Shown here: positions 1 to 64,000 of the stretch, one piece after another | Numbering within the stretch: the stretch's first letter is position 1 | Layout of the letters: each line of letters opens with the position of its first letter | IMG/VR virus record: IMGVR_UViG_3300043177_000234 | From: a virus | DNA length: 64,000 nucleotides | Strand: one strand, 5' to 3' | Program-made: the position numbers and the translations under genes | The notes under the pieces: model-generated | Database searches by the model: none | What the model saw: the letters and a program-made list of their open reading frames with translations, nothing else | What the model was told of the DNA's origin: nothing

Positions 1-469
1 TACGCAAAACGTCCTCAATACCGAAACACCAGCGATATTCTTTAATCAACATCGCTTCCTTGGCGGCCTTCATAGCCGAAAGTACGCTTGAGCCGGTATC
101 TGTGGGAGGATATTGCCCGCTAAATTGATCAAGCTCTGTAGCGCGCGAATAAAGATCGATGGCCAGGTTTTGTGAAAAATCCACATCATCACCCAACCCA
201 TCCAGATTGTTTGGGTTGGTTGCCAGCAGCCCGACGATAGCATTCCCCGTACAGGAACCTAGTTTGCCCTGATTTAGGGGCGGAGTGTGGCGCTCCCACA
301 TCTTACTGCGTAGCTCAACAGGATGCCCGTCTAAAATGACACGGTAATCCTTGCTGCGCTCATCGAACTTTACGTGACGACCGAGGCGTCGACTGAATAC
401 TCCTAGCCACCCTATCAGTCGCCCCCACCACGTCTGCAGCTCCGGAATTATTTCTACCACTAAGGACAT
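1..469 (-). CDS. Papain-like (C1 family) cysteine peptidase, runs off the window edge
   Basis: Hand translation from ATG at 469 (GAGGT upstream): MSLVVEIIPE...LNQGKLGSCTGNAIVG...YPPTDTGSSV; QGxxGSC catalytic motif. Not in the ORF track because it is truncated. Confidence 0.75.
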   Translation of the reverse strand, partial: MSLVVEIIPELQTWWGRLIGWLGVFSRRLGRHVKFDERSKDYRVILDGHPVELRSKMWERHTPPLNQGKLGSCTGNAIVGLLATNPNNLDGLGDDVDFSQNLAIDLYSRATELDQFSGQYPPTDTGSSVLSAMKAAKEAMLIKEYRWCFGIEDVLR

Positions 470-617
470 CGCTTACCTCAAAATACCGATTAACTCTGGC
501 ATTGCACCTGTCACAGTGTAACGTGCCGTCCCGGTCATCCGTAATGAATCGCCCAATATACCTGCCATTCTTACATGCCGTACATTGAGCATTGGTTAAG
601 TCTATACTGTCAGACAT
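360..617 (-). CDS. Small zinc-finger-like protein (CxxC...HCxxC)
   Basis: MSDSIDLTNAQCTACKNG...LHCDRC. The 5' part of the listed ORF overlaps tRNA-Ala and the 3' part overlaps the peptidase, so the boundaries are uncertain. Confidence 0.4.
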   Translation of the reverse strand: MSDSIDLTNAQCTACKNGRYIGRFITDDRDGTLHCDRCNARVNRYFEVSDVLSGRNNSGAADVVGATDRVARSIQSTPRSSRKVR

Positions 618-623
618 GATATT

Positions 624-699
624 TGGTGGAGCTGACAGGGATCGAACCTGCGACATCAAGCTTGCAAAGCTTGCGCTCTCCCAGCTGAGCTACAGCCCC
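624..699 (-). tRNA. trnA: tRNA-Ala(UGC)
   Basis: GGGGCTGTAGCTCAGCTGGGAGAGCGCAAGCTTTGCAAGCTTG...GTCAGCTCCACCA; full cloverleaf, G3:U70, encoded CCA. Confidence 0.97.
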
Positions 700-739
700 G
701 TACACACTAGCATCATATCTCTGCGTCAATAGACATTGA

Positions 740-1048
740 CTATATTACCCTACTCTTTTTAACTACAAGATCTTCCCCGCAATCGGGACAGTATAGAAAA
801 TCTTCTCCTTTTAGAATCTTTCTAGCAAAGCTCTTAGCAGCATTCCCGAAGAACCTCTTCGACAACTCTTCAGGCCACGGATGCTCACCTGATTCATAAT
901 GAACCTTTCCGTCCAGATCGATAGTCCACCAACCGCCTGGTAGGAGGAAGAGGTATTCACTGCGAGCTGGAAGAAAGAAATCGGCTCCAAAAGCCAGTTC
1001 TTCTGTTACATGTCCACAGGCGCACGTGAATGTATATTTCTTCCCCAT
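740..1048 (-). CDS. Hypothetical protein with Cys pairs at both ends (possible Zn ribbon)
   Basis: ORF track; CACGH and CPDCG motifs. Confidence 0.6.
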   Translation of the reverse strand: MGKKYTFTCACGHVTEELAFGADFFLPARSEYLFLLPGGWWTIDLDGKVHYESGEHPWPEELSKRFFGNAAKSFARKILKGEDFLYCPDCGEDLVVKKSRVI

Positions 1049-1052
1049 TATC

Positions 1053-1322
1053 TCACCTTCCGTACATAATCAGCTGCATAATGCCCGGTTCTTTCGAAGG
1101 ACCCTCAAGCAGTAGCGTCTTGAGTGCGCTAACCTGCGCGGCACGTTTTGGATAGTCAACCCAACCGGAGTCCCGGTCATATTCCTCTACCCTTTGGAAG
1201 GCGCGCTCAAGTTCTTCACGCTCGTAATCCCAGCCTAAATTAGCATGATATACAAGTGTGAGTGCAGCAAATGTCTCAGGAGCATCACCAAAAAGCACAG
1301 CATTTTTAATTGCTCCAGCCAA
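1053..1322 (-). CDS. Hypothetical protein
   Basis: ORF track, packed in series with neighbours. Confidence 0.55.
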   Translation of the reverse strand: MAGAIKNAVLFGDAPETFAALTLVYHANLGWDYEREELERAFQRVEEYDRDSGWVDYPKRAAQVSALKTLLLEGPSKEPGIMQLIMYGR

Positions 1323-1611
1323 CTTGCCATCGCGCCAATCGCACGCAGCGTCGTTCGAAAATGGTCGCGGCTGGCTTACACCAGCAGACTAAATCTTTGC
1401 CGGCCAGCTCTTTGCGCGCCGACTCAACCAATTCAGGCTGAGCCATGAGCCATTCCTCATATTTGAGTACAGCCTCTTCTCGGGAAGAAACCTTATATTG
1501 CGCAATTGTTCCATCTTTATGAGTAAAAGGGTTGCCCCATTTTGATGGCCGACCAATATACACCGCATCTGCTGCGGCCGTCTTGTGGTATTTATTATGT
1601 ACCGTTGGCAT
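1306..1611 (-). CDS. DUF4326-like phage protein
   Basis: VYIGRPSKWGNPF and LAGKDLVCWCKP motifs; C-terminus may be frameshifted. Confidence 0.8.
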   Translation of the reverse strand: MPTVHNKYHKTAAADAVYIGRPSKWGNPFTHKDGTIAQYKVSSREEAVLKYEEWLMAQPELVESARKELAGKDLVCWCKPAATIFERRCVRLARWQVGWSN

Positions 1612-1829
1612 AGACAAATACCTTTCCGCCCCTACACCTAGCTCGCCAACCCGCATCGCGACATATTTTTAGCTAGTCGCGCAGCATTCTCCGGATCTTC
1701 GAAACCAAGAAAGCGAAATGTTGTGCGGTCACGGTCGCCGGATGGCCGCAGTAGAACCTTGCACGTATCCGCCTGTCGCTGCAAAAACTCTTTACTCAAT
1801 AGGATCGACATCAAATATCTCGTAAGAAA

Positions 1830-1902
1830 TTAGGTCAAGGGGCGCGGTCAGCATTTTTTTCAAAGTGTTGGTTTGACGATAACTGAACCACATCGGACCT
1901 AA
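1830..1902 (-). ncRNA. Y-RNA-like RNA, free-standing copy 1
   Basis: UUAGGUC[C]GA pairs with UUGACCUAA; upper stem UGUGGU-U-CAG/CUGACCGCG; UUAUC follows the upper stem. Confidence 0.75.
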
Positions 1903-1909
1903 ATCAATT

Positions 1910-2275
1910 TCAGAGACTATTGTATTCTCTCAGGGCTCGGCGGAAGAGTGATTCGCGGTGAGGATTCTTAATCTCGAACCGCTTGGATTCCATCTTGCCT
2001 GGGGCCGGATTGAGCGCGAGTACCGTATAGAAAAGATCCGTGTCGGGGTTGCGCTTCAGATAGTCCTCGGCCCAATCGACGAACTTCTGTTCATCCGTGA
2101 AAGCCGCAAAAACTTGATCGATTTTATCACCCTTCATCGTATGAAGGATCGCTGCGAACTGCTCTTCCATTTGTTCTCCTATAATTGGGCTCGGTGGAGT
2201 TGCTCCCGGCCGGCCTTCGTCTGGGTCTACAAGCATAGCTGAACTATACAATCTAGAGCCTGGATTTCTCGACAT
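1910..2275 (-). CDS. Hypothetical protein
   Basis: ORF track; true start probably at MEEQ. Confidence 0.55.
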   Translation of the reverse strand: MSRNPGSRLYSSAMLVDPDEGRPGATPPSPIIGEQMEEQFAAILHTMKGDKIDQVFAAFTDEQKFVDWAEDYLKRNPDTDLFYTVLALNPAPGKMESKRFEIKNPHRESLFRRALREYNSL

Positions 2276-2377
2276 GTAAGAGAGCGCCCAGGCGGCTGCC
2301 TTTTCGAAGTCAGTAAAGATTTGAAATTCGCTGTCTTCTATAGTTAGAGAATTGTCAAATATACAGATTATACTATC

Positions 2378-2539
2378 TCAGGACTGGAGATCTAGTTCTA
2401 GGTCGAAGGTGAATACATGCGGCTCAGCCACCCAATTCTCAAGATACTGCTCTAGCCATCCAGAATCCCCGTTGACGAATAGCCCGGCGGGCACAGTTAA
2501 ACACCCACTCTCATATGCTACTAGGTATACTTGAGTCAT
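2378..2539 (-). CDS. Small hypothetical protein
   Basis: MTQVYLVAYESG... starts just downstream of tRNA-Asn; the upstream part of the listed ORF is the tRNA. Confidence 0.5.
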   Translation of the reverse strand: MTQVYLVAYESGCLTVPAGLFVNGDSGWLEQYLENWVAEPHVFTFDLELDLQS

Positions 2540-2553
2540 GAAATCCTTTAATT

Positions 2554-2629
2554 TGGCTCCGGGAGCAGGGTTCGAACCTGCGACCACCTGGTTAACAGCC
2601 AGACGCTCCACCAACTGAGCTATCCCGGA
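2554..2629 (-). tRNA. trnN: tRNA-Asn(GUU)
   Basis: TCCGGGATAGCTCAGTTGGTGGAGCGTCTGGCTGTTAACCAGG...CTCCCGGAGCCA; canonical cloverleaf. Confidence 0.97.
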
Positions 2630-2808
2630 CCACTAAAATCGTAAGCGTTTATGTACTCGATATCCTCTGGCGTTAGGCACTTCCGCCACAGATATTCTAA
2701 ATGATCGGCGATCAAATCCTCGAGTGCCTCTGGAAACTCAGGCACCCTGCTGCGCATCAGCAGCAGAGCCTTCGTAATCGCTATATACTTTTCCCTGTAG
2801 TTTTCCAT
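2620..2808 (-). CDS. Small hypothetical protein
   Basis: ORF track. Confidence 0.45.
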   Translation of the reverse strand: MENYREKYIAITKALLLMRSRVPEFPEALEDLIADHLEYLWRKCLTPEDIEYINAYDFSGPG

Positions 2809-2981
2809 AAGAAGAGTTGGTCGGCATAGCGTTCACCCTACGACCATCAGGCTCAATATACCAGCAAGTATGCGTTGCCGGTGCCAGCCCTGTGATATGG
2901 GCTTTTCGCTAGCACAGAGTTATCCTAGGTTCTCTGTATTCGCTAGGCACTCACCGCCTTCCGGGGGTGGTAATGAAAACA

Positions 2982-3071
2982 CCGTACACTAGAAGGATTT
3001 GAACCTCCGACCTCGGGCTCCAACAGCATGACGCAATGCCTGCGCTCTCCCAGGCTGAGCTATAGGTACGG
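2982..3071 (-). pseudogene. Degenerate tRNA-like gene with a 19-nt anticodon loop and no CCA
   Basis: D arm GCTCAGCCTGGGAGAGC and T arm GGAGG-TTCAAAT-CCTTC intact; acceptor stem has a bulge; loop ATTGCGTCATGCTGTTGGA. Confidence 0.6.
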
Positions 3072-3339
3072 GCTGCTAGCGGTAATTGAAACTACTTCAT
3101 CGTAAACATCATGATGTGATCGCAGCTGGTTTATTCGGAGAACCTGTCGGGCCCCTCCCCGCTCTAGGTTTTTGTCGTGCGACATGCTGTGTTATTTCCA
3201 AGTAAAATCAGATGTTCTGCATCCTTATTTGTATATGCTTCCGTAACCGTTTCCCAGTTGCAGAATGACTCCACCAAAAAAACATCATCCCTATCGATAC
3301 GCCTAGTTAAAGATGAGAATACTGATGCTTTTTCGTGGA

Positions 3340-3418
3340 TGGTTGCGGGAGCTGGATTCGAACCAGCGATATCGAGCATATGAAACTCGCGAGGACGACC
3401 AGACTCCTCTATCCCGCA
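3340..3418 (-). tRNA. trnM: tRNA with CAU anticodon, initiator-like body
   Basis: TGCGGGA/TCCCGCA acceptor, CGAGT-TTCATAT-GCTCG anticodon arm, ACCA end; lacks the three G-C pairs of canonical fMet. Confidence 0.85.
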
Positions 3419-3425
3419 TCTCTTT

Positions 3426-3501
3426 TGGTGGTGACAGCATGAGTCGAACATGCATAGGCCGGCGTATGAAACCAGTGCACTGCCAATTGTGCTATGTCAC
3501 C
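3426..3501 (-). tRNA. tRNA with CAU anticodon (Met or Ile2)
   Basis: GGTGACA/TGTCACC acceptor, CTGGT-TTCATAC-GCCGG arm, ACCA end. Confidence 0.85.
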
Positions 3502-3739
3502 TCATCATATGGTAATCTTCATTTTCTTCATCTTGCGACCATTGGGACATATACAATGTGCTTTAATGCCACAATCAGCATTGCCTAAAGGGTCTTGCGT
3601 ATAACCGATTGTATTCACCACCCCAGAATGGGGCAAGGCCCGCACATGGGGACTTTAATACCTGGCAGATGGGGAAACAGTAAATTCCTTCCATAAAGAG
3701 GAAGATCTCACATTACTCCTGTAATCTGACCGTGTAGAA

Positions 3740-3815
3740 TGGAGAGAGTAGAGGGGTTCAAACCCTCGGCCTCCGACTTGGAAGGATGGCGCTCTATCAG
3801 CTGAGCTATACTCTC
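3740..3815 (-). tRNA. trnG: tRNA-Gly(UCC), partly degenerate
   Basis: GAGAGTA/TACTCTC-TCCA; loop CTTCCAA; two mismatches in the anticodon stem; T loop TTTGAAC. Confidence 0.75.
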
Positions 3816-3821
3816 ATAAGA

Positions 3822-4207
3822 TTACAGTTCGTACCTAACTTGCCCGCCGTCTGTGAATAACCCTACTCGGGCATATACCTCGAAGGGGATAATTGACTCG
3901 TAACCCTTAGCAAGAAGTTCATTGGAATAGACAGTAGACTTTTTATCTACCGATATCGTAATGTGCGGAATTGCATGATTACTCACAACTCCCATTGGCT
4001 CTACCGCAACAGCTTGCCCGTATTCATCGTCCGTACGCGTAGCCTGATTAGCTGTCCAAGCGGCAGCCCTTCAATCTCCTCATCCTAGGGATTAAAGTTG
4101 ATGGTCATGTGGTGAGCAAAAACCTTGGGGTGCTTAGGGGGAAGGGCGCTAAGTATCGCTGCTCGACTCTCCTCCGGAAGAAATGCCCCTGCGTAAATTA
4201 CCGCCAT
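3822..4207 (-). pseudogene. 2H phosphoesterase (tRNA-ligase CPD-like), broken by an amber codon and a frameshift
   Basis: Hand translation: MAVIYAGAFLPEESRAAILSALPPKHPKVFAHHMTINFNP*DEE.../...DDEYGQAVAV...NHAIPHITISV...SNELL; two HxT motifs; TAG at 4085-4087. Confidence 0.7.
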
Positions 4208-4412
4208 CTACCCACTCCATAAGAATATCGAAGCAATCTTCGCAAAGATCTAGGTCAAACACCTGTTCATCCCTGCGCGACTCGTATCCCCAATATGCAG
4301 TTAAATTGGCATGTTCGTAATTCATCTGACGCCTGCATGACTGTCCGCATCGATCACAAATAATATCCGCTAGGGCTTCAACTACGGTCTCGACTCTGGT
4401 CATCCTCCTCAT
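4149..4412 (-). CDS. Small Cys-containing hypothetical protein
   Basis: ORF track; CDRCGQSC and LCEDCF. Confidence 0.6.
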   Translation of the reverse strand: MRRMTRVETVVEALADIICDRCGQSCRRQMNYEHANLTAYWGYESRRDEQVFDLDLCEDCFDILMEWVDGGNLRRGISSGGESSSDT

Positions 4413-4914
4413 CTACGGGCTCCCGGATATCTCTAAAATGAGCAGTTAGAGCATTTAGTGCAAAAGTACGTATCTTCTGTGGCCAATTATTTTGGCTAAG
4501 TGCGATAGGTAGATTTGCCTTCCATAGTAGGAGCGCATAGGTGCGCGAGGCCGGCAAACCTGTCATATTAAAACTACGCAAGTGTTTTAGTTGTGTGGAA
4601 AAGACTCTCTGAACTTTTCCAATCAGTTTGGGGTCTAAACTCTTTCTTAGCTCGGATTATAAGATCTGGGCCGCCTCAGAGGCTCCAAAAAGATTCAATT
4701 CACTCATGTGCGATAGAGTTTTGTAGCCACCGGAATTACCCGTGTGGTTCTGTGAAATAGGAATACGCTGCCTGTATGTAGATTTACTACAGTGTAACTT
4801 TCTTCGGAAGCTTGAGCGGTCAGAGGCCACAGATCAGTTTCTGAAATAGACTTCCCGAGATTTTTTACTGCAAACTCTGGCACAAAGGTACCGCAGGTCG
4901 GAAGATTTTCCAAT

Positions 4915-5229
4915 TCAATGGCGGGCACTTCTGCTGTATCCGTTCGCAAAATCATCATACGTAGTTCCTGCGCGAGCAACAAATTCCGATAAGTAAAACC
5001 ACCCCATCCGATCTGGGCTGTATCCGGGTGGCATCTGCGGTCGGTCAAGATCTATGCCATAGTAATCGCGTCTTATATTTCCGGAATATAATCGATTATT
5101 TTCCCATAGTAGATCTATGCGGCGCTGAATCTCGGCAGAGATTACTTCAGCTATCTCGGGCACTTCTCTATTATAAACTTTAATTCTAGCCATTAGGTAG
5201 GCAAGCGTCTCTTTACTATAGCACTTCAT
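4915..5229 (-). CDS. Hypothetical protein
   Basis: ORF track. Confidence 0.5.
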   Translation of the reverse strand: MKCYSKETLAYLMARIKVYNREVPEIAEVISAEIQRRIDLLWENNRLYSGNIRRDYYGIDLDRPQMPPGYSPDRMGWFYLSEFVARAGTTYDDFANGYSRSARH

Positions 5230-5236
5230 AGTTAAT

Positions 5237-5366
5237 TGGTGGGGACGGAGGGACTCGAACCCTCATGCTGTTTAGGCGCAGGAATCTTGGCGATTGGTGT
5301 CGGAGTCGAACCAACATATACCTTACCAATCAAATCCTGTGTGTCTACCAGTTCCACCACGTCCCC
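5237..5366 (-). tRNA. trnL: tRNA-Leu(UAG) interrupted at 34/35 by a 44-nt minihelix insert (5288-5331)
   Basis: Removing 5288-5331 gives an 86-nt class II tRNA: GGGGACG/CGTCCCC-ACCA, CAGGA-TTTAGAT-TCCTG arm, long variable arm. Confidence 0.88.
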
Positions 5367-5399
5367 ATACTAATTATTTACGATACATGCGGAGGGCTT

Positions 5400-5831
5400 A
5401 TGGACCTATACTTTGAAGATGTTGACTGCTATATTAGCGTAGAGCCGGAAGATTTCAGCGAAACTTTTGTTGTTGATGCCGAGATTTCCGATGCAGCCGC
5501 TGACCTACTCATTACTGCAAATGAACTTGATGAGGTGGGATTTTCCTCCTTAGCCAATACTATGGACTCCATCCTGATGAAGTTAGCGGCAAAGTATCAT
5601 GGCCGTACAGTTACACTTAACAAGCCATTTAGGACGCCGAAGGGCCCTAAGAAATTCAGCGTATACACTAAAAATGAGAAGGGTAACGTAGTCAAGGTTA
5701 ATTTCGGAGACCCAAACATGGAGATTAAACGCGATATACCGGCTCGCCGTAAATCATTTAGAGCACGTCACAAGTGCGATAATCCCGGCCCCAAGTGGAA
5801 GGCGCGCTACTGGTCATGCAGAATGTGGTGA
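5400..5831 (+). CDS. Conserved large-phage protein with LxxxANELDxxG motif and basic C-terminal domain
   Basis: GGAGG upstream of ATG 5400; C-terminus KPFRTPKGPKKFSVY...NFGDPNM...ARYWSC is recalled from large phages. Confidence 0.7.
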   Translation: MDLYFEDVDCYISVEPEDFSETFVVDAEISDAAADLLITANELDEVGFSSLANTMDSILMKLAAKYHGRTVTLNKPFRTPKGPKKFSVYTKNEKGNVVKVNFGDPNMEIKRDIPARRKSFRARHKCDNPGPKWKARYWSCRMW

Positions 5832-6026
5832 GCTTGTCACTTAAATTCATCGCTCAAATCGTATACCCCCGAAAAACGAATCAGCTCACGTTTCGCGGAA
5901 ATCCCCGCGCGACTCATTCGTAGTTAAAACTTTCTGAGCAGACTCTGGACGAAGCCTCGTTTCAATATGGCGGCCTGCACTGGAGTAATCATCTCCTTCT
6001 CTGTAAATGTCACGGCCATTTTATAC

Positions 6027-6737
6027 TTACTCCTTTACGAGTATAACCTGATGCTGCTCCAGCCATGCATCTGGTAGATGCCGAGGTCGCGCATTGTCCA
6101 AGAAGTGTTTGCGCCAAAAAGCAGTTACCCTCTCCTCCCCCAGATCAGCAACAACCTTGTCTGCCCAACAGTCCATATCCTCGCGAATTCTCGTCTGCTC
6201 TTCAATAAAACCAGCAAGAGCTGCTGTGTTATTGTGCAGATGCGAGGGTAGCTTCGCCCACATTTTTGGGAGGGCATTTGGATGAAGCATCTCAGCTCTT
6301 TCATACAAAGCCTTGGCGATGCGAAGCGACTCGACTACCCGGTTCCATTTCTGCTTATCAATCAGCGCATTTTTGAGAATGGTCTTTTCTGCCTCTGCAG
6401 TGCGCTCATAAGTATCATGGCAGGATACGCAAAGTGCCAGAACGTCGTATCCATTGTGGCGCTTGTACTTTTCCCTGAATGACCTGCGAAAACAGTACGG
6501 CACTACGTGATGGCGCTCTAGATTTTTCTCTGTGCCACACACCACGCATTTACTTGCGCGCGGCAGTAGCTCCACATCGTAACTGACGCCTCGGCCAGCA
6601 TGTTCGAAATTGAGCTTGAACTCCCTATCTGAAATACGAGATGCTAAATTGCGGCCTACATACCACTCCATGCGCTTGCGATCTACATAGGCGAGTGTCT
6701 CGCCTGTATGTGAAATCATTTTGCAGTTGTCGTACAT
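6027..6737 (-). CDS. HNH-like nuclease resembling the C-terminal domain of EXD2
   Basis: YDNC...WY...CVVCG...HHVVPYCFR...HNGYDVLALCVSCH. Confidence 0.75.
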   Translation of the reverse strand: MYDNCKMISHTGETLAYVDRKRMEWYVGRNLASRISDREFKLNFEHAGRGVSYDVELLPRASKCVVCGTEKNLERHHVVPYCFRRSFREKYKRHNGYDVLALCVSCHDTYERTAEAEKTILKNALIDKQKWNRVVESLRIAKALYERAEMLHPNALPKMWAKLPSHLHNNTAALAGFIEEQTRIREDMDCWADKVVADLGEERVTAFWRKHFLDNARPRHLPDAWLEQHQVILVKE

Positions 6738-6756
6738 GGCATCGTCTTTTTGAAAA

Positions 6757-6832
6757 TGGAGCCGGCAACCAGAATTGAACTGGTGACCTCCTGCTTACAA
6801 GGCAGATGCTCTACCTGCTGAGCTATACCGGC
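6757..6832 (-). tRNA. trnT: tRNA-Thr(UGU)
   Basis: GCCGGTATAGCTCAGCAGGTAGAGCATCTGCCTTGTAAGCAGG...TGCCGGCTCCA. Confidence 0.95.
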
Positions 6833-7065
6833 GTAAACCTTACCTCTCTATACTACAGCGCCTAAGGTCGGAGGGCTGCTCCTAAATCCTAGAGAGTGAG
6901 ATCCCAAATCATTATTTTTGCCGTACGTCAGATTGGGAATTGAGTACGAGCAGAGTAGGGCCCGCATTCATTACATAAGTAATAGAGCGGGTTCACCATC
7001 TCATGTTTCCATGTGGCAACTAATCTCTAATCGTAGCCGAAGCCTTAGATTGCATCGAGATTATG

Positions 7066-7196
7066 TGGTGGCCTGAGAGGGACTCGAACCCTCATGCCTG
7101 TGAAGGCGGTTGATTTTTGGTGGAGGATATTGGAGTTGCACCAATCACACCTACGTCCCCCGAGTCAACTGTGTCTACCAGTTCCACCATCAGGCC
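7066..7196 (-). tRNA. trnL: tRNA-Leu(CAA) interrupted at 34/35 by a 44-nt minihelix insert (7118-7161)
   Basis: Removing 7118-7161 gives an 87-nt class II tRNA: GGCCTGA/TCAGGCC-ACCA, GTTGA-CTCAAAA-TCAAC arm, variable hairpin GCCT-TCAC-AGGC. Confidence 0.88.
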
Positions 7197-7393
7197 AAAA
7201 AATCAATCTTTCAACGTCACCTCTGGTTTGCAGAATCTAAGAAAATCCTCTTTCATATATTTCCTGTGCATCTTTCCCAAGTCCGTTCTGCATACTCGTC
7301 GTTTCGGATTCTTCTCAAACCATTCGCACAAACCGGCCCACATTTAATTGGCGTCGCGCTGACCTAGAAGTCCATATACGATAAACATGTTAT

Positions 7394-7666
7394 TCACCAA
7401 TTGTCGTAGTCGGTCACATTCTTTTATTTATCAAAACATCGTACGCTGACGCCCGTGCCAATTGACGTTGGGGCAAAGAGTAGCTACCCCCCCCCCATGG
7501 CTCCAGTATAGGGCCACTTGCCGCCGCCGGTAAGATGCTCAAAATCTTCCGGACTCATTTCCGCCCGCTGTTTTTCGATCAACTCCTGCTTACACTCTTC
7601 GATGAAAGCTTTGGCGGCTTCCAATTCCTTGCCGGAGATGGTGAATGTGCGACTGTTCATATGCAT
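7394..7666 (-). CDS. Conserved phage hypothetical protein, frameshifted near a poly-C run
   Basis: ...YTGAMGGG then, in a shifted frame, ...APTSIGTGVSVRCFD...VTDYDNW*. Confidence 0.55.
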
Positions 7667-7905
7667 TTCCTTGCTACTCCCAGCATTTCGGTCCGAGCCA
7701 CGTCCCCATCCTCATTCAGATAGTAGAGCCAGCCGGGTTCGAATGTTATTCCGGTTTTAACGATATCTTCGACTTTAGTGCGGGGTCTCTTTTTCGAGAC
7801 GGTCCGACACCGCTTAACTGCTCCGTCACGGGTGATCCAATAGATGTATCCTTTTTCGCGCTTGATTCCGATTTGGAAAAGCACTTCGGTACGACCGGGA
7901 GGCAC
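7657..7905 (-). CDS. Small basic protein with an internal duplication
   Basis: GIKREKGYIYWITRDG and GITFEPGWLYYLNEDG repeats. Confidence 0.6.
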   Translation of the reverse strand: MPPGRTEVLFQIGIKREKGYIYWITRDGAVKRCRTVSKKRPRTKVEDIVKTGITFEPGWLYYLNEDGDVARTEMLGVARKCI

Positions 7906-8292
7906 TCACGCCGCCGCCGAAGGAGCATTCTCCACGGTGAATCCACTCACTTCCGCAACGTCTTCGACCAAAAAGCGTCGACCGAATCCATCCTGCTCCA
8001 CGCGAACGCGGGCGCCCTTAGCAAAAAGCACATCAATCTTGTCATTGATGAGTACCTGGGTGCCATCCTGCATGAATACAACGGTCACGTCTGATACGAC
8101 CTGAGATGCGGAGAGTGTGCCTCCTGCATACGAGGGCATGCTGCTGTGCTTAGTGGTGTACTCAATCTTTTCGAGGACACCACTATGAATAACCGTTCTT
8201 ACTGCGCTAAGCTTAGTGGCAAAGCTCTTCGCAGCAAAGAGGCCGGCCACGGCAAGTCCGAGAAGTGCTGAAATCTTAATGACACTATTCAT
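7906..8292 (-). CDS. Hypothetical protein with N-terminal signal/TM segment
   Basis: ORF track; hydrophobic N-terminus. Confidence 0.6.
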   Translation of the reverse strand: MNSVIKISALLGLAVAGLFAAKSFATKLSAVRTVIHSGVLEKIEYTTKHSSMPSYAGGTLSASQVVSDVTVVFMQDGTQVLINDKIDVLFAKGARVRVEQDGFGRRFLVEDVAEVSGFTVENAPSAAA

Positions 8293-8318
8293 TGCTATCC
8301 TCTTTTCTATACTAGAAA

Positions 8319-8384
8319 TCGGTCAAGTGGGTACTGTGGACTGGTTCATTTTTGAGTAAAGATAATCCACAGAAGTCGGACCGA
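8319..8384 (-). ncRNA. Y-RNA-like RNA, free-standing copy 2
   Basis: UCGGUC[C]GA/UUGACCGA; upper stem CUGUGGA/UCCACAG; UUAUC. Confidence 0.8.
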
Positions 8385-8386
8385 AA

Positions 8387-8437
8387 TGGTGGGGGGTGGA
8401 TTCGAACCACCGACGCGGCCAATCTCCGCCTGCTCCC
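8387..8437 (-). ncRNA. Truncated tRNA-like element (one hairpin, T arm, ACCA) between two Y-like RNAs
   Basis: GGGAGCAG-GCGG-AGATTGG-CCGC-GTC-GGTGG-TTCGAAT-CCACC-CCCC-ACCA. Confidence 0.5.
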
Positions 8438-8446
8438 ATAAATAAA

Positions 8447-8525
8447 TTAGGTCTAGTTGATGGCTAGAGTGCCCTGGTGGGCGGTTCATTTTGGGTAAAC
8501 GATAATCTAACCAATTCGGACCTAA
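8447..8525 (-). ncRNA. Y-RNA-like RNA, free-standing copy 3
   Basis: UUAGGUC[C]GA/UAGACCUAA; upper stem UGGUUAGA/UCUAGCCA; UUAUC; loop shares UUUAC(U/C)CAAAA...UGAACC with copy 2. Confidence 0.75.
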
Positions 8526-8530
8526 AGTAG

Positions 8531-8605
8531 TGGTAGCCCCTGCCGGATTTGAACCGACGACCTTATCCGTGTAAAGGATCTGCTCTACCGCTGAGCTAAG
8601 GGGCT
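8531..8605 (-). tRNA. trnV: tRNA-Val(UAC)
   Basis: AGCCCCT/AGGGGCT-ACCA; loop TTTACAC. Confidence 0.93.
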
Positions 8606-8655
8606 GCGGTGCCTTACGTATGCCTTGAACTGCTATATGCTGTAATTAATTACTT

Positions 8656-8727
8656 ATTTGGCAGGGGGGCTCGAACCCCCATCAACTATTTTGGAGACAG
8701 CCATTTTAGCTATTAAACTACACCACT
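8656..8727 (-). pseudogene. Degenerate tRNA-Trp(CCA)
   Basis: GCTGT-CTCCAAA-ATAGT arm and T arm present; acceptor stem poorly paired; no CCA end. Confidence 0.6.
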
Positions 8728-8743
8728 ATCTTGAAGAATGATT

Positions 8744-8870
8744 TAGTGGGCCCGGTGGGACTCGAACCCACACCGCTTTTATTCCAAAAAATGATAACGA
8801 TTCTCTGTCGTACCCAAAGGGTCAGGTGGTGAGAACCACTAGTTTTGTGCTACCGTTACAACACGGGCCC
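8744..8870 (-). ncRNA. tRNA frame carrying a permuted Y-like module (possible GGA anticodon hairpin)
   Basis: GGGCCCG/CGGGCCC acceptor, D and T arms; module GUGGUUCUC-ACCAC-CUGACCC-UUU-GGGU[A]CGA-CA-GAGAAUCGU-UAUC; 3' end ACUA. Confidence 0.65.
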
Positions 8871-8898
8871 GTGTATCAATATTAAACCATACTTCTTG

Positions 8899-9582
8899 AT
8901 GTCTAAAGTCAAGCTCCTCAGCCTAATTCTCGGCTGCCTCTTTCTCCTATTTGCTGGATGTAGATCCAACCTAACTCACGAAGAGTTGCTTGCCTCGCGC
9001 ATTGCCGAAGCAAGGCCGGCGATTGTTCATCTACTTGCGGAAGGTAGTAGTTGCTCCGCGTTTCATGTTGGACACGAGCTTTTTATTACCGCAAGTCACT
9101 GTATCCGTCCCGATACGGAGTACATTATCGTAGATTCTGAGGATAATCCGTATGGGGTTCGCCCGATACTTATTGATAGGGACCGGGATGTGACAGTGTT
9201 TGAGAGTAACGGATTTGAGGGCCAGCCCATGCAATTGTGGAATGAGCAGCTATACGGCTCTCCAAAGATAGGCTCTACGATAGTCAGTATGGGATTTCCA
9301 GGATATTATCTGCAAAACTTTGTTTTCGAAGAGGGTACCGTTCTAGACAAGAGAACTGATAATGGGGTGCGCCTTATCGTTAGTCGCGGAGTAAGTTATC
9401 CCGGAGAATCTGGTGGCCCAGTCATTTCATTGCAGAATGGTCAGGTGGTGGGGTTAGTACATGCATTAGCGGAGCGTATTACCCACATAAATGACGATGT
9501 TCAAGTTCACAACACTTTAAGTCTGTTAGTTGCTTGGTCTGAAATAAGGACAGTCTTAGAGCAAGCTCGTAAGGTTAGATAA
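8899..9582 (+). CDS. Trypsin-like (S1) serine protease, probable lipoprotein
   Basis: FITASHC and GESGGP catalytic motifs; lipobox-like FAGC after a hydrophobic stretch. Confidence 0.85.
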   Translation: MSKVKLLSLILGCLFLLFAGCRSNLTHEELLASRIAEARPAIVHLLAEGSSCSAFHVGHELFITASHCIRPDTEYIIVDSEDNPYGVRPILIDRDRDVTVFESNGFEGQPMQLWNEQLYGSPKIGSTIVSMGFPGYYLQNFVFEEGTVLDKRTDNGVRLIVSRGVSYPGESGGPVISLQNGQVVGLVHALAERITHINDDVQVHNTLSLLVAWSEIRTVLEQARKVR

Positions 9583-9597
9583 CTTTAGGAGTTAACA

Positions 9598-10266
9598 ATG
9601 CTAATACGTAATATTCTAGCAGCTTTCATGCTGCTTGTAGTCAGCTCTTGCGCTATTTTCCGGCCGGCGCCAGTACAGGCTACGGTACAAGAATCGCGGG
9701 GTGCGGTGACGCACATCCTCTATGGGCAGCGTTCCTGCACAGCATTTCATATTGGGGATGGAAGATTCATAACTGCCGCACATTGTTTCGGAGAGGATCT
9801 TGGAGGACCCATGGATGAGGTCCGCATGGTCAATGAACGCAATTTTCAATACTTCCCGAAAGTAGCGAAATTTAATAAGGCAAAAGATCTGGTGCTTTTG
9901 CTGGCCCCTGACTTTAAAGGGCCAGCGCTGTCCTTGTGGGATGGTGGATGGGACGGTCACATTCCGCGCGGAATGGAGCTCGTGGCTCTAGGATATCCTG
10001 GGTACTATGGTCTAGATTTCATCTTCGAGCATGGATTTATCAAAGATATAGTTAACTTTGAAGGGGTCGAGATGGTTGTCTCTGAGGAGGCGTCTTACTC
10101 CGGCGAGTCTGGTGGCCCCGTACTTTCTACTGCAAATGGAAAGGTTATCGGTATGGTAGATGCTGGTATAGAGCTTATTAATTGGCGTCGCTTTCCAATG
10201 CATGAGCATGTAAGCATTTCACTATTTGTGAGTGCCATGGAAATACGTGCTTTTCTAGCAAAGTAA
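9598..10266 (+). CDS. Trypsin-like (S1) serine protease, probable lipoprotein, paralog of the upstream gene
   Basis: FITAAHC and GESGGP; lipobox-like VSSC. Confidence 0.85.
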   Translation: MLIRNILAAFMLLVVSSCAIFRPAPVQATVQESRGAVTHILYGQRSCTAFHIGDGRFITAAHCFGEDLGGPMDEVRMVNERNFQYFPKVAKFNKAKDLVLLLAPDFKGPALSLWDGGWDGHIPRGMELVALGYPGYYGLDFIFEHGFIKDIVNFEGVEMVVSEEASYSGESGGPVLSTANGKVIGMVDAGIELINWRRFPMHEHVSISLFVSAMEIRAFLAK

Positions 10267-10272
10267 ACTGCA

Positions 10273-10458
10273 TCATCTACGCGGACGTGAGCGCCGGGAT
10301 TTCTCGGCGCTTTTCGTTTGCTCGGAAGCGGCACGCAGCTTTTCTTTAAGACTATCCAGTGCCCACTTGACAGCGACAACACCATCATGACCTATATCGT
10401 AGGCTGATTGCTCTAGGCGCACTTCCTCTATCAGTTCTTCGATTTGTTTTATTTTCAT
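10273..10458 (-). CDS. Small hypothetical protein
   Basis: MKIKQIEE... starts just after tRNA-Gln. Confidence 0.45.
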   Translation of the reverse strand: MKIKQIEELIEEVRLEQSAYDIGHDGVVAVKWALDSLKEKLRAASEQTKSAEKSRRSRPRR

Positions 10459-10463
10459 ATAAG

Positions 10464-10540
10464 TGGTTGGGGCGGCAGGACTCGAACCTGCAATAACTGG
10501 AATCAAAATCCAGGGTCCTAGCCAATTAGACGACGCCCCA
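10464..10540 (-). tRNA. trnQ: tRNA-Gln(UUG)
   Basis: TGGGGCG/CGCCCCA-ACCA; CTGGA-TTTTGAT-TCCAG. Confidence 0.95.
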
Positions 10541-10873
10541 GCGAAGTTTCCCCGCTATGATTGAGTCGATGCGCGGGGTGTGCATCTGCCATCCGATCAA
10601 ATGGCGTTGCTTAAAATGATCGCCCGACGCTAATTTAAGAATAGGCGGTAGCGCAACCATACGCTACTTTGCCTCCGAGTTTATAAGGCTCGGTGTCGGC
10701 AGTTATTTAGTGACCACCTGATGGCTTAATGGATCCATCACCCAAGTGGTGGTGCCTAACGGGCACCAGTCGGTCTTTAGGCGACGGCCTTCCAGTAGCC
10801 TAAGCTTCACAGTATCTGGCAATACTTTTCTGCTGCGCACCGTCCGAGGTTTGAGATCTTAGGTGCCGTGAGA

Positions 10874-10969
10874 TGGTGGGAGGGGTTGGATTTGAACCAA
10901 CTTTAACCAGATAACCTTCTTCTATCGGACAATTCAGTCTAGTAGTTGAAGACGGATTTGTCACTTCCC
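10874..10969 (-). ncRNA. Acceptor/T-arm tRNA-like RNA with a permuted Y-like module and no anticodon arm
   Basis: T arm GTTGG-TTCAAAT-CCAAC, CCCTCCC-ACCA end; module CUUCAACUA-C-UAGAC-UGAAUU-GUC[C]GA-UAGAAGAAG-G-UUAUC. Confidence 0.65.
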
Positions 10970-10972
10970 AAG

Positions 10973-11101
10973 TGGTGGAGGGGGCTGGACTCGAACCAGC
11001 GACACAGGGCATTTCATGCGATAACCGATTTCTGTCGGAACAGGAGTTCAAAAAGTTGAAATCGAATTTGTTCCCTGCTCTACCAACTAAGCTACTCCTC
11101 C
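10973..11101 (-). tRNA. trnF: tRNA-Phe(GAA) with a 53-nt permuted Y-like insert (11020-11072) in the anticodon stem
   Basis: Removing the insert gives a 76-nt tRNA with GGGGC-ATGAAAT-GCCCT arm, GTGTC variable loop and ACCA. Confidence 0.78.
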
Positions 11102-11108
11102 AAAAAAA

Positions 11109-11393
11109 TCACTCCAGAGTCATGCAGCTAGTCGGAGGGCTATCGCAAGAAGCGGTGGCCAAATCAACTTCGCATGTCTTAATTTCCTTGACTGAAGACT
11201 TGATATCGTGATCGCATACTCGCTCCGACGCGAGTACTTCAAGACACTCCTCTACAGGCTGACCTGTGCACTCCGACGCCTTGCTACAATATGCTGCCAT
11301 CATGGTACGACATGCACCTTGTTTTTCTTCTTGCGATTCCTTGCAGGCAGAAATCGAGAGGAGTACAAATACATAAAGCAGGATCTTTTTCAT
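11109..11393 (-). CDS. Small Cys-rich lipoprotein
   Basis: MKKILLYVFVLLSISAC lipobox; multiple Cys. Confidence 0.7.
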   Translation of the reverse strand: MKKILLYVFVLLSISACKESQEEKQGACRTMMAAYCSKASECTGQPVEECLEVLASERVCDHDIKSSVKEIKTCEVDLATASCDSPPTSCMTLE

Positions 11394-11411
11394 TTTCTAT
11401 TTCCTTTGTTA

Positions 11412-11534
11412 TGGCGGCGACATCCCGAATCGAACGGGAAACGCGCGTTTAACAGACGAGAATAATCTTCAATCGGACCTCGGGTCGAGTGGCGAAGATC
11501 ACTTTTTCGTGTGATACCATTTCACCATATCGCC
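11412..11534 (-). tRNA. trnN: tRNA-Asn(GUU)-type gene with a 49-nt permuted Y-like insert (11459-11507) in the anticodon stem
   Basis: Removing the insert gives a 74-nt tRNA: GGCGATA/TGTCGCC-GCCA, CGCGT-CTGTTAA-ACGCG (5 of 5 pairs), G73. Confidence 0.8.
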
Positions 11535-11615
11535 ACATGAGGGTGCTTTTTGGTTTTCAGAAGTTTCCCCCTACGCCTCAGGCAGCTGATAGTTTTCTAA
11601 CCGCCACCTCAAAAT

Positions 11616-11748
11616 ACTTCCTAGCAGGACTCGAACCCGCACAGATCATATCGATAATTCATACCATCGGACAGAGTCAATAACCGGTATGGTCGGCTGG
11701 TCACCAGATTTCTCTGGTCGTACTTACCAATTAGTACGATATAGGAAG
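11616..11748 (-). ncRNA. tRNA-like RNA with a permuted Y-like module in place of the variable region
   Basis: CTTCCTA/TAGGAAG acceptor, extended D hairpin TCGTACT/AGTACGA, T arm GCGGG-TTCGAGT-CCTGC; module CAUACC-GGUUA-UUGAC-UCU-GUC[C]GA-U-GGUAUG-AA-UUAUC; no CCA. Confidence 0.65.
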
Positions 11749-11750
11749 GT

Positions 11751-11828
11751 TGGTCAGAGTGGTGGGATTCGAACCCACACGGTATCCAGTTCCCAAAACT
11801 GGCGGCCTACCTCGTGGCCCTCACTCTG
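11751..11828 (-). tRNA. trnP: tRNA-Pro(UGG)
   Basis: CAGAGTG/CACTCTG-ACCA; CCAGT-TTTGGGA-ACTGG. Confidence 0.9.
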
Positions 11829-12367
11829 ATAAACTCGTACACTCTTTCTTCTATGAGATTCCTATATCTCGAATGCCAGTATTGGTGATGTGTTGGGCAT
11901 AGCGGCACCAAATTATCTGGATTATTGTTGTCCCTATCCTCATCCATATGGTGGACTTCTACGATTAGGCTCTCTTCGCAGACGGCACACTTCTTTTTAT
12001 TATTAGCGAAACACACTGTCCTGTAATTCTTAGGAGATCTGACTTCCGGCCCCTTCCTAAAGAATTTATTTGCACATGCATAGGAGCATGTAGCTTTGCT
12101 CTTAGCGGGAGACGCTGGAGTAACAAATTCTTTATTGCAAACGGGGCAATTCTTATTAAGACGTTCGCATTTATACCTTGGCTTACCGAAATGAGTCGTT
12201 GAGAACCCTGTACACATCTGCTTTGCTTTTCTTATACCAGAACCGTTATTCGGAAAACCTAATCCGGTAGCCACATCAGAAAAAGAATTTGATCTTTTAA
12301 TCAGATCAACCAAGAAAACGTCCGGCATGCGCCATTTATAGGCTTGGCGCATGCTATTGGACGACAA
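11807..12367 (-). CDS. HNH homing-type endonuclease
   Basis: CAVC...EVHHMDEDRDNNNPDNLVPLCPTHH; 3' end overlaps the tRNA-Pro 5' end. Confidence 0.85.
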   Translation of the reverse strand: MSSNSMRQAYKWRMPDVFLVDLIKRSNSFSDVATGLGFPNNGSGIRKAKQMCTGFSTTHFGKPRYKCERLNKNCPVCNKEFVTPASPAKSKATCSYACANKFFRKGPEVRSPKNYRTVCFANNKKKCAVCEESLIVEVHHMDEDRDNNNPDNLVPLCPTHHQYWHSRYRNLIEERVYEFIRVRATR

Positions 12368-12376
12368 TTTATTTAT

Positions 12377-12577
12377 TCACATGTCGTACGTCTCAAGCAC
12401 ATCGACGATAGTAGGACGAGACGTATCAACCTCGACCGGGCCATTTACTTCGATGCGATCCCACTCATCATCATCAATGCCGTCCTCGCCAAAGTAACGA
12501 GCTACAAATTCAGGCTCATCATCGATATGCATAACAAACGTGTGGTCTGCACTCTGATACACAACCAAGGTCATCAT
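12377..12577 (-). CDS. Small acidic hypothetical protein
   Basis: ORF track. Confidence 0.5.
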   Translation of the reverse strand: MMTLVVYQSADHTFVMHIDDEPEFVARYFGEDGIDDDEWDRIEVNGPVEVDTSRPTIVDVLETYDM

Positions 12578-12579
12578 AT

Positions 12580-12873
12580 CTATACCCAGCTTTCCTTTAA
12601 AAAGTTTATTGTTCTGTGTTGACGGTCAAATGCCTTTTGGCGACGAAACTCCCTTACACGTACTCTGAACAGGAGATATGCTAAAATGCCCTCAGACAAA
12701 GATAGGGTAAAGTCCGGTGCATCACTCAGGTATAGTCTGAACATATGTCCGCCATACCTGTTGGGCACATACTGCGGCGCGTACGCAATGCTTTTACGGC
12801 CTGTATCAAACTCGCGCACCAGGGAATAGGTGTCATCATGGTCAACAACCCTCCACATACTTGGCTCGCGCAT
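12580..12873 (-). CDS. Hypothetical protein
   Basis: ORF track. Confidence 0.5.
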   Translation of the reverse strand: MREPSMWRVVDHDDTYSLVREFDTGRKSIAYAPQYVPNRYGGHMFRLYLSDAPDFTLSLSEGILAYLLFRVRVREFRRQKAFDRQHRTINFLKESWV

Positions 12874-13164
12874 GCTTCACACTAGCCGTCGAATGTATGG
12901 TGTTTCGTCGAGCTTGATTATGTTACTCATAGACATTGCTGAGCAGGATGTTTGTGGTATTTGCGCTTCAGCCGGTAGCCTGGTCACTGGGCGAGTCCTC
13001 CGGCACGGTGACGACAAGCGCCGCAAACTAACTCATAAATTCGGCCCATGATTGAAATGCGGCATCTTTTGCTCTGCCATCCTGTTGGTATTGGACAAAG
13101 ATCGCGCCATTGCCCAGCTGACGCGCGTTAATATTCGCTACGCTCATGGAACCTCCTGTAAAAT

Positions 13165-13239
13165 TGGTGACCCGTGAGGGAATCGAACCCTCGTTACAGG
13201 AATGAAAATCCTGCGTCCTTGCCGCTAGACGAACGGGCC
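13165..13239 (-). tRNA. trnE: tRNA-Glu(UUC)
   Basis: GGCCCGT/ACGGGTC-ACCA; CAGGA-TTTTCAT-TCCTG. Confidence 0.95.
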
Positions 13240-13315
13240 GTACCAGCGTAACGTGCTGGAGTCGCTGCATCTGGTTGTACTGCACAGTGACCGGCTTGTC
13301 CTAGCAGGAGGATGC

Positions 13316-13391
13316 TGGTGGGTCAGGTGGGAATCGAACCCACGACTTCCGGATTAAAAGTCCGTTACTCTTCCGGCTGAGTTACTGACCC
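13316..13391 (-). tRNA. trnK: tRNA-Lys(UUU)
   Basis: GGGTCAG/CTGACCC-ACCA; ACGGA-CTTTTAA-TCCGG. Confidence 0.95.
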
Positions 13392-13456
13392 GGCGTGGCA
13401 ATTCGAACTGCCGACCTTCACGTTCGTAGCGTAACGCTCACTGAGCTAATGGGGCT
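13392..13456 (-). pseudogene. Decayed tRNA-Arg(ACG)
   Basis: TTACG-CTACGAA-CGTGA arm and partial T arm; D loop and acceptor 3' strand deleted. Confidence 0.55.
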
Positions 13457-13529
13457 CGGTGACGCCGAGTGTGTGGGCTTATGCCCGCCGAGCGGGCCCC
13501 TAGACAATTAATTTTTTATCTGCTACAAT

Positions 13530-14195
13530 CTACAGCATTTGATCATTATCTTTGTGGGAATGTCTGAGAAGAAGACTTACGCCAAAGATTAGGATTGCGA
13601 TTGGAAGCATCCCGTGCAACTTGGCGGTTGCAATAATTACCAGCGCGGCGCTTAATATGACGGATGTGTTAAGAGCCATTTTCGTCGCCCGAGCATGACC
13701 GAATTTCAGTTGCAATGCGGCCCTAAGAATACGACCTCCGTCCATTGGAAATATGGGCAACATATTGAAAATTACTATGGCAATATTTGTCACTCCTAGA
13801 GTAGTCAGTATTGTAACTCCCGAAATGAGCATCCTGCCTGACGCCACGCTGGCAACGGCGGCATCCAGAAGGAGTGCAGCAGCGGCAATTGCCGCACTTA
13901 GCGCCGGACCCGCAAATGCAATTATGACCTCCTGCTTTGGAGTAACTCCAGTTAAATCTAATGATGCAGCTCCGCCAAAGTAGTGCAGTACAATCTTCGT
14001 AGATGGTAATCCGTACTTGCGGGCAGCAAGTACATGCGCATATTCGTGAGCTAGTATCGAAGCAAAGAGCATGATTGCCAATACGACTCCTGCTGCGCCC
14101 AAAGAGAATATCATTCCGCCAACAGCGAGGAGTATGCTCCAATGTAGGAAGACTGGCACACCCAAAGCAGAGCCTAATTTAAGAGACGATCTCAT
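13530..14195 (-). CDS. M50-family (site-2/SpoIVFB-like) membrane metalloprotease
   Basis: HEYAH and NMLPIFPMDGGR motifs; multiple TM segments; own ATG at MRSSLKLG. Confidence 0.88.
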   Translation of the reverse strand: MRSSLKLGSALGVPVFLHWSILLAVGGMIFSLGAAGVVLAIMLFASILAHEYAHVLAARKYGLPSTKIVLHYFGGAASLDLTGVTPKQEVIIAFAGPALSAAIAAAALLLDAAVASVASGRMLISGVTILTTLGVTNIAIVIFNMLPIFPMDGGRILRAALQLKFGHARATKMALNTSVILSAALVIIATAKLHGMLPIAILIFGVSLLLRHSHKDNDQML

Positions 14196-14675
14196 TCCCC
14201 CCCCCCATCGCGCAACCTCGTGAATAAATCTCTTTCTACCCGACATAAAAGTCCACCGTAAAACGGCACCATACCTACTATGACGGGAGTGCTGCACCCA
14301 CCTTTGATCTATCTCGGGTATTGTAGCTAAGGTATCTAAATAGAATCCCCATCTGGCCTCCGGTATTAATGCTCCGAAATACACGTGGTATGAGTTGCCG
14401 CTGCTATAGATGCAGTATGGTGCCCCCGCAGAATTCATATTTGCAATAGAGGAGCAGATGGTCCTAACTCGCTCTAGGCTTGGCCGGCCGATAAAATCTA
14501 TCATTGGCAGATGCACTCTTCTACGCGAATCACTTAACAGCAGACCGGAGGCTATGCCAATCTCGTATCCCGGTCTTATGTTGAAACTGGCGAGCAGCGC
14601 GCCAAACTGAGATTCGTCCACCAACTTTCCTAGATCAATATCGACCAAGCTCTGGGTATTATTTGTAACGTACAC
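14196..14675 (-). CDS. Hypothetical protein, possibly primase (AEP)-like; fused to M50 in the ORF track via a poly-C run
   Basis: HLPMIDF...SSGNSYHVY...DQRWVQHS. Confidence 0.45.
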
Positions 14676-14833
14676 GCCTGGATCAACTGCCGGATAATCG
14701 ACGGGGAATAATGTGCATAGAGTTAATTTCCACTGCGACGCACATTCCCTAATAATTTTAGCTACAAATCTGTAGGGGTGGTTGCTGCAAAGCGCTCATA
14801 TTCCGAAGGCTGCGGGCGCATAAAATTCATGGT

Positions 14834-15505
14834 TCACCTCGCCTGTGACACTTGCTGCTCTTTAACCTCTACCTTGGATGAGCTCTCCATATGTTTTTTG
14901 ATTTTCGTCGCAGCAAAAGCCGCGGCGGCACCGAGAACTGCTGCCATCAGTACCCACGAACCTCTTTCCTCGACGCGAACTTCCTTGTCCAATTCTTCCA
15001 GGTTATACCCATATAAGTCTCCTGTCGTACGATCGCAGAGCGGCAGAATATTCGCTTCTGCACAATTGATAAGGTGCTCTTCGTCGTTGAACGATAGGAA
15101 GTATTTATTCACATCAACATGATTGTGTACGCCGTGCAGATCAATGCCATTAGCATAAGCGAATGCCTCTACACGCAAGAAGTACTCTTTATACTTTTCA
15201 AAAGTCGATGGCTCTACCATTACTCCAAAGACGTACCACTCTCTATTACCATAGCATGTGAACGCTGGTCCCGATGTACGGTGCAGCTTACCTCTCCACA
15301 TCCAGTGCTGTCTATTGTGCGCTTCGAGAAGGCAGGGGCGATCTGCTGTGGAATGTAGGAGGTGTACCGTCTTATGCACCGGGTGAGTATACGTGTATGC
15401 TTCGATGCTCTCGTCGTACTCAATTTGAGTATCAGCAATCTCCTCGGGGAGGATAGCTATCTTGTACTCGCCTCTATCATTAATATAGGATACAGTTGAT
15501 TCCAT
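14834..15505 (-). CDS. Hypothetical protein with an LHRxxGPA-type phage repeat and C-terminal TM
   Basis: WMWRGKLHRTSGPAFTCYGNREWYVFG. Confidence 0.6.
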   Translation of the reverse strand: MESTVSYINDRGEYKIAILPEEIADTQIEYDESIEAYTYTHPVHKTVHLLHSTADRPCLLEAHNRQHWMWRGKLHRTSGPAFTCYGNREWYVFGVMVEPSTFEKYKEYFLRVEAFAYANGIDLHGVHNHVDVNKYFLSFNDEEHLINCAEANILPLCDRTTGDLYGYNLEELDKEVRVEERGSWVLMAAVLGAAAAFAATKIKKHMESSSKVEVKEQQVSQAR

Positions 15506-15529
15506 AAATTCCTTTCTTGAGGTACTAGA

Positions 15530-15886
15530 ATGATTTCTAAATTGGCGACCCTGGCCAACGAACTGGGTGCAGCCGGGCTATACACGGAGGCTGATTTGAT
15601 CGATGAATTGCTTGTCAAAGAGGCTGTTGAGGTTAAGTCGCGCAACCGACCAAGTCCGGCTCTTGACAGCACCCATCCCAAAGTTAAAGACAAGAAAGAT
15701 CACTTTCCTCTAGGGAATATCTCTCAGGCGAGAAATGCTCTCGCCAGAGTTAATCAATTTGATTAGAAACCTGAGTGGTGGGATGGAACGCTGCAGGAGT
15801 TGGTGAACACAGTTGTTAAGGCCGTAAGAAAGCGTTACCCGTCTATTGAAATTAGTAAGGCTTCTAGAAAGCCTGGCAAGGACTAG
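15530..15886 (+). CDS. Conserved large-phage protein with N-terminal LANELxxxG motif; in-frame TAG at 15764-15766
   Basis: The frame continues after TAG as KPEWWDGTLQELV...KRYPSIEISKASRKPGKD*. Confidence 0.6.
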
Positions 15887-15887
15887 T

Positions 15888-16233
15888 ATGCTACGCGCCC
15901 TAATTAGACTTGCAAATGACTTGGATGAAAGAGCTCGGTTCAGTGCGGCAGATGCCGTAGACCGGTCATCAAAGCATTTGTGGAAGATATATCCCCACCA
16001 TTTAGCATTGAAGAAGCCGCTATAATAGCTGATGCTATAGGCATAGATTTTACAGAATCGGACTTCACTCTTAAGGATTTTCAAAAGGGTTTGGGTGTTG
16101 AGCTTGAGCACGGCGCGCGCGACCCAGAAACAGATGTGGTACACAAGAACTATCTTAGCGTAGGGCGTATAGCTTGGGCACATCTAAAAGAAGCCCTAAA
16201 TACTATAGCAAGTTAGCCAAGATAGAATCCTAA
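15888..16233 (+). CDS. LANDLD-motif N-terminus plus DUF5661-like domain; two frameshifts
   Basis: MLRALIRLANDLDERAR...; GLGVELEHG...GRIAWAHLKE then PKYYSKLAKIES in a shifted frame. Confidence 0.6.
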
Positions 16234-16236
16234 TTT

Positions 16237-16488
16237 CTAGGTGTCAGAACTGGGGCCTTTAAGGCTATCCTCGCTCTCCAGAGGTTCGGCTTTCTGGGCC
16301 TCAAGTTCTTTGCGTATGTAACGCATAAATAACATTGCGCGATCTTCCGGTAGGAAGGTAGCATCGCCGCAATCCTCTACTGGCACAGGGAAGATGAACC
16401 CCGATTCTGTGGCGTAGTATAGATTACCTTTACGGTAATATTTGAAATGTACCTTCTTATCACCTGACACCATATCTTTGATATTCAT
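16237..16488 (-). CDS. Conserved phage hypothetical protein
   Basis: YRKGNLYYATESGFIFPVP...FMRYIRK. Confidence 0.65.
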   Translation of the reverse strand: MNIKDMVSGDKKVHFKYYRKGNLYYATESGFIFPVPVEDCGDATFLPEDRAMLFMRYIRKELEAQKAEPLESEDSLKGPSSDT

Positions 16489-16734
16489 TTAATGTAACTC
16501 CTTGCCACATTCAGCTGCCTACGCGCCTTCTCGGAATAGACGGCCTCCGACAGTAGTCACTCCAGTGAGAGCGGGGCTCTCGCTAAATCTTGGGCTGTAA
16601 ACCATACAATTCCATGCCTTGAATAGTATTCACGGAGAATTGGGGGCGGCAGAGGGCGACGCAAGAATTTTCTCCACCACGACCGTTCCTTGCTCTCCTC
16701 GACAGGCACTAGCCAATCGCTTTCTCCATTTGAT

Positions 16735-17703
16735 TTAATCGATACAATTCTGATTTTCATAAGAAATCCCTACGCGCGCAAGATTCGGAAGAACACCAAG
16801 GTTTTTACCTTTAAACTCCATTTCGACATCTACCAAACCAGAGTTCAGTATCTCTAGTTGAAAGTCTGGTATGTAGTGTAAATCATATGAATGCTGCCTG
16901 CGTTGCGTGAATGATCCGTTTACATTCATAGGATCAGTGTTAGAAAGGTGCTGAATGGGGGTAATGTTGGTGGGCCATGTCAGCATTGATTCCTCGGCAG
17001 CTTCCTTGCCGCCCATCCCTTGGGGCCTAAAGGTATGGTGATGGCTGTCAAAGACAATTGGCACTTTAGTCTTTTGCGAAATTGGCAACAACTCTCTGAC
17101 TGAATATGATGATTCATCGTTTTCAAGTGTTAGTCGAGATCTGGCAGACTCATTTAGACGATTGATAGACTCAACCAGCCTATCGGCTCTATTTGATTTC
17201 CCGCCATGTATATTTATAGGAAATTGAACCGAACGGTCGAGTCCCATAGCATCAAACAGCCAACCTTGATTGTTGAGCTCGGCAATTGAATTCTCGATAA
17301 CCTCATCTCTATCAGAGGATAGGACTGTGAATTGCCCGGGGTGAGTTGATATGCGGAACCGTAGCTGCGATATTTTATGTCCCAAATTCGCAAGGTGCGC
17401 TCTAACATTATCATTGTCCCATAAGCTACGTTCAACCTTATCCATGAGAGGAATGAGGTTGCTGCTAATCCTAAAATGTCGCACACTGGTTGTTTCGTAT
17501 ATCAGATCAAGTATCTTACTTACTTCGTTTATGTTATTGACGTAAGTGTCTACTATATGCTCTGACGAGTAGGCTCCAGATAGATACTGGCCGAGTTGGA
17601 GTGTCCTCTCACCAACTATGTTTTCCATTGTAGATACAGCTGTGCCGTTTCGTTTAAGCACAGTGCGGGGGGCGAGCCACTGACAACAGATCCCTATTCC
17701 CAT
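16735..17703 (-). CDS. uvsE: UV damage endonuclease (UvsE/UVDE)
   Basis: FRISSNLIP, HPGQFTVL, LTLENDE, FDSHHH, EFKGK motifs. Confidence 0.92.
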   Translation of the reverse strand: MGIGICCQWLAPRTVLKRNGTAVSTMENIVGERTLQLGQYLSGAYSSEHIVDTYVNNINEVSKILDLIYETTSVRHFRISSNLIPLMDKVERSLWDNDNVRAHLANLGHKISQLRFRISTHPGQFTVLSSDRDEVIENSIAELNNQGWLFDAMGLDRSVQFPINIHGGKSNRADRLVESINRLNESARSRLTLENDESSYSVRELLPISQKTKVPIVFDSHHHTFRPQGMGGKEAAEESMLTWPTNITPIQHLSNTDPMNVNGSFTQRRQHSYDLHYIPDFQLEILNSGLVDVEMEFKGKNLGVLPNLARVGISYENQNCID

Positions 17704-18129
17704 CTACTCTCCGTCCATAATGAAGTCTGATGCATCCTCTAACTCTTCTGTGTCCGCTGCGATGGTGATATCTTCTTTGGTTATATGCTCTGTTGGGGCA
17801 TCACCTGCAACCCATACAAGGGGATAGCCGGGGATGGTACCATAAGCATACTCTTTTTGAAAGTCTCGCAGACTAGAGAATTTTTTGAGTTTTCGATCTT
17901 TTATCAATTCGCATGGTGCATTATACTCTTCAACTATAATGCGATCATTATCTACATATACAACATGTACCCAAAATGCATAGAACTCGGTAAACCTGTC
18001 CCCCGCTCGTGGAGCGGCCATCCTCTCTTCTGTTATCTTGTTCCAATTGTAGTTAGCCATGAATGAATCCCTCGATAAGTTCCTGAGAGTATCCCAGAAT
18101 TCTTCCCATCTCTTTGTGGTATAGCTCAT
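17704..18129 (-). CDS. Hypothetical protein
   Basis: ORF track; abuts uvsE. Confidence 0.55.
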   Translation of the reverse strand: MSYTTKRWEEFWDTLRNLSRDSFMANYNWNKITEERMAAPRAGDRFTEFYAFWVHVVYVDNDRIIVEEYNAPCELIKDRKLKKFSSLRDFQKEYAYGTIPGYPLVWVAGDAPTEHITKEDITIAADTEELEDASDFIMDGE

Positions 18130-18469
18130 CTCGATTTGAACTATTTAGAAGCTGCTCTATGATGTCTGCGTCAGACGCGTGTCCATCTGCCCACATGACA
18201 ATATTGCGTGCGGTAGAGGGGGTGGCCCCATTCACAATAAAGCTTCTGAACCCTATTGGACGACTGCCTGGTGAGGCATTTAGTTCCCTGACATACTGAG
18301 CGAGATTAAGCCAAGCTGCCTCACTCCTTATGTCGAAGGCGCTAAACAGCGCAACATTACGAATGCCCTTGGCGATTGAGTAGGCTTGTGCGGAAAATTC
18401 ACCGACCAACATACCAAGAAAGAATGGGTCTTCACCTGAGTCGGCAATAAGTTTCGTTGGGTCTATCAC
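18053..18469 (-). CDS. Hypothetical protein
   Basis: ORF track. Confidence 0.5.
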   Translation of the reverse strand: MIDPTKLIADSGEDPFFLGMLVGEFSAQAYSIAKGIRNVALFSAFDIRSEAAWLNLAQYVRELNASPGSRPIGFRSFIVNGATPSTARNIVMWADGHASDADIIEQLLNSSNRDELYHKEMGRILGYSQELIEGFIHG

Positions 18470-18897
18470 TCTTGTGCTCCCTTATAGTGAAGATCGCAGA
18501 CCGTGCTCAGCCACCCGTTGGAATTTCTAGTGGAACCTGGGGCACCGCACTCTTCGCAAACAGTGCGGCTACGCTCTTCAAAATGATTTATGATTTCATC
18601 GATAGTTGGATTTTGTCCGGTCACATATAGCCTGAGCGCCCCGAATTTCTCCTTGATCTGAAGGATATTTCCACTCCATCCGGCTTGACGCAACTGTTCG
18701 AAACACTCGCTCAGCAGGCCCTTCCAACCTGGACCAACGGAGCCTTGACGAAAAGAGTGATAGGATGGATCGATCTGGGCCACCCATTCCTGAAATTCGA
18801 TGCTGTAATTACGTTCATCGGTCGACATATAGCTGGCTCCTTCGAAGACCGCGCTCAGTGAAATCCTGTACGGGCGCGAATGCCGGAGAGTCGTCAA
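18466..18897 (-). CDS. Conserved phage hypothetical protein with C-terminal Zn ribbon
   Basis: GWKGLL...QIKEKFGALRLY...CEECG...TVC. Confidence 0.7.
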   Translation of the reverse strand: MTTLRHSRPYRISLSAVFEGASYMSTDERNYSIEFQEWVAQIDPSYHSFRQGSVGPGWKGLLSECFEQLRQAGWSGNILQIKEKFGALRLYVTGQNPTIDEIINHFEERSRTVCEECGAPGSTRNSNGWLSTVCDLHYKGAQE

Positions 18898-19318
18898 GCT
18901 TTATGGCAAATGGGATCAGCAGATCTGGAAGAGAGTCGTAGTTTACCGTATGCTCGGCATACATCCATTCGCCATATAATGTGAAGCCGGCTTCCAGCGC
19001 ACGAGAGAGCTCTCTAAAAAGAACCCTGTTATCGTACAGCCAATTCCATATTGGCCGGAACTGCAATTAGCTGTAGTTTCTCGCTTTACATATCCCTTAA
19101 GAAGGATGTGCTCACGATTTCCTACGATAATATCGCCGATGCCATCCCACTTAATGCGAACATTCGCACCATCAATCTTTTCTTCTACCAGAATATTTCG
19201 TGACGATAGGAATTTCCACCTGGAATGTTCGGGAAGGACTATATCATCCTTTGCTATCGCTCCTGACCCCCGGCAGATGTGGTGTCTTCGGGTATCTTTG
19301 TAGATTCTTTCGCTGCAT
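18815..19318 (-). pseudogene. ATP-dependent RNA-ligase-like gene, two frameshifts at homopolymer runs
   Basis: Reconstructed MQRKNLQRYPKTPHLPGSG...EEKIDGANVRI...NREHIL...LYGEWMYAEHTVNYDSLPD; KxDGxN adenylation motif. Confidence 0.7.
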
Positions 19319-19683
19319 ATTCGCTACTCTTTATGTAATGTAGTATGTGAGCCTGGGCAGCATCTTTAATGCAGGAAAAACACAGGCCAGTGTCGTGAAA
19401 CTCTGGCCTTGAATATCTCGCACTACATTTGATACAATTAACCTCAGTATCTGCCAAAGGCATTTCCCAAACGTCTATATCTTTAATACTCACTCTGAGT
19501 CTCCACTATCTGAGCATAGATCCGACTCCACAGAGCGCTCTTCTGTGCCAGCATCAACAAGTGATGTATTGGTGTCTGGGGAGCCCCTGAGTAGGGCCAG
19601 TACTCCGGCGATGAGGCATGCGACTAATAAAAGTGCCCCGACTACCTTAAAACTTCCAAGAACTTCTTTCATCATATATAACC

Positions 19684-20832
19684 TCATATATCTATTCTTT
19701 TTGAGAGAATAGAAATACACAATTCCTCGATCCTTTTCATGTCAGGCTTATGCGGAATTGAGTACTTTTTTGTGTTGTAAATTTCAGTACAAAGAGCGTC
19801 TTCTGTTAGGAAGAACTCCTCCAGCTTGTCATAGCTCCACGCACCGGCACGGATGGCCACTAATTCATCTGAGTCGATACCCACTCTATTTACGTTTACT
19901 TTGCCATCTACAAGGATCTCGCGACACATTCTCATCAGTCTAACTAGATGACTGGCGTGCTTTGTATCGTACCCGTACTTTTCCTCCAGAGCCGCACGCG
20001 CTGGATTTCGCGCTTTTTTCCACTGATGATATCGGGACCAATCATCTTGGGCATGACGAAATCTCCTCTCCTTTTCCAGGAGATGAATAAAGTTCTCATC
20101 ATATCCAATGCTCCGGGCAGCACTCTTCCATTTAGAATCTGTAGTAGACATGATTTCGGCCAGCATCAAATTGATCTTGCCCAAAATAGATATACGGTCA
20201 GCCTCTGAGGTGACAGCACTTAGATCTGTCTCCCACTCATCAGTTTTCTTTTGAATAGATGCCACGGCGGCCTCTAGCTGATTCTTTGGTATTAGACCAA
20301 CAGCAGGAAGATCAAATTCCTCACGTGTAGGCGGCCCTTTTGGTGGATTAAGGAGATAGCTCCTGTGTGTCTTGATGCGCTTAAACTGCGCAGCGGAGTA
20401 CCCTGAGAAGGTATGCTTTGCCTTGGCTGACAGGAAGAGGTTGCCATTATCTCTAAGCTCCCTTCCCTCTTTAGAGCAAACTCTCACATGCGCATCATCA
20501 CAAAACAGAACATCTAGAATGTTAGGATTCGCGTCAGCCGCAAGACTCATGAATTTGCGCAATTCGTATACTGATCCCTCGAGTTTTTCCCTATGAGAGA
20601 TTTCACGTTCCTCATCGGACAGTAGCGGGAGGAAGGCTGCAATATTGTCCGGCGAATCAGCCTGCTCGAATGCATGATTCAAACCCAGATATGTTTCCAT
20701 TGGAGGTATCGCAATACCCTTCACATCCACATCTGAATCTGCGCGATGGATCCCATATGCTCTGGAGCCCGCCAATGTCAGTAAGATAGTGTGCTTAACG
20801 AGGTCAAAGTACATGTCATCATCCCATCTCAA
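19684..20832 (-). CDS. Pol-beta superfamily nucleotidyltransferase, RlaP-like
   Basis: LAGSRAYGIHRADSDVDVKG motif; YDTKHASHLVRLM C-terminal motif. Confidence 0.8.
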   Translation of the reverse strand: MRWDDDMYFDLVKHTILLTLAGSRAYGIHRADSDVDVKGIAIPPMETYLGLNHAFEQADSPDNIAAFLPLLSDEEREISHREKLEGSVYELRKFMSLAADANPNILDVLFCDDAHVRVCSKEGRELRDNGNLFLSAKAKHTFSGYSAAQFKRIKTHRSYLLNPPKGPPTREEFDLPAVGLIPKNQLEAAVASIQKKTDEWETDLSAVTSEADRISILGKINLMLAEIMSTTDSKWKSAARSIGYDENFIHLLEKERRFRHAQDDWSRYHQWKKARNPARAALEEKYGYDTKHASHLVRLMRMCREILVDGKVNVNRVGIDSDELVAIRAGAWSYDKLEEFFLTEDALCTEIYNTKKYSIPHKPDMKRIEELCISILSKRIDI

Positions 20833-21110
20833 GGTTAATCTAATTCATCATCATCAAAAATATCATCTGACCACATATTGTCATCATTCTTGAGAAATAG
20901 GTAGGCTCCTGCTGCCAGGAAAGATATTACAAAAAGAACTGCCCCAATTGCAATTGCGCTCATATAATTCCCCCATTGATTAAGTCAACTTCCATTCCCA
21001 CCAGAACCTTGTACTCACGATCCTGTTTGGAAACCAACTCGGTTATCTTTTCCACAATTTCCCATACATATCTAAGCTCAGCCCGCGCACGAGCAGAGGG
21101 GGGTCCAGTG

Positions 21111-21506
21111 TCATCCCTCCTGCCATGTGCCTAGACCAGAATTCCATCCCCGAATCCTCTCAGGACAGTAGCTGAATTCATGTCTGGCATCGGCTATGTG
21201 AGATGGAAAGTTGCCTACCAGATCGGTCAAGCTAGCGTTAAACCACTCCTCAACACCCTCATCTTCGAGCATTATCCGATAATTTATGTTGGCGTTGCTG
21301 GGGTCTAGGAATGGCCGAGAATATTCCTCATCAATATCGTCATCATCAGCAAATCCTATTCTGATATTATCATAAAATACCGGGGACCAAATTGATTTAA
21401 GAAACTCTCTAATCTCCTCCCTGCGCTGCTTTAACACTTCGACATGGGGGGCTAAACTCAGGATGTGCTCCGCCCTGTGGGCAGCGTCCAAGATTCCACT
21501 ATTCAT
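21111..21506 (-). CDS. Hypothetical protein
   Basis: ORF track; 4-nt overlap with clpB. Confidence 0.55.
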   Translation of the reverse strand: MNSGILDAAHRAEHILSLAPHVEVLKQRREEIREFLKSIWSPVFYDNIRIGFADDDDIDEEYSRPFLDPSNANINYRIMLEDEGVEEWFNASLTDLVGNFPSHIADARHEFSYCPERIRGWNSGLGTWQEG

Positions 21507-24091
21507 CGCACAACTCCATCGACCCTAGTGAATGTCAGCCCTTCATCTGACTTTGAAGAGTTAACATCAACGAGAACACTATCCCCTTTAACGTAACCCC
21601 CTTCAAGAATGGCTAGTGAAAGCGGATCTTGTAGCCATCGCTGGATAGCCCTGCGTAGAGGCCGGGCTCCAAACTGCGGTTCAAACCCAGCATCAACAAT
21701 GGCTTTAAATGCTTCTGGTGTTATCTCTAGGCTTAGTCGGCGAGCTGCAAGCATGCCGCTTACCTTCTTGAGTTGGATGTTGGCTATGTGCTCGATATTC
21801 TCTCTGGTGAGACCGTGAAACATGATCACATCATCGATTCTGCCGAGGAACTCGGGACGGAATGCTTTTCGTAGATCAGCGAACGCAGCCTCCTTAGCAG
21901 ACTCTGGCAATGTGCCGTCTGCTGTAGTTGCTGCCAGTAGGTGCTGAGAGCCTACATTTGATGTCATGATAATTACCGTGTTCTTGAAATCTACGAGGCG
22001 GCTTTGGCTGTCCGTAAGCCGTCCATCATCAAGCACTTGAAGTAGAATATTAAAAATGTCCGGATGGGCTTTCTCGACCTCATCGAAAAGCACTACGGAG
22101 TATGGCTTAAGCCTTACAGCCTCAGTCAACTGTCCTCCTTCATCAGCACCCTTGTATCCGGGAGGGGCGCCGATAAGACGTGCGACTGTGTGTTTCTCTT
22201 GGAACTCACTCATGTCCAGGCGAATCATCGCACGTTCGTCATCGAACAGGAATTGGGTAAGTGCCTTGGCTAACTCCGTCTTGCCTACGCCGGTCGGGCC
22301 TAAGAAGAAGAAGCTGCCTACTGGACGGTTGGGGTCACTCAATCCCGAACGGCTACGGCGAATCGCCTTTGCAATGGCCTTGAGTGCTTCCTTCTGCCCA
22401 ATAACGCGAGCCGAGATATGCTCCTCCATATGCAGAAGTTTCTCTCGCTCCGACTCTAACATAGATGATACCGGAATTCCTGTCATATCCCCGACCACTC
22501 GGGCAATGTCTGCTGGTTCGACCTCCTCTTTGATTAGAGGCGTGCCGGCCTGAAGCTTTTGAAGTTCTTCAGTCGCAGAATCGAGATCTGCTTGGAGGCG
22601 CTGTAGCTGCCCATACTTTAGCTCAGATGCCTTGCTGATATTTCCACCGCGAGTAGCGGCCTCAAGCTTAGCATTCGTCTCTTCAATACCCTCTTTGATT
22701 GCGCGAATGGATTGAATCAATCCCACTTCGGCCTCCCAGCGAGACTTGAGAGCAGTTACAGTCTCCTCAACCGTCGCTATTTGGCGCTCCAGCTTAGCCT
22801 TATACTCTAGCGCATCACGATCCTTTTCTGCATGAATTGCGGAGAGCTCCATCTGCAACTGTGTGAGGTGCCTACTCTCGACATCAAGCGCGTCAGGCAT
22901 CGAATCTATAGCCACTCTGATCCTAGACGCAGCTTCATCTACAAGATCAATTGCCTTGTCCGGCAGTTGCCGCCCAGAGATATACCTCTGGGAAAACTTG
23001 ATTGCTGCGGTCAGCGCCGCATCTTGAATGCGGACGCCGTGATGAACTTCATATTTCGCTCTTACACCGCGCAAAATGCGAAGTGTTTCATCGTGAGACG
23101 GCTCTTCAATGAGGAGTGGCTGGAACCTGCGCTCCAGCGCTTTATCCTTTTCAATTGAGTTTCGGTATTCGTCCGGCGTGGTTGCGCCCAAAACCTGAAT
23201 CTCGCCACGAGCAAGTGGCGGCTTGAGCATTTGACTAGCATCAGATGCCCCCTCACCTCCAGCGCCAACCAGAGTGTGAATCTCGTCGATAAATAGGATT
23301 GTGTTACCTTCTGCTTGATTTACCTCTGAGATTACAGCTTTGATACGCTCTTCAAACTGTCCTCGTAGTGAGGCTCCGGCCAAAAGCGCGCCCATGTCCA
23401 AGGCCATAATCCTACGGTCCTTCAGTGGTACTGGCACATCCCCAACAGCAATTCTTTGCGCAAGGCCATTGATAATGGCATTCTTGCCCACGCCGGGTTT
23501 ACCAATCAAGATGGGGTTATTCTTTGAACGTCGGGATAGAACCTGGATAATTCTGCGGATCTCCTCGTCTCTACCCACAATGGGATCGATCCTGCCTTCC
23601 TTTACACGCTGCACTAGATCGATGGCGTATTTTGCAAGAGCGGAATCTGCTGTCTTCGGCGGCTGAGCCTTTGTTACCTTAACCAGGCCGCCCTCAAGGC
23701 GCTCTTTTGTAATGCCCGAATCGCGCAAAAGTCGGCCGCTTGCACCAGAATTAGTCTGAGCATCTGCCAGAGCGAGTAGAAAGTGTCCTGTGTCCACCTT
23801 TGCGTTTGCTTTTGTCGCAAAAACCTCTGCAGCTGATGTGATCTTTAGAAACCTAGGAGACAGGTAGTTTGATGCCTGAACCTTTGGAATCTTTAGGAGC
23901 TCAATATCGAGCCTGCGCTCAAGCTCTGCGGAGGGAGTATACTTGTCAAATACGGTTCGGATGGCGGGGTTCTGCAAAAGAACCTTGAGCATGTGCTCGG
24001 GCTCAATGGCTTGGTGTTGATTGGCCTTGGCGGCCTTCTGACTATCAACCATAAGAGTTTGTGCTTGCAAAGTGTACTTAGAAAGTTTCAT
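21503..24091 (-). CDS. clpB: ClpB AAA+ disaggregase
   Basis: Two NBDs (GKPGVGKN, GPTGVGKT), RRSKNNP, KYRGQFEER-like pore loop, coiled-coil M domain, FRPEFLGRID. Confidence 0.96.
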   Translation of the reverse strand: MKLSKYTLQAQTLMVDSQKAAKANQHQAIEPEHMLKVLLQNPAIRTVFDKYTPSAELERRLDIELLKIPKVQASNYLSPRFLKITSAAEVFATKANAKVDTGHFLLALADAQTNSGASGRLLRDSGITKERLEGGLVKVTKAQPPKTADSALAKYAIDLVQRVKEGRIDPIVGRDEEIRRIIQVLSRRSKNNPILIGKPGVGKNAIINGLAQRIAVGDVPVPLKDRRIMALDMGALLAGASLRGQFEERIKAVISEVNQAEGNTILFIDEIHTLVGAGGEGASDASQMLKPPLARGEIQVLGATTPDEYRNSIEKDKALERRFQPLLIEEPSHDETLRILRGVRAKYEVHHGVRIQDAALTAAIKFSQRYISGRQLPDKAIDLVDEAASRIRVAIDSMPDALDVESRHLTQLQMELSAIHAEKDRDALEYKAKLERQIATVEETVTALKSRWEAEVGLIQSIRAIKEGIEETNAKLEAATRGGNISKASELKYGQLQRLQADLDSATEELQKLQAGTPLIKEEVEPADIARVVGDMTGIPVSSMLESEREKLLHMEEHISARVIGQKEALKAIAKAIRRSRSGLSDPNRPVGSFFFLGPTGVGKTELAKALTQFLFDDERAMIRLDMSEFQEKHTVARLIGAPPGYKGADEGGQLTEAVRLKPYSVVLFDEVEKAHPDIFNILLQVLDDGRLTDSQSRLVDFKNTVIIMTSNVGSQHLLAATTADGTLPESAKEAAFADLRKAFRPEFLGRIDDVIMFHGLTRENIEHIANIQLKKVSGMLAARRLSLEITPEAFKAIVDAGFEPQFGARPLRRAIQRWLQDPLSLAILEGGYVKGDSVLVDVNSSKSDEGLTFTRVDGVVR

Positions 24092-24104
24092 ATTTAATCG
24101 ACCC

Positions 24105-24548
24105 TCATTCAGATGGATTATTCACTTCTGATATTACACTCTCATCCCATCCGCACGATATTTCATGATCGCATGGGTCGTCACTAGTGTCCCATAGGTA
24201 TAGATGCAGGAATTCATGGGCCGTCGCACCGTCCTCTACGGTAGGATATGTTTCCAAATCTGAGGCGATTTGAATCCTGGCTCTGGCCAGCCCCGAACCC
24301 GGCCAAAGGGCCGTCCCTGCCACCTTACGACCGTAGCTGTAAAAATACGACTCGTCCTTGCAAAAGATATCTGTCCGATTTAGTACTAGGAATGCATCAG
24401 GCAATAGATCTATGAACCTGAGGGCTACGGCCTCAAATTCAAAATCTGAATATGGGCAGTGCACTCCAACAACATTAACTTGCTTATTTGTACAAGCTAC
24501 AGTGCACATCAGCATCAGTACTGTAAATAATTCGAGAATCCTCTTCAT
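24105..24548 (-). CDS. Putative lipoprotein with HExxH zincin motif
   Basis: TVAC lipobox-like; TAHEFLH. Confidence 0.55.
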   Translation of the reverse strand: MKRILELFTVLMLMCTVACTNKQVNVVGVHCPYSDFEFEAVALRFIDLLPDAFLVLNRTDIFCKDESYFYSYGRKVAGTALWPGSGLARARIQIASDLETYPTVEDGATAHEFLHLYLWDTSDDPCDHEISCGWDESVISEVNNPSE

Positions 24549-24554
24549 ATATAA

Positions 24555-25046
24555 TTACTTTTCCGGAAGCTTGACTATGGAGACGGATGCGCGATCCTTA
24601 ACATGCTCAGAGAAGCGTTCCAGTAAGAAGAGGTAGTCGTCCCACTTTCCTCCAGCCATTCCACAACCAATGCCATATGGAAATGCTATACTGCTTAAGT
24701 CTGGCAGCAGTGATATCTTATGCAGACACCTGTAGAAATACCTGAGCCGCGCTTGAGCGCCATCTAGCTCGGATGCCGGATAGATGCGGTTACTACCAGG
24801 ATAGTACTGTCCCATCATGTTGATAACAAATCGCTGCTGAATGCCGTCGCCGCACACTACTATACTGCCCGGTTCATCGACCATTTTGGATGCAGCGCGA
24901 GCGCTATAGACATCGGCATAGGGAAAGCGCTGGAAGATTGCCTTGGCTAGTCCGGCAGCATGAGATGTTAGGCAGTTAGTTTGGTGTGCTATGTATTGCG
25001 CATCCGAATCAATTATGTCACCATCAACAAAACTGAGATTTGTCAT
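24555..25046 (-). CDS. Macro domain (ADP-ribose/Appr-1''-p processing) protein
   Basis: GDIIDS...IAHQTNC...AAGLAKAIF...IAFPYGIGCGMAGGKW. Confidence 0.9.
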   Translation of the reverse strand: MTNLSFVDGDIIDSDAQYIAHQTNCLTSHAAGLAKAIFQRFPYADVYSARAASKMVDEPGSIVVCGDGIQQRFVINMMGQYYPGSNRIYPASELDGAQARLRYFYRCLHKISLLPDLSSIAFPYGIGCGMAGGKWDDYLFLLERFSEHVKDRASVSIVKLPEK

Positions 25047-25492
25047 TGTAGATCTAGCTCTATACTTTCAATTACAAATTCACCAGTCGGAACAGGATCG
25101 GTGTACTTTATACCAACCGGCAGGTACTTAAGGGTGGCGTGTGGCACATATTCTTTCCACGCATGCTGGACGGGGATGCCTTCGGCCTCCAGCTTCTCCC
25201 AAAGTGATTTGTGTAATTTCTCCAGCGACGGGTCGGCATCTATTGCCACACACCACGGCACACCATAATCACCTGCGGGAAAAGACCTGAGATTACCGAA
25301 TCTACATTTAATTGGCGGACACTCACGCGTCTCTTTAGAAACAACCTCGCGAAGCCTGGGAATTGCCTCTTTCTCAATATCTCCAACAAAGAGTACTGTA
25401 CAGTGGGGAACGCTATCGTCGTCCCCGCCCCTATCTTCTGGGAAGAACTTATGTACACTATCTGGAAGTGGGGCGCATATGTATGCCTTCAA
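25043..25492 (-). CDS. 2H phosphoesterase (LigT/ThpR 2'-5' RNA ligase family)
   Basis: PHCTV and PHATL motifs. Confidence 0.85.
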   Translation of the reverse strand: MKAYICAPLPDSVHKFFPEDRGGDDDSVPHCTVLFVGDIEKEAIPRLREVVSKETRECPPIKCRFGNLRSFPAGDYGVPWCVAIDADPSLEKLHKSLWEKLEAEGIPVQHAWKEYVPHATLKYLPVGIKYTDPVPTGEFVIESIELDLQ

Positions 25493-25716
25493 TTTACAGC
25501 TCCAGTGTCGCGCAGCTCCTTGTACTTTCCATGATATTCCACCACATCAAAGGCATTCATCAGATCACCAGATACGACCGCAGCAAGCTCTGCGGTTAGA
25601 ATCTTAACTGCTGCAGGGCAAAGTGCTTGGTACATCTGAATCTCGGATTCAAAGTGGCCAGAATTATTGAGCGACTGCAGTAATTCGGCCCTCCTATTGT
25701 AACGAATAGGCATCAC
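25489..25716 (-). CDS. Small hypothetical protein
   Basis: ORF track; 4-nt overlaps on both sides. Confidence 0.55.
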   Translation of the reverse strand: MMPIRYNRRAELLQSLNNSGHFESEIQMYQALCPAAVKILTAELAAVVSGDLMNAFDVVEYHGKYKELRDTGAVN

Positions 25717-26288
25717 TCACCTCTATAACCATGATGGTCGGCTGGCTTCCAGCTTTTCTTTGCCATACGAGCAATCACTTCCTCTAGTGACACTGGGGCG
25801 TATGAGTTGGCATCTACTCCGACATCCATGCTCAGTGCGGTGCGATCATCGGGCAGCGAACCATGACTATGTCCGTATAGGTGAATTGCGCCATGGTGTG
25901 ATTTGTTCCACACGCGCATGGCATAGTGGCACATCACAATCTTTGTGCCGTGCCTAACGCCCTTTTCTGCCGGCAGGTCAAGTTCAAAAAGCTTATGAAC
26001 GGCACGGAAAGCCGCGCGAAATTCCGGCGAATTGAGGCAACCCCTATCATGGTTTCCTTCAATCAAAACCTTATTGCCATTCAGTCGATTGAGAACTCGC
26101 ACAGCGCAGTCGGGCTTGCTGAGCGCAAAGTCCCCTATTACATACACGCAATCGTCATAAGATACTCTGCTGTTCCAATTGCGAATCAGAGCCTCATCCA
26201 TCTCATCTACATTAGAGAATGGTCGATTACAGTATTTGATGATATTGGCGTGACCGAAGTGCAGATCACTCGTGAACCATAGTGCCAT
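25713..26288 (-). CDS. Calcineurin-like metallophosphoesterase
   Basis: SDLHFGH, GDF, GNHD, HLYGHSH. Confidence 0.92.
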   Translation of the reverse strand: MALWFTSDLHFGHANIIKYCNRPFSNVDEMDEALIRNWNSRVSYDDCVYVIGDFALSKPDCAVRVLNRLNGNKVLIEGNHDRGCLNSPEFRAAFRAVHKLFELDLPAEKGVRHGTKIVMCHYAMRVWNKSHHGAIHLYGHSHGSLPDDRTALSMDVGVDANSYAPVSLEEVIARMAKKSWKPADHHGYRGE

Positions 26289-26823
26289 TCAGAAAATTCC
26301 TAATTTCCTCGATGTGAGATGTTGTGAGGCCAATGTCTGAGTCTGGGCAAATTGTGAGTAATCTACCGTGCAGATCGAGGATTCTGCCGTTACGCGCCCA
26401 TTCTTCATGAAATCCATTAGCGTCATCATCGATCCATACCACTTTTCCGCCGGGCTGGGACAGAAATTGTTGCACAGCGCGAGGCTTCCATAAGAAGTCC
26501 TCTGCCGTTCGCCATCCATACATTCCCTCGTAGTGGGGCGGCGGCTTTTCTGCTAGAACTGGGTGCGAAATCCAGTCAAAGTGCAACCCAATGTTGGCAT
26601 GAGCGTGATATCCCCACGTCGTAAGCCAGTGAGTTTTGCACCCTAATCTCTCCAGGGAGTCTCCCATCTGGCGTGATAGATTCAACTTGTAACGACCAGA
26701 TGCTTTTGTGGAGGTGAACTCTGGTTCAAATACCCAGTCTGGAGACCTCGACGGGGAAAACGGGCACGGGTTTACAACTCCGTCTACGTCTAAGAGAATG
26801 TCACCTTTGGTTTGGTTTTCCAA
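26266..26823 (-). CDS. HAD phosphatase resembling the Swiss-army-knife RNA repair HAD family
   Basis: LLDVDGVVNP...WLTTW...VWIDDD. Confidence 0.75.
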   Translation of the reverse strand: MENQTKGDILLDVDGVVNPCPFSPSRSPDWVFEPEFTSTKASGRYKLNLSRQMGDSLERLGCKTHWLTTWGYHAHANIGLHFDWISHPVLAEKPPPHYEGMYGWRTAEDFLWKPRAVQQFLSQPGGKVVWIDDDANGFHEEWARNGRILDLHGRLLTICPDSDIGLTTSHIEEIRNFLNGTMVHE

Positions 26824-26934
26824 AACTCAATGTCCTATCTATAATGTTCTCAGCTACATTTGGTTAGCCGCTACAGAGAACATAGTTCTCTTACTTGATT
26901 CCGGAAATGAGAGGAGTCGCATTCCTCCGTGGAA

Positions 26935-27906
26935 CTAGCGGATAACTCCTCCGCCAATCAACTCATCGTCTCTGTAAACTGCGACAACCTGCCCTGTGCT
27001 TACGATGGTGCCTTCTGCAAGAGCAATATGCCCGCTCCCAATCTCTGAGACTGCGTACTTTTTACCATGATATGCCACCTGCGCTGTCAGCATTCCGGAT
27101 GCTTGGGGCATGTTCCGCCAGAGCACACGAATTTCCCTCGTGACCGGAACCTCCTTGCCAACCAAGATGCGCTTGGTATCCACAGATACAACGGTATCTC
27201 CGCCAAAGCCCTTACGCTGACCAATGGCCGGGCGTCCAGTGTAACGACCAATCTGGATTAGATCGCTGCCGCTTGACCTGACAACTTCACGATCAAAGGA
27301 CGGTAGGAGGTGGTTAAAACACAAGTTCTGTGAATCTGGAGTTGACGCTGTCGATAGTCCAACCTCAGATGCAACTGATCGCACATCGCTCTTATGCATG
27401 TGGCCTAGTGGAGTCAGCCAGAATTTTAGCATCGCTCTGTCAACGAGACTCACCATATATGACTGGTCTTTTTTAGGATCTCGCCCTCGGAAGACGCGCC
27501 CACTATCGTTAATGAAGTAGTGCCCGCTGGCAAAATAATCACATTGGAGAACTTGCCTATAGTAGTTGAATAGCGGAGCGCGCACATCTGCATTGCACGT
27601 TGTGCAGGGGGAAGGTACGCCGCCGGCGGACCATACCTGAATGCTTGGATCAATTACCTTCTTCGTAAAGAGTTGCCGAACATCTGGAGTGTGGAGTGTG
27701 ATGCCCAGCTTATCGCACACACTACGCGCTCGACTGATTGCCGACTCAGCGCAGCATACATAGTCATCACAGTCAGTAGGCTCATTTACTTGCTTGAGAA
27801 GCACGCCCTCCACAAGGAAGCCTTGCTGCTGTAGTAGGTAGGCGGTTACACTGGAATCCACGCCGCCGCTGATACCGACCAAGACTTTGCTCATGCACGA
27901 ATCCAT
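26935..27906 (-). CDS. mnmA: tRNA 2-thiouridylase MnmA
   Basis: SGGVDS PP-loop, PCTTCN, ASGHY, KDQSY, DSQNLCF. Confidence 0.92.
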   Translation of the reverse strand: MDSCMSKVLVGISGGVDSSVTAYLLQQQGFLVEGVLLKQVNEPTDCDDYVCCAESAISRARSVCDKLGITLHTPDVRQLFTKKVIDPSIQVWSAGGVPSPCTTCNADVRAPLFNYYRQVLQCDYFASGHYFINDSGRVFRGRDPKKDQSYMVSLVDRAMLKFWLTPLGHMHKSDVRSVASEVGLSTASTPDSQNLCFNHLLPSFDREVVRSSGSDLIQIGRYTGRPAIGQRKGFGGDTVVSVDTKRILVGKEVPVTREIRVLWRNMPQASGMLTAQVAYHGKKYAVSEIGSGHIALAEGTIVSTGQVVAVYRDDELIGGGVIR

Positions 27907-28298
27907 TTCGGATAGAGTTGACTGGCTATGTGAGTATGAGTGGCGGCTGGTTCTGGAATAATTAATTACTTATCATTTTTACAGAACAGGCAATTGCCGA
28001 AATAGGCAGTTATGTGCCGAGAGCACATGATTCCTATTCCTAGGATGTTTACTGCCCTCCCACCATACAGTAGGGGCTCAGGTTGAAGAGTGTGGTCGAC
28101 CACCGGGAGTCTAATATATGGCTTATCAAGATTCTTTATTGGTTTCTTCATCTTCTAAAGATTCAAAGTCTATATCTGAAAGATGTAGGACTTCCTCACA
28201 TTGTTCATGTGGCATGGCGCAGCATTCAGGACAATGGTATGCGCGGGGGGTGGGGTATATACCAACCTCGGCCAGTGCATGCCTGGCTATATGGTAGG

Positions 28299-28833
28299 TC
28301 AAAGCGCAATTCCTTTGATCTCAGCAAAGATCCTGTTGAATGGGCGCAGTGTGGCGTCATGCACTAAAGTAGTGCACAACTGAAACAGGGGGATATAATG
28401 TTCTTTTGTTTCCTTGAGCTGCTTTGTGCGAAAACCCTCGTCCTCAGGCGGGGATCGCAAATTATCGAGCCTGTCCGCAGCCTTCACAATCATGAATCCA
28501 GGATATTGACTCTCAAACTTCAGATTGTCAATATAGCTATCTTTATCTGTCTTTGTGAGCGACCTCACCCATTCCGCCCGAAAAGTTCTTCTGTAAGTGA
28601 CGACAGGAGCTCTACTTCCTCGGAGTCTTCGATTGAATCGTGCAGAAGTGCTGTGATTATGAGATCGGGGCTGGTAAACCCGGCATCAATTAGAATCAGT
28701 GCCGTTCTGCGCAGATGTTCGAAATATCGGAGTGGTTTGCCATCTGGACCCAGTTCTTTGCGCACCTGACCCTTGTGAAATTTTTAGCAAGAAGATATGC
28801 CTTCTCTACCTTTTGAGCATCAGGGTGAGACAT
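28299..28833 (-). pseudogene. HD-domain protein (RelA/SpoT/Mesh1-type hydrolase fold), two frameshifts
   Basis: Reconstructed AYLLAKNFHKGQVRK...YFEH...ALLHDSIED...VRSLTK...VKAADRLDNLRS. Confidence 0.75.
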
Positions 28834-29130
28834 GATACGGTACACTTTACACATGAATTCTGCGCGATTCATACATCCTCCTATGGCAGCGTAATGAGCA
28901 CCACTTTATTGGTCAAGCGGCTCCTGCGTGGAGTGAATTGGCAAAATCCGTCAGAAGCTCAATTACCGCATGGCGGTTTGCCGCTATATGCGTTTCGCCA
29001 TTTGAAAGCAAAACCATGTAGTCCTGCCCTTGGTGTACTGCCGCAATGTCCTGCCCTCCGCATGTGACGACCCATACCGAGTTTGTGCGTTCACTAAATA
29101 TCAAATCTTCTATAGAGAACATGTTGACTC

Positions 29131-29799
29131 CTAGCTCCGCACAATCAGATCTGCGGGTATGCGCGGTATTCGGGGTTGGCGTGGTTGGTCCGAAAGTGGC
29201 GGAAGAGAAATAAGAAGAAGGTGCAGAAGAAGCCAGAGGGCGACGCCGATGCAGCGTAGCTTCCGACTGGAATCATGGCGCGGTTGGGACAGGTGCGTGG
29301 ACCGAAGCGTGGCGGCGTTTGAGGTCGATTTCGGAAGTTTGCAGGTCGAGGCTACGAGCTTTGGCTGATAGAGGCCGATGAGATTGATGACCTGCTCATA
29401 TCTTGGCTCGTACTCCGATTCGGCCGAGTCCACAAGGTCCGTAGCAAGCTGCCTTGCCCAGATGTCGACCGGCAGCTTGTTCGTCTCCTTAGAGACCTGC
29501 ACTGCCTTTTCCAAGTCGGCTTCGTGCTCAGTCGCTAGGGCTCGGCAAATACGAGCGATGTCATCGATGATGTCTGACTGATGTCTGTCCTTGAACATCT
29601 GGCGTCTGGCGTCCGCAAGCCTCTGGAGCAAAAGCTCTGGGTCAGAGTCCCGGTTCTCGTCGTCCGGCAGGTAGTCGCGTATGGAGCTAGTCATGTGCGG
29701 TGTAGGCCTCACAGGCAACGTGCCGTTCAACCATAGGTTGCCCTTGCCACAAGGTGAACCTATCGTTTCAGAACCGTTGCAGCTTGGTCTTGAAGCCAT
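29131..29799 (-). CDS. Hypothetical protein
   Basis: ORF track; C-terminal half may be frameshifted. Confidence 0.45.
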   Translation of the reverse strand: MASRPSCNGSETIGSPCGKGNLWLNGTLPVRPTPHMTSSIRDYLPDDENRDSDPELLLQRLADARRQMFKDRHQSDIIDDIARICRALATEHEADLEKAVQVSKETNKLPVDIWARQLATDLVDSAESEYEPRYEQVINLIGLYQPKLVASTCKLPKSTSNAATLRSTHLSQPRHDSSRKLRCIGVALWLLLHLLLISLPPLSDQPRQPRIPRIPADLIVRS

Positions 29800-29846
29800 C
29801 CCGTTCTGTATCCATTAGATCTTTGAGCCACTTTTCAGTGGCAAGT

Positions 29847-30314
29847 TCATTTTCTGATGGATGGAAGGTTTTTGGCATCGATCAGCAGCGGCGCAGACAG
29901 AGGGTCGTGGTTGAGCAGGTGCAGCTTGGCTTCTTGAATCCTGTTCTTCACCCAACCGATGTCGGCCTTGAGAATGTCCTTGTTCGGCTGCACGGGCAGC
30001 GGTGCCTCGTCGTTGACCCTCCTCTTACCTGGGGGCTCCTGCGCGCGGATCTCGTCGGCATGGTACTTGGCGTTAACGACGATCTTCACCGCCTTATTTC
30101 TGGCTTCTTCCAGTATTTTGGCGCCCGCGCGTCGACAACGGTCACGTCTCTTCTCAAGGGAGGTCGCTAGCTGCTTCTTTTCCTTCTCTAGCTCTTCGCG
30201 TAGCTTCACGACCTCTGACAGCGAGGCAAGATCGGGAGGCCGAGCATAGAAGGTTGCGATGCAGACGCCCATAGCAGCTAAACCCGCTCTTGGTGCGGTT
30301 GTCGCGCTGGACAA
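29847..30314 (-). CDS. Hypothetical coiled-coil protein
   Basis: ORF track. Confidence 0.45.
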   Translation of the reverse strand: MSSATTAPRAGLAAMGVCIATFYARPPDLASLSEVVKLREELEKEKKQLATSLEKRRDRCRRAGAKILEEARNKAVKIVVNAKYHADEIRAQEPPGKRRVNDEAPLPVQPNKDILKADIGWVKNRIQEAKLHLLNHDPLSAPLLIDAKNLPSIRK

Positions 30315-30439
30315 ACCCGGCAGAAATCACCTTGCCGTGAACGGCCCTTGCTGCGTCGGCGTGCCTGACGGTTGGTGGGAAAATGATCATGGTTTCATTG
30401 CCGAAACCAGCCATCTCGATCAGAACGTATTTCGGGTCA

Positions 30440-30787
30440 TTACCCACGTTGGTTCCGGTCCTGTCGGCTGTTTATGATACTCCGGCACTCCTGACACCAG
30501 GTCGGCATGGCGGCCCATCGAAGGGCGTCGGTCTTGGTCTTGTGCCCCACGCAGGTACCGTGCGTATCGCAAACCGAGAACCACGGAAGCTCCTCAGCCT
30601 CAGACCCGGCACCAGCCTGTTCGGCCGTGCAGACCGTGATTCTGAGGCTGGATGCCCGGCACGTGCGCGTCACGGGCATTTCCCTGAGAAGGGACGCCGC
30701 GTGCTTTACGGCGGGATGCTCGGCCAGCCCACGAGCCGAGGCGTCCTTAATGAACTTTTTTACTGCCTTGATGTCGAGCTTGTCCAT
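30440..30787 (-). CDS. Hypothetical protein
   Basis: ORF track; GAGGT upstream of the start. Confidence 0.55.
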   Translation of the reverse strand: MDKLDIKAVKKFIKDASARGLAEHPAVKHAASLLREMPVTRTCRASSLRITVCTAEQAGAGSEAEELPWFSVCDTHGTCVGHKTKTDALRWAAMPTWCQECRSIINSRQDRNQRG

Positions 30788-30950
30788 ACCTTACCTATAG
30801 GCACCTCATCAGGGTCGTCAAGAGGAGCTTTACTTATTCCTGTTCTTTGGTACGCCTGCACTTTCTCAGCGACCCGCGCCGGCGGTTCCAGTGCTGACCA
30901 GGGTATGCGCGGTATGGTGATGGGAACAACGCAGCGCTGATAATTAATTA

Positions 30951-31169
30951 TCAGAAGTCTGCAGGGGGTCTGCTGCTGTATAAATCCTTATGCCACCCAC
31001 CGCCTTTTAGTTGAAAGGTGGTTTTAGATATTATCTTGGCCATGGAATCCGCCGCCCCACACTTCTCGCAAATATGCGGTGGAGGGTCGGTAAGGCGCTG
31101 AAGTTGCTCAGAAATGTCGTGACACACCAGGCATTCATAATCGAATAGTGGCATAGTTACTCCTATCAA
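30951..31169 (-). CDS. FmdB-family zinc-ribbon protein
   Basis: MPLFDYECLVC...CEKCG...FQLKGGGW. Confidence 0.88.
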   Translation of the reverse strand: MIGVTMPLFDYECLVCHDISEQLQRLTDPPPHICEKCGAADSMAKIISKTTFQLKGGGWHKDLYSSRPPADF

Positions 31170-31208
31170 TAAAACTTGACACTTAAGAAACTTATTCTCG
31201 GAGGAATT

Positions 31209-31652
31209 ATGAGTAATCTGATCAGACTATTAGCCGAAAGTGCCGCAGCCCTGGATAGGGCTGGGATGTTTAAAGAGGCTGATTTGGTTGACGACATGCT
31301 GCGCAGCCTCGCTGCTGATGCGGCTGCTGCCCCAAAAACCGCCAGAGCTTTGCTGGCCGACATGACTCGTCTGGTTGATACATTAAAAGCGGCAGACGTG
31401 GGGGCGAGCGTTGCCATTAAAGCCGTCAAAGATTTACTGGCACAGTTAGATGCAGCCGTTGTCGCTTCTTTTCAGACAAAGAAGGGTGACTCGCGTGTCC
31501 GTATTATGGCTAAGGATGCTTTGAATCGATTCCTTGCTATTGCAAATAGCAATAATGATGCGGCTAATGAAATGTTTCGGCCGATAGTAAAACCTATGGT
31601 CGATGCGTTGCAGATGATGCTTCGGCTACCAGATAACCTAATCTGGTCCTGA
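31209..31652 (+). CDS. Hypothetical protein with N-terminal LDxxGxxxEADxxD motif
   Basis: GGAGG upstream; MSNLIRLLAESAAALDRAGMFKEADLVDDML. Confidence 0.65.
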   Translation: MSNLIRLLAESAAALDRAGMFKEADLVDDMLRSLAADAAAAPKTARALLADMTRLVDTLKAADVGASVAIKAVKDLLAQLDAAVVASFQTKKGDSRVRIMAKDALNRFLAIANSNNDAANEMFRPIVKPMVDALQMMLRLPDNLIWS

Positions 31653-31656
31653 AGAG

Positions 31657-31682
31657 AGCCCGCCTTAGGCGGGCTTCTTATT
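31657..31682. terminator. Intrinsic, probably bidirectional terminator between convergent genes
   Basis: AGCCCGCC-TTA-GGCGGGCT hairpin followed by TCTTATTT. Confidence 0.75.
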
Positions 31683-32255
31683 TGCCGAGCCTTTTCTTTA
31701 AGCTGCTAAATTCAGCTTCATCTCGCTCGCGTTCTCTTTTGGCACGCATCTCATTGGCCTGTCCCTGCAATGCGTGCAGAATCTGATTCTCATCAAAATT
31801 CTATGGGTCAGTAATTTCATAGACTGGGCCGTGGCGAATACCATCCTCCGTAAGGGAGCGGGGTGCGGTCTCCGGATCGCCGTAATTACTAATGATTTCT
31901 GCGGTAAGTAGCTCGGCCAGCGTCGTGCCCTCTGGCACCGTAACAATTTCATAATCTAAACCACATCGGATAGTATAGTCTCAGCCATTGCTTTGTTCTC
32001 TAAAGACGATATATTTTTTCCATTTGTATACCTTAACTGTTGCAGTTAAATGTAAGCTCTGACTCATGCAACCAATATAAATGAGAAGCATCTTTTATTG
32101 AGACGTGAAGCCAAGTTCCGCCCAGGGGTGAGCCAAACCATGTATTCGCAACACTCTCCGTACACGGCATTTTTTGCATAATAACGCACGGATACCCATT
32201 CCATTTCCATGCAGGATGATTCTCAGTTACATTTACCCAGCCAGATGTGTTTGTT

Positions 32256-33254
32256 TTAGACATCTGAAAGTCCAGCTATGGCGCGCGAGGCGGCGCCAAA
32301 AGTTTCGGTGTCGACCCCGAGACTCATCCTAAACCAGCCCGGCATACCACATGCCTCTCCGTCAACAAGGCGTACTTTACTCTCCATCAGTGACCTCTCG
32401 AAAGCCGCCGCCCTCAGTGGCTTAAACCATGCAAACATCCCGGACTTGGCAACCCAACTTTCGCACTGCGGCGCTATAAGATTCTCAAAAGTTAATCTAT
32501 TTTGAGAGAGTGTGTCGGCAGCTGAGTTCAGAATTGCGTTGAATTCCATATTGCCCTGCGGTGTGTGAATATAATTGATTAGCTTGGTGCACTGATTCTG
32601 CGATGTTATTGACACTCCGCTGGTCGATATCTCTACATAGTAGGCCATCGACTCAGCCAAGTTACCATCATTTGATGCGGCCAGACCAACTCTAAGTCCG
32701 GAGATCCCAAACAGCTTTGCGAAGGAGAGTACAACAACATCGCAGTCGGGAGTAGCGCCGTTGAACCCATAGAGAGGGGAGGCGTATGCTGCATCCCATA
32801 AGTAGCACTTAGTATCAGCGAATTGAGTGCCATCGGGATTATTTGGACTGGTAATTGCTACAACGGTTGACTCGCCCTCCCCCTCAGAGGAAAATTGGAG
32901 ACCGATTTGATATGCCAACGTAGGGTAACTGGGCCAGTACGGGGCTCTATGTACAAGTCTTTTTGCTCTGCGAACTTCGCCGGCCACATAAAGCGCAGCT
33001 AATATTGCCTGCTTAGCGCCGTTGGTAATTACTATATGTTTATATGACTTAACAAGATCGATCTGACGAACGGCTTCTATAAGGCCGGGTACGCCCCCGA
33101 ATGGAGGGTATTCTAGGTCTGTCAGCGGAGCTGTGCATGAAGAGAGGATTGAGCTTTTAAGCAGCTCCTCTTGAAGAAATCTCGGTTCACTAACGGCTAA
33201 ATTGATTGCGTTGGGATCTGAAATCTTCGCCATCTGCCAGTCGCTAGTTGACAC
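32256..33254 (-). CDS. PLP-dependent aminotransferase, class I/II
   Basis: TNGAKQA, SPNNPDG, DAAY, SFAKLFGISGLRVG. Confidence 0.88.
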   Translation of the reverse strand: MSTSDWQMAKISDPNAINLAVSEPRFLQEELLKSSILSSCTAPLTDLEYPPFGGVPGLIEAVRQIDLVKSYKHIVITNGAKQAILAALYVAGEVRRAKRLVHRAPYWPSYPTLAYQIGLQFSSEGEGESTVVAITSPNNPDGTQFADTKCYLWDAAYASPLYGFNGATPDCDVVVLSFAKLFGISGLRVGLAASNDGNLAESMAYYVEISTSGVSITSQNQCTKLINYIHTPQGNMEFNAILNSAADTLSQNRLTFENLIAPQCESWVAKSGMFAWFKPLRAAAFERSLMESKVRLVDGEACGMPGWFRMSLGVDTETFGAASRAIAGLSDV

Positions 33255-33265
33255 ACTACCTCGTA

Positions 33266-33597
33266 CTAGTTTATTCTGCGATATTCTATTACTAGACCCG
33301 CAGCTCTCGCAGCATCGATGCCGTACTGCATGCCCTTTGAAATGCCAAAATCTTCATATACAACACTAGCTTCAACTACCTTGCGCCAAGCCAAGCCGGC
33401 ATCTATACCCACTGACGTTCGGAAGGAACATTGTCATCCGGTATGCCTGGTTGGGTATACAGGAGGTGACTCGCTATCGGCGCTTCGCCACGAGCAGGGG
33501 AATCTCTTACGCGCCGGCGTGCATACTCAATATTTCGCTCTACGTCGCCAGCGTACGGGCTCTCGATAATAACTAGCCCCACATTTATCTCCGACAT
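33266..33597 (-). CDS. Conserved phage hypothetical protein, frameshifted
   Basis: VIIESPYAGDVERNIEYAR...PIASHLLY then GLAWRKVVEASVVY...GISKGMQYG. Confidence 0.65.
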
Positions 33598-34082
33598 TGG
33601 GGATAAGCCAAATACTCGCCCGGAATGTATGCCATATCCAGCTTATTCTTGAATTTTATTAAATAGAATGTCTTTGCTTTACTTGGAATATTTACAGTAT
33701 GTATTACTTCGCCTAATTTAAATATGTGTCCAATAATAAGATTATCTATGTCAGATCCTAAAGTTAATCTCTGAACTACTACACGTTCATCTTTAGTGAA
33801 TCCAATATCGGGCAAGGCTCTCGGGCGGTCGGTTAGCGCTACGAATTGAGCATTAAGATTATCTTCTAGAATAGAGCGGGCTCCCATGTGTTCGTCTGGT
33901 ATTGAGATTTTACGGCGGAGCTTCTCATTATTTCCGGCACGCCATCCCGCTCTCCACATGTCGTTGCAAAGCTGTGAAAGCTTTTTCGTATCCTCATCCT
34001 TGCCCCACACAAACGGTCCACCTGGATTTGAATTCCATCCCCATCGGTCCATCCACAAAAGGCCGGAGCAGAATCCCGACAT
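33585..34082 (-). CDS. Hypothetical protein
   Basis: ORF track. Confidence 0.5.
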   Translation of the reverse strand: MSGFCSGLLWMDRWGWNSNPGGPFVWGKDEDTKKLSQLCNDMWRAGWRAGNNEKLRRKISIPDEHMGARSILEDNLNAQFVALTDRPRALPDIGFTKDERVVVQRLTLGSDIDNLIIGHIFKLGEVIHTVNIPSKAKTFYLIKFKNKLDMAYIPGEYLAYPQCRR

Positions 34083-34222
34083 ATAGTTCTGGACTAGAGC
34101 AGACTCATTGCTAACCTCTCGCGCCGCGAGCGCTCTCTAGTAATCTGCGCCTGCAGTGCATCAAGCTCGGCGGATGATAATGTTTCAAGTGCTAAGGTCA
34201 TACTGACTCCGTGCGCATAGAA

Positions 34223-34587
34223 TGGTGGAGGTGATGGGACTCGAACCCATGTCCATAAGATATATTATCGAAAGACTTCTACACACTTAGCTCTCTGCTT
34301 GTACTGCCGGGGATCGAACAGGAGCATTCGATACTCGGAGGTGCTGACTATTACTACCAATCACCCTGTCAGCTAAATGATTGGAGGTATGGAATCTATC
34401 TCTACCAGCAGTCACCATACTTCCTACTGGCATCAGCTACCGCTAGGCGATCAGGCCGCGAGAGCTACTGGTGCAAACTCAACATTGTCGTTGGCGTTTG
34501 TATGTTGCCGCAGTTTTTAAAGAGGGCCGCGACTTCCCCTGTGTGCCGTCATCCAACTCAATCCCATGTCGAAACCAAGACACCCCC
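34223..34587 (-). ncRNA. ssrA: tmRNA, tag ANDNVEFAPVALAA*
   Basis: 5' GGGGGTG...TTCGAC; tag ORF GCCAACGACAAT...GCGGCCTGA; 3' GGGTTCGAGTCCCATCACCTCCACCA; G3:U70. Confidence 0.97.
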
Positions 34588-34633
34588 GTAAAATACACTG
34601 GGCTACCGGCACATTAGACGCCGGGTTATTTTC

Positions 34634-35734
34634 CTATTCGTAATCTCGAATTGCAATTACATATGGAAATCGAGGTATACCATCAGGCGTAAGGTTGAAA
34701 TACTTCACTGTCGCTAGTTTACCAAGCAAGTCTTGCCTTGACTTCAACAGCCCTCTGAGGTATTCTCTGTCGCCTTTGATATTAGAATTAAATTGCTGGC
34801 CGGCTACATTTCGAAGGAGCATCGAGGCGGCCATACCGCTCTTGTTGCCATCACCTTCAATCACATCTAGAATAAGAAATTCTTCATCCTTAAACTCTTT
34901 GCGCTTAAGCAGCGCCTTACTGCGCTTGTTTTCGTAAACCCAATCCAGCCGAACCATCTGGCCTTCGTAGCCGGCTTCCATGTATGAATCATAAGCGGCG
35001 TCTAGCTGTTGGCGATTATGAATTGCCGTAGTTGGTACTATACGTATGCAGCTGGGCCGACCGCTGAGGATTTTTTTAAGGAATGCGTGACGCTCTGAAA
35101 ATGTGGATCTGCCGGCGCCAGAAGCTATATCATATACCCAATACTGGATCGCGGCGGCGCTCTCCTTCAGGTCTTCATTTGAGGGTTTGCTTTTCTTTAC
35201 CAAAGAGCATATGCGATTGAAGTCATTGGCAAACTTATCACAATATAATTCTCCATCCAATGCTAATCCCGGCAATTCATCAAACAGGCTTTCTAGGGCT
35301 GCTGCAATATGCGGGACGCTAGAGAATGGCTTTCCTCCGCGACTTTTGAGGGCGCCCTGCGTAGCGATGCAACGAATCCCGTCGTACTTGGGCTGACTAA
35401 AGACTGGGTATTTGAGGTCGTCAGCGTAGTCTTCAAAGGATTTTGCTAGCATAGGCTCGATGAATTCGATGTCGTCGATTTTGCCCAGATCTTCTTTGTA
35501 GCCGGAGTCGATCTTCTTCTTCCATTTGGACTTAGCCTCAAACGCAGCCTGATCTTCGGGGCTAGTTTCATTCGAACGGCCAACATTCTTGGCCTGACAG
35601 ACTGTCCACTCCGAGACCACCTTTTGACCATCAATCTGGCCAGAGGTGACTCTGTGCCTATCTCCTTGGACTTCAATCTCCCAACTTTGCACTGCACCTG
35701 TAGATGTCCTAGAATATAGAATTGGCAGCTTCAT
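34634..35734 (-). CDS. ATP-dependent DNA ligase
   Basis: QPKYDGIRC, LDGELY, YEGQMVR, LLKRK, PRFP...RDYE. Confidence 0.93.
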   Translation of the reverse strand: MKLPILYSRTSTGAVQSWEIEVQGDRHRVTSGQIDGQKVVSEWTVCQAKNVGRSNETSPEDQAAFEAKSKWKKKIDSGYKEDLGKIDDIEFIEPMLAKSFEDYADDLKYPVFSQPKYDGIRCIATQGALKSRGGKPFSSVPHIAAALESLFDELPGLALDGELYCDKFANDFNRICSLVKKSKPSNEDLKESAAAIQYWVYDIASGAGRSTFSERHAFLKKILSGRPSCIRIVPTTAIHNRQQLDAAYDSYMEAGYEGQMVRLDWVYENKRSKALLKRKEFKDEEFLILDVIEGDGNKSGMAASMLLRNVAGQQFNSNIKGDREYLRGLLKSRQDLLGKLATVKYFNLTPDGIPRFPYVIAIRDYE

Positions 35735-35876
35735 ATCACTTGAGTCCTAAGATTCGGTTTTCTTCTTCAGATAGCTTCTTTAATGCTGCTACGCGAACAG
35801 CGTCGCTCTTTGTTTTTCTGCTGCCAGCCAGCTTCTCGCGTTCCGCCTTGGCTGCCATATCAGCAGCCAGATCCTG

Positions 35877-36224
35877 CTAGATGGCGCCTACAATGTCGCG
35901 CCTGGCCATAAAAAGGTATTCAGTTGGAAAGCTAGAATAGTAATCCCACTTAGATGTCTCTAGCTTTGGTTGGTTATTGTACATCTCTAAGCGGCAATCT
36001 TCCACTACATCTGACGATACACATGGGTCTCCCACCTCTCCCTCATCGGCGTTATTGAACCACCATTTGTACTCCTTAGCTATACCAAAAGCCTCCATGA
36101 TAGCCGAAAATACATCATCAATCTTATCGAAGAGTTTTTGCTCAAGGCAAGAAAGGCCGGATCTGGCTATGGTATATTTTTCCAAATCCTCCTTGGTATA
36201 TGTGACTTCCTTAGCTTTTCTCAT
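35877..36224 (-). CDS. Hypothetical protein
   Basis: ORF track. Confidence 0.5.
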   Translation of the reverse strand: MRKAKEVTYTKEDLEKYTIARSGLSCLEQKLFDKIDDVFSAIMEAFGIAKEYKWWFNNADEGEVGDPCVSSDVVEDCRLEMYNNQPKLETSKWDYYSSFPTEYLFMARRDIVGAI

Positions 36225-36483
36225 TCATCATCCTCTATAGAGACAGAAAACTGCCTCGGTAAGCATCTGTAGAATTTTACTGCAGGATCACCATACCTAA
36301 TCCAGTAGTGATCTTCGCGTACATAGGGTGTGTGCAGACCCCATAATGAGACTGTTCCATCAGAATCCTCAGCCACGCCATCACTGAGTAGCTGCGCTCG
36401 GTCAGCGCATACCTGCACTAACTTCCCACAGCTAATGCCAGCAAGCCCCGCGAGGCTAGATGGCCCCCAGAATTCACAGAATG

Positions 36484-36759
36484 CTACTGCAGAATCATAA
36501 CGCTCATTACGAAAGATATCACGCAGCGGTGCAGCAAGTGTGTTGTGGAAAGCTCAATGGCACTACCGAAACCCGGATCGGTCGCGTCGAAAAGCCTGTG
36601 GCGAGTTCCGTATTTGTACCAGCCACCCTTACGCTTCCATTCGAAACGGAGATTGCTGCCGTCTAGCTTATCAAACACATACGCTTCAAATTCTGAAAAT
36701 TCACGTGGAATTGAGGGTATGTCTTCACGTGGCGCCACCATTGTTAATCGACCCGGCAC
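36484..36759 (-). pseudogene. ATP-dependent ligase-like nucleotidyltransferase fragment, frameshifted
   Basis: VFDKLDGSNLRFEW...KYGTR; continues in a shifted frame as AFCEFWGP. Confidence 0.55.
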
Positions 36760-36773
36760 CTGCCTGCTATTTT

Positions 36774-37409
36774 TTATCTGGAAAATTTCCTACTTACATC
36801 CCGAAACATTTTTATTATTGTTTTTGGGATTTTAACTGATTCTAGCTCTGAACTGAGCCCGGTAGATAGATAGGCTTGTGTTTCATCTGGAATTACAAAT
36901 TTTGCATACCCTTGCTTAATCAGCGCTGACGATATCGCAGCTGCGGTCCTGGATGGAATTTGGTTTAGGCAGCGCTTCATTTCTCTGCGGTATTCTGAAT
37001 TAAGTCCCCAAAGGGCATGCGCTTTTTCGTGCGCGAGCGAAGCGGTATCTCCACGCATGACACCTATAAGGTAGAACATCCTGCTGCGCTCTCTGCATAC
37101 CTTATAGATGCTGCGCATTGCGCGATCATATTTGCTGGGATCGGGAATACCTTTCCTAAAACAGGCACTTATTACTCTGCCGGGTAGATTAAACCCACTC
37201 CAGTCGTAGGGGTAGGTGAAGCCGCCCCGACCTTCTGTTTCAGAGTACCATTTCATGTAGTCAATTAATGTAAATGGCTTGCCTCTAAAGGCGAGGTTGG
37301 GAGATTCGTAAAACTCCTGACATCTCCAAAATGTCATAGCTAAATCAAATTCATCTTCAAACTCAGCACAGAAAATACCCTCGCCAAGTGCTCGTATAGA
37401 ATGTCTCAT
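36774..37409 (-). CDS. Conserved phage hypothetical protein with HExxH motif
   Basis: FYESP...YPYDWSGFNLP...AHEKAHALW. Confidence 0.65.
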   Translation of the reverse strand: MRHSIRALGEGIFCAEFEDEFDLAMTFWRCQEFYESPNLAFRGKPFTLIDYMKWYSETEGRGGFTYPYDWSGFNLPGRVISACFRKGIPDPSKYDRAMRSIYKVCRERSRMFYLIGVMRGDTASLAHEKAHALWGLNSEYRREMKRCLNQIPSRTAAAISSALIKQGYAKFVIPDETQAYLSTGLSSELESVKIPKTIIKMFRDVSRKFSR

Positions 37410-37631
37410 ACCTTCTCCGACAATCTTTTGGCAATATCGACTATTAGGTCGGTTCTCTGAACTTCGACCTGCAGCCTGTGTCCCAATTCTGCTGCCTTAG
37501 CTCGATTTTCTGGAGTATCGCCCCATAGAAAATCTGATAATGCAGATTGCTGAGATACCCATACGCATTTTATATGCAGAAGGTCATTGATATTTTCAAT
37601 CACCATCTTCAATGCATCTTCATAAGACATA

Positions 37632-39140
37632 TCACTTACCGCCATCAATAGCTGGAATGCGGGCGTAGTCGTCCCAGATCGAATCTAATGTATATTTTGA
37701 CATAAGAGCTGGCGCATAGCTGCAAGGCCCGGCCTCTTGTGTTACAGCATTAATATACATCGAGAAGGCCCCCTCGCTTGTGTGGAACGAGATTGGCGGA
37801 ACTCCGACCTTCTTAAGTTCATTTTTGCACAAAGAAGCGAGAGTTGTGTCTATCGCTAGGTTCGGCATGTATTCCGGCTGAGGGCAGGGGTTCGCACTAT
37901 CCCGCTGTTCTAACAAACGCTCGTGGCTGCCGCCACTCGCTTTCCAATATGAACCATCGCGGTCAAACAGATCCTTCTGCCTCTTTGCCTCCCATGCCTC
38001 CGCTCCCTCGCGGCAAGCCTGCACTCGCGCCGTCCACGGCGCAATCCACTCGGTTTGATTGGGGGCATTATGTACCGGCAGACCGCTCCTGGCAGCAGCA
38101 CCACGACCCGTATCCTTATACCCTAGCAGCGTCAAGCGATGCCCTTCGGCTGCCTCCATCATTTGCTCAAACTCTGCCACTGATACCGTTCCGACAACTA
38201 CCTGGAAGTGTACCTGGAATGGCGGATATTTGGCATGGAAACGCTCTAAGATGCCTCGAATCTGCTCGGCAGTATCTACCGAGAATGCCACAGCAGATAC
38301 CGGCACCTCGGGGATCTCAGCCCAATAGGTTACGTTGCGACTGGTCACATTAACGGTCACGCCCGCGCTATGGAACGCCTCTACAATACGGGCGAAGTCG
38401 GGATGCAGGGTGGGCTCGCCACCACCAAGAGCCACTTCTAGTACGCCCGAGTCACAGAAGCGTTGAGCAAGCGCTTCCAGATGTGCAAGCGGTGCATGTC
38501 GGCCTTGCGGGGTCGAACCTTGGTAGCAGTATGAGCAACCGTATGGGCAATAATCGGTAATCTTGATATCGACCAGTTCGGGCCATGTACCTTTGGCAGG
38601 AGGCTCTTCTCCGGTATGCGTCATGCGAAGTTTGGTCCCAGACCGGCGATCGAAGAGCACAAAGTGGCCTTTGGGATCACGGACTAGGGTCCATGAGTCA
38701 CGGTGTGCGAGTGCTACAGCTCCCGCATCTTGAAATACCGACAGGAGTGGGTGACCATCAGAATTGTCGTTCCCGCCCAGAATAATCACACGATTCATAC
38801 TGATTAGCTGATGGAGAAATGCCGCTACCTCGGGTGAGTTTGTGGGAGCGCCGGTTGTACGGTCGGTAATTGACAGACCCTCATCGCCCCAAACACTCTG
38901 GTGATCGATAGAGGGTTCGTCATTGCCATTGCCCCAAGATCCGGTAACATACCCCATCTGCGCCCGGTAGTACTCTTCTTTGTCGGAGAGCTCTGTGAGC
39001 GTAAAGTCATCCCACCCATAGTCGCCCCAGTTGCTACCATGGGAAGAGGGTGGCGGCGGAGTGCCTGGTGGCAGAATAAGGATGCTGTGCGAGGATGATG
39101 AATTCGTGGCGAAACCGTGGCGGATATTGTGAACTCTCAT
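37632..39140 (-). CDS. Radical SAM protein
   Basis: CPYGCSYC cluster motif, GGGEPTLHP; N-terminal GFATNSSSSHS. Confidence 0.88.
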   Translation of the reverse strand: MRVHNIRHGFATNSSSSHSILILPPGTPPPPSSHGSNWGDYGWDDFTLTELSDKEEYYRAQMGYVTGSWGNGNDEPSIDHQSVWGDEGLSITDRTTGAPTNSPEVAAFLHQLISMNRVIILGGNDNSDGHPLLSVFQDAGAVALAHRDSWTLVRDPKGHFVLFDRRSGTKLRMTHTGEEPPAKGTWPELVDIKITDYCPYGCSYCYQGSTPQGRHAPLAHLEALAQRFCDSGVLEVALGGGEPTLHPDFARIVEAFHSAGVTVNVTSRNVTYWAEIPEVPVSAVAFSVDTAEQIRGILERFHAKYPPFQVHFQVVVGTVSVAEFEQMMEAAEGHRLTLLGYKDTGRGAAARSGLPVHNAPNQTEWIAPWTARVQACREGAEAWEAKRQKDLFDRDGSYWKASGGSHERLLEQRDSANPCPQPEYMPNLAIDTTLASLCKNELKKVGVPPISFHTSEGAFSMYINAVTQEAGPCSYAPALMSKYTLDSIWDDYARIPAIDGGK

Positions 39141-39550
39141 GGAGTGCTCCTAAGTAGGTCTTTGAAGCGCCGCCATCGCGACGGCTTAGGCGGCGGAATC
39201 TCAGCAATGAAATCGTTTGATTCTATATGAAGAGTGATTGTCTCTGGCGTATTGGAAACTGAAAAGAAGTACGGGTAGTGTGCGGCGATTCTATAGTGCC
39301 GCTCGCCTTCTTGAGGGATGAAGTATAGCTGGTATTTGGCGCCGTCGATGGTGGCTGCGGCCTCCATACCTCTTATAGGCGGGCTAAATTCCCACAGTTG
39401 GGGCGGTATTCCATCCGGATAGGCAGCCTCCCATTGTGGTCGATTGTATTGCTGCAAGTCCCATCCTGGTGGAAGTGCTACTGTGAGAGCGCCGGGATAC
39501 TGACGATAGTCCACCGCATAGCGGGAGTTGGGCTTTATCAAAAGTAGCAT
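39137..39550 (-). CDS. Hypothetical protein
   Basis: ORF track; 4-nt overlap. Confidence 0.5.
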   Translation of the reverse strand: MLLLIKPNSRYAVDYRQYPGALTVALPPGWDLQQYNRPQWEAAYPDGIPPQLWEFSPPIRGMEAAATIDGAKYQLYFIPQEGERHYRIAAHYPYFFSVSNTPETITLHIESNDFIAEIPPPKPSRWRRFKDLLRSTP

Positions 39551-40287
39551 AGTTGCAGCCGATACATTAAAGGAACTTCATACTCTCGGGATCGGTCACA
39601 TCATCTGAATCTAGTCCCGGCAGCTCGTATAGGGCGCGGACGTAGTGTGCTCGGTCCAGTCGGTATTCGTGGAGAGATACATCTCGGGGGAGAATTACGC
39701 GGTCGTATGTGGGGTTCCAAATCTGGTTGTAGCCGCCCGGCTCTCCATTGGGCCCATTCAAAAAGCCGGTGTAGAAAATCGCCTTATGAAGGACATTGTG
39801 TGGACTCCACGCCACATCAACGGCATAAATGTTCGCTGCTTCCAGCCACCGGCAGGTGATACAATGGTACGCTTACATGGCGGGGTGAAGAATGTCATGG
39901 CGTACCTTCTTTGGTTTAGGGAAACCCAACTCACTGCCGGCGAATACGCGAATATCAACCTTGGCCTCTCTGGGGGGTACCCTTAGCGAAGTAGGCTCCG
40001 CGATAGTTTTTACCAGACTCGTCTGACTTGGCAAAGCTCAAAACGCTTGAATACCGGCCAGATTGATGAATCATAAATCCAAGCACCTAGATGCTCGGCA
40101 TGATCAGGGTGAAAGGCTGCGTCTTGCAGATCGTGCGGGGACCATGACTTATCGAAGTCCAAAAATGTATCTGGCCGGCGGGCGACTGTCTGCAGTGAGG
40201 TACAGTTGCCTCTCTCGCAACTCTACCCAAAACTCTGGCGGCAATGCTTCTTGGAGAGTATTAAGTGTATGTGGCCTGTACATAAAT

Positions 40288-40599
40288 TCACTTCTTTAGT
40301 TGCGGCGTGCCGTGTGCATCGCACATGATATCGGGGTGTTCCCATAGTTCTTTCTCAAGAGCTTCGATATTACGCTCGGCTTTATGGTAGGCATCCTGCA
40401 TTGAACGCCAGAGTGCGGAGGGTAGCACCTGATTTCTCTTGATATCTTCAGGAGAAAGCGTGGCTAGATTTGTTCCGGCCTGACGCTTTGCCTCGCGAAT
40501 TGGTCGCAGCAGATATTCTTTGAGAAGATCATAGCGCTCGGCAAGTATATTCCATCGATCAATCAACTTCTGTGGGTCCTTCTTCTTGTGAATTGACAT
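40288..40599 (-). CDS. Hypothetical protein
   Basis: ORF track. Confidence 0.5.
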   Translation of the reverse strand: MSIHKKKDPQKLIDRWNILAERYDLLKEYLLRPIREAKRQAGTNLATLSPEDIKRNQVLPSALWRSMQDAYHKAERNIEALEKELWEHPDIMCDAHGTPQLKK

Positions 40600-40756
40600 T
40601 CTTATACTCCTCGGGGTAAGCTCGCTTTTCTATCGGGCGCAGAACCCACAGTCTGTAGGCGTTGAGCGGTACCCAAAAATTGGTAGCCGCCCCCATAAGC
40701 AGAAGGGGTACTGCACCCATCAGCAGTGCAGTGTGTAGTGCTTTGTAGTTCACACA

Positions 40757-41191
40757 TTAAATCCAATCATTGTCACGCTCTATTCCCAACCCCACTGCAT
40801 CAAACTCATCGGAATCTTCTCGATTAGCTCCGAGTGCGGCTAGTGCACGGCTGATTGGTGATGGGGCCGCGCAGCGCTCTTCATTACTACATATCGAGTA
40901 TTTTACTCCGTTCTTCCACCATGTCACATCCTGTTCACCTAGCCCGCCGAAGTATGAGGCGAATGCATGAATGATGTCATGTTCTGGGGTGGCGCGCTCG
41001 CAATTTTGCGTGCTGATCGCAAAGCCTTGATTTAGAACTCGGTAATCTGCGCCGATGGCGCCCATAACTTCCTGTTTAGCGATCCAAGCATTCAAATAGT
41101 ACGCCATAGTACTCTTCCCTTTTCCTCTGCTCTTCTTCTGCGAGGTAGCGTCGAACTTCGGCCATGCGTCTTGCCTCCTCGTCTCGCTCAT
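40757..41191 (-). CDS. Hypothetical protein
   Basis: ORF track; true start probably at MAYY. Confidence 0.45.
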   Translation of the reverse strand: MSETRRQDAWPKFDATSQKKSRGKGKSTMAYYLNAWIAKQEVMGAIGADYRVLNQGFAISTQNCERATPEHDIIHAFASYFGGLGEQDVTWWKNGVKYSICSNEERCAAPSPISRALAALGANREDSDEFDAVGLGIERDNDWI

Positions 41192-42069
41192 CCCGTTTGC
41201 GCCTATAATTTGCAGCGGCGGTGCTTGGACAGTCGGTATAAAACTGGGACGAGAGCCCGCATCCCCACTCCCCGCAGGTACAGACGGGAATTTCTTGAGC
41301 GCACTCTGGACATGGGTGGGAGGGTTGTGTCATATGTAGATCTGTTCGTGCGTGTCGCTTCGGTAGTAGTGACGGTATGGGGAATAGTCATCGCTTTCCC
41401 ATCCTGACCAGGACATCGCCACTCTAACATAAACACGCCAGCCGCCTTCGTGCTTCCAAGTATGATCCTTGTGTACGTACCACCACTTGCCAGGGTAGTG
41501 GCGGCGCAGGAGGGTTATGACTCGCCGCCTATAATTGAATAGGGTTATTGGGAACCTTGGCATATCTGCCATACTAGATACTCGCGTTCCACTTCTTGGA
41601 TTACTATCAAATAATTGCCACTATCCCACAGTTCTTGCGTGGTAAGTGTTACCGTGTCGGACAGCGGGGGCTCCCACCGGTCATGGCCACCTAACTACGC
41701 TGGATACATCTCTTCGAGACGCCTGTCGATGAGGCGGCGTTGTAAATCCAGATTTTCTCTTATAGAACGCGCAGCATGCCTTGTCATCACAAAAAGCGGA
41801 AATAAACGATCGGCCCTAGCGGTGGAGCTGCCGCACATGTCCGACAACTCAGATGCGATTGCATCTAGCAAAGTAGAGTTGTATCATTTGCTGCGCAAAA
41901 GAATACAATCACCTAGGTAGGGTTGAGGCGAATGCGAATATGTCTGTAGTTGCCGAGCGGCACATCTGCTTTGCCACTGCAGCCTCGGCATCTGTAGTTG
42001 ATTGCTGCATACAGTTCTCCCCCAACACACCGCGTATGTACCGTAGTGCGAGTTTTGTATAATTAATTA

Positions 42070-42504
42070 CTACGGCTGTTCGGTAAATACTCTTACATCA
42101 ATTACTTCCGCACCCACAGCAAAGACGCGCCTTACCTCGGCATACGGGGCATAGTTCTGCAGGTCCTCAATAACCTCCTTGACCGTTCGGTTAATCTCCA
42201 CCTGCCCGTGGCGCGGTTTGGTGTGCCTCGCCATGCATACCTGCAATATCTCTTTAGGTGTGCCGGGTGACAGATTTGCAGCCAGATTCTCTAGGAACTT
42301 CTCTCCTGCATATTTTGTGGAGAGTTCCTTGGCGAACAGAAGAAATTCTTCTGTCCCTTCGTCGTCAGGATATTTGTCCTGCTCGGCATCTATCATGAGC
42401 TTGCGCAGTGACCTGCCGTGAAATGCCATGTCTACCATAGAGTCTATTAGAACGTTTAGCTGGGAAAATCTCTTGGCCCTCTCAGCCATGTTGTCACTTG
42501 ACAT
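42070..42504 (-). CDS. Hypothetical protein
   Basis: ORF track. Confidence 0.5.
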   Translation of the reverse strand: MSSDNMAERAKRFSQLNVLIDSMVDMAFHGRSLRKLMIDAEQDKYPDDEGTEEFLLFAKELSTKYAGEKFLENLAANLSPGTPKEILQVCMARHTKPRHGQVEINRTVKEVIEDLQNYAPYAEVRRVFAVGAEVIDVRVFTEQP

Positions 42505-42657
42505 GCGATTCCTTGATTTCGTTGGGCACCACCTGTTGTGTGCGCCAAAAGGCGTGCGTCTGTACGTGTTCGGCCCTGACCCATTTTGCTACTGACTTTC
42601 GAAAATCACGGAAGTGAAATTGCTCGGCCAGTCGAAGTACATAGCCCTCGCACTCAT

Positions 42658-43273
42658 CTAGTCCTCCGACTGATTACGCCCGATAGCGGTGACCCAATCT
42701 TTAAATGACATTGAGCGACACTGTTCGAATGTGAATGACGCCTGCAGTTTTAGCGGGTAGTATTCTGGTAAACCCCCATCTCTGCCCGGTCGAACTTGTT
42801 CTTCTAGAAATTTGAAGCGCTCACAGGAGGGTAGCGGAGACTTGTTAAACCCCCTGTAAACCTCGAGGATTCCCATGTCCATGTCAAGGACATACGCCCA
42901 TTCGCAGAACAGCGAGTGTGCTGCGAATCCAAGATCCAGCGCGACTTCAGGTTCGGGCGTAGCTTGAATATAATTCAGTATCTTCGCACCAAAATCTCTA
43001 TTGAATTGCGGGTGCTTCTTAGCAAACTTGTCAGCGATATCCATTGGTACAAACTTACCTGTTGCCCCCACATCTTTTCACAGAGCCTCGATATATTCGG
43101 GGGAGCGAATCTTGATAGCGTCAAGGTGGTCGCAGAATGCTTCTGTATTCATTTCGGACTTGATAAATTCGAAGACTGTCTTTCCCTGCCCTTCCGGATA
43201 GACGTCCCACTGACAGACTGTGCTACGACAAACTTCCCATTTCGAACTACACATGTAAGATTTCTAGTTCCCA
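42658..43273 (-). CDS. Conserved phage hypothetical protein, frameshifted
   Basis: N-terminus MGTRNLTCVVRNGKFVVAQ... in another frame; C-terminal FCEWAYVLDMD...LEVYRG. Confidence 0.55.
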
Positions 43274-43745
43274 TACTTCTCCCTGTTTAGTTTTCAAAAC
43301 TCGAATTGCATACGCTCGCGCTGGCCTCTGCCTGCTCGCGAGTCTTGAATGTAGCAACTACAAGCCCAGATGGATTGAGGAGTTCGAATCGAAGCGGACC
43401 GCTATCCTTTTCGACGACTTTGTATTCAGTATTTTTGATTGACATTATTTGCTCCTAATTTAGAGGTTGTTGATCTTGCATAACATATGCTCTCCGTTTA
43501 ACCTTTCGCTGCTCCAATCATGGAGTCGGAAGGTGAGGCGGCAGGGGCAGATGCTCAGAAGAGCGTGTACCGGCAGAACCAATGAAAGGCATGTCTTAGG
43601 CGTGGAAAGTGGAGTGTGGTGTTGGGCGGCTCAGCCGGCCGGCCCCTTGCATATGTCTTCCAGATTTGAATGCATTCGTAGAACCCTTCCTCGGTAGTGC
43701 GAGCGACCTCGTGGGCGACGAGGTTTCTCTGTTAGCAAATCTTTT

Positions 43746-44114
43746 CTAGATAACATTTTTCAACTCCGAATTGCGCTTTTCAGCAAACTGCCGAATCTGC
43801 TGCACAGACACATCTGTTAGCTTCCAGTTTTTATCACCAGCCTTCGTGCCAGATGGTATGTGCCACATATTGTAGCAGTTTTCATACAGCGTAACAGCAA
43901 TACATCCGTCTGTGTAGATCAGTGCATGCACCTCGTGTGTCTGCATGTATAGGGACGTGGGGCTGCATTTTACTGTGCCTCCGTCATCGTCTGGAAGATC
44001 GAAGATACTTATGTCTCCAATATACTCTGCATCAACCGGAAATTTATAGTCTTGATGATCTCCGCATTCAACTTCCAGCATTAGCCCATCATGACGAATA
44101 CATCGGATTGGCAA
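43746..44114 (-). CDS. Hypothetical protein
   Basis: ORF track. Confidence 0.55.
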   Translation of the reverse strand: MPIRCIRHDGLMLEVECGDHQDYKFPVDAEYIGDISIFDLPDDDGGTVKCSPTSLYMQTHEVHALIYTDGCIAVTLYENCYNMWHIPSGTKAGDKNWKLTDVSVQQIRQFAEKRNSELKNVI

Positions 44115-44465
44115 GCCATTTGGTGTATGTTCTCGGCCACCGTTCTTTTTTGCAAAATCTATAGTACAATCCCAGCTACAGTAATTGCGCGAGCGAGGAG
44201 CTTCTTTTCTACAATTAATACACTGTGCCGTCTACGGGCCTCACTTAACAAATTGGATTCTATCAAAGAATGGATCTGCCGGAATATCTACCGTTCGAAC
44301 TTTGGGTCCGGCTCCAAACCAGTCTTTGCAGGTATATCGCATGCGCATGGTGCGCTTATTAAAGTGAACGGGCAGTACCTCCACTTCAAAAACTTCGTTA
44401 TGAGGTGAGCTGATGATGAACGCTGTAGTGACCTCAGCAAATACTCGAGGGCATCCCACTTCTCT

Positions 44466-44798
44466 TTATGCTAGATTTTCTTTAACGGGAGTGCCTGACA
44501 GCCAAATCTTAAATCGCGCATGTGCCTCTATAAGATCATCTATGATCTGTTCAGCCAAAGCATCTTCTACTTCTTGGGCCCAATCCAAATCATTAATTGA
44601 CATATTACTTCCTAAGTGCTTCGAATTCTGGAATATCTGATGGTTCAAATGAGTCCAACCAGCGCTCGTTAAATGAATCAATTGCAGCTGGGTCAGCGCG
44701 ATTTCTAGATAGGAATGGGCTAGCTCCGGCAGGTGGTGCGCTATATCGGACTTAGTGTACCGTTGCAGGTTATCGATTGTGGCACGACTTTCGGCCAC
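44466..44798 (-). CDS. Hypothetical protein
   Basis: ORF track. Confidence 0.45.
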   Translation of the reverse strand: MAESRATIDNLQRYTKSDIAHHLPELAHSYLEIALTQLQLIHLTSAGWTHLNHQIFQNSKHLGSNMSINDLDWAQEVEDALAEQIIDDLIEAHARFKIWLSGTPVKENLA

Positions 44799-45989
44799 AT
44801 TTCCGATTGAGTCAATAAATACAACGATGTCGCAATCTCTGCTGTCTTGCGATCCGAATATCTGGTACTCAATTGATTACATATTAGTGACCATGTTCCT
44901 CTATGTCTTTTTTAGCCTTACGTCGCTGACGCTTTACCGCATTACGCTTAGCTGTGCGACGCCCTTTTGAGGAGCGTGGCCCGTCAAACACGTTGCTGGT
45001 CATATCCCCGTAGTCCAATCACTTATGGACTCCTTTAACATCTGTTATCCGAGTGAATTGAGCGGGCCTCCGTCATATGTGCCTTTCTCTAGACCACAGC
45101 GTTTTACAGCCGGACTTTACGCGGCAGAATGTAGTGGCCAATGTGGCCTCTGTATTCATTATCATTATGGTGGCAGAAAAGTGTTGCACTCACACTCCAA
45201 ACAGGCGTGGGCATTGCCGATGTGTACCGACTGTGGATCTCCGCAGTTACGACAGCGGTGCAGTTCTATTCCCTCTGATTCAAAAGCATCTTGTATGCCG
45301 TCACGCCACAACCTCTCTATCTCGGCTACTAACTGCTGGCGTTTAATGGACACTGTGTGTGCGCTGGTATCGCCCTCGCATGCCTGCATATAGCGATTAA
45401 TCGCGTCCCACATCTTCACCTTTTTAAGTAGTGGTATTTCCATTTATCGGTGGCTCCTGTGCAATGCATATTGCGTACCGCAGAAACTTGGGCGAGTGCG
45501 CATGCGACACTCAGAATGATGCGATCTGTAAAATAATATTATACTATTTATATTTACTCCGATGAGGGAAGCTTAATATTCCTGAGGGCCAACAGCTCTG
45601 CCTTAAACAATGCTAGGTGGTCTAACAGTTCACGAATGCGTTCATTTGCCTTAGACAACAGTGCTTGGTTTTTTCTATTCAAATCAACCAGACCTTTAAA
45701 CCTAATCCTGTCGCCGGGTCGGCAGTCTCCGTACTTCATGCCCTCACCTATTGACTGAGCTGGGTTGGGCTTGCTGCCTTTTTATGGCTCTATCTAGACA
45801 ACGTTCATATATATCGCAAGATCTATCTCGATGGGTAAATGAGCTGAACGGCGGCGGACGGTATGGCAGGCTGTGCTGCCAGCCATACTCGGTACAATAC
45901 CCGTACCGCTCCTCTAAAGAGGAGCGCCTGTTCTCTTCTCCGCATTTGGGACATGCGGAATACTCATAAGAGCGCAGCCTGTGTTTACA

Positions 45990-46376
45990 CTAGATTGCCT
46001 CCCCATTTCTATCAAAATAGGTAATCTGCACATTCTTTGTGCGCGGGGAAAGTTGATTGCGCAAATATTCCACCGCCTCGGGATAAGTTGAAAATCCCGC
46101 AGAGTATAGCCACATTCCCATCTTTCGCTTTTGTACATAGAATGAAAAGTATTCGTGTGGGTCATGTACTATGCGCCAACGCGATCTTCGCCAGCATTCA
46201 AGTAGGCGAACCCACCAACCCGAGCGAGCGGGTGGCGATGACATTACAGCCACCGGTAAAGTTTGCTCTGGCATATGCTTACTTATCCTCCTTCGGTTGA
46301 AAACTTTGCAACTATCTTCCAACACAGCAATCTTACAATTGCTTTCGGCTTGGGAAGACTCTGCCTTGCCCTGCAC
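45990..46376 (-). CDS. Hypothetical protein
   Basis: ORF track. Confidence 0.45.
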   Translation of the reverse strand: MQGKAESSQAESNCKIAVLEDSCKVFNRRRISKHMPEQTLPVAVMSSPPARSGWWVRLLECWRRSRWRIVHDPHEYFSFYVQKRKMGMWLYSAGFSTYPEAVEYLRNQLSPRTKNVQITYFDRNGEAI

Positions 46377-46523
46377 TTCCTTGACTCACACATTGTGGGG
46401 CGGGCTTTCGGACACGACCTCCCTAATCTCGGGCTTGGTGTGGAGTTGGCGGGAGGCAATTGTTGTTTGTCGGCCTCAATTGTAAATTTGCTCCACACTT
46501 TACTTGCCGTTTCGGCAAAGCCG

Positions 46524-46961
46524 TTACGAAATGCTCTGCTCGCAGCAGCTACATGCCAATGTAGTCTCCCACCAAACACAATCAGGCTCGTGAGTAATGT
46601 GCTCTTTAATCCAAGCCTCTGCAGTATCTCTATCAGAGAAGATCTTATTTACCGTATCTGCACGGTCTGATACTGCCCAATTTCCAGTCAAGCGCGTGCA
46701 ACTACCACACCTGCAACCATCATCCATCTCATAATCTTCTTCAAGATTATATCGATACCCAAGTCTCGTTTCCACTAACTGCATAGCGCTAATACGATCA
46801 GTGCTAATACCTGTATGAATCACATAGCCCTCTTTACTTATTTGCCACCTAAAAGCACTTGTGCTACCCGGCTCAGATAATACCTCACCGCGCCATATAC
46901 CGCGTTGTAGATGCCAAGTGCTACCTCGCTTATCCCAACCAGGGTTAGGTAGTTGAATCAT
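46524..46961 (-). CDS. Hypothetical protein
   Basis: ORF track. Confidence 0.5.
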   Translation of the reverse strand: MIQLPNPGWDKRGSTWHLQRGIWRGEVLSEPGSTSAFRWQISKEGYVIHTGISTDRISAMQLVETRLGYRYNLEEDYEMDDGCRCGSCTRLTGNWAVSDRADTVNKIFSDRDTAEAWIKEHITHEPDCVWWETTLACSCCEQSIS

Positions 46962-47087
46962 AAATACTCCTATCTTACAGATTAACTATGCCAATGGCAG
47001 AGCCGCCAAAGTATGAGGTAAGTGCTTCTTGCGGGTGGACTTATCATGCCGCTAGGCGGTCTATATCCAAGCCATAATTTAATTACT

Positions 47088-47510
47088 TTATTGTGCCGCT
47101 ATATAGTCAGATGGAATAAACTTGAGATTGTCATCACCATCAGCTTTAGACAAGAACATGCTTGTCAATACTGCGGGATTCCCAACCAGCGTTATCATAT
47201 CGCGGTTCTTCATGAATTCCACACGTCCTTCGTCATTAAGATAATATACTCGTGACACACCGGCATTCTTCAACTCATGCTGACATAGCATACAAGGCTT
47301 CGCACTCTTCACCTCTCTTGCGTCCGCAGCACTAGAGTTGTTAAAACGATAAACATAAATCTTGCACCCGCGAATACGTTTACCCATCTTTTTGATAAGA
47401 TGGATTTCAGCATGCGTGCTGCAAAGAAATGTGGATTTGCCACGAATATAGCGGAGGCTATTCACGCCGACACAAATCGGTTTGCCGCCTGAAATGGCCA
47501 AGGCGATCAC
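47088..47510 (-). CDS. Zn-dependent cytidine/dCMP deaminase-fold protein
   Basis: HAE and KPCMLC motifs. Confidence 0.8.
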   Translation of the reverse strand: MIALAISGGKPICVGVNSLRYIRGKSTFLCSTHAEIHLIKKMGKRIRGCKIYVYRFNNSSAADAREVKSAKPCMLCQHELKNAGVSRVYYLNDEGRVEFMKNRDMITLVGNPAVLTSMFLSKADGDDNLKFIPSDYIAAQ

Positions 47511-50082
47511 CTGATGCCGAAGATTATCATCTCTAAATTCAGAAGCGATACTCTCAGCGAGGTACTACAAAACTCCGAAAACTCATAAATATACCCTTAT
47601 TGTTTGCCACTTTTATCTAGCACACACAGCGCCTCTCTTTTGCGAGAGGTAGCTATCCGCCACAGCAGCGCATCTTTAGAGCACGCTCTCTTACGGCACA
47701 GATGCCAATAGGTTACATAAAAGAGCTGTTACATTATCCCGTTCTCCGTGGTTGTCAGCATTCAGCAACTCGAACATGTCATCGGCACGGCGCGGCATAA
47801 TTTACCGGTCTTCTTTATTATTAAAGATAGACTTCATTAATAATATCAAATTCAGCTTGATAGTATCCGAAAGATGCCTTAAGATCTTTGAGGAATTCAT
47901 GACTCATCTTGACACGATCTTCCTCAGCACGCTGCTTGACCATTAATGCGTGCGCTACTTTGACATCATGCAATTCCCTCGCCAAAGGGAGGCGCCTTAT
48001 CATGTACGCCTGCCTCAGTACCAATGCTAATATGCCATTCTTCGGAGTAGGTTCGGAATATTGCCCACCCCCCAATGCGGATCACATGTCCCGCGCAGAG
48101 CTCCTGCGTAATAAATTATTTGTTTGTATCTTCTGATTCATCGGTTTGACGAAAATCATCATGCTGGCTAAGCATATACTTGATGGCAGAGATCACGTAC
48201 TGCGTTGCTATCTCTGAGGTAAACTCTTCCGCATGCATTGTGGATTTGATTAGTTGCACAGCCTCATCATCAAGCACCCGCACGCGTTTAGCGCATTACG
48301 TGGGCCCCAATCCGATTCATCTTGAGCTGGTGAGCCAACTCGATATCTGCAGTAGTCATGCGTTCCTTATTGCACAAAACTTGCTGTGTGATAGTAGTAA
48401 ATTCCCGAGAGATTTCAAAGCCCTAACTGTGCCACGCAAGATACGGGAGGGCTTCTTATAGCATCAATCGTGCCGCCGCAGATACTTCTTCAGAGGAGGT
48501 ATCACTGGGCGTTCGTCAGTGGAGCGGTCACGAGCGGCCTCCAACTGCATAAGGCGGGTAATCTCTTCCCGATGTTGCTCGTTGGGTTTAAATAGCGCAG
48601 CCATTTCTTTGATGGTATAGAAAAGACGGTGTGGTTTATCGCCAAATCTATATGCGTCGTTAAGTAGATGTCCTACCCATTTACGGAGTGTTTCGTCGTC
48701 CACAGCGGTTCCTTATCAGGCAATAGCCTTTTTAATCCTACCATTCTAGAATAGCCCAATATATCTTTGGGCTCAACCACCTGTGTTGTAAGGTACTCCG
48801 GCGAGTCAGTAGGACTCGGTATGCCGTAATACCGGTATATGCTCGGCCATTTGAAGTACAACACTACCGTTTCACGCGTAACTGTATAGTGATTCTCTGC
48901 AAGACTAAACCACAGCCACGGTCTACCTTTCCAAATAAATTGCGGAATCAAATCGCGCGTTATGATGTTCGGCAGGTTTTTTGACCTGAGTAAGGCGAGC
49001 GGCTATTCGTTGGTGCCTGGCAATCTCAATATCAGCCAGGTATCTAAAGAAGGGGCGCACTGTTACTCCTGTCTTACAGAATTCCGGCAGTTTCTTATTG
49101 CACAAAAGTCCTAGAAAACTGGGGGAATTTTTTTCGGTAGGGTCGGATGTTGCACAAGGGTTGAAAAATTGAGCGGCAAATCGGGGTCCCTATAGCACTT
49201 TTAACCCCCTTTGGACGCTCAAATATTTTTTCAAAGACCCTGTTTTCTCACTTTTCGATCGACCCTTCCGGAAAAATCGCAACCTCTTCTGGAAAATTTT
49301 CGACCTCTTCGTGTTTTTCAGCAACCCCCTCCTCAGAAATTGGGGCGGCTTCCCCTTCCTGTTCGGCTTGTTCGCCCATTTCCAGTAGAGCATCAGGGTA
49401 GTATGGAAGTGTTCGGGTAGGCGTGGTCTCTCTAGCTGACCGTGTGACCCGGGGATACTTTCGGAATGCAAATGCTGCTGTAACAAGTGTGCCTAGTGCA
49501 GCGGTCATGAGTAGTAGTTTTCTAATCATTCGGTTTTCCAGAATGGTTTACATGGTGTGGTTAGCTGGTCTTCGGGACTTGGCATTTGCTTTGTGGAGCG
49601 GCCAAGTGGGTCTATGACATAGCAGTAGGCATTCTTTCGGTGGTCGTAATTGGTGGCGACGATATAACCTCGGGTGCCAGAGACATGTATGATTTCCTGG
49701 TCTTTTTATAGGCCGGTGGTTCGGGTAGGATGTGTGTGATTTCGAGTGGGGCAACTTGCAGATCGTGTGAGGGAGGGGGTCATCTACATTGCGCACATTG
49801 TAATAGCCGGTGTCTCGGCTATACTCAAGCACTCGATACACTCCTTCGCCGATGTAGCTTTGTAAGGTTACGAAGTCTTCGGGATTGGGGTACATATTTT
49901 CACCAGTTTCTCGTAGTGGGTGTCGGCAACCCAACCGGGTTTGTAATTCTCCCATAGCACAAAAACTCGTTCTCAGAGGCGGGGAGGGTAGGAGTTGTCT
50001 ATGTATTCTTCGTAAATTTCTGCAATGACACCTACTAGACACTCGTGTTCGCGGTTGGGGACATCAGCGCTATGGAACCAAG

Positions 50083-50406
50083 CTACTCGATCTCCGATTC
50101 GGAAGGGGTTTTTGTGGTGCAGCATTTGATTAACTCCAATTCATGAAACCAGTAGGGCCCATCGGGAATTTGGTTTCCTAAATAATCAAATAAATCAAGA
50201 TAATAGGTCCAACCTGATGGTCCGCGCCACCCTTCGCCAGCTACATTAGCTGTATCGTCATCGCGCCACATTGGGTAGCTATAGACTATCCCGTAAGCAG
50301 CAGTTGTAAACAGCCAGTCCATACTGGTGTCGTAGAATTCTGTGGCGGTAATATATACCTTATCACCCCGCTTCAGCGTAGGCCGTTGTGTTATTTCTGG
50401 CAGCAT
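50083..50406 (-). CDS. Hypothetical protein
   Basis: ORF track. Confidence 0.5.
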   Translation of the reverse strand: MLPEITQRPTLKRGDKVYITATEFYDTSMDWLFTTAAYGIVYSYPMWRDDDTANVAGEGWRGPSGWTYYLDLFDYLGNQIPDGPYWFHELELIKCCTTKTPSESEIE

Positions 50407-50647
50407 TCTATAAGCTCCAGTTCGTGGTAGTGGGCTTAATCGAAGAATTAGTTATTATCAATAATTTCAAGATGATACCATCACTGTTACAACCAGACAC
50501 TTCAGCGATTCCCTCATCGTCTTCGTATCCAGCCACCGAGTCTCATGCATTGCTCTGGCCCGATAACCGGTTGCAGTTAGCATGGAGGGTTCAGTAAATT
50601 CGTTTTTAATTATATATACCCAGTTACCACGCTTGAAGCGGGGTGAC

Positions 50648-50956
50648 TCACTCATTTGCTGGCCCATCGATAGCTACCATCATTACCTGGTCATTACAAG
50701 GAACAAGGACAAAATTAGTTGCCCCAGCTATAGTTGCCGCAAAGTGACAAAGGTCAGTCCTAGTATCATGAAAGTAGAAGCTTGCCTTAAAGCTCTCAGC
50801 CTCGTAGTAGTGGGCAGGGCGGGAGGTAGGCGAGGGTGGCCGTGGAGTGATCCCGCAGCCGATCAGCAGGGCCAGCATAGCCACCACGCCAACCATCATC
50901 AACACGCCCGTAAAGGTAGCAAAGAGAACTCGCTCAATATTAATGCTCATAGACAC
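50648..50956 (-). CDS. Putative membrane protein or lipoprotein
   Basis: Long hydrophobic N-terminus ending in LIGC. Confidence 0.55.
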   Translation of the reverse strand: MSMSINIERVLFATFTGVLMMVGVVAMLALLIGCGITPRPPSPTSRPAHYYEAESFKASFYFHDTRTDLCHFAATIAGATNFVLVPCNDQVMMVAIDGPANE

Positions 50957-51559
50957 TCCTGGGTTCTCGGGCAGATTCGCTCCGAGTATGTAGCGGTGTA
51001 CCTAGTGAGGTAATTAATTATTGGTCCTGTCTGTACGGCAAGGTATGTCCCGCGCACGCATACGCGCGATCGCGCACGATCAGTAGGTGTGAACGGATGT
51101 TCATAATGTAAGTTATTTATTAACTGCCAGATAGGGTATACACTGAGGGCAGTAGAGATCAGGTAGGAGGGCCGGAGTTCATGGAGTATATTCCCCCGGC
51201 GGCCCCGTGATCTTATAGATCGCTTTTTTCCCAAAAATATTTGAAACCGTGGACTCTAAACTATTATTGCTACCAGCAGGAGTTAATGTTAGTAATTAAT
51301 TAACCGAAAAAGTTTCGACACTACCCCCTTTTGCAAAACCATATGCCTATTACGAGGCATGCGTGGGCCCTAAGACGGCCTGTAATTTTTGCTAATGGGG
51401 TCAGCAAAGATCGGGTGAGAGGACCCTCATGCTCCCGCGTTTATTTGCGTGCTTTTTGACGCTCTCGCTTCTGGTTATTCTTAAGCGGAGGATGGCAGAG
51501 CCCGCAGTCTTGGTGGCCGGCGATGTTAGGGCGGCGAGTGCGTTTATATCCAGGCTTTT

Positions 51560-51838
51560 TCATGTGGACACACCTTGGCGGATAGCGAGGGCCTCATCTT
51601 GCGTGAGGCTCCTGGGTTGCGGCTCCACGATAGGCTCCTCAGGAGCCATATCAGCACGGGCATGGGCTTTGCCGCACTCAGGGTGGAAGCGAACGGTGTT
51701 AATCATACCGTCCTCCACATACCGCTGCTCGCGATATTTCTCACCCTTTTTGATATGGGCCCAGCACCACATGCACTGCCAGATTGAAGATGTCCCAGGG
51801 CGGTGTGCGACGCGAGTGATATCAGCAAGTACAGTCAT
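51560..51838 (-). CDS. Small Zn-finger-like hypothetical protein
   Basis: CMWC...HPECG. Confidence 0.55.
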   Translation of the reverse strand: MTVLADITRVAHRPGTSSIWQCMWCWAHIKKGEKYREQRYVEDGMINTVRFHPECGKAHARADMAPEEPIVEPQPRSLTQDEALAIRQGVST

Positions 51839-52519
51839 CTATTTATCCGCTGTTCCAATTTCTCTAGGAAAACCGTGTACCCAGGGAGGTGTTCACGGAT
51901 AATGTCCTCAGCCTCGTCAAGCAGGAGCTCGACCTCGGTAAGTTCGGCTTTAAGACGATTGACGTAGTGAGAGCCTTTGGATTCTCCGGGATTTTAATGG
52001 GGTGTGCGCAGGGCCCATCATGTCCTTCCGCGCGCGTGTGGCTCAGACCGGATCGATCAGGCCGACCAGGGTGCGCACGCCGAAGCCGACGCCGCCCTTG
52101 GCGATGTAGCCCCACTCCTTGTCGGTGTCCGCCGGACCCGCGGCCAACGAGAAACGGCTGCGCACCGTCGGCCGTCCAGGTGCCACCTCCGCTCATGCCA
52201 CCCAGATCGGGCACCGCTTCGACCTCGCCGGTACGCGGATCGATGGCCTCTGGCCCTAGCGTGATGGGCAGGGCTGCGGGCCGTTGGTCGTCGACAGCCG
52301 CAGGGTCGTAAACACTCTCCGCGACGAGTCCGAGGTGACGGCGCATCCCGGGGAGCAGGTCGCTCCGCTGCGCCGCCGGGACCCCGCTGAGCAAGAACGG
52401 GAGTGGAACCTCCGGCAACTCCCGCGCGACGAAGACCGCCAAGGCGTCCGCGTCGACCGCCCGCCCCGACAGCGGCACGCTACCCATGGCAGTCGACTCG
52501 ACCTCAGCGCGATCTATCT

Positions 52520-52842
52520 CGATCCGCGACGGCGCGCCCGCGGATCGCGCCGGCGTGAAGGCGCAGGACAAGATCGTGAAGATCGGCGAGGAGTCCACGG
52601 TCAACATGGGCCTCGACGAGGCCGTCGAGCGCCTGCGCGGCAAGCCCGGCACGCCCGTGGTGATCTGGATTCTGCGCAAGGGCTGGGAGGAGCCGCAGCG
52701 CTTCGAGATCGTGCGCGACATCATCAAGATCGACTCGGTGACGAGCCAGCTCCTCGCGATCGCGCCCGCGGTCCAGGGCAAGGACGCCAAGCCCGCGAAG
52801 GACGCCCGCGATCCCAAGGAGGCGCCGCGCGTCGGCTACGTG
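52520..52842 (+). pseudogene. GC-rich fragment of a cellular carboxyl-terminal protease (S41, PDZ region)
   Basis: DGAPADRAGVKAQDKIVKI...AVERLRGKPGTPV...IVRDIIKI...VGYV; no start codon and no catalytic domain. Confidence 0.8.
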
Positions 52843-53066
52843 AATCTTCCGCTTTGAGTTTGCGGCGGGCCCATCTGCGGAGCGCCGGCCTTCTCTTGTG
52901 GTGATAGCGATTGCAGCAGTCGCAGTGCATTCCGCCAGGACCACGCTTTCCATGCATGATTTTTGCCATCGGATCAGCCTGTGTCCTCCAAAAGAAAACC
53001 AGCGGGGTTGGCTACCCGCATCTCCCGGATACAATCCGGGGCTTTAATTAAGCTATGGTTAAGGGA

Positions 53067-53137
53067 TTGGTCTAAAAGGCGTCGGTGGGGCATTTGTTTT
53101 CAACCATAGAAAGATAACCCGCTAACTGTCGGACCAA
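53067..53137 (-). ncRNA. Y-RNA-like RNA, free-standing copy 4
   Basis: UUGGUC[C]GA/UAGACCAA; upper stem GUUAGCGGG/CCCACCGAC (7 of 9 pairs); UUAUC. Confidence 0.7.
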
Positions 53138-53146
53138 AAGAGAGTC

Positions 53147-53210
53147 GGGTCAAAAGAGCGGCTATGGGGATTGTCTGGTAAATATAGATAACCCATGTGC
53201 CTGCAGACCC
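53147..53210 (-). ncRNA. Y-RNA-like RNA, variant copy 5
   Basis: GGGUC-UGCA/UU-GACCC; upper stem GGC..AUGGG/CCCAU.GCC; UUAUC; in tandem with copy 4. Confidence 0.55.
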
Positions 53211-53218
53211 AGAAAAGG

Positions 53219-53366
53219 TGCGATACGGTAGTTGCGGCGGCATCACAACCCCGTAATTTTTACGATACATCTGTCTGGTATTCAACTTTCCGGCGTGTAG
53301 TGCGGCGCCTGGAACTTTACTCGTCAGAACAGATTATCCTTGCCCTTACCTCGCTACCGTATCGCA
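53219..53366 (-). ncRNA. Long imperfect hairpin with a central bubble (6S-like architecture)
   Basis: 13-bp perfect terminal inverted repeat TGCGATACGGTAG/CTACCGTATCGCA; inner stems ATCTGT.CTG/CAGACAGAT and TTCC.GGCG/CGCCGGAA. Confidence 0.45.
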
Positions 53367-53444
53367 GGGGTAGTATGGGACGAGGTGGGTGGTTGGACGC
53401 CAACTATTTAACTTGTTCAGCGTCAGCGACGGGGACCACGCCCG

Positions 53445-53759
53445 TCACGCGTAGTTGGTCTCCATATTCGGCGGGCTGTAAAGCCACTGGTGGTAGGTCA
53501 ACTCCACCCTGCGTCCCGTGCGCATGGCCTCCTGTACCTGTGCCACTGCCTCAGGTTCGACCGTAAAGGTGAATTTCTCAGCCTGCACAGCCGACATACC
53601 AGCAGGAAGAGCCATCAACAACTCCCCCTCCCAGGACTTGAGGATCACACCTTTTTCTGAGAGCTTGGTGACCACACCCACACGGGTGCCAGTCGAGTAA
53701 TTGGGAAAGCAGGCTGAGAGACCCGCCGCAAACAAAACTGCCAACATCATACGCTTCAT
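53445..53759 (-). CDS. Conserved small lipoprotein
   Basis: LSAC lipobox; NYSTGTRVGVVTKLSEKG...SWEG. Confidence 0.7.
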   Translation of the reverse strand: MKRMMLAVLFAAGLSACFPNYSTGTRVGVVTKLSEKGVILKSWEGELLMALPAGMSAVQAEKFTFTVEPEAVAQVQEAMRTGRRVELTYHQWLYSPPNMETNYA

Positions 53760-53767
53760 GTATTCTC

Positions 53768-54557
53768 CTATTCAAAATCGCTGTCATCCAGTGCCAACAC
53801 CCGCTGCTCTTGCTGCTTTGCCGCCAGTTTGGCCGCCCGCTTCGCCTTGCGCTTTTTATTCTTGGGGCTATCCTCGGTACGGAAGCTCCACTTATCATAT
53901 CCGTGTGCATGTGCTTTCAATTCATCAGTAGTCTTGGGGATAGGATTAACCTGCTGCGCAAGGTTATTGCCCAGGAACATTGAAAGCTCCTGGTAAGCAG
54001 TGAATGGGTCCATAACCGTATGAAAATTAAGCAGACGCAAATTGGGATTGATGAGGAGAGTTTTCACCGCAATCACGGGGCCTTTTCACGGATGAATGCC
54101 TCATCATCAATTTTACCGTGGGTTTTCATATGTTCGTGCCACGCTTCCCAGGTGGCGACATTCAATGCCCCCAACCACCACCGTGGGGTCCAGGAGTGTG
54201 AGACTTCTTACCCGCCAGCGCAACCAGCATTTCCTTGAGTGGGTCGGTCAGATGCCGGTAGCCGGTCTCACCGTTGTAGCTCTTAATCTTTTTATTGAGT
54301 GCCGACACAATCTGGGCAAGAGTATAACAAACGGTATCGGAAACAATCCAGAACGGATACGCTCTGCCACAGAATGCTACACAACCCATCTCCGACCGGC
54401 CTCGGGGACTACCATAGCCCCATCGGCTGTCCCCGGGCATGTGCGGCTGCAGGAGAGGCATGACATGATTGGCCGCCCAGCTCCTCTCCTTGGTTTCGTA
54501 CTCGGCAGGCTGGCGCAAGTAGAAGGGGTGTGGGTCCCGGTCATTGGCCAGAACCAC
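53768..54557 (-). CDS. Conserved phage hypothetical protein, split by a frameshift
   Basis: N-terminal ORF 54162-54557 and C-terminal ORF 53768-54076 (DPFTAYQELSMFLGN...HGYDKWSFR). Confidence 0.5.
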
Positions 54558-54680
54558 ATCATAGTAGTCGCGGAAGGGGGGCTGGCGATTTTCATGACAT
54601 CTTCCTCATCGTCATACGGCACCGCAGAATGTCATAGCCGTACTAACGCTCGGCCTCAACCCAAAACACGTCCTGCTAGA

Positions 54681-55069
54681 CCCAAGAGGCCCTAGAGGCC
54701 CCAGAGGCCCCAGAGGCCCCAGAGGCCCAAGAGGCCCTAGAGGCCCCAGAGGCCCCAGAGGCCCCAGAGGCCCAAGAGGCCCCAGAGGCCCAAGAGGCCC
54801 CAGAGGCCCCAGAGGCCCCAGAGGCCCAAGAGGCCCCAGAGGCCCCAGAGGCCCCAGAGGCCCTAGAGGCCCCGGAATAAAGAAGAGCAACAGGATTAAT
54901 CATATATCACCCAGAGGCCCTAGAAGGCCCAGAGGCCCCAGAGGCCCCAGAGGCCCCAGAGGCCCCAGAGGCCCAAGAGGCCCAAGAGGCCCCAGAGGCC
55001 CAAGAGGCCCAAGAGGCCCCGGAATAAAGAAGAGCAACAGGATTAATCATATATCACCCAGAGGCCCTA
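54681..55069. repeat. Tandem 9-bp repeat GAGGCCC(C/A/T)A: arrays of 21 and 12 units, each followed by an identical 39-bp spacer
   Basis: Read directly; spacer GAATAAAGAAGAGCAACAGGATTAATCATATATCACCCA at 54875-54913 and 55022-55060. Confidence 0.95.
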
Positions 55070-55132
55070 AAATAATACAAAATGATTTATCATTAAAATG
55101 AAAGCCCTAGGAAGGTTATCCTCCTCATGTTG

Positions 55133-55459
55133 TCAGCGAACGGTCGTCGATGTGGGGATCGAGTGCAGAACAACATCAAACACAATTGTGTCTTTCTTTA
55201 CTCGCAAAATGCTTTCATCCCCCATATACTCGACACTTTGTGGGGCATTCCTACCTTGCGCCTGGAAAAAGGCACCAAAGCGACCAACTTCCTGAACCCA
55301 AGACGGAGTACGGAAATAGACATGCGACTCAGTCACGCGAACACACTCTCCAGTAAAGATCCACAACGTCGCGGTCTGAATGATATAATTCTCTCCCACA
55401 ACAAAGTCAGCAGAATCTTCATCGCAAACTTCAAGCTCATCAACTTCATTTTCTTGCAT
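55133..55459 (-). CDS. Hypothetical protein
   Basis: ORF track. Confidence 0.55.
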   Translation of the reverse strand: MQENEVDELEVCDEDSADFVVGENYIIQTATLWIFTGECVRVTESHVYFRTPSWVQEVGRFGAFFQAQGRNAPQSVEYMGDESILRVKKDTIVFDVVLHSIPTSTTVR

Positions 55460-55684
55460 ATTATACTCTACTTTTTTGTTTATAGGTCTTTGCCCTACAC
55501 CAATATCTTGCTTTGTACTAGTGGCGGTAATTAATTACCACCCTTGCTCGACGATGCGCATGGTATCCATATTGAGTGGAAGGTCAGGCAACTTTTGATT
55601 TGATTCCGAGCATCCTGTAGCTTGAGTTGCCATTTTGGTTTCTTCCTAATATCTCCCTTGTGAGTGCGGAAACTCCACTGAAGA

Positions 55685-56953
55685 TCAGAAAGCGCCGCCT
55701 GCAACATTCCCTACTCCACATTCTGACCCAAAGCGGTAGTCGAGGTCTTCCCTCATACGCTGTGGATCATAGGACAGTGTTTCAAGCCAGCCATTACAGT
55801 TGTCGGTCATGAGGTGCCATGTGGCGTAGTCGCCAGCCACGAATCCGCCGACGCTGTAGTTATTACTCGCGCAATCTTCAGTTACGAGGGCGATGTCCTC
55901 CGTTGGGCTGTAGTTGTAATTGTAACCCTGCACAGGCTCATCACTGAAGAAGATCACTCGCCGGCGCATGTGTTCAGGCCACTCGAGACGCAGATTATTC
56001 ACGTTATTCACACTCCAAATACCATACGGGATGTATTCATCACCCCCAGGCGTGCCATTGTCGTTGTAGAAACTTTCAAGAGCATCGCACGCACCGGCAG
56101 GGCCGACAAAATCAATGACATTCACGATATGTGGTTCAGTTGTATAGTCTCCCGCAACAGCCTGAATTGCGAACTTGCTGTTGGAGAAGATGTCTGCATC
56201 AGACCAATCACACAGTGCCTCAATCACCGCTTCAATGGTGCCGGCCATACTACCTGAGAAGTCAATTGAGATGAGGAATGCATCAGCGATAGTGTCCCCA
56301 TCATCCTCATCTGTAAAGCCATCACAATCGTCATCATCGCCGTTGCCGCAAATTTCTTCTGTAGGCTTAACCTCTCCGAAAAGATATTCCAAGCCATTTT
56401 CGCACCGCCTGATGCCCGCCCGACACTCCCCGACGTTGAGAGTTTCCTCTGGGCCTGTATACTCAAAATCATCTTCGTAGCTCAAATCAGGGTCTGCGGA
56501 ATCGGTTAGACCATCACAGTCATTGTCTTCACCGTCGCACACCTCGTCACCATACAGTAGCGAGACCGGATGACACAGTAGCTCGCCGTCCGGCTGGCAC
56601 AACTGCATGGAGTAACGGCACTCACCCACCCCATTGCAGGTATTGCGGTAGTCATACCACTCGTACGCGATGTCGTTGTGGAGACCATCGCAGTTCTCAT
56701 CCACGTTATCGGGATCGCATACCTCTGCAGAGATAGGGGTGAAGTCCGGACACGTCAAGGTCACGGATCGATCCTCATTACGCTCGCAGACGGTTAGACC
56801 AACGTTGCAAGTAACGTCATACGCCTCATCTTCAAGACGAAGGATACCGTCCCTGTCCACAGCGCATGGGACGTTGCATTGCGGGATAGGGACGAGAGCA
56901 TCGTCTACAGCGCAGCCGCTCATCAGAAGAAGCGCAGGTGCAGCATATCTCAT
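55685..56953 (-). CDS. Lipoprotein with Cys/Asp-rich putative metal-binding repeats and a vWA domain
   Basis: MSGC lipobox; EVCDxxDNDCDG repeats; MIDAS motif DFSGS. Confidence 0.82.
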   Translation of the reverse strand: MRYAAPALLLMSGCAVDDALVPIPQCNVPCAVDRDGILRLEDEAYDVTCNVGLTVCERNEDRSVTLTCPDFTPISAEVCDPDNVDENCDGLHNDIAYEWYDYRNTCNGVGECRYSMQLCQPDGELLCHPVSLLYGDEVCDGEDNDCDGLTDSADPDLSYEDDFEYTGPEETLNVGECRAGIRRCENGLEYLFGEVKPTEEICGNGDDDDCDGFTDEDDGDTIADAFLISIDFSGSMAGTIEAVIEALCDWSDADIFSNSKFAIQAVAGDYTTEPHIVNVIDFVGPAGACDALESFYNDNGTPGGDEYIPYGIWSVNNVNNLRLEWPEHMRRRVIFFSDEPVQGYNYNYSPTEDIALVTEDCASNNYSVGGFVAGDYATWHLMTDNCNGWLETLSYDPQRMREDLDYRFGSECGVGNVAGGAF

Positions 56954-56956
56954 AAC

Positions 56957-57433
56957 TCACCCACCCACTACCCAGAGCATCATCTTGGCTTTCGAGGAAA
57001 ATTCTACAGGAATCTTGGCACGCTTAAAGTGGCGCTCAAGAGGGAATTGGTATACACCAATGCCAAAGATAACATCCCCGCCATTACACTCGTCGCATGA
57101 AAGCGCATCGCTGTCCACCCTGTGGAACCCAGCATACCGCAACATCTTGCGATAGCCGGGGATGTATTTATCGCATTCTGCTCGGAACGCGCGTGTCACA
57201 AAATCGCCCGGCTCACCTTCAAACTCATTCAAATCATACCGTGCGAGTACGGCTTTGTATCGCGGCTTGTAGACTGGTTCCTCGCTATCATGCTCGCGCC
57301 CTTCGACCAAATCCTCGTCATCGTAATTCTCGGCTGCGTTAAAAACAGCCGTGATTTCATCAGCCAGCTCCTTGGGAAACAGGTCTGCAACCTTGACTCC
57401 GAATACACCACACGGATACCAGTGCCAGCTCAT
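56957..57433 (-). CDS. Hypothetical protein
   Basis: ORF track. Confidence 0.55.
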   Translation of the reverse strand: MSWHWYPCGVFGVKVADLFPKELADEITAVFNAAENYDDEDLVEGREHDSEEPVYKPRYKAVLARYDLNEFEGEPGDFVTRAFRAECDKYIPGYRKMLRYAGFHRVDSDALSCDECNGGDVIFGIGVYQFPLERHFKRAKIPVEFSSKAKMMLWVVGG

Positions 57434-57465
57434 AATTAACTCCCGGTTAGTAGTAAATCGTTAAC

Positions 57466-57927
57466 TCACTCGGCAATCGCACGAACCCAGTCCGGGGCCC
57501 GATTGAAAACGCCGGTAGCCACGTCAAGGTCGTAGTCACGACCCGCAATCACAATGCGACCCGTAGATGCGCTATAGAACGTGTTGACCTGCGGCAGTAC
57601 ACCCCCGTTGGGCCGCTTGCCGTTGCGGAGGTTGGACAGGTACACCTTGAGGCTGCCCATTGTCAGCCCCTTGAGGTGTCGGCCCACCGCTGTCGCGCAA
57701 GCGTCGACCAGTTGCGAAAGCCGCTCATCATCCATCACAATCACAGTACCGCCCTGTGACTCCTTGAGTTCCAGAACATAACTCATCGGGGCCACACCGG
57801 CAGGGAACAAATCTTTGCCGTTCACCAGATAGGCAAGCATAATGACAACGCCCATGATACCGTCAACTCCCTTGATGGGCGAAGCCTCGGCCATCGAGCC
57901 GCTGCCAATGAAAGAACGTACAGTCAT
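57466..57927 (-). CDS. Hypothetical protein
   Basis: ORF track; GGAG upstream. Confidence 0.55.
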   Translation of the reverse strand: MTVRSFIGSGSMAEASPIKGVDGIMGVVIMLAYLVNGKDLFPAGVAPMSYVLELKESQGGTVIVMDDERLSQLVDACATAVGRHLKGLTMGSLKVYLSNLRNGKRPNGGVLPQVNTFYSASTGRIVIAGRDYDLDVATGVFNRAPDWVRAIAE

Positions 57928-58059
57928 TCCGAGATCTCCTCTTGAATACGGAACGTCGCGTCAGGATGCTCGCGTAGTAGATGCCAAGCAATCGCAGCAC
58001 GGGCGAGGGGGAGTGATGTGTAGACCCCACACAAAAACTCCTCCTCGAACCCCGGCTTA

Positions 58060-59112
58060 CTACCGATGATCAGAAACACTAGGTGCATCGAATACCTTGG
58101 TCGACATACTAAGCCTCTCCCACTCAGCGCGATTGCGCTCAGCATCCTCGCTGAACTGCAGGCTATCCGCCCCCATCTTCACCAGTTGCGCTGCAACAGA
58201 GTAGAAAATCGGGTGGCGAGTTGCAACCACAAGCCCAAGCCAGTCCTTAGCATTCTTTCGCAGATGCTCTACCATCGGAGGCGGGGCACCACGAACAACG
58301 CCGCGAACCAGACCGGCCTGAATCGCCGCCGCCGATGCAACCTGCTGCGCTGCCTCCGCACTCATACCGTGGAATGCCGGCGCAAGCTTCCAAGTGCGCC
58401 GCCCAAAGTAGTTGGTCTTGATCACCAAAGAACGGCCAGTCAGGGCACAGCGGGTGCTGCGTCCCGGCAGCTTATCCTCCTCGGCAAGCTGCATCCATTC
58501 GGTCACAGCATCGTTCATACTGGGCTTAGCATAGAAACCCAGAGTTCCCATACGGTGTCCGCTTGGACGCTCGGGATCAACGTACATGGTACGCATTGCG
58601 AACCGCATAGGACTCGGAACACGGGGTTCGTGCAGCCTCACATTCAGATTCCATGCTAACACAGGATCAGTGGATTCACGGCACCGGCGAGCAATCTCAA
58701 GAATCTGAGATGCTGGCAGCGCGTAGAGATTGCCGGACCAGTTCAGCTCTTGCGGAGCAGCCCGGATAATCTCGGCAATGATGCGTTGCGTAGAGGAAGT
58801 CTGCCGCGCAGGGCGAACCTTTACAGCCTTCAACTCATCCAGTAGGGTCACGGGGTCGGAGGCAAGACGCTTGCGCGCGGCCTCATCACGGCGAGTCTTC
58901 TCGGCATCACGGCGAGCCGTAACACCGTCATCGTAGTTCGGTTGCCACGTCGTAGCCTTGCGGCCAAAACGAAGTTCCCGGTTCTCCCACCGCGCAGTCT
59001 CCTCTGCGGTAGGCATGGGAGGAAGTTCAACCTCGCGGTCACGGCGAGAGCGCACCGAAACGTGACGGAGGGATTTATAGTCGAAATCTGCAGCAAATGT
59101 GATCGGCATCAA
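58060..59112 (-). CDS. Hypothetical protein
   Basis: 350-aa ORF downstream of a promoter. Confidence 0.65.
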   Translation of the reverse strand: MMPITFAADFDYKSLRHVSVRSRRDREVELPPMPTAEETARWENRELRFGRKATTWQPNYDDGVTARRDAEKTRRDEAARKRLASDPVTLLDELKAVKVRPARQTSSTQRIIAEIIRAAPQELNWSGNLYALPASQILEIARRCRESTDPVLAWNLNVRLHEPRVPSPMRFAMRTMYVDPERPSGHRMGTLGFYAKPSMNDAVTEWMQLAEEDKLPGRSTRCALTGRSLVIKTNYFGRRTWKLAPAFHGMSAEAAQQVASAAAIQAGLVRGVVRGAPPPMVEHLRKNAKDWLGLVVATRHPIFYSVAAQLVKMGADSLQFSEDAERNRAEWERLSMSTKVFDAPSVSDHR

Positions 59113-59127
59113 GAACTCCTCGGCAAG

Positions 59128-59155
59128 AGAATAGCGACGGACGCCCCCGCGTCAA
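59128..59155 (-). promoter_or_regulatory. Sigma70-type promoter
   Basis: TTGACG-16 nt-TATTCT; spacer ends in TCGC. Confidence 0.7.
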
Positions 59156-59321
59156 GCCGCCGGATCTGGCATAGCACAAAGTGGTGCGAGGTAAGATGAG
59201 AGCATCATCCACCGTGCAATGGGCATGATTGTGTACATGGTTGTAAGGTCATCTACACCCGTTCTTCCTTCGTACATGCCCTCAATCGCCACACAAGCAA
59301 TGATCCAATCAGGATGCTCAA

Positions 59322-59663
59322 TCAGGTCTGGAATCTGATTGAGATTGCCGAAGCGTGACACAGTGGGCATTTTGCTTCACCACCTTCCATGATGGGACTC
59401 GCGGGGCCATTGAATTGCGTGTGCCAGGTACACCGCTCCTTCTGCACCCGTTTGATGTGTTTGCAGTAAGAGGCGGCCTCGCCACGCTTTCGGAATTGGA
59501 AATCGGGGCAAGTGCAATAGAAGTCGTGCTGCACTCCACGCTGACGCGGATTTTCTACACGTCCAAAAGAAACCACATAGGTTTCACCGCTGCGCGAATG
59601 AACTACCCGCGACCAGTTCGTATTGTTGCTGCACATCCATCCATGTTCAATCGTGCGGGCCAT
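59322..59663 (-). CDS. SWIM zinc-finger protein
   Basis: FYCTCPDF...CKHI. Confidence 0.8.
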   Translation of the reverse strand: MARTIEHGWMCSNNTNWSRVVHSRSGETYVVSFGRVENPRQRGVQHDFYCTCPDFQFRKRGEAASYCKHIKRVQKERCTWHTQFNGPASPIMEGGEAKCPLCHASAISIRFQT

Positions 59664-60162
59664 ACGTTTGCACCCCTCGGCAACCCATGCCAGGTTCGTT
59701 GAAGTTGATAGAGAATCGCAGCTTGGGAAATTTGGACGATAGCTTCTCAATCACCTTAAGCGGCGGCCCCCATGCGGTATCAAATGTCAGAGTGACACCA
59801 GAACCATTCTTCCAATCCGTGCGGTACAGCTCGTTCTTGTGAACATCCCACTTTGTACCCCAATTATTCACCGCCCAATCATACCAATTATCTGCACCAA
59901 ATCGGCGGCGCAGTTCCTGCTGCATGCGGGCTGTGATGGGAATACCTCCAAAGGTCTTAATCTTGCCATCAAGATACTGCTGATGCTCTTCCTCAGAAAC
60001 AATCCGAGTGGGACTCGCAATACCACGCAATTCCTCAGGCATCGGATAGATAGCCTGAAAGAAACCGCTGTCGTCCTTCATGTTGTCAAGCATGGATAGG
60101 AATTCACGAACGTCATCTCGTCGTCCACGAACGGACAGCTCATTAAAACACCAGTTCGGCAT
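59647..60162 (-). CDS. DUF1281/YubB ferredoxin-like family protein
   Basis: MPNWCFN...WYDW...NWGTKWD...FDTAWGPP. Confidence 0.85.
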   Translation of the reverse strand: MPNWCFNELSVRGRRDDVREFLSMLDNMKDDSGFFQAIYPMPEELRGIASPTRIVSEEEHQQYLDGKIKTFGGIPITARMQQELRRRFGADNWYDWAVNNWGTKWDVHKNELYRTDWKNGSGVTLTFDTAWGPPLKVIEKLSSKFPKLRFSINFNEPGMGCRGVQTYGPHD

Positions 60163-60371
60163 TACTACTCCTGTAGGAAGAGGGGGGGGGAGAACTTATC
60201 GCTTCATCAGTACGCGTCCGTCACGATATGCGCGATATTAAATCGCTCGTGTTTGTGGCGCTGCGACGGGTGCTTGACGTTATCGATGACTTCAATGGAG
60301 AGCGACCAAGGCCGCTCCGCATCTAGGTAGGACCGGAGGTTTGCACCTCCGGCGCCTGCCATGCAACATGC

Positions 60372-60695
60372 TCAGGTGCCGATCGCCTCGGCAGCCTGAA
60401 TGCCCTCGGCCAGCGACGCCTGCAGCGCCTCGAGCCGCTCGATCAGATCAGGCAGCTCACGAGCCGGGAGACGGCTCACCGCCGACAGGTCGAGGACAGC
60501 CCCACCAGCCCCGCGCGCCTTCTTGCCCTTGTTCGAGGCAACGAACGCACGGTAGTTCGCAATCAGGGCCACGCGACCGGCAGGCACCTTAGCCTCACCG
60601 TTGGCCTCGTTGCGGAGCACGACCGGGTGCGAGAACACAGTCTCGACAACCGAATCACCAGTCTGAATCACCTCTGCAGCAAACGCAATCGTCAT
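60372..60695 (-). CDS. Hypothetical protein, paralog A
   Basis: Shares LIANYRAF...GKKARGAG...LDLSAVSRLPARELPDLI with the upstream gene. Confidence 0.7.
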   Translation of the reverse strand: MTIAFAAEVIQTGDSVVETVFSHPVVLRNEANGEAKVPAGRVALIANYRAFVASNKGKKARGAGGAVLDLSAVSRLPARELPDLIERLEALQASLAEGIQAAEAIGT

Positions 60696-60718
60696 GTCTC
60701 ACTCCTTGGTTGCGGGCT

Positions 60719-61132
60719 TCATGCCCGACGCGGAAAGAATAGCGAATAATTCTGCTCTGTCAAGGGAAGGGGGCTCGACCCGGATGAAACCAGATCAGGC
60801 CCCCTCCCCCTCCCCTCACAGGCCTCGGCCTGCTCGATACCCATCTCAAGGCTATCCTGAAGCTCGCGCAGCTTCGCAATCAGATCAGGCAGCTCACGAG
60901 CCGGGAGACGGCTCACCGCCGACAGGTCGAGGACAGCCTGACCGGCACCGCGAGCCTTCTTGCCCTTGCCGGACTGGTTGAAGGCGCGGTAGTTCGCAAT
61001 CAGACCGATGACACCGGCGGGGATCGCCTTCGCCTCGGCGGTCGCCTCGTTGCGGAGTGCAACGGGACGAGCGAACACGCTCTCAACAACGGACTCGGAC
61101 GCGGTAGCGGTCTCAGACGTGAACATCACCAT
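60719..61132 (-). CDS. Hypothetical protein, paralog B (3' end probably extended by a poly-C indel)
   Basis: About 60 bp of near-identical DNA shared with paralog A. Confidence 0.65.
   Translation of the reverse strand: MVMFTSETATASESVVESVFARPVALRNEATAEAKAIPAGVIGLIANYRAFNQSGKGKKARGAGQAVLDLSAVSRLPARELPDLIAKLRELQDSLEMGIEQAEACEGRGRGPDLVSSGSSPLPLTEQNYSLFFPRRA
60736..60763 (-). promoter_or_regulatory. Sigma70-type promoter
   Basis: TTGACA-16 nt-TATTCT; spacer ends in TCGC. Confidence 0.75.
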
Positions 61133-61209
61133 ACGTTTCTCTCTCTTTCTGGCCCATCGGGCCGGGGTCACTTCCAACTGGTCAGGACCACCCTGCCAGC
61201 CACGCAAAC

Positions 61210-61237
61210 AGAATAGCGACCAACCCAGATCTGTCAA
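61210..61237 (-). promoter_or_regulatory. Sigma70-type promoter
   Basis: TTGACA-16 nt-TATTCT; spacer ends in TCGC. Confidence 0.75.
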
Positions 61238-61548
61238 GCAGGTCGCTTGTGTTTCTTGGATCTGATCCGTGCATTAACTGGCACAGATCCTGCAGGGGGT
61301 GCAAGCCCCGTGCCAAGATTTATGCGACTTCCTCCTCATTTGGATCTGTGCAAATGTGCGCAGGATGCGAAAGTCCTGCAGCGTCTGCAAGATCCAAAGA
61401 TATCGAGCGTTAACTACTGCCAGGTCGGATAGCAAGTGCTTCATCACTCACAGCAAATCTCCATGATTTCCGCAAGTGTGCGGTCTAGAGCATTTAATCG
61501 ACTGTCGATTAAATGCAGGCGAGACAGCGCCCACGGGATGTGGGCACT

Positions 61549-61860
61549 CTATGCGGTCTGTTTCTCGAGCCATGCTTGGAAGTCGTGGACATAGGGCCGC
61601 GAGTGATCATCCCCACCGATGTTCAACTCAATCGGCTGAGTATCATGCACGCTCCACATATTGTGTCCATACTTCCAGTCATACAGAGTGAAGCGCGAAC
61701 CTTCTGGTCCGGTGAAGTAGAATTCTCCAGTGGTTTTGTAGCCATCGCCGGGCTGTGGATTACCAAAAGCACGCATCACACGGGCCGGAGATAGTGTGGT
61801 GCGAGCAAGAAGAAAAGTGCCGTTGATATCAAGGTCTTGGGTAAGTCGAAACATACTCAC
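61549..61860 (-). CDS. Conserved phage hypothetical protein
   Basis: FGNP...DGYKT...FTLYDWK...LNIGG. Confidence 0.65.
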   Translation of the reverse strand: MSMFRLTQDLDINGTFLLARTTLSPARVMRAFGNPQPGDGYKTTGEFYFTGPEGSRFTLYDWKYGHNMWSVHDTQPIELNIGGDDHSRPYVHDFQAWLEKQTA

Positions 61861-62131
61861 TCCGTGATGATGTTGTAGTCGACGATAGCAGGATTGCTTT
61901 CGGCGATGCTTGCGATGTACTCCGCGACACCCGCATCAATCGGGCCCGCCTGCTCGTTCATCACATCCGTATTCTCGAATTCCAGAGTAATTGTGATTGT
62001 CAGCTTTTCCACATTAACCTCCCTTGGGCCTCATAGGTCCCAATGCTTGACTGCTACAACGCGGGCAAGTCGTCGTAAATGCGCGCCGCCCGAAAGCATG
62101 CTTACAATCGTGGCAGCGATACCAAATCATG

Positions 62132-63205
62132 CTACTCTCCAATCTTCAATAGGAATGCGTTGTTGATTGCCTTGAATGATGTGCGAGCGGCGCCGCCACC
62201 ATTGAATGCAGTCAGCACAGGAGAGCGGCACTCCGTGGTAGGACGAATGACGATGCCTTCACGAGGATGTCCGTTTGCGTACTTACCCTCCGCACGTTTG
62301 AGAATCGACTCCAGTGTCTCATCCAGCGGCCCTACCCATTCAATCGGAACCGTAGGAATACCGGCCATGTCACAGAAGTGCAGGAAGTCTCGGAAGTCGA
62401 GAAAATCCTGACGCTCAATCGAGTATACCTGAAAGGCGTAGAATTCTTTCTGCTTCAATCCAATGCGATTCGCCTGAATACCTGGACCACAGAACTCTCC
62501 CTGCACTGCGAATCCCTGCGGAATTCGCTCGAAAATGCGCAACTGTCGGGCCATTTGCCAGTGCGGAGAATCTGGCAAATCCTTGACCGCGTAGTTGCGC
62601 ATGCAGACTTTATGAGTGTCGACCCCGCCGTCGTTGTACCGGGCAAACGTCAAACTCTGCCCGTCCATCTTGACTGCGATGTAGCACTCCGCACCACGCA
62701 ATTCATCTAGAATTTCCGGCACAGCCTGTACGCGCGTCTCGTCAGTCTTTGGGAATAGGTGCGTGGGAAAGGCGCCCCCGACTTCGCGGGCAGATGCATG
62801 AATCGGCGGCTTCCATTTGGTAACACCCAGAGCCTCGGTTACATCAAGGCCCTCAGTAGGGGTGATGCCCGCAGGGAGAATAGATACAGGTAGGGCAAGA
62901 CCCTGTGAAAGCACTCCGCGCAGACGCTTCGAACGAAGCTTGAAGTTGTCAGGCCGAGGTACTCGGGGCTGAGGGATAGCGGTGCCATGTTCATCCACCT
63001 TGGGTGAGGGCTGCCAGAGGAAGTCGAACGTTGCAGTGTCGGGAGGAACACTGTCAATCTCGAGGAATACGCAAAGGTCATCGGGTCGGAAGTTGCCTTT
63101 GCCCGACACCAACTGCCAGCCTAGTACCTTCAACCGTTCGATCTTGTCCGCGCCCCCGATAGGATCGACGGATCGCACACGCTGCACAGAGGCGAGTTTA
63201 CGCAT
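62132..63205 (-). CDS. RNA ligase, DRB0094/Rnl5-like family
   Basis: MRKLASVQRV N-terminal OB-like domain, RLRGVLSQGL, PKTDETRVQ, KMDGQS, QGEFCGPGIQAN, REGIVIR, SFKAINNAFL. Confidence 0.9.
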   Translation of the reverse strand: MRKLASVQRVRSVDPIGGADKIERLKVLGWQLVSGKGNFRPDDLCVFLEIDSVPPDTATFDFLWQPSPKVDEHGTAIPQPRVPRPDNFKLRSKRLRGVLSQGLALPVSILPAGITPTEGLDVTEALGVTKWKPPIHASAREVGGAFPTHLFPKTDETRVQAVPEILDELRGAECYIAVKMDGQSLTFARYNDGGVDTHKVCMRNYAVKDLPDSPHWQMARQLRIFERIPQGFAVQGEFCGPGIQANRIGLKQKEFYAFQVYSIERQDFLDFRDFLHFCDMAGIPTVPIEWVGPLDETLESILKRAEGKYANGHPREGIVIRPTTECRSPVLTAFNGGGAARTSFKAINNAFLLKIGE

Positions 63206-63388
63206 TTACTTTCCCTAGATATTGACGGGTTTTCCGTCTGCCGTCTGAAAGAACATGGCGCCGGGACCGTTACCCTCTGCGTCACATTGGATAACAACGC
63301 ACACGCCATTGTCAAGGATCAGGATTGGACTCCCACGATCCTGTGCCCATTGAGCGCCTTGGCAACTGCAGCTTCGTACTTACTCATA

Positions 63389-63775
63389 TCACCACCACGA
63401 TGTGTAATAGACCGCGCGACCCTGCGCAATCAGTTTTCGCGCCTCTGCAACAAATTCCAAATCTTCAGCGGCCTCATCTTCAGTACCCTGCGAACGACCG
63501 AAGAAAGACCCCGTGGTTTCCGGAAGCGCGCCACTCTTGATGTCTGCCTCCAAACGATCGAGATCCTCCGGCAGAAGCCGTACCGGAATGCAGTTGAAGC
63601 TCTCAGCCGTACCACCCTTCTCGCGGTATAGTTCCTCCATCCAACCATGAAGATTAGGGTGTTTGCGCCAGTAGTGAAACTCAACTGCGCTCAGACCATC
63701 TGCATCCTCAAAGTCAACCTGTGAGGGGCCGAGAAGACGAGCGTCACAATGCATGGCATATTGTTCGAGACCCAT
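63389..63775 (-). CDS. Conserved phage hypothetical protein
   Basis: MGLEQY...YWRKHPNLHGWM...YYTSWW. Confidence 0.75.
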   Translation of the reverse strand: MGLEQYAMHCDARLLGPSQVDFEDADGLSAVEFHYWRKHPNLHGWMEELYREKGGTAESFNCIPVRLLPEDLDRLEADIKSGALPETTGSFFGRSQGTEDEAAEDLEFVAEARKLIAQGRAVYYTSWW

Positions 63776-63776
63776 A

Positions 63777-63992
63777 TCAATCCTCCGTCAGTTGTTCAGT
63801 TGCGCGGTCAACGAGTTCTTGCTGCTCTTCATCTGTATACTGACCATTTCCTACACGGTGAGCGCAGCCCCACCGGAAGGCATTATCAATAAGTTTTCGC
63901 ACTCTCTCATGATTACAGGCAGTTACCGCGTAGGTGATGGCGTGCAGAAACTCTTCGTACTTTTGAATTTTCTGCTTATCAGCGAGTGTCAC
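63777..63992 (-). CDS. Small hypothetical protein
   Basis: ORF track. Confidence 0.5.
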   Translation of the reverse strand: MTLADKQKIQKYEEFLHAITYAVTACNHERVRKLIDNAFRWGCAHRVGNGQYTDEEQQELVDRATEQLTED

Positions 63993-64000
63993 TTATGCCT

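What the first reader, a model, noticed from the sequence alone, without database searches (positions are those of the whole stretch)
5237..7196. Two tRNA-Leu genes split in the anticodon by a 44-nt tRNA minihelix: candidate new intron class
Seen: tRNA-Leu(UAG) (5237-5366) and tRNA-Leu(CAA) (7066-7196) each carry an insert between nt 34 and 35. Both inserts are exactly 44 nt with the same layout: 7-nt acceptor strand, 9-nt linker containing AGGT, 5-bp T stem with 7-nt loop, 7-nt acceptor strand, NCCA. Insert 1 is GATTGGT-AAGGTATAT-GTTGG-TTCGACT-CCGAC-ACCAATC-GCCA. Insert 2 is GGGGGAC-GTAGGTGTG-ATTGG-TGCAACT-CCAAT-ATCCTCC-ACCA. The sequences differ while the pairing is kept, and removal restores 7-nt loops in 86/87-nt class II tRNAs. 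Established: the inserts are far too short for group I/II introns (the cyanobacterial tRNA-Leu(UAA) group I intron uses this same 34/35 site), and RNase P recognises the acceptor/T-arm helix and leaves 3'-OH/5'-P ends. Inference: host or phage tRNA-end processing enzymes excise the minihelix, and an ATP-dependent RNA ligase joins the halves. This could gate Leu decoding or hide the anticodon from host anticodon nucleases.
Basis: partly seen in the sequence, partly recalled or inferred. Interest (0 to 1): 0.93.

Follow-up and report, generated by a model that had tools for sequence, protein, structure and literature searches.

The report
tRNA-shaped mini-introns in phage tRNA-Leu genes
Two leucine tRNA genes of an uncultured freshwater giant phage are each split inside the anticodon by a 44-base insert shaped like the top half of a tRNA; related phages have the same genes uninterrupted, so these look like a little-known, mechanistically unexplained kind of tRNA intron that may be cut out by ordinary tRNA-trimming enzymes.

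Summary
On the minus strand, tRNA-Leu(UAG) (5366..5237) and tRNA-Leu(CAA) (7196..7066) each carry a 44-nt insert (5331..5288, 7161..7118). Each insert folds as a 7-bp acceptor-like stem, 9-nt linker, 5-bp/7-nt T-like arm and NCCA tail.

Syntenic relatives carry both Leu genes uninterrupted. Alignment places a clean, unambiguous 44-nt gap between nt 34 and 35, running exactly from the minihelix's first base to its CCA. An independent metagenome holds both inserts identically, so they are not assembly chimeras.

The relatives instead have similar 45-50-nt inserts, at the same 34/35 site, in tRNA-Thr and tRNA-Ala, which are intact in this window. The distribution is therefore sporadic and intron-like. 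Stems covary and host exons keep compensatory pairing.

This scan had already flagged the same class in other phages. Devoto et al. 2019 described "enigmatic" phage tRNA introns, one predicted to encode a tRNA, without a mechanism.

The proposed mechanism is RNase P at the 5' end, a precise 3'-end endonuclease, then an RNA ligase. It fits the geometry and the window encodes an Rnl5-like ligase, but it is untested: no RNA data exist for this phage. The precise 3' cut is the weak step.

Verdict: real, interesting, a minimal variant of a barely described class.

The parts
5237..5366 (-). tRNA-Leu(UAG) gene, interrupted. The 5' exon is 5366..5332 (35 nt, tRNA nt 1-34). The 3' exon is 5287..5237 (51 nt, ending ACCA).
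   Evidence: Rfam tRNA 45.3 bits. ARAGORN calls Leu(tag) after exact excision. Aligned with uninterrupted orthologues L322:10813-10895 and L334.
5288..5331 (-). Insert 1, 44 nt: 7-bp acceptor-like stem, 9-nt linker, T-like arm (loop UUCGACU), tail GCCA. It lies between tRNA nt 34 and 35.
   Evidence: The minimum-energy fold equals the minihelix, -12.2 kcal/mol. 0 of 200,000 shuffles pair as well. Single copy in the window. Identical in the independent assembly L333.
7066..7196 (-). tRNA-Leu(CAA) gene, interrupted. The 5' exon is 7196..7162 (35 nt). The 3' exon is 7117..7066 (52 nt, ending ACCA).
   Evidence: Rfam tRNA 42.0 bits. ARAGORN calls Leu(caa) after exact excision. Uninterrupted orthologues are L322:9673-9758 and L334:4969-5056.
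7118..7161 (-). Insert 2, 44 nt: 6 bp plus a C.A mismatch in the acceptor-like stem (G3:U70, A73), 9-nt linker, T-like arm with the unusual loop UGCAACU, tail ACCA. It lies between nt 34 and 35.
   Evidence: 21 of 200,000 shuffles; -12.1 against a minimum of -13.2 kcal/mol. Single copy in the window. Its 3' 28 nt match 24/28 an insert in the metagenome contig L307.
6757..6832 (-). tRNA-Thr(UGU), uninterrupted here. Its syntenic orthologue in relative L322 carries a 45-nt minihelix insert at 34/35.
624..699 (-). tRNA-Ala(UGC), uninterrupted here. tRNA-Ala(UGC) genes of relatives L322 and L325 carry 48- and 50-nt minihelix inserts at 34/35.
6027..6737 (-). ORF with weak HNH-endonuclease similarity, lying between the two interrupted Leu genes. 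It was used as the synteny anchor and is also present in relatives that lack the Leu inserts.
   Evidence: PHROG HNH families, E 5e-6 to 5e-4. Homologues and their contigs.
62132..63205 (-). Rnl5-type ATP-dependent RNA ligase (N-terminal OB domain plus nucleotidyltransferase domain, KMDG motif). It is a candidate exon ligase with no demonstrated link to the inserts.
   Evidence: Pfam RNA_ligase 5e-25 and PHA02142 OB 2e-23. Naegleria gruberi RNA ligase, PDB 5COT, E 1e-43. Motif. PHROG RNA ligase 4e-65.
18815..20832 (-). RlaP nucleotidyltransferase (19684-20832) next to a fragmentary RNA-ligase-like ORF (18815-19066).
   Evidence: Pfam RlaP 3e-20. RNA_ligase fragment 9.5e-5, below the curated cut-off.
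24555..26823 (-). RNA end-healing type cluster: macro domain, metallophosphoesterase and 'Swiss-army-knife' HAD phosphatase. It matters only if excision leaves cyclic-phosphate ends.
   Evidence: Pfam hits are weak to moderate, E 1e-4 to 2e-5; the Metallophos_2 and HAD_SAK_2 hits fall below the curated cut-offs, while Metallophos and Macro reach them.

Best explanation
The two 44-nt inserts are true intervening sequences of a 'tRNA-shaped intron' class found in large-phage tRNA genes. Each is a stripped-down tRNA: acceptor stem stacked on a T arm, with a 4-nt NCCA tail. It sits in the anticodon loop so that its first base follows tRNA nt 34 and its last base precedes nt 35.

Proposed pathway, all steps inferred:
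1. The precursor folds as a cloverleaf with the minihelix projecting from the anticodon loop.
2. RNase P cuts at the 5' base of the minihelix, as at any pre-tRNA, leaving a 3'-OH on U34/C34.
3. A tRNA 3'-end endonuclease cuts right after the tail's last A, leaving a 5'-phosphate on A35.
4. The exon halves stay held together by the acceptor and anticodon stems, and an ATP-dependent RNA ligase (phage- or host-encoded) seals the loop.

The elements come and go between orthologous tRNA genes of related phages, like mobile introns.

My odds: the inserts are removed at the RNA level to give working tRNA-Leu, about 0.7. The enzymes are RNase P plus a 3' endonuclease plus a ligase, about 0.4.
For: Shown by tool results:
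- Syntenic relatives L322 and L334/L335 have both Leu genes uninterrupted. The alignment gap is exactly the minihelix from its first base to NCCA, between nt 34 and 35, with no alternative placement.
- An independent sample (L333, JGI 3300043267) has both inserts 100% identical.
- The pattern is reciprocal. L322 has minihelix inserts at 34/35 in Thr(UGU) and Ala(UGC), and L325 has one in Ala(UGC), while this window's Thr and Ala are intact.
- All five inserts that were found without using their fold adopt the 7-bp + 5-bp + 4-nt-tail geometry; 0-45 of 200,000 shuffles do as well. They also keep G53:C61 and C56.
- The Ala inserts of L322 and L325 share an odd T loop (GUCAUAY), yet 6 of 12 stem pairs differ on both sides.
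- The host exons differ from the uninterrupted orthologues by compensatory pairs: in Leu(CAA), acceptor 5:68 U-A/C-G and anticodon stem 27:43 G-C/A-U; in Leu(UAG), two pairs of the anticodon stem. No other Leu tRNA lies in the 20-kb array.
- Further cases of the class: an exact-excision test gave 12 distinct inserts (13 places) in metagenome and relatives' contigs rich in tRNA genes, and 2 more distinct in IMG/VR, some being complete nested tRNAs.
- The base before the insert is U in 11 of 12, and the first insert base is G in 8 and C in 4 of 12. This fits known RNase P preferences, though the first base is simply a G:C or C:G pair.
- All ordinary tRNA genes of the window encode CCA.
- An Rnl5-like ligase with a KMDG motif is present.

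From established knowledge: bacterial RNase P cleaves acceptor/T-arm minihelices ending in CCA and leaves 3'-OH and 5'-P ends.
Against: - There is no RNA evidence for this phage; only DNA runs from freshwater metagenomes hold it.
- In bacteria that encode CCA, 3' trailers are normally removed by a downstream endonuclease cut plus exonuclease trimming. Here that would destroy the 3' exon. RNase Z is generally blocked by CCA, with known exceptions cutting after CCA (Thermotoga RNase Z, E. coli RNase BN). This point rests on my own knowledge and was not tested.
- Two of the five lineage inserts end in NCAA rather than NCCA.
- Some inserts have non-canonical T loops: UGCAACU and GUCAUAY.
- The ligase family (Rnl5) is known for sealing nicks in duplexes rather than anticodon-loop breaks. 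It lies 55 kb from the tRNA genes.
- Co-occurrence of a ligase with inserts could not be tested.
- The same phage has tRNAs with a different ~50-nt insert in the anticodon STEM, lacking a tRNA shape. An RNase P route cannot remove those, which hints at a more general excision system.
- The thermodynamic fold of the whole Leu(CAA) precursor does not favour the nested cloverleaf: -35.1 against a minimum of -46.3 kcal/mol.
Confidence: 0.5

Rival explanations
1. The inserts are spliced, but by a dedicated endonuclease (phage or host) that leaves 2',3'-cyclic phosphate and 5'-OH ends. The phage's RNA-repair enzymes (2H/macro/HAD/metallophosphatase, RlaP, ligase) or an RtcB then heal and seal them, as in T4 anticodon-loop repair or fungal tRNA splicing. 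In this reading the tRNA shape serves as a recognition handle or reflects the element's origin, not an RNase P substrate.
For: The window carries a repair-type gene set: macro, metallophosphoesterase, SAK-type HAD, RlaP and two ligase-like genes. PMC7824862 describes these as a jumbo-phage RNA repair kit. A second class of inserts lies in the anticodon stems of other tRNAs of the same phage and lacks an RNase P-like shape, so it needs some other excision route. NCAA tails and odd T loops are tolerated.
Against: No candidate endonuclease was identified. There is no bulge-helix-bulge motif; the junction is a 3 x 8-nt internal loop next to a 7-bp stem (sequence). The strict 7 + 5 bp plus 4-nt tail geometry, with conserved G53:C61 and C56, is exactly what tRNA end-processing enzymes measure.
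Confidence: 0.2
2. The inserts are not spliced. They are selfish DNA insertions, or deliberate fusions. The RNAs are then dead tRNAs, or precursors whose useful product is the released CCA-ended minihelix or tRNA halves. These could act as decoys for tRNA-targeting host nucleases or toxins, or as a chargeable Ala-type minihelix from insert 2. The RNAs could also be chimeric tRNA-like RNAs akin to the Y-RNA-like chimeras in the same array.
For: Restoration of a perfect tRNA on conceptual removal is expected for any clean insertion. Presence is sporadic among relatives. Insert 2 has G3:U70 and A73, the alanine identity set. The phage builds other tRNA chimeras. RNA-library contigs of another phage include the unspliced form (record 6 of run X11).
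Against: Both Leu isoacceptors are affected, and no intact Leu gene lies in the 20-kb array. Exons keep compensatory pairing relative to the uninterrupted orthologues. The Ala-hosted inserts persist in two diverged lineages, with covarying stems and the host's G3:U70 retained. The inserts are single copy and not dispersed repeats.
Confidence: 0.15
3. The inserts are self-splicing RNA: a degenerate group I intron, or an unknown small ribozyme at the classical 34/35 tRNA-Leu intron site.
For: The site is the same as that of the cyanobacterial/plastid tRNA-Leu(UAA) group I intron (established knowledge). Another viral contig (L045) has a 32-nt hairpin at 34/35 of a Leu(UAA) gene.
Against: 44 nt cannot hold a group I core. 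No Rfam intron or ribozyme family matches at E up to 1. The only nucleotides conserved across the family are those of a tRNA T arm.
Confidence: 0.03
4. The inserts are an assembly artefact or chimera.
For: The window comes from a metagenome assembly, and raw reads could not be inspected.
Against: The same two inserts, base for base, stand in a contig from a different project and sample (L333). The same architecture occurs in unrelated assemblies.
Confidence: 0.01

Closest known systems
'Enigmatic' tRNA introns of Lak megaphages and other jumbo phages (Devoto et al. 2019, PMC6784885; PMC13037316, 2026)
   Same: These are inserts in the anticodon region of otherwise normal phage tRNA genes. They show presence/absence polymorphism between related phages. 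At least one intron is itself predicted to be a tRNA. No self-splicing core is present and no mechanism is known.
   Different: The papers report full tRNA-like or unclassified introns found with tRNAscan in eukaryote mode, in gut phages that use alternative genetic codes. They do not describe a minimal acceptor/T-arm minihelix, the rule that the insert runs from the first base to the 3' tail, a 34/35 site shared by several tRNAs, or any processing model.
Group I intron of tRNA-Leu(UAA) in cyanobacteria and plastids (and group I introns in other bacterial and phage tRNA genes)
   Same: The host gene family and the insertion point (between nt 34 and 35) are the same. The distribution is sporadic and mobile-like.
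   Different: Group I introns are 200 nt or more, with a conserved catalytic core, and they self-splice. These inserts are 44 nt, have no such core, match no Rfam intron family and must depend on proteins or on RNase P.
Minihelix model substrates of bacterial RNase P, and RNase P/RNase Z-released tRNA-like RNAs (e.g. mascRNA from MALAT1)
   Same: A 12-bp coaxial acceptor/T helix with a T loop and a 3' NCCA is embedded in a longer transcript. Such units are known to be cut out by tRNA end-processing enzymes (established knowledge).
   Different: In the known cases the flanks are discarded or are independent RNAs. Here the flanks would have to be rejoined into a tRNA, which has no described precedent in bacteria.
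T4 anticodon-loop repair (Pnkp + Rnl1) and jumbo-phage RNA repair kits
   Same: An RNA ligase reseals a broken tRNA anticodon loop. The window encodes a ligase, RlaP and phosphoesterases of the kind reviewed in PMC7824862.
   Different: Repair answers damage inflicted by the host. Here the break would be programmed by the gene's own structure. The ligase here is Rnl5-like, not Rnl1.
Archaeal/eukaryal protein-spliced tRNA introns (bulge-helix-bulge; 37/38 site)
   Same: These are short, non-self-splicing tRNA introns removed by an endonuclease plus a ligase.
   Different: There is no bulge-helix-bulge motif, the site is 34/35 rather than 37/38, the context is bacterial or phage (a tmRNA is present), and no splicing-endonuclease homologue was seen.

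Membership tests
tRNA-shaped introns of large-phage tRNA genes (descriptive class; Devoto 2019 and earlier reports of this scan) | The insert lies in the anticodon loop of an otherwise canonical tRNA gene within a phage tRNA array. | tested here: met
   The array holds 11 ordinary tRNAs; a tmRNA gene lies 20 kb further along the window at 34223-34587.
tRNA-shaped introns of large-phage tRNA genes (descriptive class; Devoto 2019 and earlier reports of this scan) | The insert itself folds as a tRNA or its acceptor/T-arm half, and runs exactly from its first base to a 4-nt 3' tail. | tested here: met
   The boundaries are fixed by intron-less orthologues.
tRNA-shaped introns of large-phage tRNA genes (descriptive class; Devoto 2019 and earlier reports of this scan) | Presence/absence polymorphism between related phages at orthologous tRNA genes. 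| tested here: met
   The Leu genes are interrupted here and intact in L322 and L334. Thr and Ala are intact here and interrupted in L322 and L325.
tRNA-shaped introns of large-phage tRNA genes (descriptive class; Devoto 2019 and earlier reports of this scan) | Removal at the RNA level (a true intron). | not testable with these tools
   No RNA run holds this phage. In another phage of the class, one low-depth contig of a cDNA-labelled wastewater library skips exactly the 50-nt insert, but it may be an intron-less DNA allele.
Group I introns | A conserved P3-P9 catalytic core (about 200 nt or more) that matches Rfam Intron_gpI. | tested here: not met
   The inserts are 44 nt. There is no Rfam match other than tRNA at E up to 1.
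Archaeal/eukaryal endonuclease-spliced tRNA introns | A bulge-helix-bulge motif at the splice sites, or the canonical 37/38 position. | tested here: not met
   The junction is a 3-nt by 8-nt internal loop next to a 7-bp helix, and the site is 34/35.
Bacterial RNase P substrates (pre-tRNA and minihelix type) | A 7-bp acceptor stem stacked on a 5-bp T stem with a 7-nt T loop, and the 3' strand continuous between the two stems. | tested here: met
   (G53:C61 and C56 are kept).
Bacterial RNase P substrates (pre-tRNA and minihelix type) | A 3' NCCA tail, with U preferred at -1 and G at +1. | tested here: met
   The tails are GCCA and ACCA, +1 is G in both, and -1 is U in one and C in the other. Across the family -1 is U in 11 of 12, but two lineage inserts end in NCAA.
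Bacterial RNase P substrates (pre-tRNA and minihelix type) | Actual cleavage by RNase P at the predicted bond. | not testable with these tools
   This needs an in vitro or in vivo assay.
Rnl5 (DraRnl/NgrRnl-type) RNA ligases, for ORF 62132-63205 | An N-terminal OB domain followed by a nucleotidyltransferase domain with a KxDG motif, and sequence homology to NgrRnl. | tested here: met
   Pfam PHA02142 OB and RNA_ligase, PDB 5COT at E 1e-43 over residues 1-321, and KMDG. Activity and substrate were not tested.

The most novel reading that the evidence does not exclude
Phages have a third, so far undescribed way of splicing tRNAs. The intron is a minimal tRNA mimic, so the cell's own tRNA end-processing enzymes (RNase P at the 5' end, a 3'-end endonuclease after the tail) act as the splicing endonucleases, and an RNA ligase rejoins the anticodon loop. 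The 44-nt inserts here would define the minimal element: acceptor stem, T arm and a 4-nt tail. Such elements would move between tRNA genes of related phages, and may release a second functional RNA (a nested tRNA, or a chargeable minihelix) from the same precursor.
Probability: 0.4. Interest if true: 0.9.

Novelty: new variant of a known kind. Interest (0 to 1): 0.72.

Why it matters
If these inserts are spliced as proposed, bacteria and phages would have a protein/RNase P-dependent tRNA splicing route that is not in the textbooks. The only bacterial tRNA introns currently recognised are self-splicing group I introns (and rare group II introns).

The 44-nt versions are useful because they reduce the element to what must be recognised. 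That makes the hypothesis directly testable with three purified activities and a short transcript.

Practical consequences:
- Standard tRNA finders miss these genes. ARAGORN missed both Leu genes here, so phage tRNA repertoires, and codon-usage arguments built on them, are undercounted.
- The reciprocal presence and absence among related phages offers a natural system for studying how ORF-less introns spread.
- It gives a possible everyday job to the RNA ligases that are common in large phages and are usually read only as repair enzymes.

Tried and rejected
- blastn of both genes against cultured phages (INPHARED) found only tRNA 3' halves and no relative. megablast of 20 kb matched only tRNA-Met.
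- No whole genome is held for the window.
- IMG/VR pattern scans for the exact Leu backbone, or for the Leu D arm plus minihelix T arm, found no relative.
- A looser first scan mostly returned an unrelated tRNA-like scaffold family.
- The genome-contig scan (185,579 species) gave 26 hits. All were ordinary tRNA-Leu genes followed by another T arm, and none was nested.
- Protein walks from the neighbouring 143-aa gene to more distant relatives (P0016, P0018-P0020) reached contigs without tRNAs. I therefore could not recover the diverged relative with both Leu inserts that earlier first-reader notes mention.
- RNA evidence. No RNA run holds the window. Laying four runs on another phage's interrupted tRNA-Lys gave one depth-2 contig that skips exactly the insert, in a library that is probably DNA. 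The true RNA libraries showed the unspliced form or no coverage, so the result is inconclusive.
- Literature searches with six term sets found no mechanistic description.
- Bulge-helix-bulge, group I and MITE-like dispersed-repeat readings were considered and rejected (see the membership rows).
- The AGGT motif in the linkers is not general: the Ala-hosted inserts lack it. It may be a remnant of the AGGUC variable loop or a D-loop GG mimic, and I make no claim on it.
Full report
**What is there**

The window is part of a large uncultured phage genome. A contig carrying an identical neighbouring protein reaches 368 kb. The only sequencing runs that hold the stretch are freshwater metagenomes.

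The first 14 kb hold a minus-strand tRNA array, and a tmRNA gene lies further along at 34223-34587. ARAGORN in standard mode finds 11 tRNAs and no tRNA-Leu. The Rfam tRNA model finds two long matches at 5240-5366 (45.3 bits) and 7069-7196 (42.0 bits). ARAGORN with introns allowed finds a 44-nt insert in each.

Read on the minus strand, both are class II Leu-type tRNAs. They share the same D arm (GUG-GAACUGGUAGA-CAC), have a long variable arm and A73, and encode CCA. Their anticodon stems are CAGGA/UCCUG and GUUGA/UCAAC. Between the stem halves lie 51 nt, that is a 7-nt loop plus 44 nt.

**The observation checks out**

Each has a 7-nt strand, a 9-nt linker, a 5-bp stem with a 7-nt loop, a 7-nt complementary strand directly abutting the T stem, and then GCCA or ACCA.

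- Insert 1 pairs 7/7 and 5/5, and this fold is its minimum-energy structure (-12.2 kcal/mol).
- Insert 2 pairs 6/7 (C7.A66 mismatch) and 5/5. Its minihelix lies 1.1 kcal/mol above the minimum.
- Of 200,000 shuffles of each insert, 0 and 21 pair as well at the same fixed positions.

A scan of both strands of the window for this geometry in an anticodon-loop context returns these two sites and one weak chance hit.

Only a split after three loop nucleotides gives a Leu anticodon in both genes: UUU|AGAU gives UAG and CUC|AAAA gives CAA. Exact excision gives 86- and 87-nt sequences that ARAGORN calls tRNA-Leu(tag) and tRNA-Leu(caa).

**Relatives fix the boundaries and show the inserts come and go**

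I used the ORF between the two genes (6027-6737) and the adjacent 143-aa ORF (5400-5831) as anchors to fetch relatives.

- L333 comes from a different project and sample. It has both interrupted genes 100% identical to the window, so the inserts are not assembly chimeras.
- L334/L335 (neighbouring protein 80% identical) and L322/L323/L324 (a 115-kb syntenic contig; neighbouring protein 52% identical) carry tRNA-Leu(CAA) and tRNA-Leu(UAG) at the same places without any insert.
- In the alignments the gap is exactly 44 columns, from the first G of the minihelix to the A of CCA, between GACUC and AAAAUC and between GAUUU and AGA. The bases on either side of each boundary differ, so the gap cannot be slid.

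The reverse also holds.

- In L322 the syntenic tRNA-Thr(UGU) carries a 45-nt minihelix insert (CUU|...GCAA|GUAA), and a tRNA-Ala(UGC) carries a 48-nt one (UUU|...ACCA|GCAA).
- In L325/L326 a tRNA-Ala(UGC) carries a 50-nt one (tail ACAA).
- The window's Thr (6757-6832) and Ala (624-699) genes are intact.

So within one phage group, the same kind of element sits at the same 34/35 bond in four different tRNA genes, in a patchwork. This is the pattern of a mobile intron, not of an ancient fixed feature.

**Evidence that structure is under selection**

The exons differ from their uninterrupted orthologues by compensatory pairs.

- Leu(CAA): acceptor 5:68 U-A against C-G, and anticodon stem 27:43 G-C against A-U.
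- Leu(UAG): two double changes in the anticodon stem.

The two Ala-hosted inserts (L322, L325) share an unusual T loop (GUCAUAC/GUCAUAU), the host gene and the site. Yet 3 of 7 acceptor pairs and 3 of 5 T-stem pairs differ on both sides while still pairing, and both host genes keep G3:U70. If the two inserts are orthologous, which the odd shared loop suggests, the fold has been maintained through divergence.

No other Leu tRNA gene lies in the 20-kb array. The inserts are single copy in the window.

**A wider class**

A metagenome pattern scan, followed by a test that demands a valid tRNA after exact excision, found further cases. All lie in contigs packed with tRNA genes.

| Locus | Host tRNA | Insert |
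|---|---|---|
| L210/L279 | Lys | 50-nt minihelix |
| L309 | Thr | 59 nt |
| L234, L239, L318 | Asn | 70-75 nt, full tRNA-like |
| L307 | Gln | 85 nt |
| L307 | Ile or Trp (host ambiguous) | complete tRNA with anticodon CUA |

The 3' half of the L307 Gln-hosted insert matches insert 2 at 24 of 28 positions, including the odd UGCAA loop.

A further IMG/VR scan added an Asn gene with a nested tRNA (L429) and a Leu(UAA) gene with a 50-nt minihelix at 34/35 (L469/L486).

Across the 12 distinct inserts:
- G53:C61 and C56 are invariant, and position 57 is always a purine.
- The base before the insert is U in 11 of 12.
- The first insert base is G in 8 and C in 4.

Part of this was imposed by my search patterns. 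The five lineage inserts that were found without using their fold still keep G53:C61 and C56.

The insertion bond varies across the wider set: 34/35, 35/36 and perhaps 36/37.

A scan of 185,579 bacterial and archaeal species genomes with the Leu-specific pattern found no nested case.

**What is known**

Earlier notes of this scan pointed me to Devoto et al. 2019. I read the paper. It reports "enigmatic" introns in Lak megaphage tRNAs, one predicted to encode a tRNA, polymorphic between cohorts, with the excision point re-evaluated from intron-less alleles and no mechanism offered (PMC6784885).

A 2026 survey repeats that jumbo-phage tRNA introns "could encode another tRNA" (PMC13037316). Six literature searches found no mechanistic account and no description of minihelix-sized versions.

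Several earlier follow-ups of this scan describe the same class on other DNA. Two first-reader notes describe the same two-Leu arrangement in other genomes. I could not fetch those sequences.

**How it most likely works**

What is shown is the anatomy. The insert is the part of a tRNA that RNase P, RNase Z and the CCA-adding enzyme measure: a 12-bp acceptor/T stack, a T loop and a 4-nt tail. Its ends coincide with the exon boundaries.

What is inferred is the pathway:
1. RNase P cuts 5' of the minihelix, leaving a 3'-OH on nt 34.
2. An endonuclease cuts after the tail, leaving a 5'-P on nt 35.
3. A ligase seals the loop while the acceptor and anticodon stems hold the halves together.

In the nested complete tRNAs of other contigs, RNase P processing of the inner tRNA would necessarily break the outer anticodon loop. 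Ligation is therefore the only way the outer tRNA could work.

The window encodes an Rnl5-type ligase (Pfam; PDB 5COT at E 1e-43; KMDG motif). It also encodes RlaP next to a ligase-like fragment, and a phosphoesterase cluster.

**Weak points**

- There are no RNA data.
- The 3' cut must be exact, whereas CCA-encoding bacteria normally trim 3' trailers with exonucleases and RNase Z usually avoids CCA.
- Two lineage inserts end in CAA.
- Rnl5 enzymes are known as nick sealers.
- The same phage has tRNAs with a different insert inside the anticodon stem (8744-8870, 10973-11101, 11412-11534). RNase P could not excise those, which leaves room for a dedicated endonuclease with healing and sealing (rival 1).
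- A non-spliced reading, in which the inserts are selfish insertions or the released minihelix is the real product, is not excluded.

**RNA test on a sister case**

No RNA run holds the window. For L210 (tRNA-Lys with a 50-nt minihelix at 1740-1789), four runs were laid.

- One contig of a wastewater "RNA-Seq cDNA" library, flagged as probably DNA, joins 1739 to 1790, skipping exactly the insert (depth 2).
- A second contig replaces 56 nt by 6 other letters, which looks like an intron-less allele.
- The true RNA libraries show the unspliced form (X11, a 1,096-nt contig) or little coverage.

This is compatible with splicing but equally with intron-less DNA alleles, so I count it as inconclusive.

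**Verdict**

The intron reading is well supported as a gene structure and plausible as RNA biology. The enzymology is a good hypothesis with one weak step.

The class has been noticed in print but neither dissected nor explained. These 44-nt versions are the smallest I saw and define its minimal form.

Noticed in passing
window 8744-8870, 10973-11101, 11412-11534 (minus strand): Three more tRNA genes carry a different 39-54-nt insert that shares CGACAGARAATCG.TTATC. In the Phe gene it lies inside the anticodon stem (29/30), and removing it restores a tRNA-Phe(GAA) arm. These inserts have no tRNA shape or CCA, so they need another excision route or are unspliced chimeras. Other first-reader notes call them Y-RNA-like modules.
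   Followed up: partly
IMG/VR loci L001-L118 (e.g. L039:2397-2523, L061:1403-1529): A recurrent tRNA-like scaffold: AGTCAGG-TG-GCGGAATTGGTAGACGC ... CAGGTTCGAATCCTG-T-CCTGACT-AC. It has Leu-type acceptor, D and T arms and no CCA, with a hypervariable 70-95-nt centre in place of the anticodon and variable arms. It occurs in more than 100 viral contigs and is unexplained.
   Followed up: no
L045:6617-6733 (IMGVR_UViG_3300025008_000013): A tRNA-Leu(UAA) with a 32-nt simple hairpin insert that must sit at 34/35 to keep the anticodon. It has no acceptor/T shape and no CCA, so it is a third kind of short insert at the classical Leu intron site.
   Followed up: no
L307 minus strand 489-563 (OIYR01000092.1): A complete tRNA with anticodon CUA (amber suppressor type by ARAGORN) is nested in the anticodon loop of another tRNA. 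The host reads as Ile(UAU) if the CCA belongs to the insert, or as Trp(CCA) if the CCA is the host anticodon.
   Followed up: partly
window 7118-7161 (minus strand): Insert 2 has G1-C72, G2-C71, G3:U70 and A73, which is the alanine identity set. Once released, the minihelix could be a substrate for AlaRS. Insert 1 lacks this set.
   Followed up: no
L334:2222-2298 and L334:4678-4764: The 80%-related phage has a 77-nt tRNA-Leu(UAG) without a long variable arm, and an 87-nt tRNA-Thr(UGU) with a long one. This reverses the usual class I / class II assignment.
   Followed up: no
L210:1739-1790, run X7: One low-depth contig of a wastewater library labelled RNA-Seq cDNA skips exactly the 50-nt minihelix insert of a phage tRNA-Lys. 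It is either spliced RNA or an intron-less allele.
   Followed up: partly
window 18815-19720: An RNA-ligase-like gene next to RlaP appears split over several short ORFs. Only an 83-aa piece matches PF09414, below the cut-off. This could be a frameshift, an assembly error or a decayed gene.
   Followed up: partly
window 39140-49548: About 10 kb has no ORF of 150 aa or more on either strand under code 11, unlike the rest of the window.
   Followed up: no
window 5400-5831: The C-terminal 80 residues of this small protein are 80-93% identical in hundreds of otherwise unrelated viral contigs (594 of 600 pattern matches confirmed by tblastn in IMG/VR; 4,495 proteins at E up to 1e-30). Its function is unknown (PHROG 7595).
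   Followed up: no

What the first reader, a model, noticed from the sequence alone, without database searches (positions are those of the whole stretch)
8319..8525. Free-standing RNAs that closely mimic metazoan-type Y RNAs (copies 2 and 3)
Seen: 66- and 79-nt RNAs whose 5' strand (U/C/A)GGUC[C]GA pairs with a 3' U(U/A)GACC strand around a bulged C, followed by an asymmetric internal loop, a 7-8 bp upper stem and UUAUC opening the loop. The two loops share UUUAC(U/C)CAAAA..UGAACC. Established: vertebrate Y RNAs begin GGCUGGUCCGA, pair with UUGAC around a bulged C (the Ro60 site) and have a conserved UUAUC after the upper stem; nematode sbRNAs also keep UUAUC. Inference: the phage makes multiple Ro60/Rsr ligands, either to sponge or redirect a host Rsr-PNPase complex or to serve its own Rsr. 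Ten modules in one window seems unusually many.
Basis: partly seen in the sequence, partly recalled or inferred. Interest (0 to 1): 0.85.

Follow-up and report, generated by a model that had tools for sequence, protein, structure and literature searches.

The report
Phage Y RNAs for phage Ro60
Two small hairpin RNAs among the tRNA genes of a 368-kb freshwater giant phage belong to a large family of Y RNAs, the docking RNAs of the RNA-surveillance protein Ro60, which this phage also encodes; the family looks strikingly like human and worm Y RNAs.

Summary
On the minus strand, 8319-8384 (66 nt) and 8447-8525 (79 nt) each form a closing helix GGUC[C]GA/U(U/A)GACC with a bulged C, an asymmetric internal loop, a 7-8 bp upper stem and a loop that opens with UUAUC.

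A covariance model seeded from copy 2 alone found copy 3. It also found look-alike RNAs in other phage contigs that encode Ro60. With the rebuilt model: 129 hits, all on the Ro60 strand, 119 within 2 kb upstream of it, and none in 815 kb of control viral DNA. Bacterial Rsr loci gave 78 more. Covariation is strong (94% of cells paired; all 15 pairs change on both sides). UUAUC and the bulged C are almost invariant.

This phage has its own Ro60 (TROVE plus vWA), 33 kb away on the same strand. Related phages carry orthologous Y RNA pairs in front of the same ORF.

The RNAs are very probably Ro60 ligands cut out of a tRNA-array transcript. Expression and binding were not tested. Phage Ro60/Y RNA pairs are already known. 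What seems undescribed is this short class, without a tRNA-like domain and metazoan-like in form, and its separation from the Ro60 gene.

The scan reached the same reading before on a near-identical genome (e1-5339969).

The parts
8319..8384 (-). Y RNA copy 2 (66 nt). Closing helix 8384-8376 with 8326-8319, bulged C at 8378, upper stem 8372-8366 with 8340-8334, UUAUC at 8365-8361, 25-nt loop.
   Evidence: 70.2 bits with R2, though it was in the training set. Independent models: RF01656 32.6 bits and RF00019 20.6 bits.
8447..8525 (-). Y RNA copy 3 (79 nt). Closing helix 8525-8516 with 8455-8447, bulged C at 8518, upper stem 8513-8506 with 8468-8461, UUAUC at 8505-8501, and a small GC hairpin inside the loop at 8482-8471.
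   Evidence: R1, built from copy 2 only, scores it 35.4 bits, E 1.8e-7. RF01656 scores 22 bits. Orthologues with the same inner hairpin occur in L200, L202 and L197.
8387..8438 (-). tRNA-like mini element between the two Y RNAs. It has a canonical T arm (GGUGG-UUCGAAU-CCACC), a short acceptor-like stem, an encoded ACCA 3' end and one extra hairpin, but no D arm. It is probably a processing signal (RNase P and 3' trimming).
   Evidence: The same kind of element, with a 7-bp acceptor stem and ACCA, sits between the Y RNAs of related phages (L202:142-213, L197:1886-1958). ARAGORN does not call it.
8531..8605 (-). tRNA-Val(UAC), immediately 5' of copy 3 on the same transcript strand. Its 3' processing would define the 5' end of copy 3.
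8878..8905 (-). Sigma-70-like promoter match upstream of the RNA cluster (8870->8316). It is a candidate start for the polycistronic transcript.
   Evidence: This is a consensus match only. No terminator-like site follows copy 2 on the minus strand.
7906..8292 (-). 128-aa ORF with no Pfam family and a hydrophobic N terminus, starting 27 nt after copy 2. Its homologues in related phages are also preceded by Y RNAs, so it serves as a synteny anchor.
1828..1905 (-). Third free-standing Y RNA of the same family.
   Evidence: R2 48.7 bits; R1 20 bits. Orthologue at L197:5766-5833.
53064..53216 (-). Tandem pair of further Y RNAs: 53064-53141, and 53142-53216 with the variant helix GGGUC[U]GC.
   Evidence: R2 32.4 bits (E 3e-6) and 26.6 bits (E 1e-4). 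Neither was in the training set.

Best explanation
Copies 2 and 3 are Y RNAs, small non-coding RNAs whose closing helix docks on the phage's own Ro60 protein. That helix is GGUC[C]GA/UUGACC with a bulged C and a conserved G-U pair. They are transcribed on the minus strand as part of a tRNA-array transcript in the order tRNA-Val, Y3, mini-tRNA, Y2, ORF. The enzymes that trim tRNAs release them: RNase P cuts at the 5' side of the tRNA-like elements, and 3' trimming follows the encoded CCA ends. The upper stem with UUAUC and the divergent loops form the second module. By analogy with other Y RNAs, that module gates the Ro60 ring or tethers it to an effector such as an exoribonuclease or a repair enzyme. 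The likely role is RNA surveillance or repair for a phage that carries many tRNAs, a tmRNA and RNA-repair genes. What is shown here: the structure, the covariation, the family link to Ro60 genes, and the presence of Ro60 in this genome. What is inferred: transcription, processing, Ro60 binding, and the identity of the effector.
For: Independent model. R1, built from copy 2 alone, finds copy 3 (E 1.8e-7). It also finds RNAs lying just upstream of Ro60 genes in unrelated phage contigs, all on the Ro60 strand.

Family link to Ro60. The rebuilt model R2 gives 129 hits at E<=0.01 in 51 of 72 phage loci that encode Ro60. All are on the Ro60 strand; 122 are upstream, with a median gap of 516 nt, and 119 are within 2 kb. 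R2 gives 0 hits in 815 kb of control viral DNA. It gives 78 hits, all on the Ro60 strand, in 80 bacterial Rsr loci that were never used for training.

Covariation. 94.2% of cells are paired against 66.6% in shuffles. All 15 pairs change on both sides. The score is 0.80, against 0.26 for shuffles and at most 0.14 for slid controls. The clade-only alignment gives 0.65 against 0.21.

Conserved unpaired positions. The bulged C is present in 108 of 111 sequences, G12 in 109 of 111, and UUAUC is T111 T111 A109 T101 C108. The bacterial set shows the same.

Strand specificity. G-U pairs are frequent (pair 12:202 is G-U in 86 of 111 sequences), which fits an RNA rather than a DNA element.

Ro60 in this genome. 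The phage encodes a 535-aa Ro60: TROVE 153 bits, vWA_Ro60 214 bits. It aligns over its full length with human RO60 (454 bits), Xenopus Ro60 (440) and D. radiodurans Rsr (380). The gene lies 33.3 kb from copy 2 on the same strand.

Orthologues. Related phages from independent metagenomes carry one or two Y RNAs in front of the homologue of ORF 7906-8292, with compensatory changes in the upper stems.

Known precedent. Y RNAs bind Ro60 through this bulged helix (PMC4726728, PMC4201824). Phage Ro60/Y RNA pairs exist and bind in vitro (PMC12135203).
Against: There is no expression, end-mapping or binding evidence for these RNAs. The Ro60 gene is 33 kb away, whereas the criterion in the literature for candidate Y RNAs is within 4 kb on the same strand (PMC4201824). 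All Rfam Y-type models score below their gathering thresholds. In copy 3 the pair after the bulge is G-A, not G-U. The alignments used for covariation were fitted to the model. Copies 2 and 3 were in the training set of R2, so their R2 scores are not independent.
Confidence: 0.78

Rival explanations
1. The RNAs act mainly as decoys or adaptors for a host Rsr/Ro60-PNPase complex. They would sponge it or redirect it, rather than serve the phage's own Ro60.
For: Thermus phage phiLo Ro60 and its Yrl RNAs assemble with host PNPase in vitro (PMC12135203). Having several copies with different loops would suit titration or retargeting. The Y RNAs are not linked to the phage Ro60 gene.
Against: The phage carries a complete Ro60. 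The same RNA family is tightly linked to Ro60 genes in 51 phage loci and 44 bacterial loci, so the cognate partner is the simplest reading. The host is unknown, and so is whether it has an Rsr.
Confidence: 0.1
2. They are structural spacers or processing and stability hairpins of the tRNA operon, for example nuclease entry or exit sites or a 5'-UTR element of ORF 7906-8292, with no link to Ro60.
For: They sit between tRNA-like elements and directly upstream of an ORF. No dedicated promoter or terminator was found for them.
Against: In most phages and bacteria the same family lies next to Ro60, without this ORF. The invariant bulged C, G12 and UUAUC are not explained by a spacer role. In L202 a tRNA-Cys separates the Y RNA from the ORF, so it is not a fixed leader.
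Confidence: 0.06
3. The motif works at the DNA level, as an operator, a recombination site or a miniature mobile element spread through the genome.
For: There are several dispersed copies with conserved ends. Permuted versions lie inside tRNA-like genes, which hints at mobility of the module.
Against: 129 of 129 phage hits and 78 of 78 bacterial hits are on one strand relative to Ro60. Pairing tolerates G-U, which would be C-A on the other strand. The stems covary while their sequences differ completely.
Confidence: 0.02

Closest known systems
Vertebrate Y RNAs (Rfam RF00019)
   Same: The 5' and 3' ends pair into a helix with GGUCCGA on the 5' strand, a bulged C, and ACUUGAC on the 3' strand. 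An internal loop follows, then an upper stem ending in UGG(G/A)-UUAU. This phage clade has exactly GGUC/GACC, whereas other phages and bacteria have GGGC/GCCC.
   Different: The score is 20.6 bits against a gathering score of 38. There is no Pol III context or La-type oligo-U terminator logic. The RNAs are shorter (66-79 nt). The loops are unrelated. They are encoded in a phage tRNA array.
Nematode stem-bulge RNAs (Rfam RF01656, ceN72-3/ceN74-2)
   Same: This is the best-scoring Rfam model: 32.6 and 22 bits. UCGGUCCG, UGG-UUAUC, CCA and ACUUGACCG all align. UUAUC is conserved in sbRNAs and vertebrate Y RNAs (PMC4726728).
   Different: Both scores are below the gathering score of 38. In the literature the UUAUC motif of sbRNAs is tied to DNA replication initiation, not to Ro60. 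No such role is implied here.
Bacterial and phage YrlA (Rfam RF02553; Chen et al. 2014, PMC4201824)
   Same: Ro60-associated RNAs of bacteria and phages, encoded on the Ro60 strand. The YrlA 5' motif GNCGAA corresponds to G9-C10-C11-G12-A13-A of this family. Longer members of the family (113-151 nt) carry a tRNA-like insert and hit YrlA weakly (39.8 and 35.4 bits).
   Different: Copies 2 and 3 have no tRNA-like domain and give no YrlA hit. Both strands of the Ro helix are conserved, whereas for YrlA only the 5' strand is said to be recognisable (PMC4201824; bioRxiv 10.1101/312249). Here the tRNA-like element is a separate neighbour, not a domain inside the RNA.
Deinococcus radiodurans Yrn1
   Same: It is described as the more metazoan-like bacterial Y RNA, keeping both strands of the Ro-binding helix (PMC4201824). 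It tethers Rsr to PNPase.
   Different: I did not compare the sequences directly. Yrn1 is larger, with several stem-loops including a T-arm-like one.
Thermus phage phiLo Yrl1/Yrl2 with phiRo60 (PMC12135203)
   Same: Phage-encoded Ro60 with phage-encoded Y-like RNAs. Binding was shown in vitro.
   Different: The phiLo RNAs lie directly upstream of Ro60 and were defined by a CGAA motif in a bulge. phiLo Ro60 is only distantly related to this phage's Ro60 (23 bits).

Membership tests
Y RNA as a functional class (Ro60-bound small RNA) | Binds Ro60/Rsr in vivo or in vitro | not testable with these tools
Y RNA as a functional class (Ro60-bound small RNA) | The 5' and 3' ends pair into a stem carrying the conserved Ro-binding helix with a bulged C | tested here: met
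   The bulged C is present in 108 of 111 phage and 65 of 65 bacterial family members.
Y RNA as a functional class (Ro60-bound small RNA) | The genome encodes a Ro60/TROVE protein | tested here: met
   A 535-aa TROVE plus vWA_Ro60 protein at L120:16499-18106, aligning over its full length with human, Xenopus and D. radiodurans Ro60.
Y RNA as a functional class (Ro60-bound small RNA) | Encoded within about 4 kb of Ro60 on the same strand (search criterion of Chen et al. 2014) | tested here: not met
   The strand is the same, but the distance is 33.3 kb. Family members in 51 other phage loci do meet the criterion.
Rfam RF00019 Y_RNA | Score at or above the gathering threshold of 38 bits | tested here: not met
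   Copy 2 scores 20.6 bits. Copy 3 gives no hit.
Rfam RF01656 nematode sbRNA | Score at or above the gathering threshold of 38 bits | tested here: not met
   32.6 bits for copy 2 and 22 bits for copy 3.
Rfam RF02553 YrlA | A tRNA-like (D, T and acceptor) domain within the RNA, and a score at or above 69 bits | tested here: not met
   No YrlA hit on either copy, and the loops of 25 and 37 nt hold no tRNA-like domain.
Ro60-linked short Y RNA family defined here (model R2) | Closing helix with bulged C, a G-U pair, an upper stem, UUAUC at the loop start, and covariation in both stems | tested here: met
   Caveat: copies 2 and 3 were part of R2's training alignment. The independent support is R1 and the Rfam models.

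The most novel reading that the evidence does not exclude
The short Ro60-linked RNAs found here in phages and bacteria may be true homologues of animal Y RNAs and sbRNAs. They would share not only the Ro-binding bulged helix but also the apical UGGG-UUAUC/CCCA element. If so, the whole Ro60-Y RNA particle moved between bacteria, their phages and animals as a unit. The UUAUC motif, so far discussed for DNA replication in animals, would then have an older function linked to Ro60. In this phage clade the RNAs have moved into tRNA arrays. There they also exist as permuted modules inside tRNA-like genes, which would be a possible intermediate between simple Y RNAs and tRNA-mimicking YrlA.
Probability: 0.35. 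Interest if true: 0.8.

Novelty: new variant of a known kind. Interest (0 to 1): 0.6.

Why it matters
Ro60 and Y RNAs are studied mainly because of lupus and Sjogren autoimmunity, and what Y RNAs do is still only partly understood. [quoted passage not shown] The family met here is widespread next to Ro60 genes in phages and bacteria. It keeps both strands of the helix, the bulged C and an almost invariant UUAUC, and it lacks the tRNA-like domain. That offers a simple microbial model for the animal-type Y RNA, and a direct way to test what UUAUC does in a Ro60 particle. For phage biology, it adds a Ro60 particle with several RNAs to the tRNA, tmRNA and RNA-repair toolkit of giant phages.

Tried and rejected
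Expression: no RNA holder was listed for this DNA in public runs, so no reads were laid.

Close relatives in IMG/VR: searches with the two flanking proteins found none. An exact-match scan for copy 2 found none.

Loose DNA patterns: a Y-like pattern over viral contigs gave mostly chance matches in coding DNA, and none of those passed R2. A stricter pattern gave nothing.

Loop-motif scan of metagenome contigs: it returned one chance match without a Y module.

TROVE in the window: none was found among ORFs of 250 aa or more. Ro60 was reached only by walking the contig.

YrlA next to this phage's Ro60: there is none, only tRNAs.

More Y RNAs elsewhere in the genome: there are none in the 142 kb beyond Ro60, and none between the window and Ro60.

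Descriptor search for the permuted modules: my regular expression was not specific, finding 6 where 4.5 are expected from shuffles. Those modules therefore rest on reading by eye.

Is the phage Ro60 specially animal-like? No. Bacterial TROVE proteins score slightly higher (490-540 bits) than human RO60 (454 bits).

Loop UGAACC pairing with the tRNA T-arm sequence GGUUCA: it is complementary, but the loop motif is conserved only in a subclass, so I leave this as speculation.

Full report
**What is there.** The window is part of a 367,953-bp metagenomic contig of an uncultured freshwater giant phage. The contig is JGI 3300037501 Ga0394875_0000017, and a 95-kb Logan contig covers the same region. 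A fragment with an identical Ro60 gene is classed as viral in IMG/VR (L121; CheckV completeness 38% for 142 kb). The first 14 kb of the window hold a dense array of tRNA genes, all on the minus strand, and there is a tmRNA at 34223-34587.

Read on the minus strand, the finding's stretch has this order: tRNA-Val (8605-8531), Y RNA copy 3 (8525-8447), a tRNA-like mini element (8438-8387), Y RNA copy 2 (8384-8319), and then a ribosome-binding site and a 128-aa ORF (8292-7906).

There is a closing helix with GGUC[C]GA on the 5' strand and U(U/A)GACC on the 3' strand, around a bulged C. An asymmetric internal loop follows, then a 7-8 bp upper stem, and UUAUC as the first loop residues. RNAfold recovers the stems, with z-scores of -3.3 and -5.2. 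The four elements fold independently within the 301-nt context.

**Is it more than chance?** Yes, on three lines of evidence.

- Independent Rfam models place sub-threshold matches exactly on the two RNAs and nowhere else in the first 15 kb, apart from tRNA-type hits. The nematode stem-bulge RNA model RF01656 scores 32.6 and 22 bits and the vertebrate Y_RNA model RF00019 scores 20.6 bits, against gathering scores of 38. The printed alignments show that UCGGUCCG, UGG-UUAUC, CCA and ACUUGACCG are shared with those consensus sequences.
- I built a covariance model from copy 2 alone with a hand-written structure (R1). It scored copy 3 at 35.4 bits (E 1.8e-7) and the RNA at 1828-1905 at 20 bits.
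- The same model, run on other phage contigs that encode a Ro60 relative, found matches just upstream of the Ro60 gene, all on its strand.

**The partner protein.** No ORF of 250 aa or more in the window has a TROVE domain. I walked the contig leftwards with three exact-protein look-ups and reached a 535-aa protein with TROVE (153 bits) and Ro60-type vWA (214 bits) domains. It lies 33.3 kb from copy 2 and on the same strand as the Y RNAs.

It aligns end to end with human RO60 (454 bits), Xenopus Ro60 (440 bits) and D. radiodurans Rsr (380 bits), and the DxSxS metal site is visible in the alignment. It is a mainstream Ro60. Many bacterial TROVE proteins, from Myxococcota and other phyla, are 46-50% identical and score 490-540 bits. 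It is therefore not specially animal-like.

**The family.** There are 72 IMG/VR contigs that encode a relative of this Ro60 at 36-46% identity. I rebuilt the model from 23 first-round matches (R2) and obtained the following.

- In those phage loci: 129 matches at E<=0.01 in 51 loci, every one on the Ro60 strand. Of these, 122 are upstream, with a median gap of 516 nt; 119 are within 2 kb; and there are up to five per locus.
- In 815 kb of unrelated viral DNA, which had even been pre-selected for containing GGTCCGA..TTATC..TWGACC: no match.
- In 80 bacterial Rsr loci that took no part in training: 78 matches, again all on the Ro60 strand. At E<=0.001 that is 65 matches in 44 loci.

Covariation is strong. 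On 111 distinct phage sequences, 94.2% of cells pair, against 66.6% after shuffling. All 15 pairs change on both sides. The covariation score is 0.80, against 0.26 for shuffles and at most 0.14 when the partners are slid by one to three columns. The alignment was fitted to the model, which favours the structure. The size of the effect, the slid controls and the untrained bacterial set (95.3% paired) argue against an artefact.

The unpaired signature is almost invariant. The bulged C is present in 108 of 111 sequences, and the G after it in 109 of 111. UUAUC reads T111, T111, A109, T101, C108. The bacterial set shows the same.

G-U pairs are common; the pair after the bulge is G-U in 86 of 111 sequences. 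Every hit lies on one strand. The element therefore works as RNA, not as DNA.

Family members fall into two length classes. The short class is 62-98 nt. The long class is 113-151 nt, and its loop holds a tRNA-like insert that hits Rfam YrlA weakly (39.8 and 35.4 bits against a gathering score of 69). Copies 2 and 3 belong to the short class.

**What is special in this phage clade.**

1. The helix is GGUC/GACC, exactly as in vertebrates. 107 of 111 phage relatives and 65 of 65 bacterial relatives have G at that position, paired with C or U. This is a compensated U-A change.
2. The Y RNAs are separated from Ro60. The three closest Ro60 relatives I could fetch (80, 64 and 55% identity) have no Y RNA within 10 kb of Ro60. 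In them, as here, Ro60 follows a conserved block of HSP20, a DHH/DHHA1 protein and an 89-aa ORF.
3. The Y RNAs sit in the tRNA region instead. Homologues of ORF 7906-8292 in independent metagenomes are each preceded by one or two Y RNAs of the GGUC type, among tRNA genes. The upper stems carry compensatory changes, and the inner GC hairpin of copy 3 is conserved.
4. The tRNA-like element between the two Y RNAs is also conserved. It has a 7-bp acceptor stem and an encoded ACCA in L202 and L197.

Within the window, R2 with filters off finds exactly five members: 8316-8388, 8445-8528, 1828-1905, 53064-53141 and 53142-53216. The next best score is 12.6 bits. There are no members in the 142 kb on the far side of Ro60, nor between the window and Ro60.

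**How it most likely works.**

- Shown here: the structure, the covariation, the linkage of the family to Ro60 genes, and the presence of Ro60 in this genome.
- Established elsewhere: Ro60 binds the bulged helix of Y RNAs, mainly its 5' strand, and Y RNAs gate the Ro60 ring or tether it to effectors such as PNPase (PMC4726728, PMC4201824, bioRxiv 10.1101/312249). A phage Ro60 binds phage Y-like RNAs and host PNPase in vitro (PMC12135203).
- Inferred for this locus: transcription from a promoter-like site at 8905-8878 through the RNA cluster into the ORF; release of the Y RNAs by RNase P at the tRNA-like elements and by 3' trimming next to the encoded CCA ends; binding to phage Ro60; and use of the different loops to reach different partners or targets.

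The window and its flanks are rich in RNA-repair and tRNA functions. These include RlaP at 19684-20832 and MnmA at 26935-27906, the tmRNA, and a DHH/DHHA1 protein beside Ro60. That fits a role in RNA surveillance or repair during infection, as already proposed for jumbo-phage TROVE proteins (PMC7824862). I put the Y RNA reading at about 0.78. The main gap is that there is no expression or binding evidence.

**Comparison with what is known, and novelty.** Phage-encoded Ro60 and Y RNAs are known: 22 phages in Chen et al. 2014, and phiLo in 2025. The general interpretation is therefore not new.

The papers I could read state three things. [quoted passage not shown] At least one Y RNA per species has a tRNA-like domain. 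And bacterial Y RNAs are highly divergent from the vertebrate clades (PMC4201824, bioRxiv 10.1101/312249, PMC4726728).

The family met here differs from that description. It is short, has no tRNA-like domain, and keeps both strands of the helix, the bulged C and UUAUC. Rfam 15 does not capture it at gathering thresholds. No paper in the searchable library links UUAUC to bacterial or phage Y RNAs. I could not read the 2020 review of bacterial Ro60, so prior description cannot be excluded.

I therefore file it as a new variant of a known kind. An earlier agent of this scan reached the same core reading on a near-identical genome (e1-5339969). I located Ro60 and tested the family link independently.

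Noticed in passing
window 8387-8438 (-); L202:142-213; L197:1886-1958: A tRNA-like mini element with a T arm, an acceptor stem and an encoded ACCA, but no D arm, sits between the two Y RNAs and is conserved in related phages. It may be a processing signal for RNase P, or a tRNA-like partner encoded beside the Y RNA rather than inside it.
   Followed up: partly
window 8741-8870, 10872-10971, 10973-11101, 11614-11750 (all -): tRNA-like genes carry a circularly permuted Y module. The order is: 3' strand of the helix, a small closing loop, G(U/G)(U/C)C[C]GA, an upper-stem strand, then UUAUC. One example is UUGAAC-UCCU-GUUC[C]GA, which has a compensated pair. I read these by eye; MFE folds were ambiguous, and my descriptor search was not specific. 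They may be the counterpart of YrlA with a different connectivity.
   Followed up: partly
L120:14657-16409, and L194, L195, L196 upstream of Ro60: In this phage clade Ro60 is preceded by a conserved block of HSP20, a DHH/DHHA1 phosphoesterase (NrnA/RecJ-type fold) and an 89-aa ORF. The DHH protein is a candidate nuclease partner of the Ro60 particle.
   Followed up: partly
window 594-648 (-): A weak Y-like match (R1, 12.7 bits, E 0.57) has as its 5' strand the T arm of tRNA-Ala (GGUUCGA..UUAACC, with a CUGUCAG/CUGACAG stem). It is probably chance, but it shows how similar the T-arm sequence GGUUCGA is to the Ro-site sequence GGUCCGA.
   Followed up: no
alignment A4 (phage Y RNAs next to Ro60): The loops after UUAUC fall into recurring subclasses: UAAGAU (9 seen, 0.7 expected) and AAUGAU(GAAC) (7 seen, 0.7 expected). 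The loops of copies 2 and 3 (..AAUGAACC) resemble the second subclass. UGAACC is complementary to the tRNA T-arm sequence GGUUCA.
   Followed up: partly
window 13530-14675 (-): One 381-aa ORF combines an AEP-like primase domain (residues 38-151) with a Peptidase_M50 domain, which is an unusual pairing.
   Followed up: no
window 19684-24091 (-) and 34223-35734 (-): RlaP nucleotidyltransferase, a ClpB-like AAA+ protein, a tmRNA (tag ANDNVEFAPVALAA) and an ATP-dependent DNA ligase. Relatives also encode Thg1, IF3 and an eIF-1A-like protein.
   Followed up: no

What the first reader, a model, noticed from the sequence alone, without database searches (positions are those of the whole stretch)
10973..11534. 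tRNA-Phe and tRNA-Asn with a circularly permuted Y-RNA module inserted in the anticodon stem
Seen: the Phe gene has a 53-nt insert at 29/30 (AACAAAU-UCGAUUUC-AACUUU-UUGAAC-UCCU-GUUC[C]GA-CA-GAAAUCGG-UUAUC). The Asn gene has a 49-nt insert at 28/29 (AAAAAGUG-AUCUUC-GCCAC-UCGACC-CGA-GGUC[C]GA-UU-GAAGAU-UAUUCU). Each is the same bulged-C lower stem, upper stem and UUAU(C) module as the free Y-like RNAs, but with the two Y termini joined by a 3-4 nt loop and the molecule opened in the Y loop. Removing the inserts restores fully paired 5-bp anticodon stems and 76/74-nt tRNAs with fitting discriminators (A73, G73). Established: bacterial YrlA RNAs fuse a Ro60(Rsr)-binding stem to a tRNA-like domain, with the RNA ends in the Ro stem. 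Here the topology is reversed: true acceptor ends with CCA and an intact anticodon. Inference: these are either introns whose excision and ligation yield a tRNA plus a circular Y RNA, or unspliced tRNAs that tether Ro60 and its partners to an aminoacylated or ribosome-bound RNA.
Basis: partly seen in the sequence, partly recalled or inferred. Interest (0 to 1): 0.92.

Follow-up and report, generated by a model that had tools for sequence, protein, structure and literature searches.

The report
tRNA genes carrying a Ro60-binding arm
In a huge freshwater phage that encodes its own human-like Ro60 protein, a tRNA-Phe and a tRNA-Asn gene each carry a loop-closed copy of the phage's Y-RNA Ro60-binding helix inside the anticodon stem, a wiring of "Y RNA plus tRNA" I did not find described in the papers I could search; whether the arm stays in or is spliced out is unresolved.

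Summary
On the minus strand, 10973-11101 and 11412-11534 become tRNA-Phe(GAA, 76 nt) and tRNA-Asn(GUU, 74 nt) once a 53-nt insert (11020-11072) and a 49-nt insert (11459-11507) are removed. Each insert is a rotated copy of the window's four free Y-like RNAs. It has the GGUC[C]GA/UYGACC bulged helix, an internal loop, a covarying upper stem and UUAUC, and its former ends are joined by a 3-4-nt loop.

New here: the same phage (contig of at least 368 kb) encodes a full-length Ro60 about 25 kb beyond the window start. That protein matches human and Xenopus Ro60 end to end.

Three anticodon-less tRNA-like RNAs in the window carry the same arm. Two of them are paralogues of the Phe and Asn genes.

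Best reading (about 0.5): these are unspliced Y RNAs in which a real tRNA replaces the Y loop, a topological inverse of bacterial YrlA.

Main rival (about 0.3): a new kind of intron. No intact tRNA-Phe or tRNA-Leu gene was found in about 110 kb.

No RNA data could be obtained.

This scan has noted the same architecture before on other DNA. I re-verified one case, beside the Ro60 (TROVE) gene of crAss001.

The parts
10973..11101 (-). tRNA-Phe(GAA) gene with insert, 129 nt including the encoded ACCA. The anticodon GAA lies at 11013-11015.
   Evidence: Rfam tRNA gives 39.8 bits with a 64-nt local skip. ARAGORN calls tRNA-Phe, 76 nt, after in-silico removal of 11020-11072.
11020..11072 (-). 53-nt permuted Y module in the Phe gene, between tRNA nt 29 and 30. 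Its parts are: A-rich linker 11066-11072; upper 3' strand 11058-11065; internal loop 11052-11057; UUGAAC 11046-11051; loop UCCU 11042-11045; GUUC[C]GA 11035-11041; CA 11033-11034; upper 5' strand 11025-11032; UUAUC 11020-11024.
   Evidence: Sequence read. The insert alone folds into the two stacked stems. The model built from the modules scores it 50.4 bits, but it is one of the four sequences the model was trained on.
11412..11534 (-). tRNA-Asn(GUU) gene with insert, 123 nt including the encoded GCCA. The anticodon GUU lies at 11451-11453.
   Evidence: ARAGORN calls tRNA-Asn, 74 nt, after removal of 11459-11507. Rfam does not hit the intact form.
11459..11507 (-). 49-nt permuted Y module in the Asn gene, between tRNA nt 28 and 29. 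Its parts are: AAAAAGUG 11500-11507; AUCUUC 11494-11499; GCCAC 11489-11493; UCGACC 11483-11488; loop CGA 11480-11482; GGUC[C]GA 11473-11479; UU 11471-11472; GAAGAU 11465-11470; UAUUCU 11459-11464.
10874..10969 (-). Anticodon-less acceptor/T-arm RNA with the same Y arm and an encoded ACCA. It starts 3 nt after the Phe gene and is a truncated paralogue of it.
   Evidence: Sequence. Its alignment to the Phe gene has z = 10.2, the best of all pairs, with compensatory changes in the T stem and the Y stems.
8747..8870 (-). tRNA-like RNA with a variant Y arm (GGGU[A]CG/UGACCC) followed by a UUUU/AAAA hairpin with loop UUGGAAU. It has no encoded CCA and is a paralogue of the Asn gene.
   Evidence: Its alignment to the Asn gene has z = 6.5.
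11616..11748 (-). Four-arm tRNA-like RNA: a 7-bp acceptor stem, a long D-like hairpin, a CCAGA-GAAA-UCUGG hairpin, then the Y arm and the T arm. It has no encoded CCA.
1830..1902 (-). Free Y-like RNA with its termini in the Ro helix (UAGGUC[C]GA ... UUGACCUA).
8319..8525 (-). Two free Y-like RNAs, with GUCCGA starting at 8381 and at 8521, each just downstream of a tRNA or tRNA-like 3' end.
   Evidence: Sub-threshold Rfam hits to nematode sbRNA (32.6 bits, E 0.002) and to Y_RNA (20.6 bits).
53067..53142 (-). Fourth free Y-like RNA (UUGGUC[C]GA ... UUAGACCAA), 40 kb from the tRNA array.

Best explanation
The two genes make chimeric small RNAs that stay in one piece. Each is a complete L-shaped tRNA body (acceptor end with CCA, D arm, T arm, anticodon hairpin). 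From the 5' strand of its anticodon stem branches a loop-closed copy of the phage's Y-RNA Ro60-binding module.

The phage's own Ro60 binds the bulged GGUC[C]GA/UYGACC helix of that arm (inferred). In the free Y RNAs a variable loop sits between the conserved UUAUC and the A-rich linker. In the chimeras the tRNA body sits there instead. It would then serve as the effector or recognition domain, as the tRNA-like domain of bacterial YrlA is thought to do, bringing tRNA-binding enzymes or tRNA-targeting factors to Ro60 (inferred).

Shown here: the anatomy, the covariation, the rotated identity with the free Y RNAs, the Ro60 gene in the same genome, and the paralogues that lack an anticodon.

Inferred only: Ro60 binding, absence of splicing, and the identity of any effector.
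For: 1. The module is the same as in the four free Y-like RNAs but rotated. This includes the two single-stranded elements that flank the Y loop: UUAUC, and an A-rich stretch such as AAAAAUG or AACAAAU.
2. The upper stems covary: 44 of 45 cells paired against 22.5 on shuffling. The lower helix also shows compensatory changes, G-C to U-A in Phe and G.U to G-C in Asn.
3. A canonical full-length Ro60 lies on the same contig, on the same strand as the tRNA genes, about 25 kb beyond window position 1.
4. Three further RNAs in the window carry the same arm on tRNA-like scaffolds that have no usable anticodon, so no tRNA could be recovered from them by splicing. Two are the closest paralogues of the Phe and Asn genes and keep their stems through compensatory changes. 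The feature shared by all five RNAs is the Y arm joined to an acceptor stem and a T arm.
5. There is no known intron signature. Rfam reports no intron family. I found no bulge-helix-bulge pairing by inspection. The inserts sit at different positions (28/29 and 29/30).
6. An independent analogue exists. In crAss001, an unannotated 144-nt Rfam tRNA hit (46.6 bits) lies about 270 nt downstream of the TROVE gene gp96. It has a 69-nt insert after nt 29 of the anticodon stem and a 9-nt, non-decoding 'anticodon' loop.
7. Precedent: YrlA is a Ro60-binding module fused to a tRNA mimic, and M. smegmatis YrlA is opened by RNase P and receives CCA (PMC4201824; bioRxiv 10.1101/312249).
Against: - The Phe and Asn genes keep perfect 5-bp anticodon stems, 7-nt loops with U33 and A37, cognate anticodons and fitting discriminators. 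Yet the Asn body is only 43/83 identical to the intact tRNA-Asn at 2554-2629, so it is not a recent copy. Such conservation is what a spliced, decoding tRNA would need.
- In about 110 kb covering the tRNA cluster, no intact tRNA-Phe or tRNA-Leu gene was found. Only insert-bearing genes exist for these two amino acids.
- The phage carries RNA end-healing and sealing enzymes that could close a cut tRNA: an RNA ligase, RlaP, a 2H phosphoesterase, a HAD of the 'Swiss Army Knife' repair type, a metallophosphoesterase and a macro domain.
- The energy model does not favour the split anticodon stem in the unspliced Asn RNA.
- There is no RNA or binding data at all.
Confidence: 0.5

Rival explanations
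1. The inserts are a new kind of protein-dependent tRNA intron. A nuclease cuts at both ends of the Y module, perhaps positioned by Ro60 bound to the arm. A phage ligase joins the halves to give working tRNA-Phe and tRNA-Asn. The released module, linear or circular, acts as a further Y RNA.
For: - Exact removal restores canonical tRNAs with fitting identity elements.
- No intact Phe or Leu gene was found in about 110 kb around the tRNA cluster, while 16 other amino acids have intact genes.
- Two tRNA-Leu genes in the same array are split between nt 34 and 35 by 44-nt minihelix inserts ending in NCCA. This suggests the phage deals routinely with interrupted anticodon arms.
- An RNA ligase and end-healing enzymes are encoded nearby.
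- The insert boundaries coincide exactly with the two conserved linkers of the Y loop. Joining them would recreate a small Y-like loop.
Against: - No self-splicing or bulge-helix-bulge signature is present (inspection).
- The two splice contexts share no local structure.
- No splicing endonuclease turned up among the proteins examined. That check was not exhaustive: about 50 window ORFs and the precomputed Pfam tables for about 45 kb to the left.
- The same arm sits in three RNAs from which no tRNA could be recovered.
- The crAss001 analogue has a 9-nt loop.
- Asn already has an intact gene.
- Asp (and a clean Trp) are also missing from the cluster, so the 'complete set' argument is weak.
- About 260 kb of the genome was not seen.
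Confidence: 0.3
2. The genes are tRNA genes disrupted by a mobile or duplicating Y-derived DNA element and are decaying, without a function as chimeras.
For: The module is multicopy and dispersed: nine copies, one of them 40 kb from the array. HNH endonuclease genes lie within the array, at 6027-6737 and 11807-12367.
Against: - Both halves are intact. All tRNA stems and loops are kept, although the Asn body is far diverged from the other Asn gene.
- The arms differ in sequence but keep pairing through compensatory changes, so the copies are old and under selection.
- The paralogues also keep T-stem and Y-stem pairing.
- No direct repeats or target-site duplications are evident at the boundaries when reading the sequence.
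Confidence: 0.07
3. The unspliced chimeras are aminoacylated and decode on the ribosome while carrying Ro60.
For: Intact acceptor ends with CCA, anticodon loops and discriminators.
Against: From established ribosome structures (my knowledge, not tested here), positions 28-30 and pairs 29:41 and 30:40 of P-site tRNA lie against the 30S head. A 50-nt arm with a 60-kDa protein attached should not fit there. Charging without decoding remains possible and is compatible with the best explanation.
Confidence: 0.05

Closest known systems
YrlA (Y RNA-like A; Rfam RF02553) of bacteria and actinobacteriophages (Chen et al. 2014, PMC4201824; Wang et al. 2018, bioRxiv 10.1101/312249)
   Same: A Ro60-binding module is joined, at the anticodon-stem position, to an L-shaped tRNA-type domain with D and T arms. 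The gene lies in a genome that has a Ro60 gene, often among tRNA genes. I confirmed this setting for Gordonia phage Forza and Streptomyces phage Blueeyedbeauty, which show sub-threshold YrlA hits in the tRNA array beside Ro.
   Different: - In YrlA the RNA ends lie in the Ro stem, the acceptor stem is loop-closed, the T arm precedes the D arm, and there is no CCA and no anticodon loop.
- Here the order is that of a true tRNA, with an open acceptor stem and encoded CCA. The Ro helix is loop-closed and branches from the 5' strand of an otherwise complete anticodon stem-loop.
- The Rfam YrlA model gives no hit in window 1-15000 at E <= 5.
- The Ro helix here keeps both strands in the metazoan form. 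YrlA keeps only a 5'-strand motif.
[quoted passage not shown]
   Same: A Y RNA whose tRNA-like domain ends in an open acceptor stem with CCA, while still attached to a Ro60-binding stem.
   Different: That form arises by cutting a closed RNA, so the molecule ends up in two pieces with four ends. Here the open acceptor is encoded directly and the Ro helix is covalently closed. An anticodon hairpin is also present.
Metazoan Y RNAs (Rfam RF00019) and D. radiodurans Y RNA
   Same: The helix GGUC[C]GA paired with UUGACC with a bulged C, an asymmetric internal loop, an upper stem, then UUAUC about 9-10 nt after GGUCCGA. From memory, human Y1 and Y4 also read GGUCCGA-N9-GUUAUC. The partner protein matches human and Xenopus Ro60 end to end.
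   Different: In Y RNAs the helix is formed by the two termini. In the inserts the termini are replaced by a 3-4-nt loop and the molecule is opened in the Y loop. Rfam Y_RNA scores stay below threshold even for the free copies.
Archaeal tRNA introns at non-canonical positions, and permuted or split tRNA genes
   Same: An intervening sequence lies inside the anticodon stem. Exact removal restores a tRNA. In those systems excised introns can be circularised.
   Different: Those introns need a bulge-helix-bulge motif and the EndA endonuclease. No such motif is present here and the setting is bacterial-type: a tmRNA and phage gene content.
Unannotated tRNA-shaped RNA beside the TROVE gene gp96 of Bacteroides phage crAss001 (MH675552)
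   Same: A tRNA body of the Phe type with a large insert after nt 29 of the anticodon stem. Removing the insert leaves a 5-bp stem (GUAGC/GCUAC). It lies next to a Ro60-family gene.
   Different: The insert is 69 nt and has no GGUCCGA helix. The remaining loop is 9 nt. The TROVE protein is divergent (41 bits to Pfam TROVE). I found no paper describing this RNA.

Membership tests
tRNA (Rfam RF00005) | Cloverleaf with acceptor, D, anticodon and T arms that scores above the family threshold | tested here: met
   The intact Phe gene scores 39.8 bits against a cut-off of 29. After in-silico removal of the inserts, ARAGORN calls tRNA-Phe(gaa) of 76 nt and tRNA-Asn(gtt) of 74 nt. The intact Asn gene is not hit.
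tRNA (Rfam RF00005) | Continuous 5-bp anticodon stem in the primary transcript | tested here: not met
   The 5' strand is interrupted by 53 nt (Phe, 29/30) and 49 nt (Asn, 28/29).
Y RNA (Ro60-binding RNA) | Conserved helix GGUC[C]GA / U(U/C)GACC with a bulged C, followed by an internal loop and an upper stem | tested here: met
   Present in both inserts, with a compensated G-C to U-A pair in Phe. Covariation across 9 copies is 44/45 paired cells against 22.5 on shuffling.
Y RNA (Ro60-binding RNA) | The helix is formed by the 5' and 3' ends of the RNA | tested here: not met
   In the inserts the helix is closed by UCCU or CGA. The criterion is met only by the four free copies.
Y RNA (Ro60-binding RNA) | A Ro60/TROVE gene in the same genome | tested here: met
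   L268:16499-18106, 535 aa, with TROVE 1.9e-44 and vWA_Ro60 2e-63. It matches human RO60 at E 6.5e-135. It lies on the same contig as the window.
Y RNA (Ro60-binding RNA) | Physical binding to Ro60 | not testable with these tools
   No RNA-protein prediction or binding assay is available.
Y RNA (Rfam RF00019) | Score at or above the gathering threshold | tested here: not met
   The best hit is 20.6 bits against a cut-off of 38, on a free copy. There is no hit on the inserts.
YrlA (Rfam RF02553) | Match to the covariance model | tested here: not met
   No YrlA hit at E <= 5 in window 1-15000. The same model does find sub-threshold hits beside Ro60 in phages Forza (52.1 bits) and Blueeyedbeauty (34 bits).
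YrlA (Rfam RF02553) | Ends in the Ro stem, loop-closed acceptor stem, T arm 5' of D arm, no CCA | tested here: not met
   D arm precedes T arm, the acceptor stem is open, and ACCA or GCCA is encoded.
YrlA (Rfam RF02553) | Ro60-binding module joined to a tRNA-type L-shaped domain at the anticodon-stem position | tested here: met
   The Y arm branches 2-3 bp into the anticodon stem. U8, G18-G19 and the T loop UUCGA are present.
Archaeal/eukaryal tRNA intron | Bulge-helix-bulge motif at the exon-intron junctions, and an EndA endonuclease | tested here: not met
   No 4-bp central helix can be drawn between the exon ends (AGGG, CACG / GCAU, CGUC) and the insert ends. This is my inspection. No tRNA_int_endo family appears among about 50 window ORFs scanned or in the Pfam tables of the neighbouring loci. 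The check was not exhaustive.
Group I / group II intron | Ribozyme core recognised by Rfam; size above about 200 nt | tested here: not met
   The inserts are 49-53 nt. No intron family appears at E <= 10.

The most novel reading that the evidence does not exclude
The Y module is a new, protein-dependent tRNA intron. Ro60 bound to the arm marks the two cut sites, and phage repair enzymes (RNA ligase, RlaP, phosphoesterases) rejoin the halves. One gene would then yield both a decoding tRNA (the phage's only tRNA-Phe) and a Y RNA, possibly circular. Together with the minihelix-split tRNA-Leu genes, this would make a phage-encoded tRNA splicing system in a bacterial setting.
Probability: 0.22. Interest if true: 0.95.

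Novelty: new variant of a known kind. Interest (0 to 1): 0.8.

Why it matters
Y RNAs and their Ro60 partner occur from bacteria to humans, and bacterial YrlA RNAs mimic tRNA. How the two came together is still debated; one model derives YrlA from dimeric tRNA transcripts.

This phage holds several stages side by side in one genome:
- free Y RNAs of metazoan type;
- genuine tRNAs carrying the same Ro60-binding helix as a side arm;
- reduced derivatives that have lost the anticodon arm or the D arm.

That series gives a simpler route from tRNA to tRNA-like Y RNA, namely a Ro hairpin grafted into the anticodon stem.

It also provides defined, testable molecules in which Ro60 is tethered to a tRNA of known identity (Phe, Asn). 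The genome is rich in tRNA-repair enzymes, and another phage's Ro60-like protein has been reported to counter a bacterial defence (PMC11482910).

If the arm is instead spliced out, it would be a new intron class and a new way to make Y RNAs.

Tried and rejected
- RNA evidence. Only one DNA run (freshwater metagenome, probably the source) holds the stretch, and no RNA run was listed. Laying that run's contigs showed a single form with no insert-less variant.
- Relatives.
  - There is no megablast hit in the phage collection and no exact match to the Phe insert in viral contigs.
  - Three degenerate pattern scans were run. TAGGTCCGA...TTATC gave mostly chance hits. The free-Y pattern gave 29 hits, several of them convincing Y-like RNAs in unrelated viral contigs, but five such contigs have no TROVE gene. 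The pattern 'Y arm followed by T loop' gave 90 hits, and none passed my descriptor filter as a permuted module in a tRNA setting.
  - Protein-based searches found only 33-35% relatives, plus one 64% relative on a short contig with syntenic tRNAs but no Y motif.
  - The 94-aa ORF between the two genes has no homologue other than itself.
- Covariance model. A model built from four of the permuted modules re-found only its training copies in 146 kb and missed the fifth copy. I therefore did not use it for covariation counts. MAFFT mis-registered the upper stems.
- Candidate Ro60-like proteins inside the window. The 422-aa ORF at 55685-56953 is a viral vWA/MopE-type protein, not TROVE. The 350-aa and 317-aa ORFs gave nothing.
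- Thermodynamic folding does not discriminate between the models.
- Rejected readings: a group I or bulge-helix-bulge intron, an assembly artefact, and a chance resemblance.
Full report
**What is there.** All RNA genes of this window lie on the minus strand. ARAGORN finds 11 tRNAs and a tmRNA. Rfam adds tRNA hits of 126-128 nt that ARAGORN misses, among them 10976-11101 (39.8 bits).

- The Phe gene (10973-11101) carries 53 extra nt (11020-11072) between tRNA positions 29 and 30.
- The Asn gene (11412-11534) carries 49 extra nt (11459-11507) between positions 28 and 29.
- Deleting exactly these stretches in silico makes ARAGORN call tRNA-Phe(gaa), 76 nt, and tRNA-Asn(gtt), 74 nt. It calls neither in the intact sequence.
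- The restored anticodon stems are fully paired. The loops are AUGAAAU and CUGUUAA, and the discriminators are A73 and G73.

**The insert is the phage's Y module, rotated.** The word [GU]UCCGA-N6-12-UUAU[CU] (GUACGA also allowed) occurs nine times on the minus strand and never on the plus strand.
- Four copies are free-standing Y-like RNAs (GUCCGA starting at 1898, 8381, 8521 and 53134). Their ends form GGUC[C]GA/U(U/A)GACC with a bulged C. Next come an asymmetric internal loop, a 7-9-bp upper stem, UUAUC, a variable loop and an A-rich stretch.
- Five copies have the same parts in rotated order: A-rich linker, upper 3' strand, internal loop, UYGAC(C), a 3-6-nt loop, G(G/U)UC[C]GA, upper 5' strand, UUAUC. 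The Y termini are thus closed and the Y loop is opened, and in its place sits a tRNA or tRNA-like body.
- In my hand alignment of the nine copies, 93 of 99 helix cells are standard pairs. In the upper stem 44 of 45 are paired, against 22.5 +/- 2.9 when partners are shuffled among copies.
- The lower helix also shows compensated changes: G-C to U-A in Phe, and G.U to G-C in Asn.
- The sequence is not an assembly artefact. Three independent assemblies carry it at 100% identity, and the one available run shows a single form.

**The partner protein exists.** No whole genome is held for the window, so I walked along the contig by exact protein look-ups.
- The window is part of a contig of 367,953 bp, so this is a huge phage.
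- About 25 kb beyond window position 1, on the same strand as the tRNAs, lies a 535-aa gene with Pfam TROVE (1.9e-44) and vWA_Ro60 (2e-63).
- The protein aligns end to end with human RO60 (E 6.5e-135), Xenopus Ro60 (9e-131) and D. radiodurans Rsr (1e-112).
- It is followed by tRNA-Tyr and four tRNA-Ser genes.
- The neighbourhood is rich in translation and RNA-repair genes:
  - IF1, IF3, PTH2 and a TilS-like protein;
  - RlaP, an RNA ligase, a DNA ligase and ClpB;
  - a macro domain, a 2H phosphoesterase, a metallophosphoesterase, a 'Swiss Army Knife' HAD and MnmA.
- A canonical Ro60 together with helices that match the metazoan Ro-binding site letter for letter makes Ro60 binding of the arm the natural inference. 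It remains untested.

**Spliced or not.** Several points favour an unspliced chimera.
- The same arm sits in three further RNAs that could never yield a tRNA:
  - 10874-10969 has an acceptor stem, T arm and ACCA only;
  - 11616-11748 has a GAAA-capped hairpin instead of an anticodon arm;
  - 8747-8870 has a UUUU/AAAA hairpin and a variant helix.
- Pairwise alignment shows that 10874-10969 is the closest paralogue of the Phe gene (z = 10.2) and 8747-8870 of the Asn gene (z = 6.5). Their T stems and Y stems are kept through compensatory changes. What selection keeps in all five RNAs is the Y arm joined to an acceptor stem and a T arm.
- No intron family, ribozyme or bulge-helix-bulge motif is present (inspection). 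The two insertion points differ by one nucleotide.
- I verified an independent analogue that this scan had noted before. In crAss001, about 270 nt downstream of the TROVE gene gp96, there is an unannotated 144-nt tRNA hit (46.6 bits). It has a 69-nt insert after nt 29 of the anticodon stem and a 9-nt loop that cannot decode.
- Published work gives the functional frame. YrlA is a Ro60-binding module fused to a tRNA mimic that tRNA enzymes recognise, and M. smegmatis YrlA is even opened by RNase P and receives CCA. Phage Ro60-Y RNA pairs are known. A Ro60-like phage protein encoded beside tRNA genes counters a defence system.

Other points favour splicing.
- The Phe and Asn genes keep flawless anticodon arms and identity elements, although the Asn body is far from the intact tRNA-Asn at 2554-2629 (43/83 identical).
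- In about 110 kb covering the tRNA cluster, intact genes exist for 16 amino acids but not for Phe or Leu. Those two appear only as insert-bearing genes.
- The two Leu genes are split between nt 34 and 35 by 44-nt minihelices ending in NCCA.
- Sealing enzymes are at hand.
- The energy model does not favour the split anticodon stem in the unspliced Asn RNA. It ignores coaxial stacking, however.
- Weakening this case: Asp is also missing from the cluster, about 260 kb of the genome was not seen, and there is no candidate nuclease.

I put the unspliced chimera at about 0.5, the intron at about 0.3, decay at 0.07 and decoding while unspliced at 0.05.

**Comparison with known families.**
- The RNAs work like YrlA but fail its membership tests. 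There is no hit to RF02553, although that model finds candidates beside Ro60 in actinophages. The D arm precedes the T arm, the acceptor stem is open with encoded CCA, and the Ro helix is loop-closed.
- They carry the defining helix of Y RNAs, but the helix is not formed by the RNA's ends.
- They are tRNAs by every test except a continuous anticodon stem.

I found no paper describing a tRNA with a Ro-binding arm in its anticodon stem. The library is partial.

This scan has noted the architecture before on other DNA. This instance is the cleanest, because the free form, the permuted form, the reduced derivatives and a canonical Ro60 occur together in one genome.

**Limits.**
- There is no expression, binding or processing data.
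- There are no close relatives, so covariation comes only from paralogues within one genome.
- The covariation alignment was made by hand.
- Only about 30% of the genome was seen.

Noticed in passing
window 5240-5366 and 7069-7196 (minus strand): Two tRNA-Leu genes (UAG and CAA once reconstituted), with Rfam tRNA scores of 45.3 and 42 bits. Each has a 44-nt insert between nt 34 and 35 that folds as an acceptor-stem plus T-arm minihelix ending in GCCA or ACCA. RNase P-type and RNase Z-type cuts would leave 3'-OH and 5'-phosphate ends in the anticodon loop that the phage RNA ligase could seal. No intact tRNA-Leu was seen in about 110 kb.
   Followed up: partly
L268:16499-18106 (about 25 kb beyond window position 1, same contig): A full-length Ro60 gene whose best solved-structure matches are human and Xenopus Ro60 rather than bacterial Rsr. 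Together with Y RNAs that read GGUCCGA-N9-10-UUAUC as vertebrate Y RNAs do, this raises the question of where this phage's Ro60/Y pair came from.
   Followed up: partly
window 1830-1902, 8319-8525, 53067-53210 (minus strand): Four or more free Y-like RNAs. The copy at 8316-8388 gives sub-threshold Rfam hits to nematode sbRNA (32.6 bits, E 0.002) and to Y_RNA (20.6 bits). The free-Y pattern also finds convincing Y-like RNAs in unrelated IMG/VR contigs that lack a TROVE gene (L121, L122, L124, L131, L140).
   Followed up: partly
window 8400-8445 and 2989-3065 (minus strand): Further odd tRNA-like elements. One is a ~51-nt mini RNA, ending about 8395, with a T arm and CCCCACCA just upstream of a free Y RNA. 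The other is a weak tRNA hit (29.3 bits) with a 9-10-bp acceptor stem, a 6-nt 'anticodon' loop and a long variable region.
   Followed up: no
window 8659-8725 (minus strand): An Rfam tRNA hit (42.2 bits) that ARAGORN misses. Its loop CUCCAAA suggests tRNA-Trp(CCA) with an irregular acceptor stem.
   Followed up: no
window 24555-27906, 19684-20832, 62132-63205 (minus strand): An RNA repair and modification set: macro domain, 2H/LigT phosphoesterase, metallophosphoesterase, HAD_SAK_2, MnmA, RlaP nucleotidyltransferase and a PHA02142-type RNA ligase. A tmRNA lies at 34223-34587 and a DNA ligase next to it.
   Followed up: partly
window 55685-56953 (minus strand): A 422-aa protein with no Pfam or PHROG hit. 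It groups by language-model features (0.97) with viral vWA plus MopE-motif proteins and lies 2.5 kb from the second Y-RNA locus. It has a very weak PDB hit to the C-terminal part of a CCA-adding enzyme (E 0.78).
   Followed up: partly
L156:526-669 (crAss001 MH675552, about 96453-96596, minus strand): An unannotated 144-nt tRNA-shaped RNA directly downstream of the TROVE gene gp96. It is probably the Y RNA of crAss001.
   Followed up: partly
L264:19080-19159 and L264:19181-19846: An 80-98-nt tRNA(CAU) hit immediately upstream of a TilS-like (ATP_bind_3) gene. This suggests a phage-encoded tRNA-Ile2 and lysidine synthetase pair. The same stretch also holds IF1, IF3, PTH2, YqeY and SspB-like genes.
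   Followed up: no
window 11412-11534 (minus strand): In the Asn chimera the exon ends flanking the insert are self-complementary (ACG-A...U-CGU, because the stem strand CGCG is palindromic). An alternative fold therefore puts the Y arm directly in the anticodon-arm position and leaves the GUU loop unpaired. That fold is as stable as the MFE (-37.3 against -37.8 kcal/mol).
   Followed up: partly
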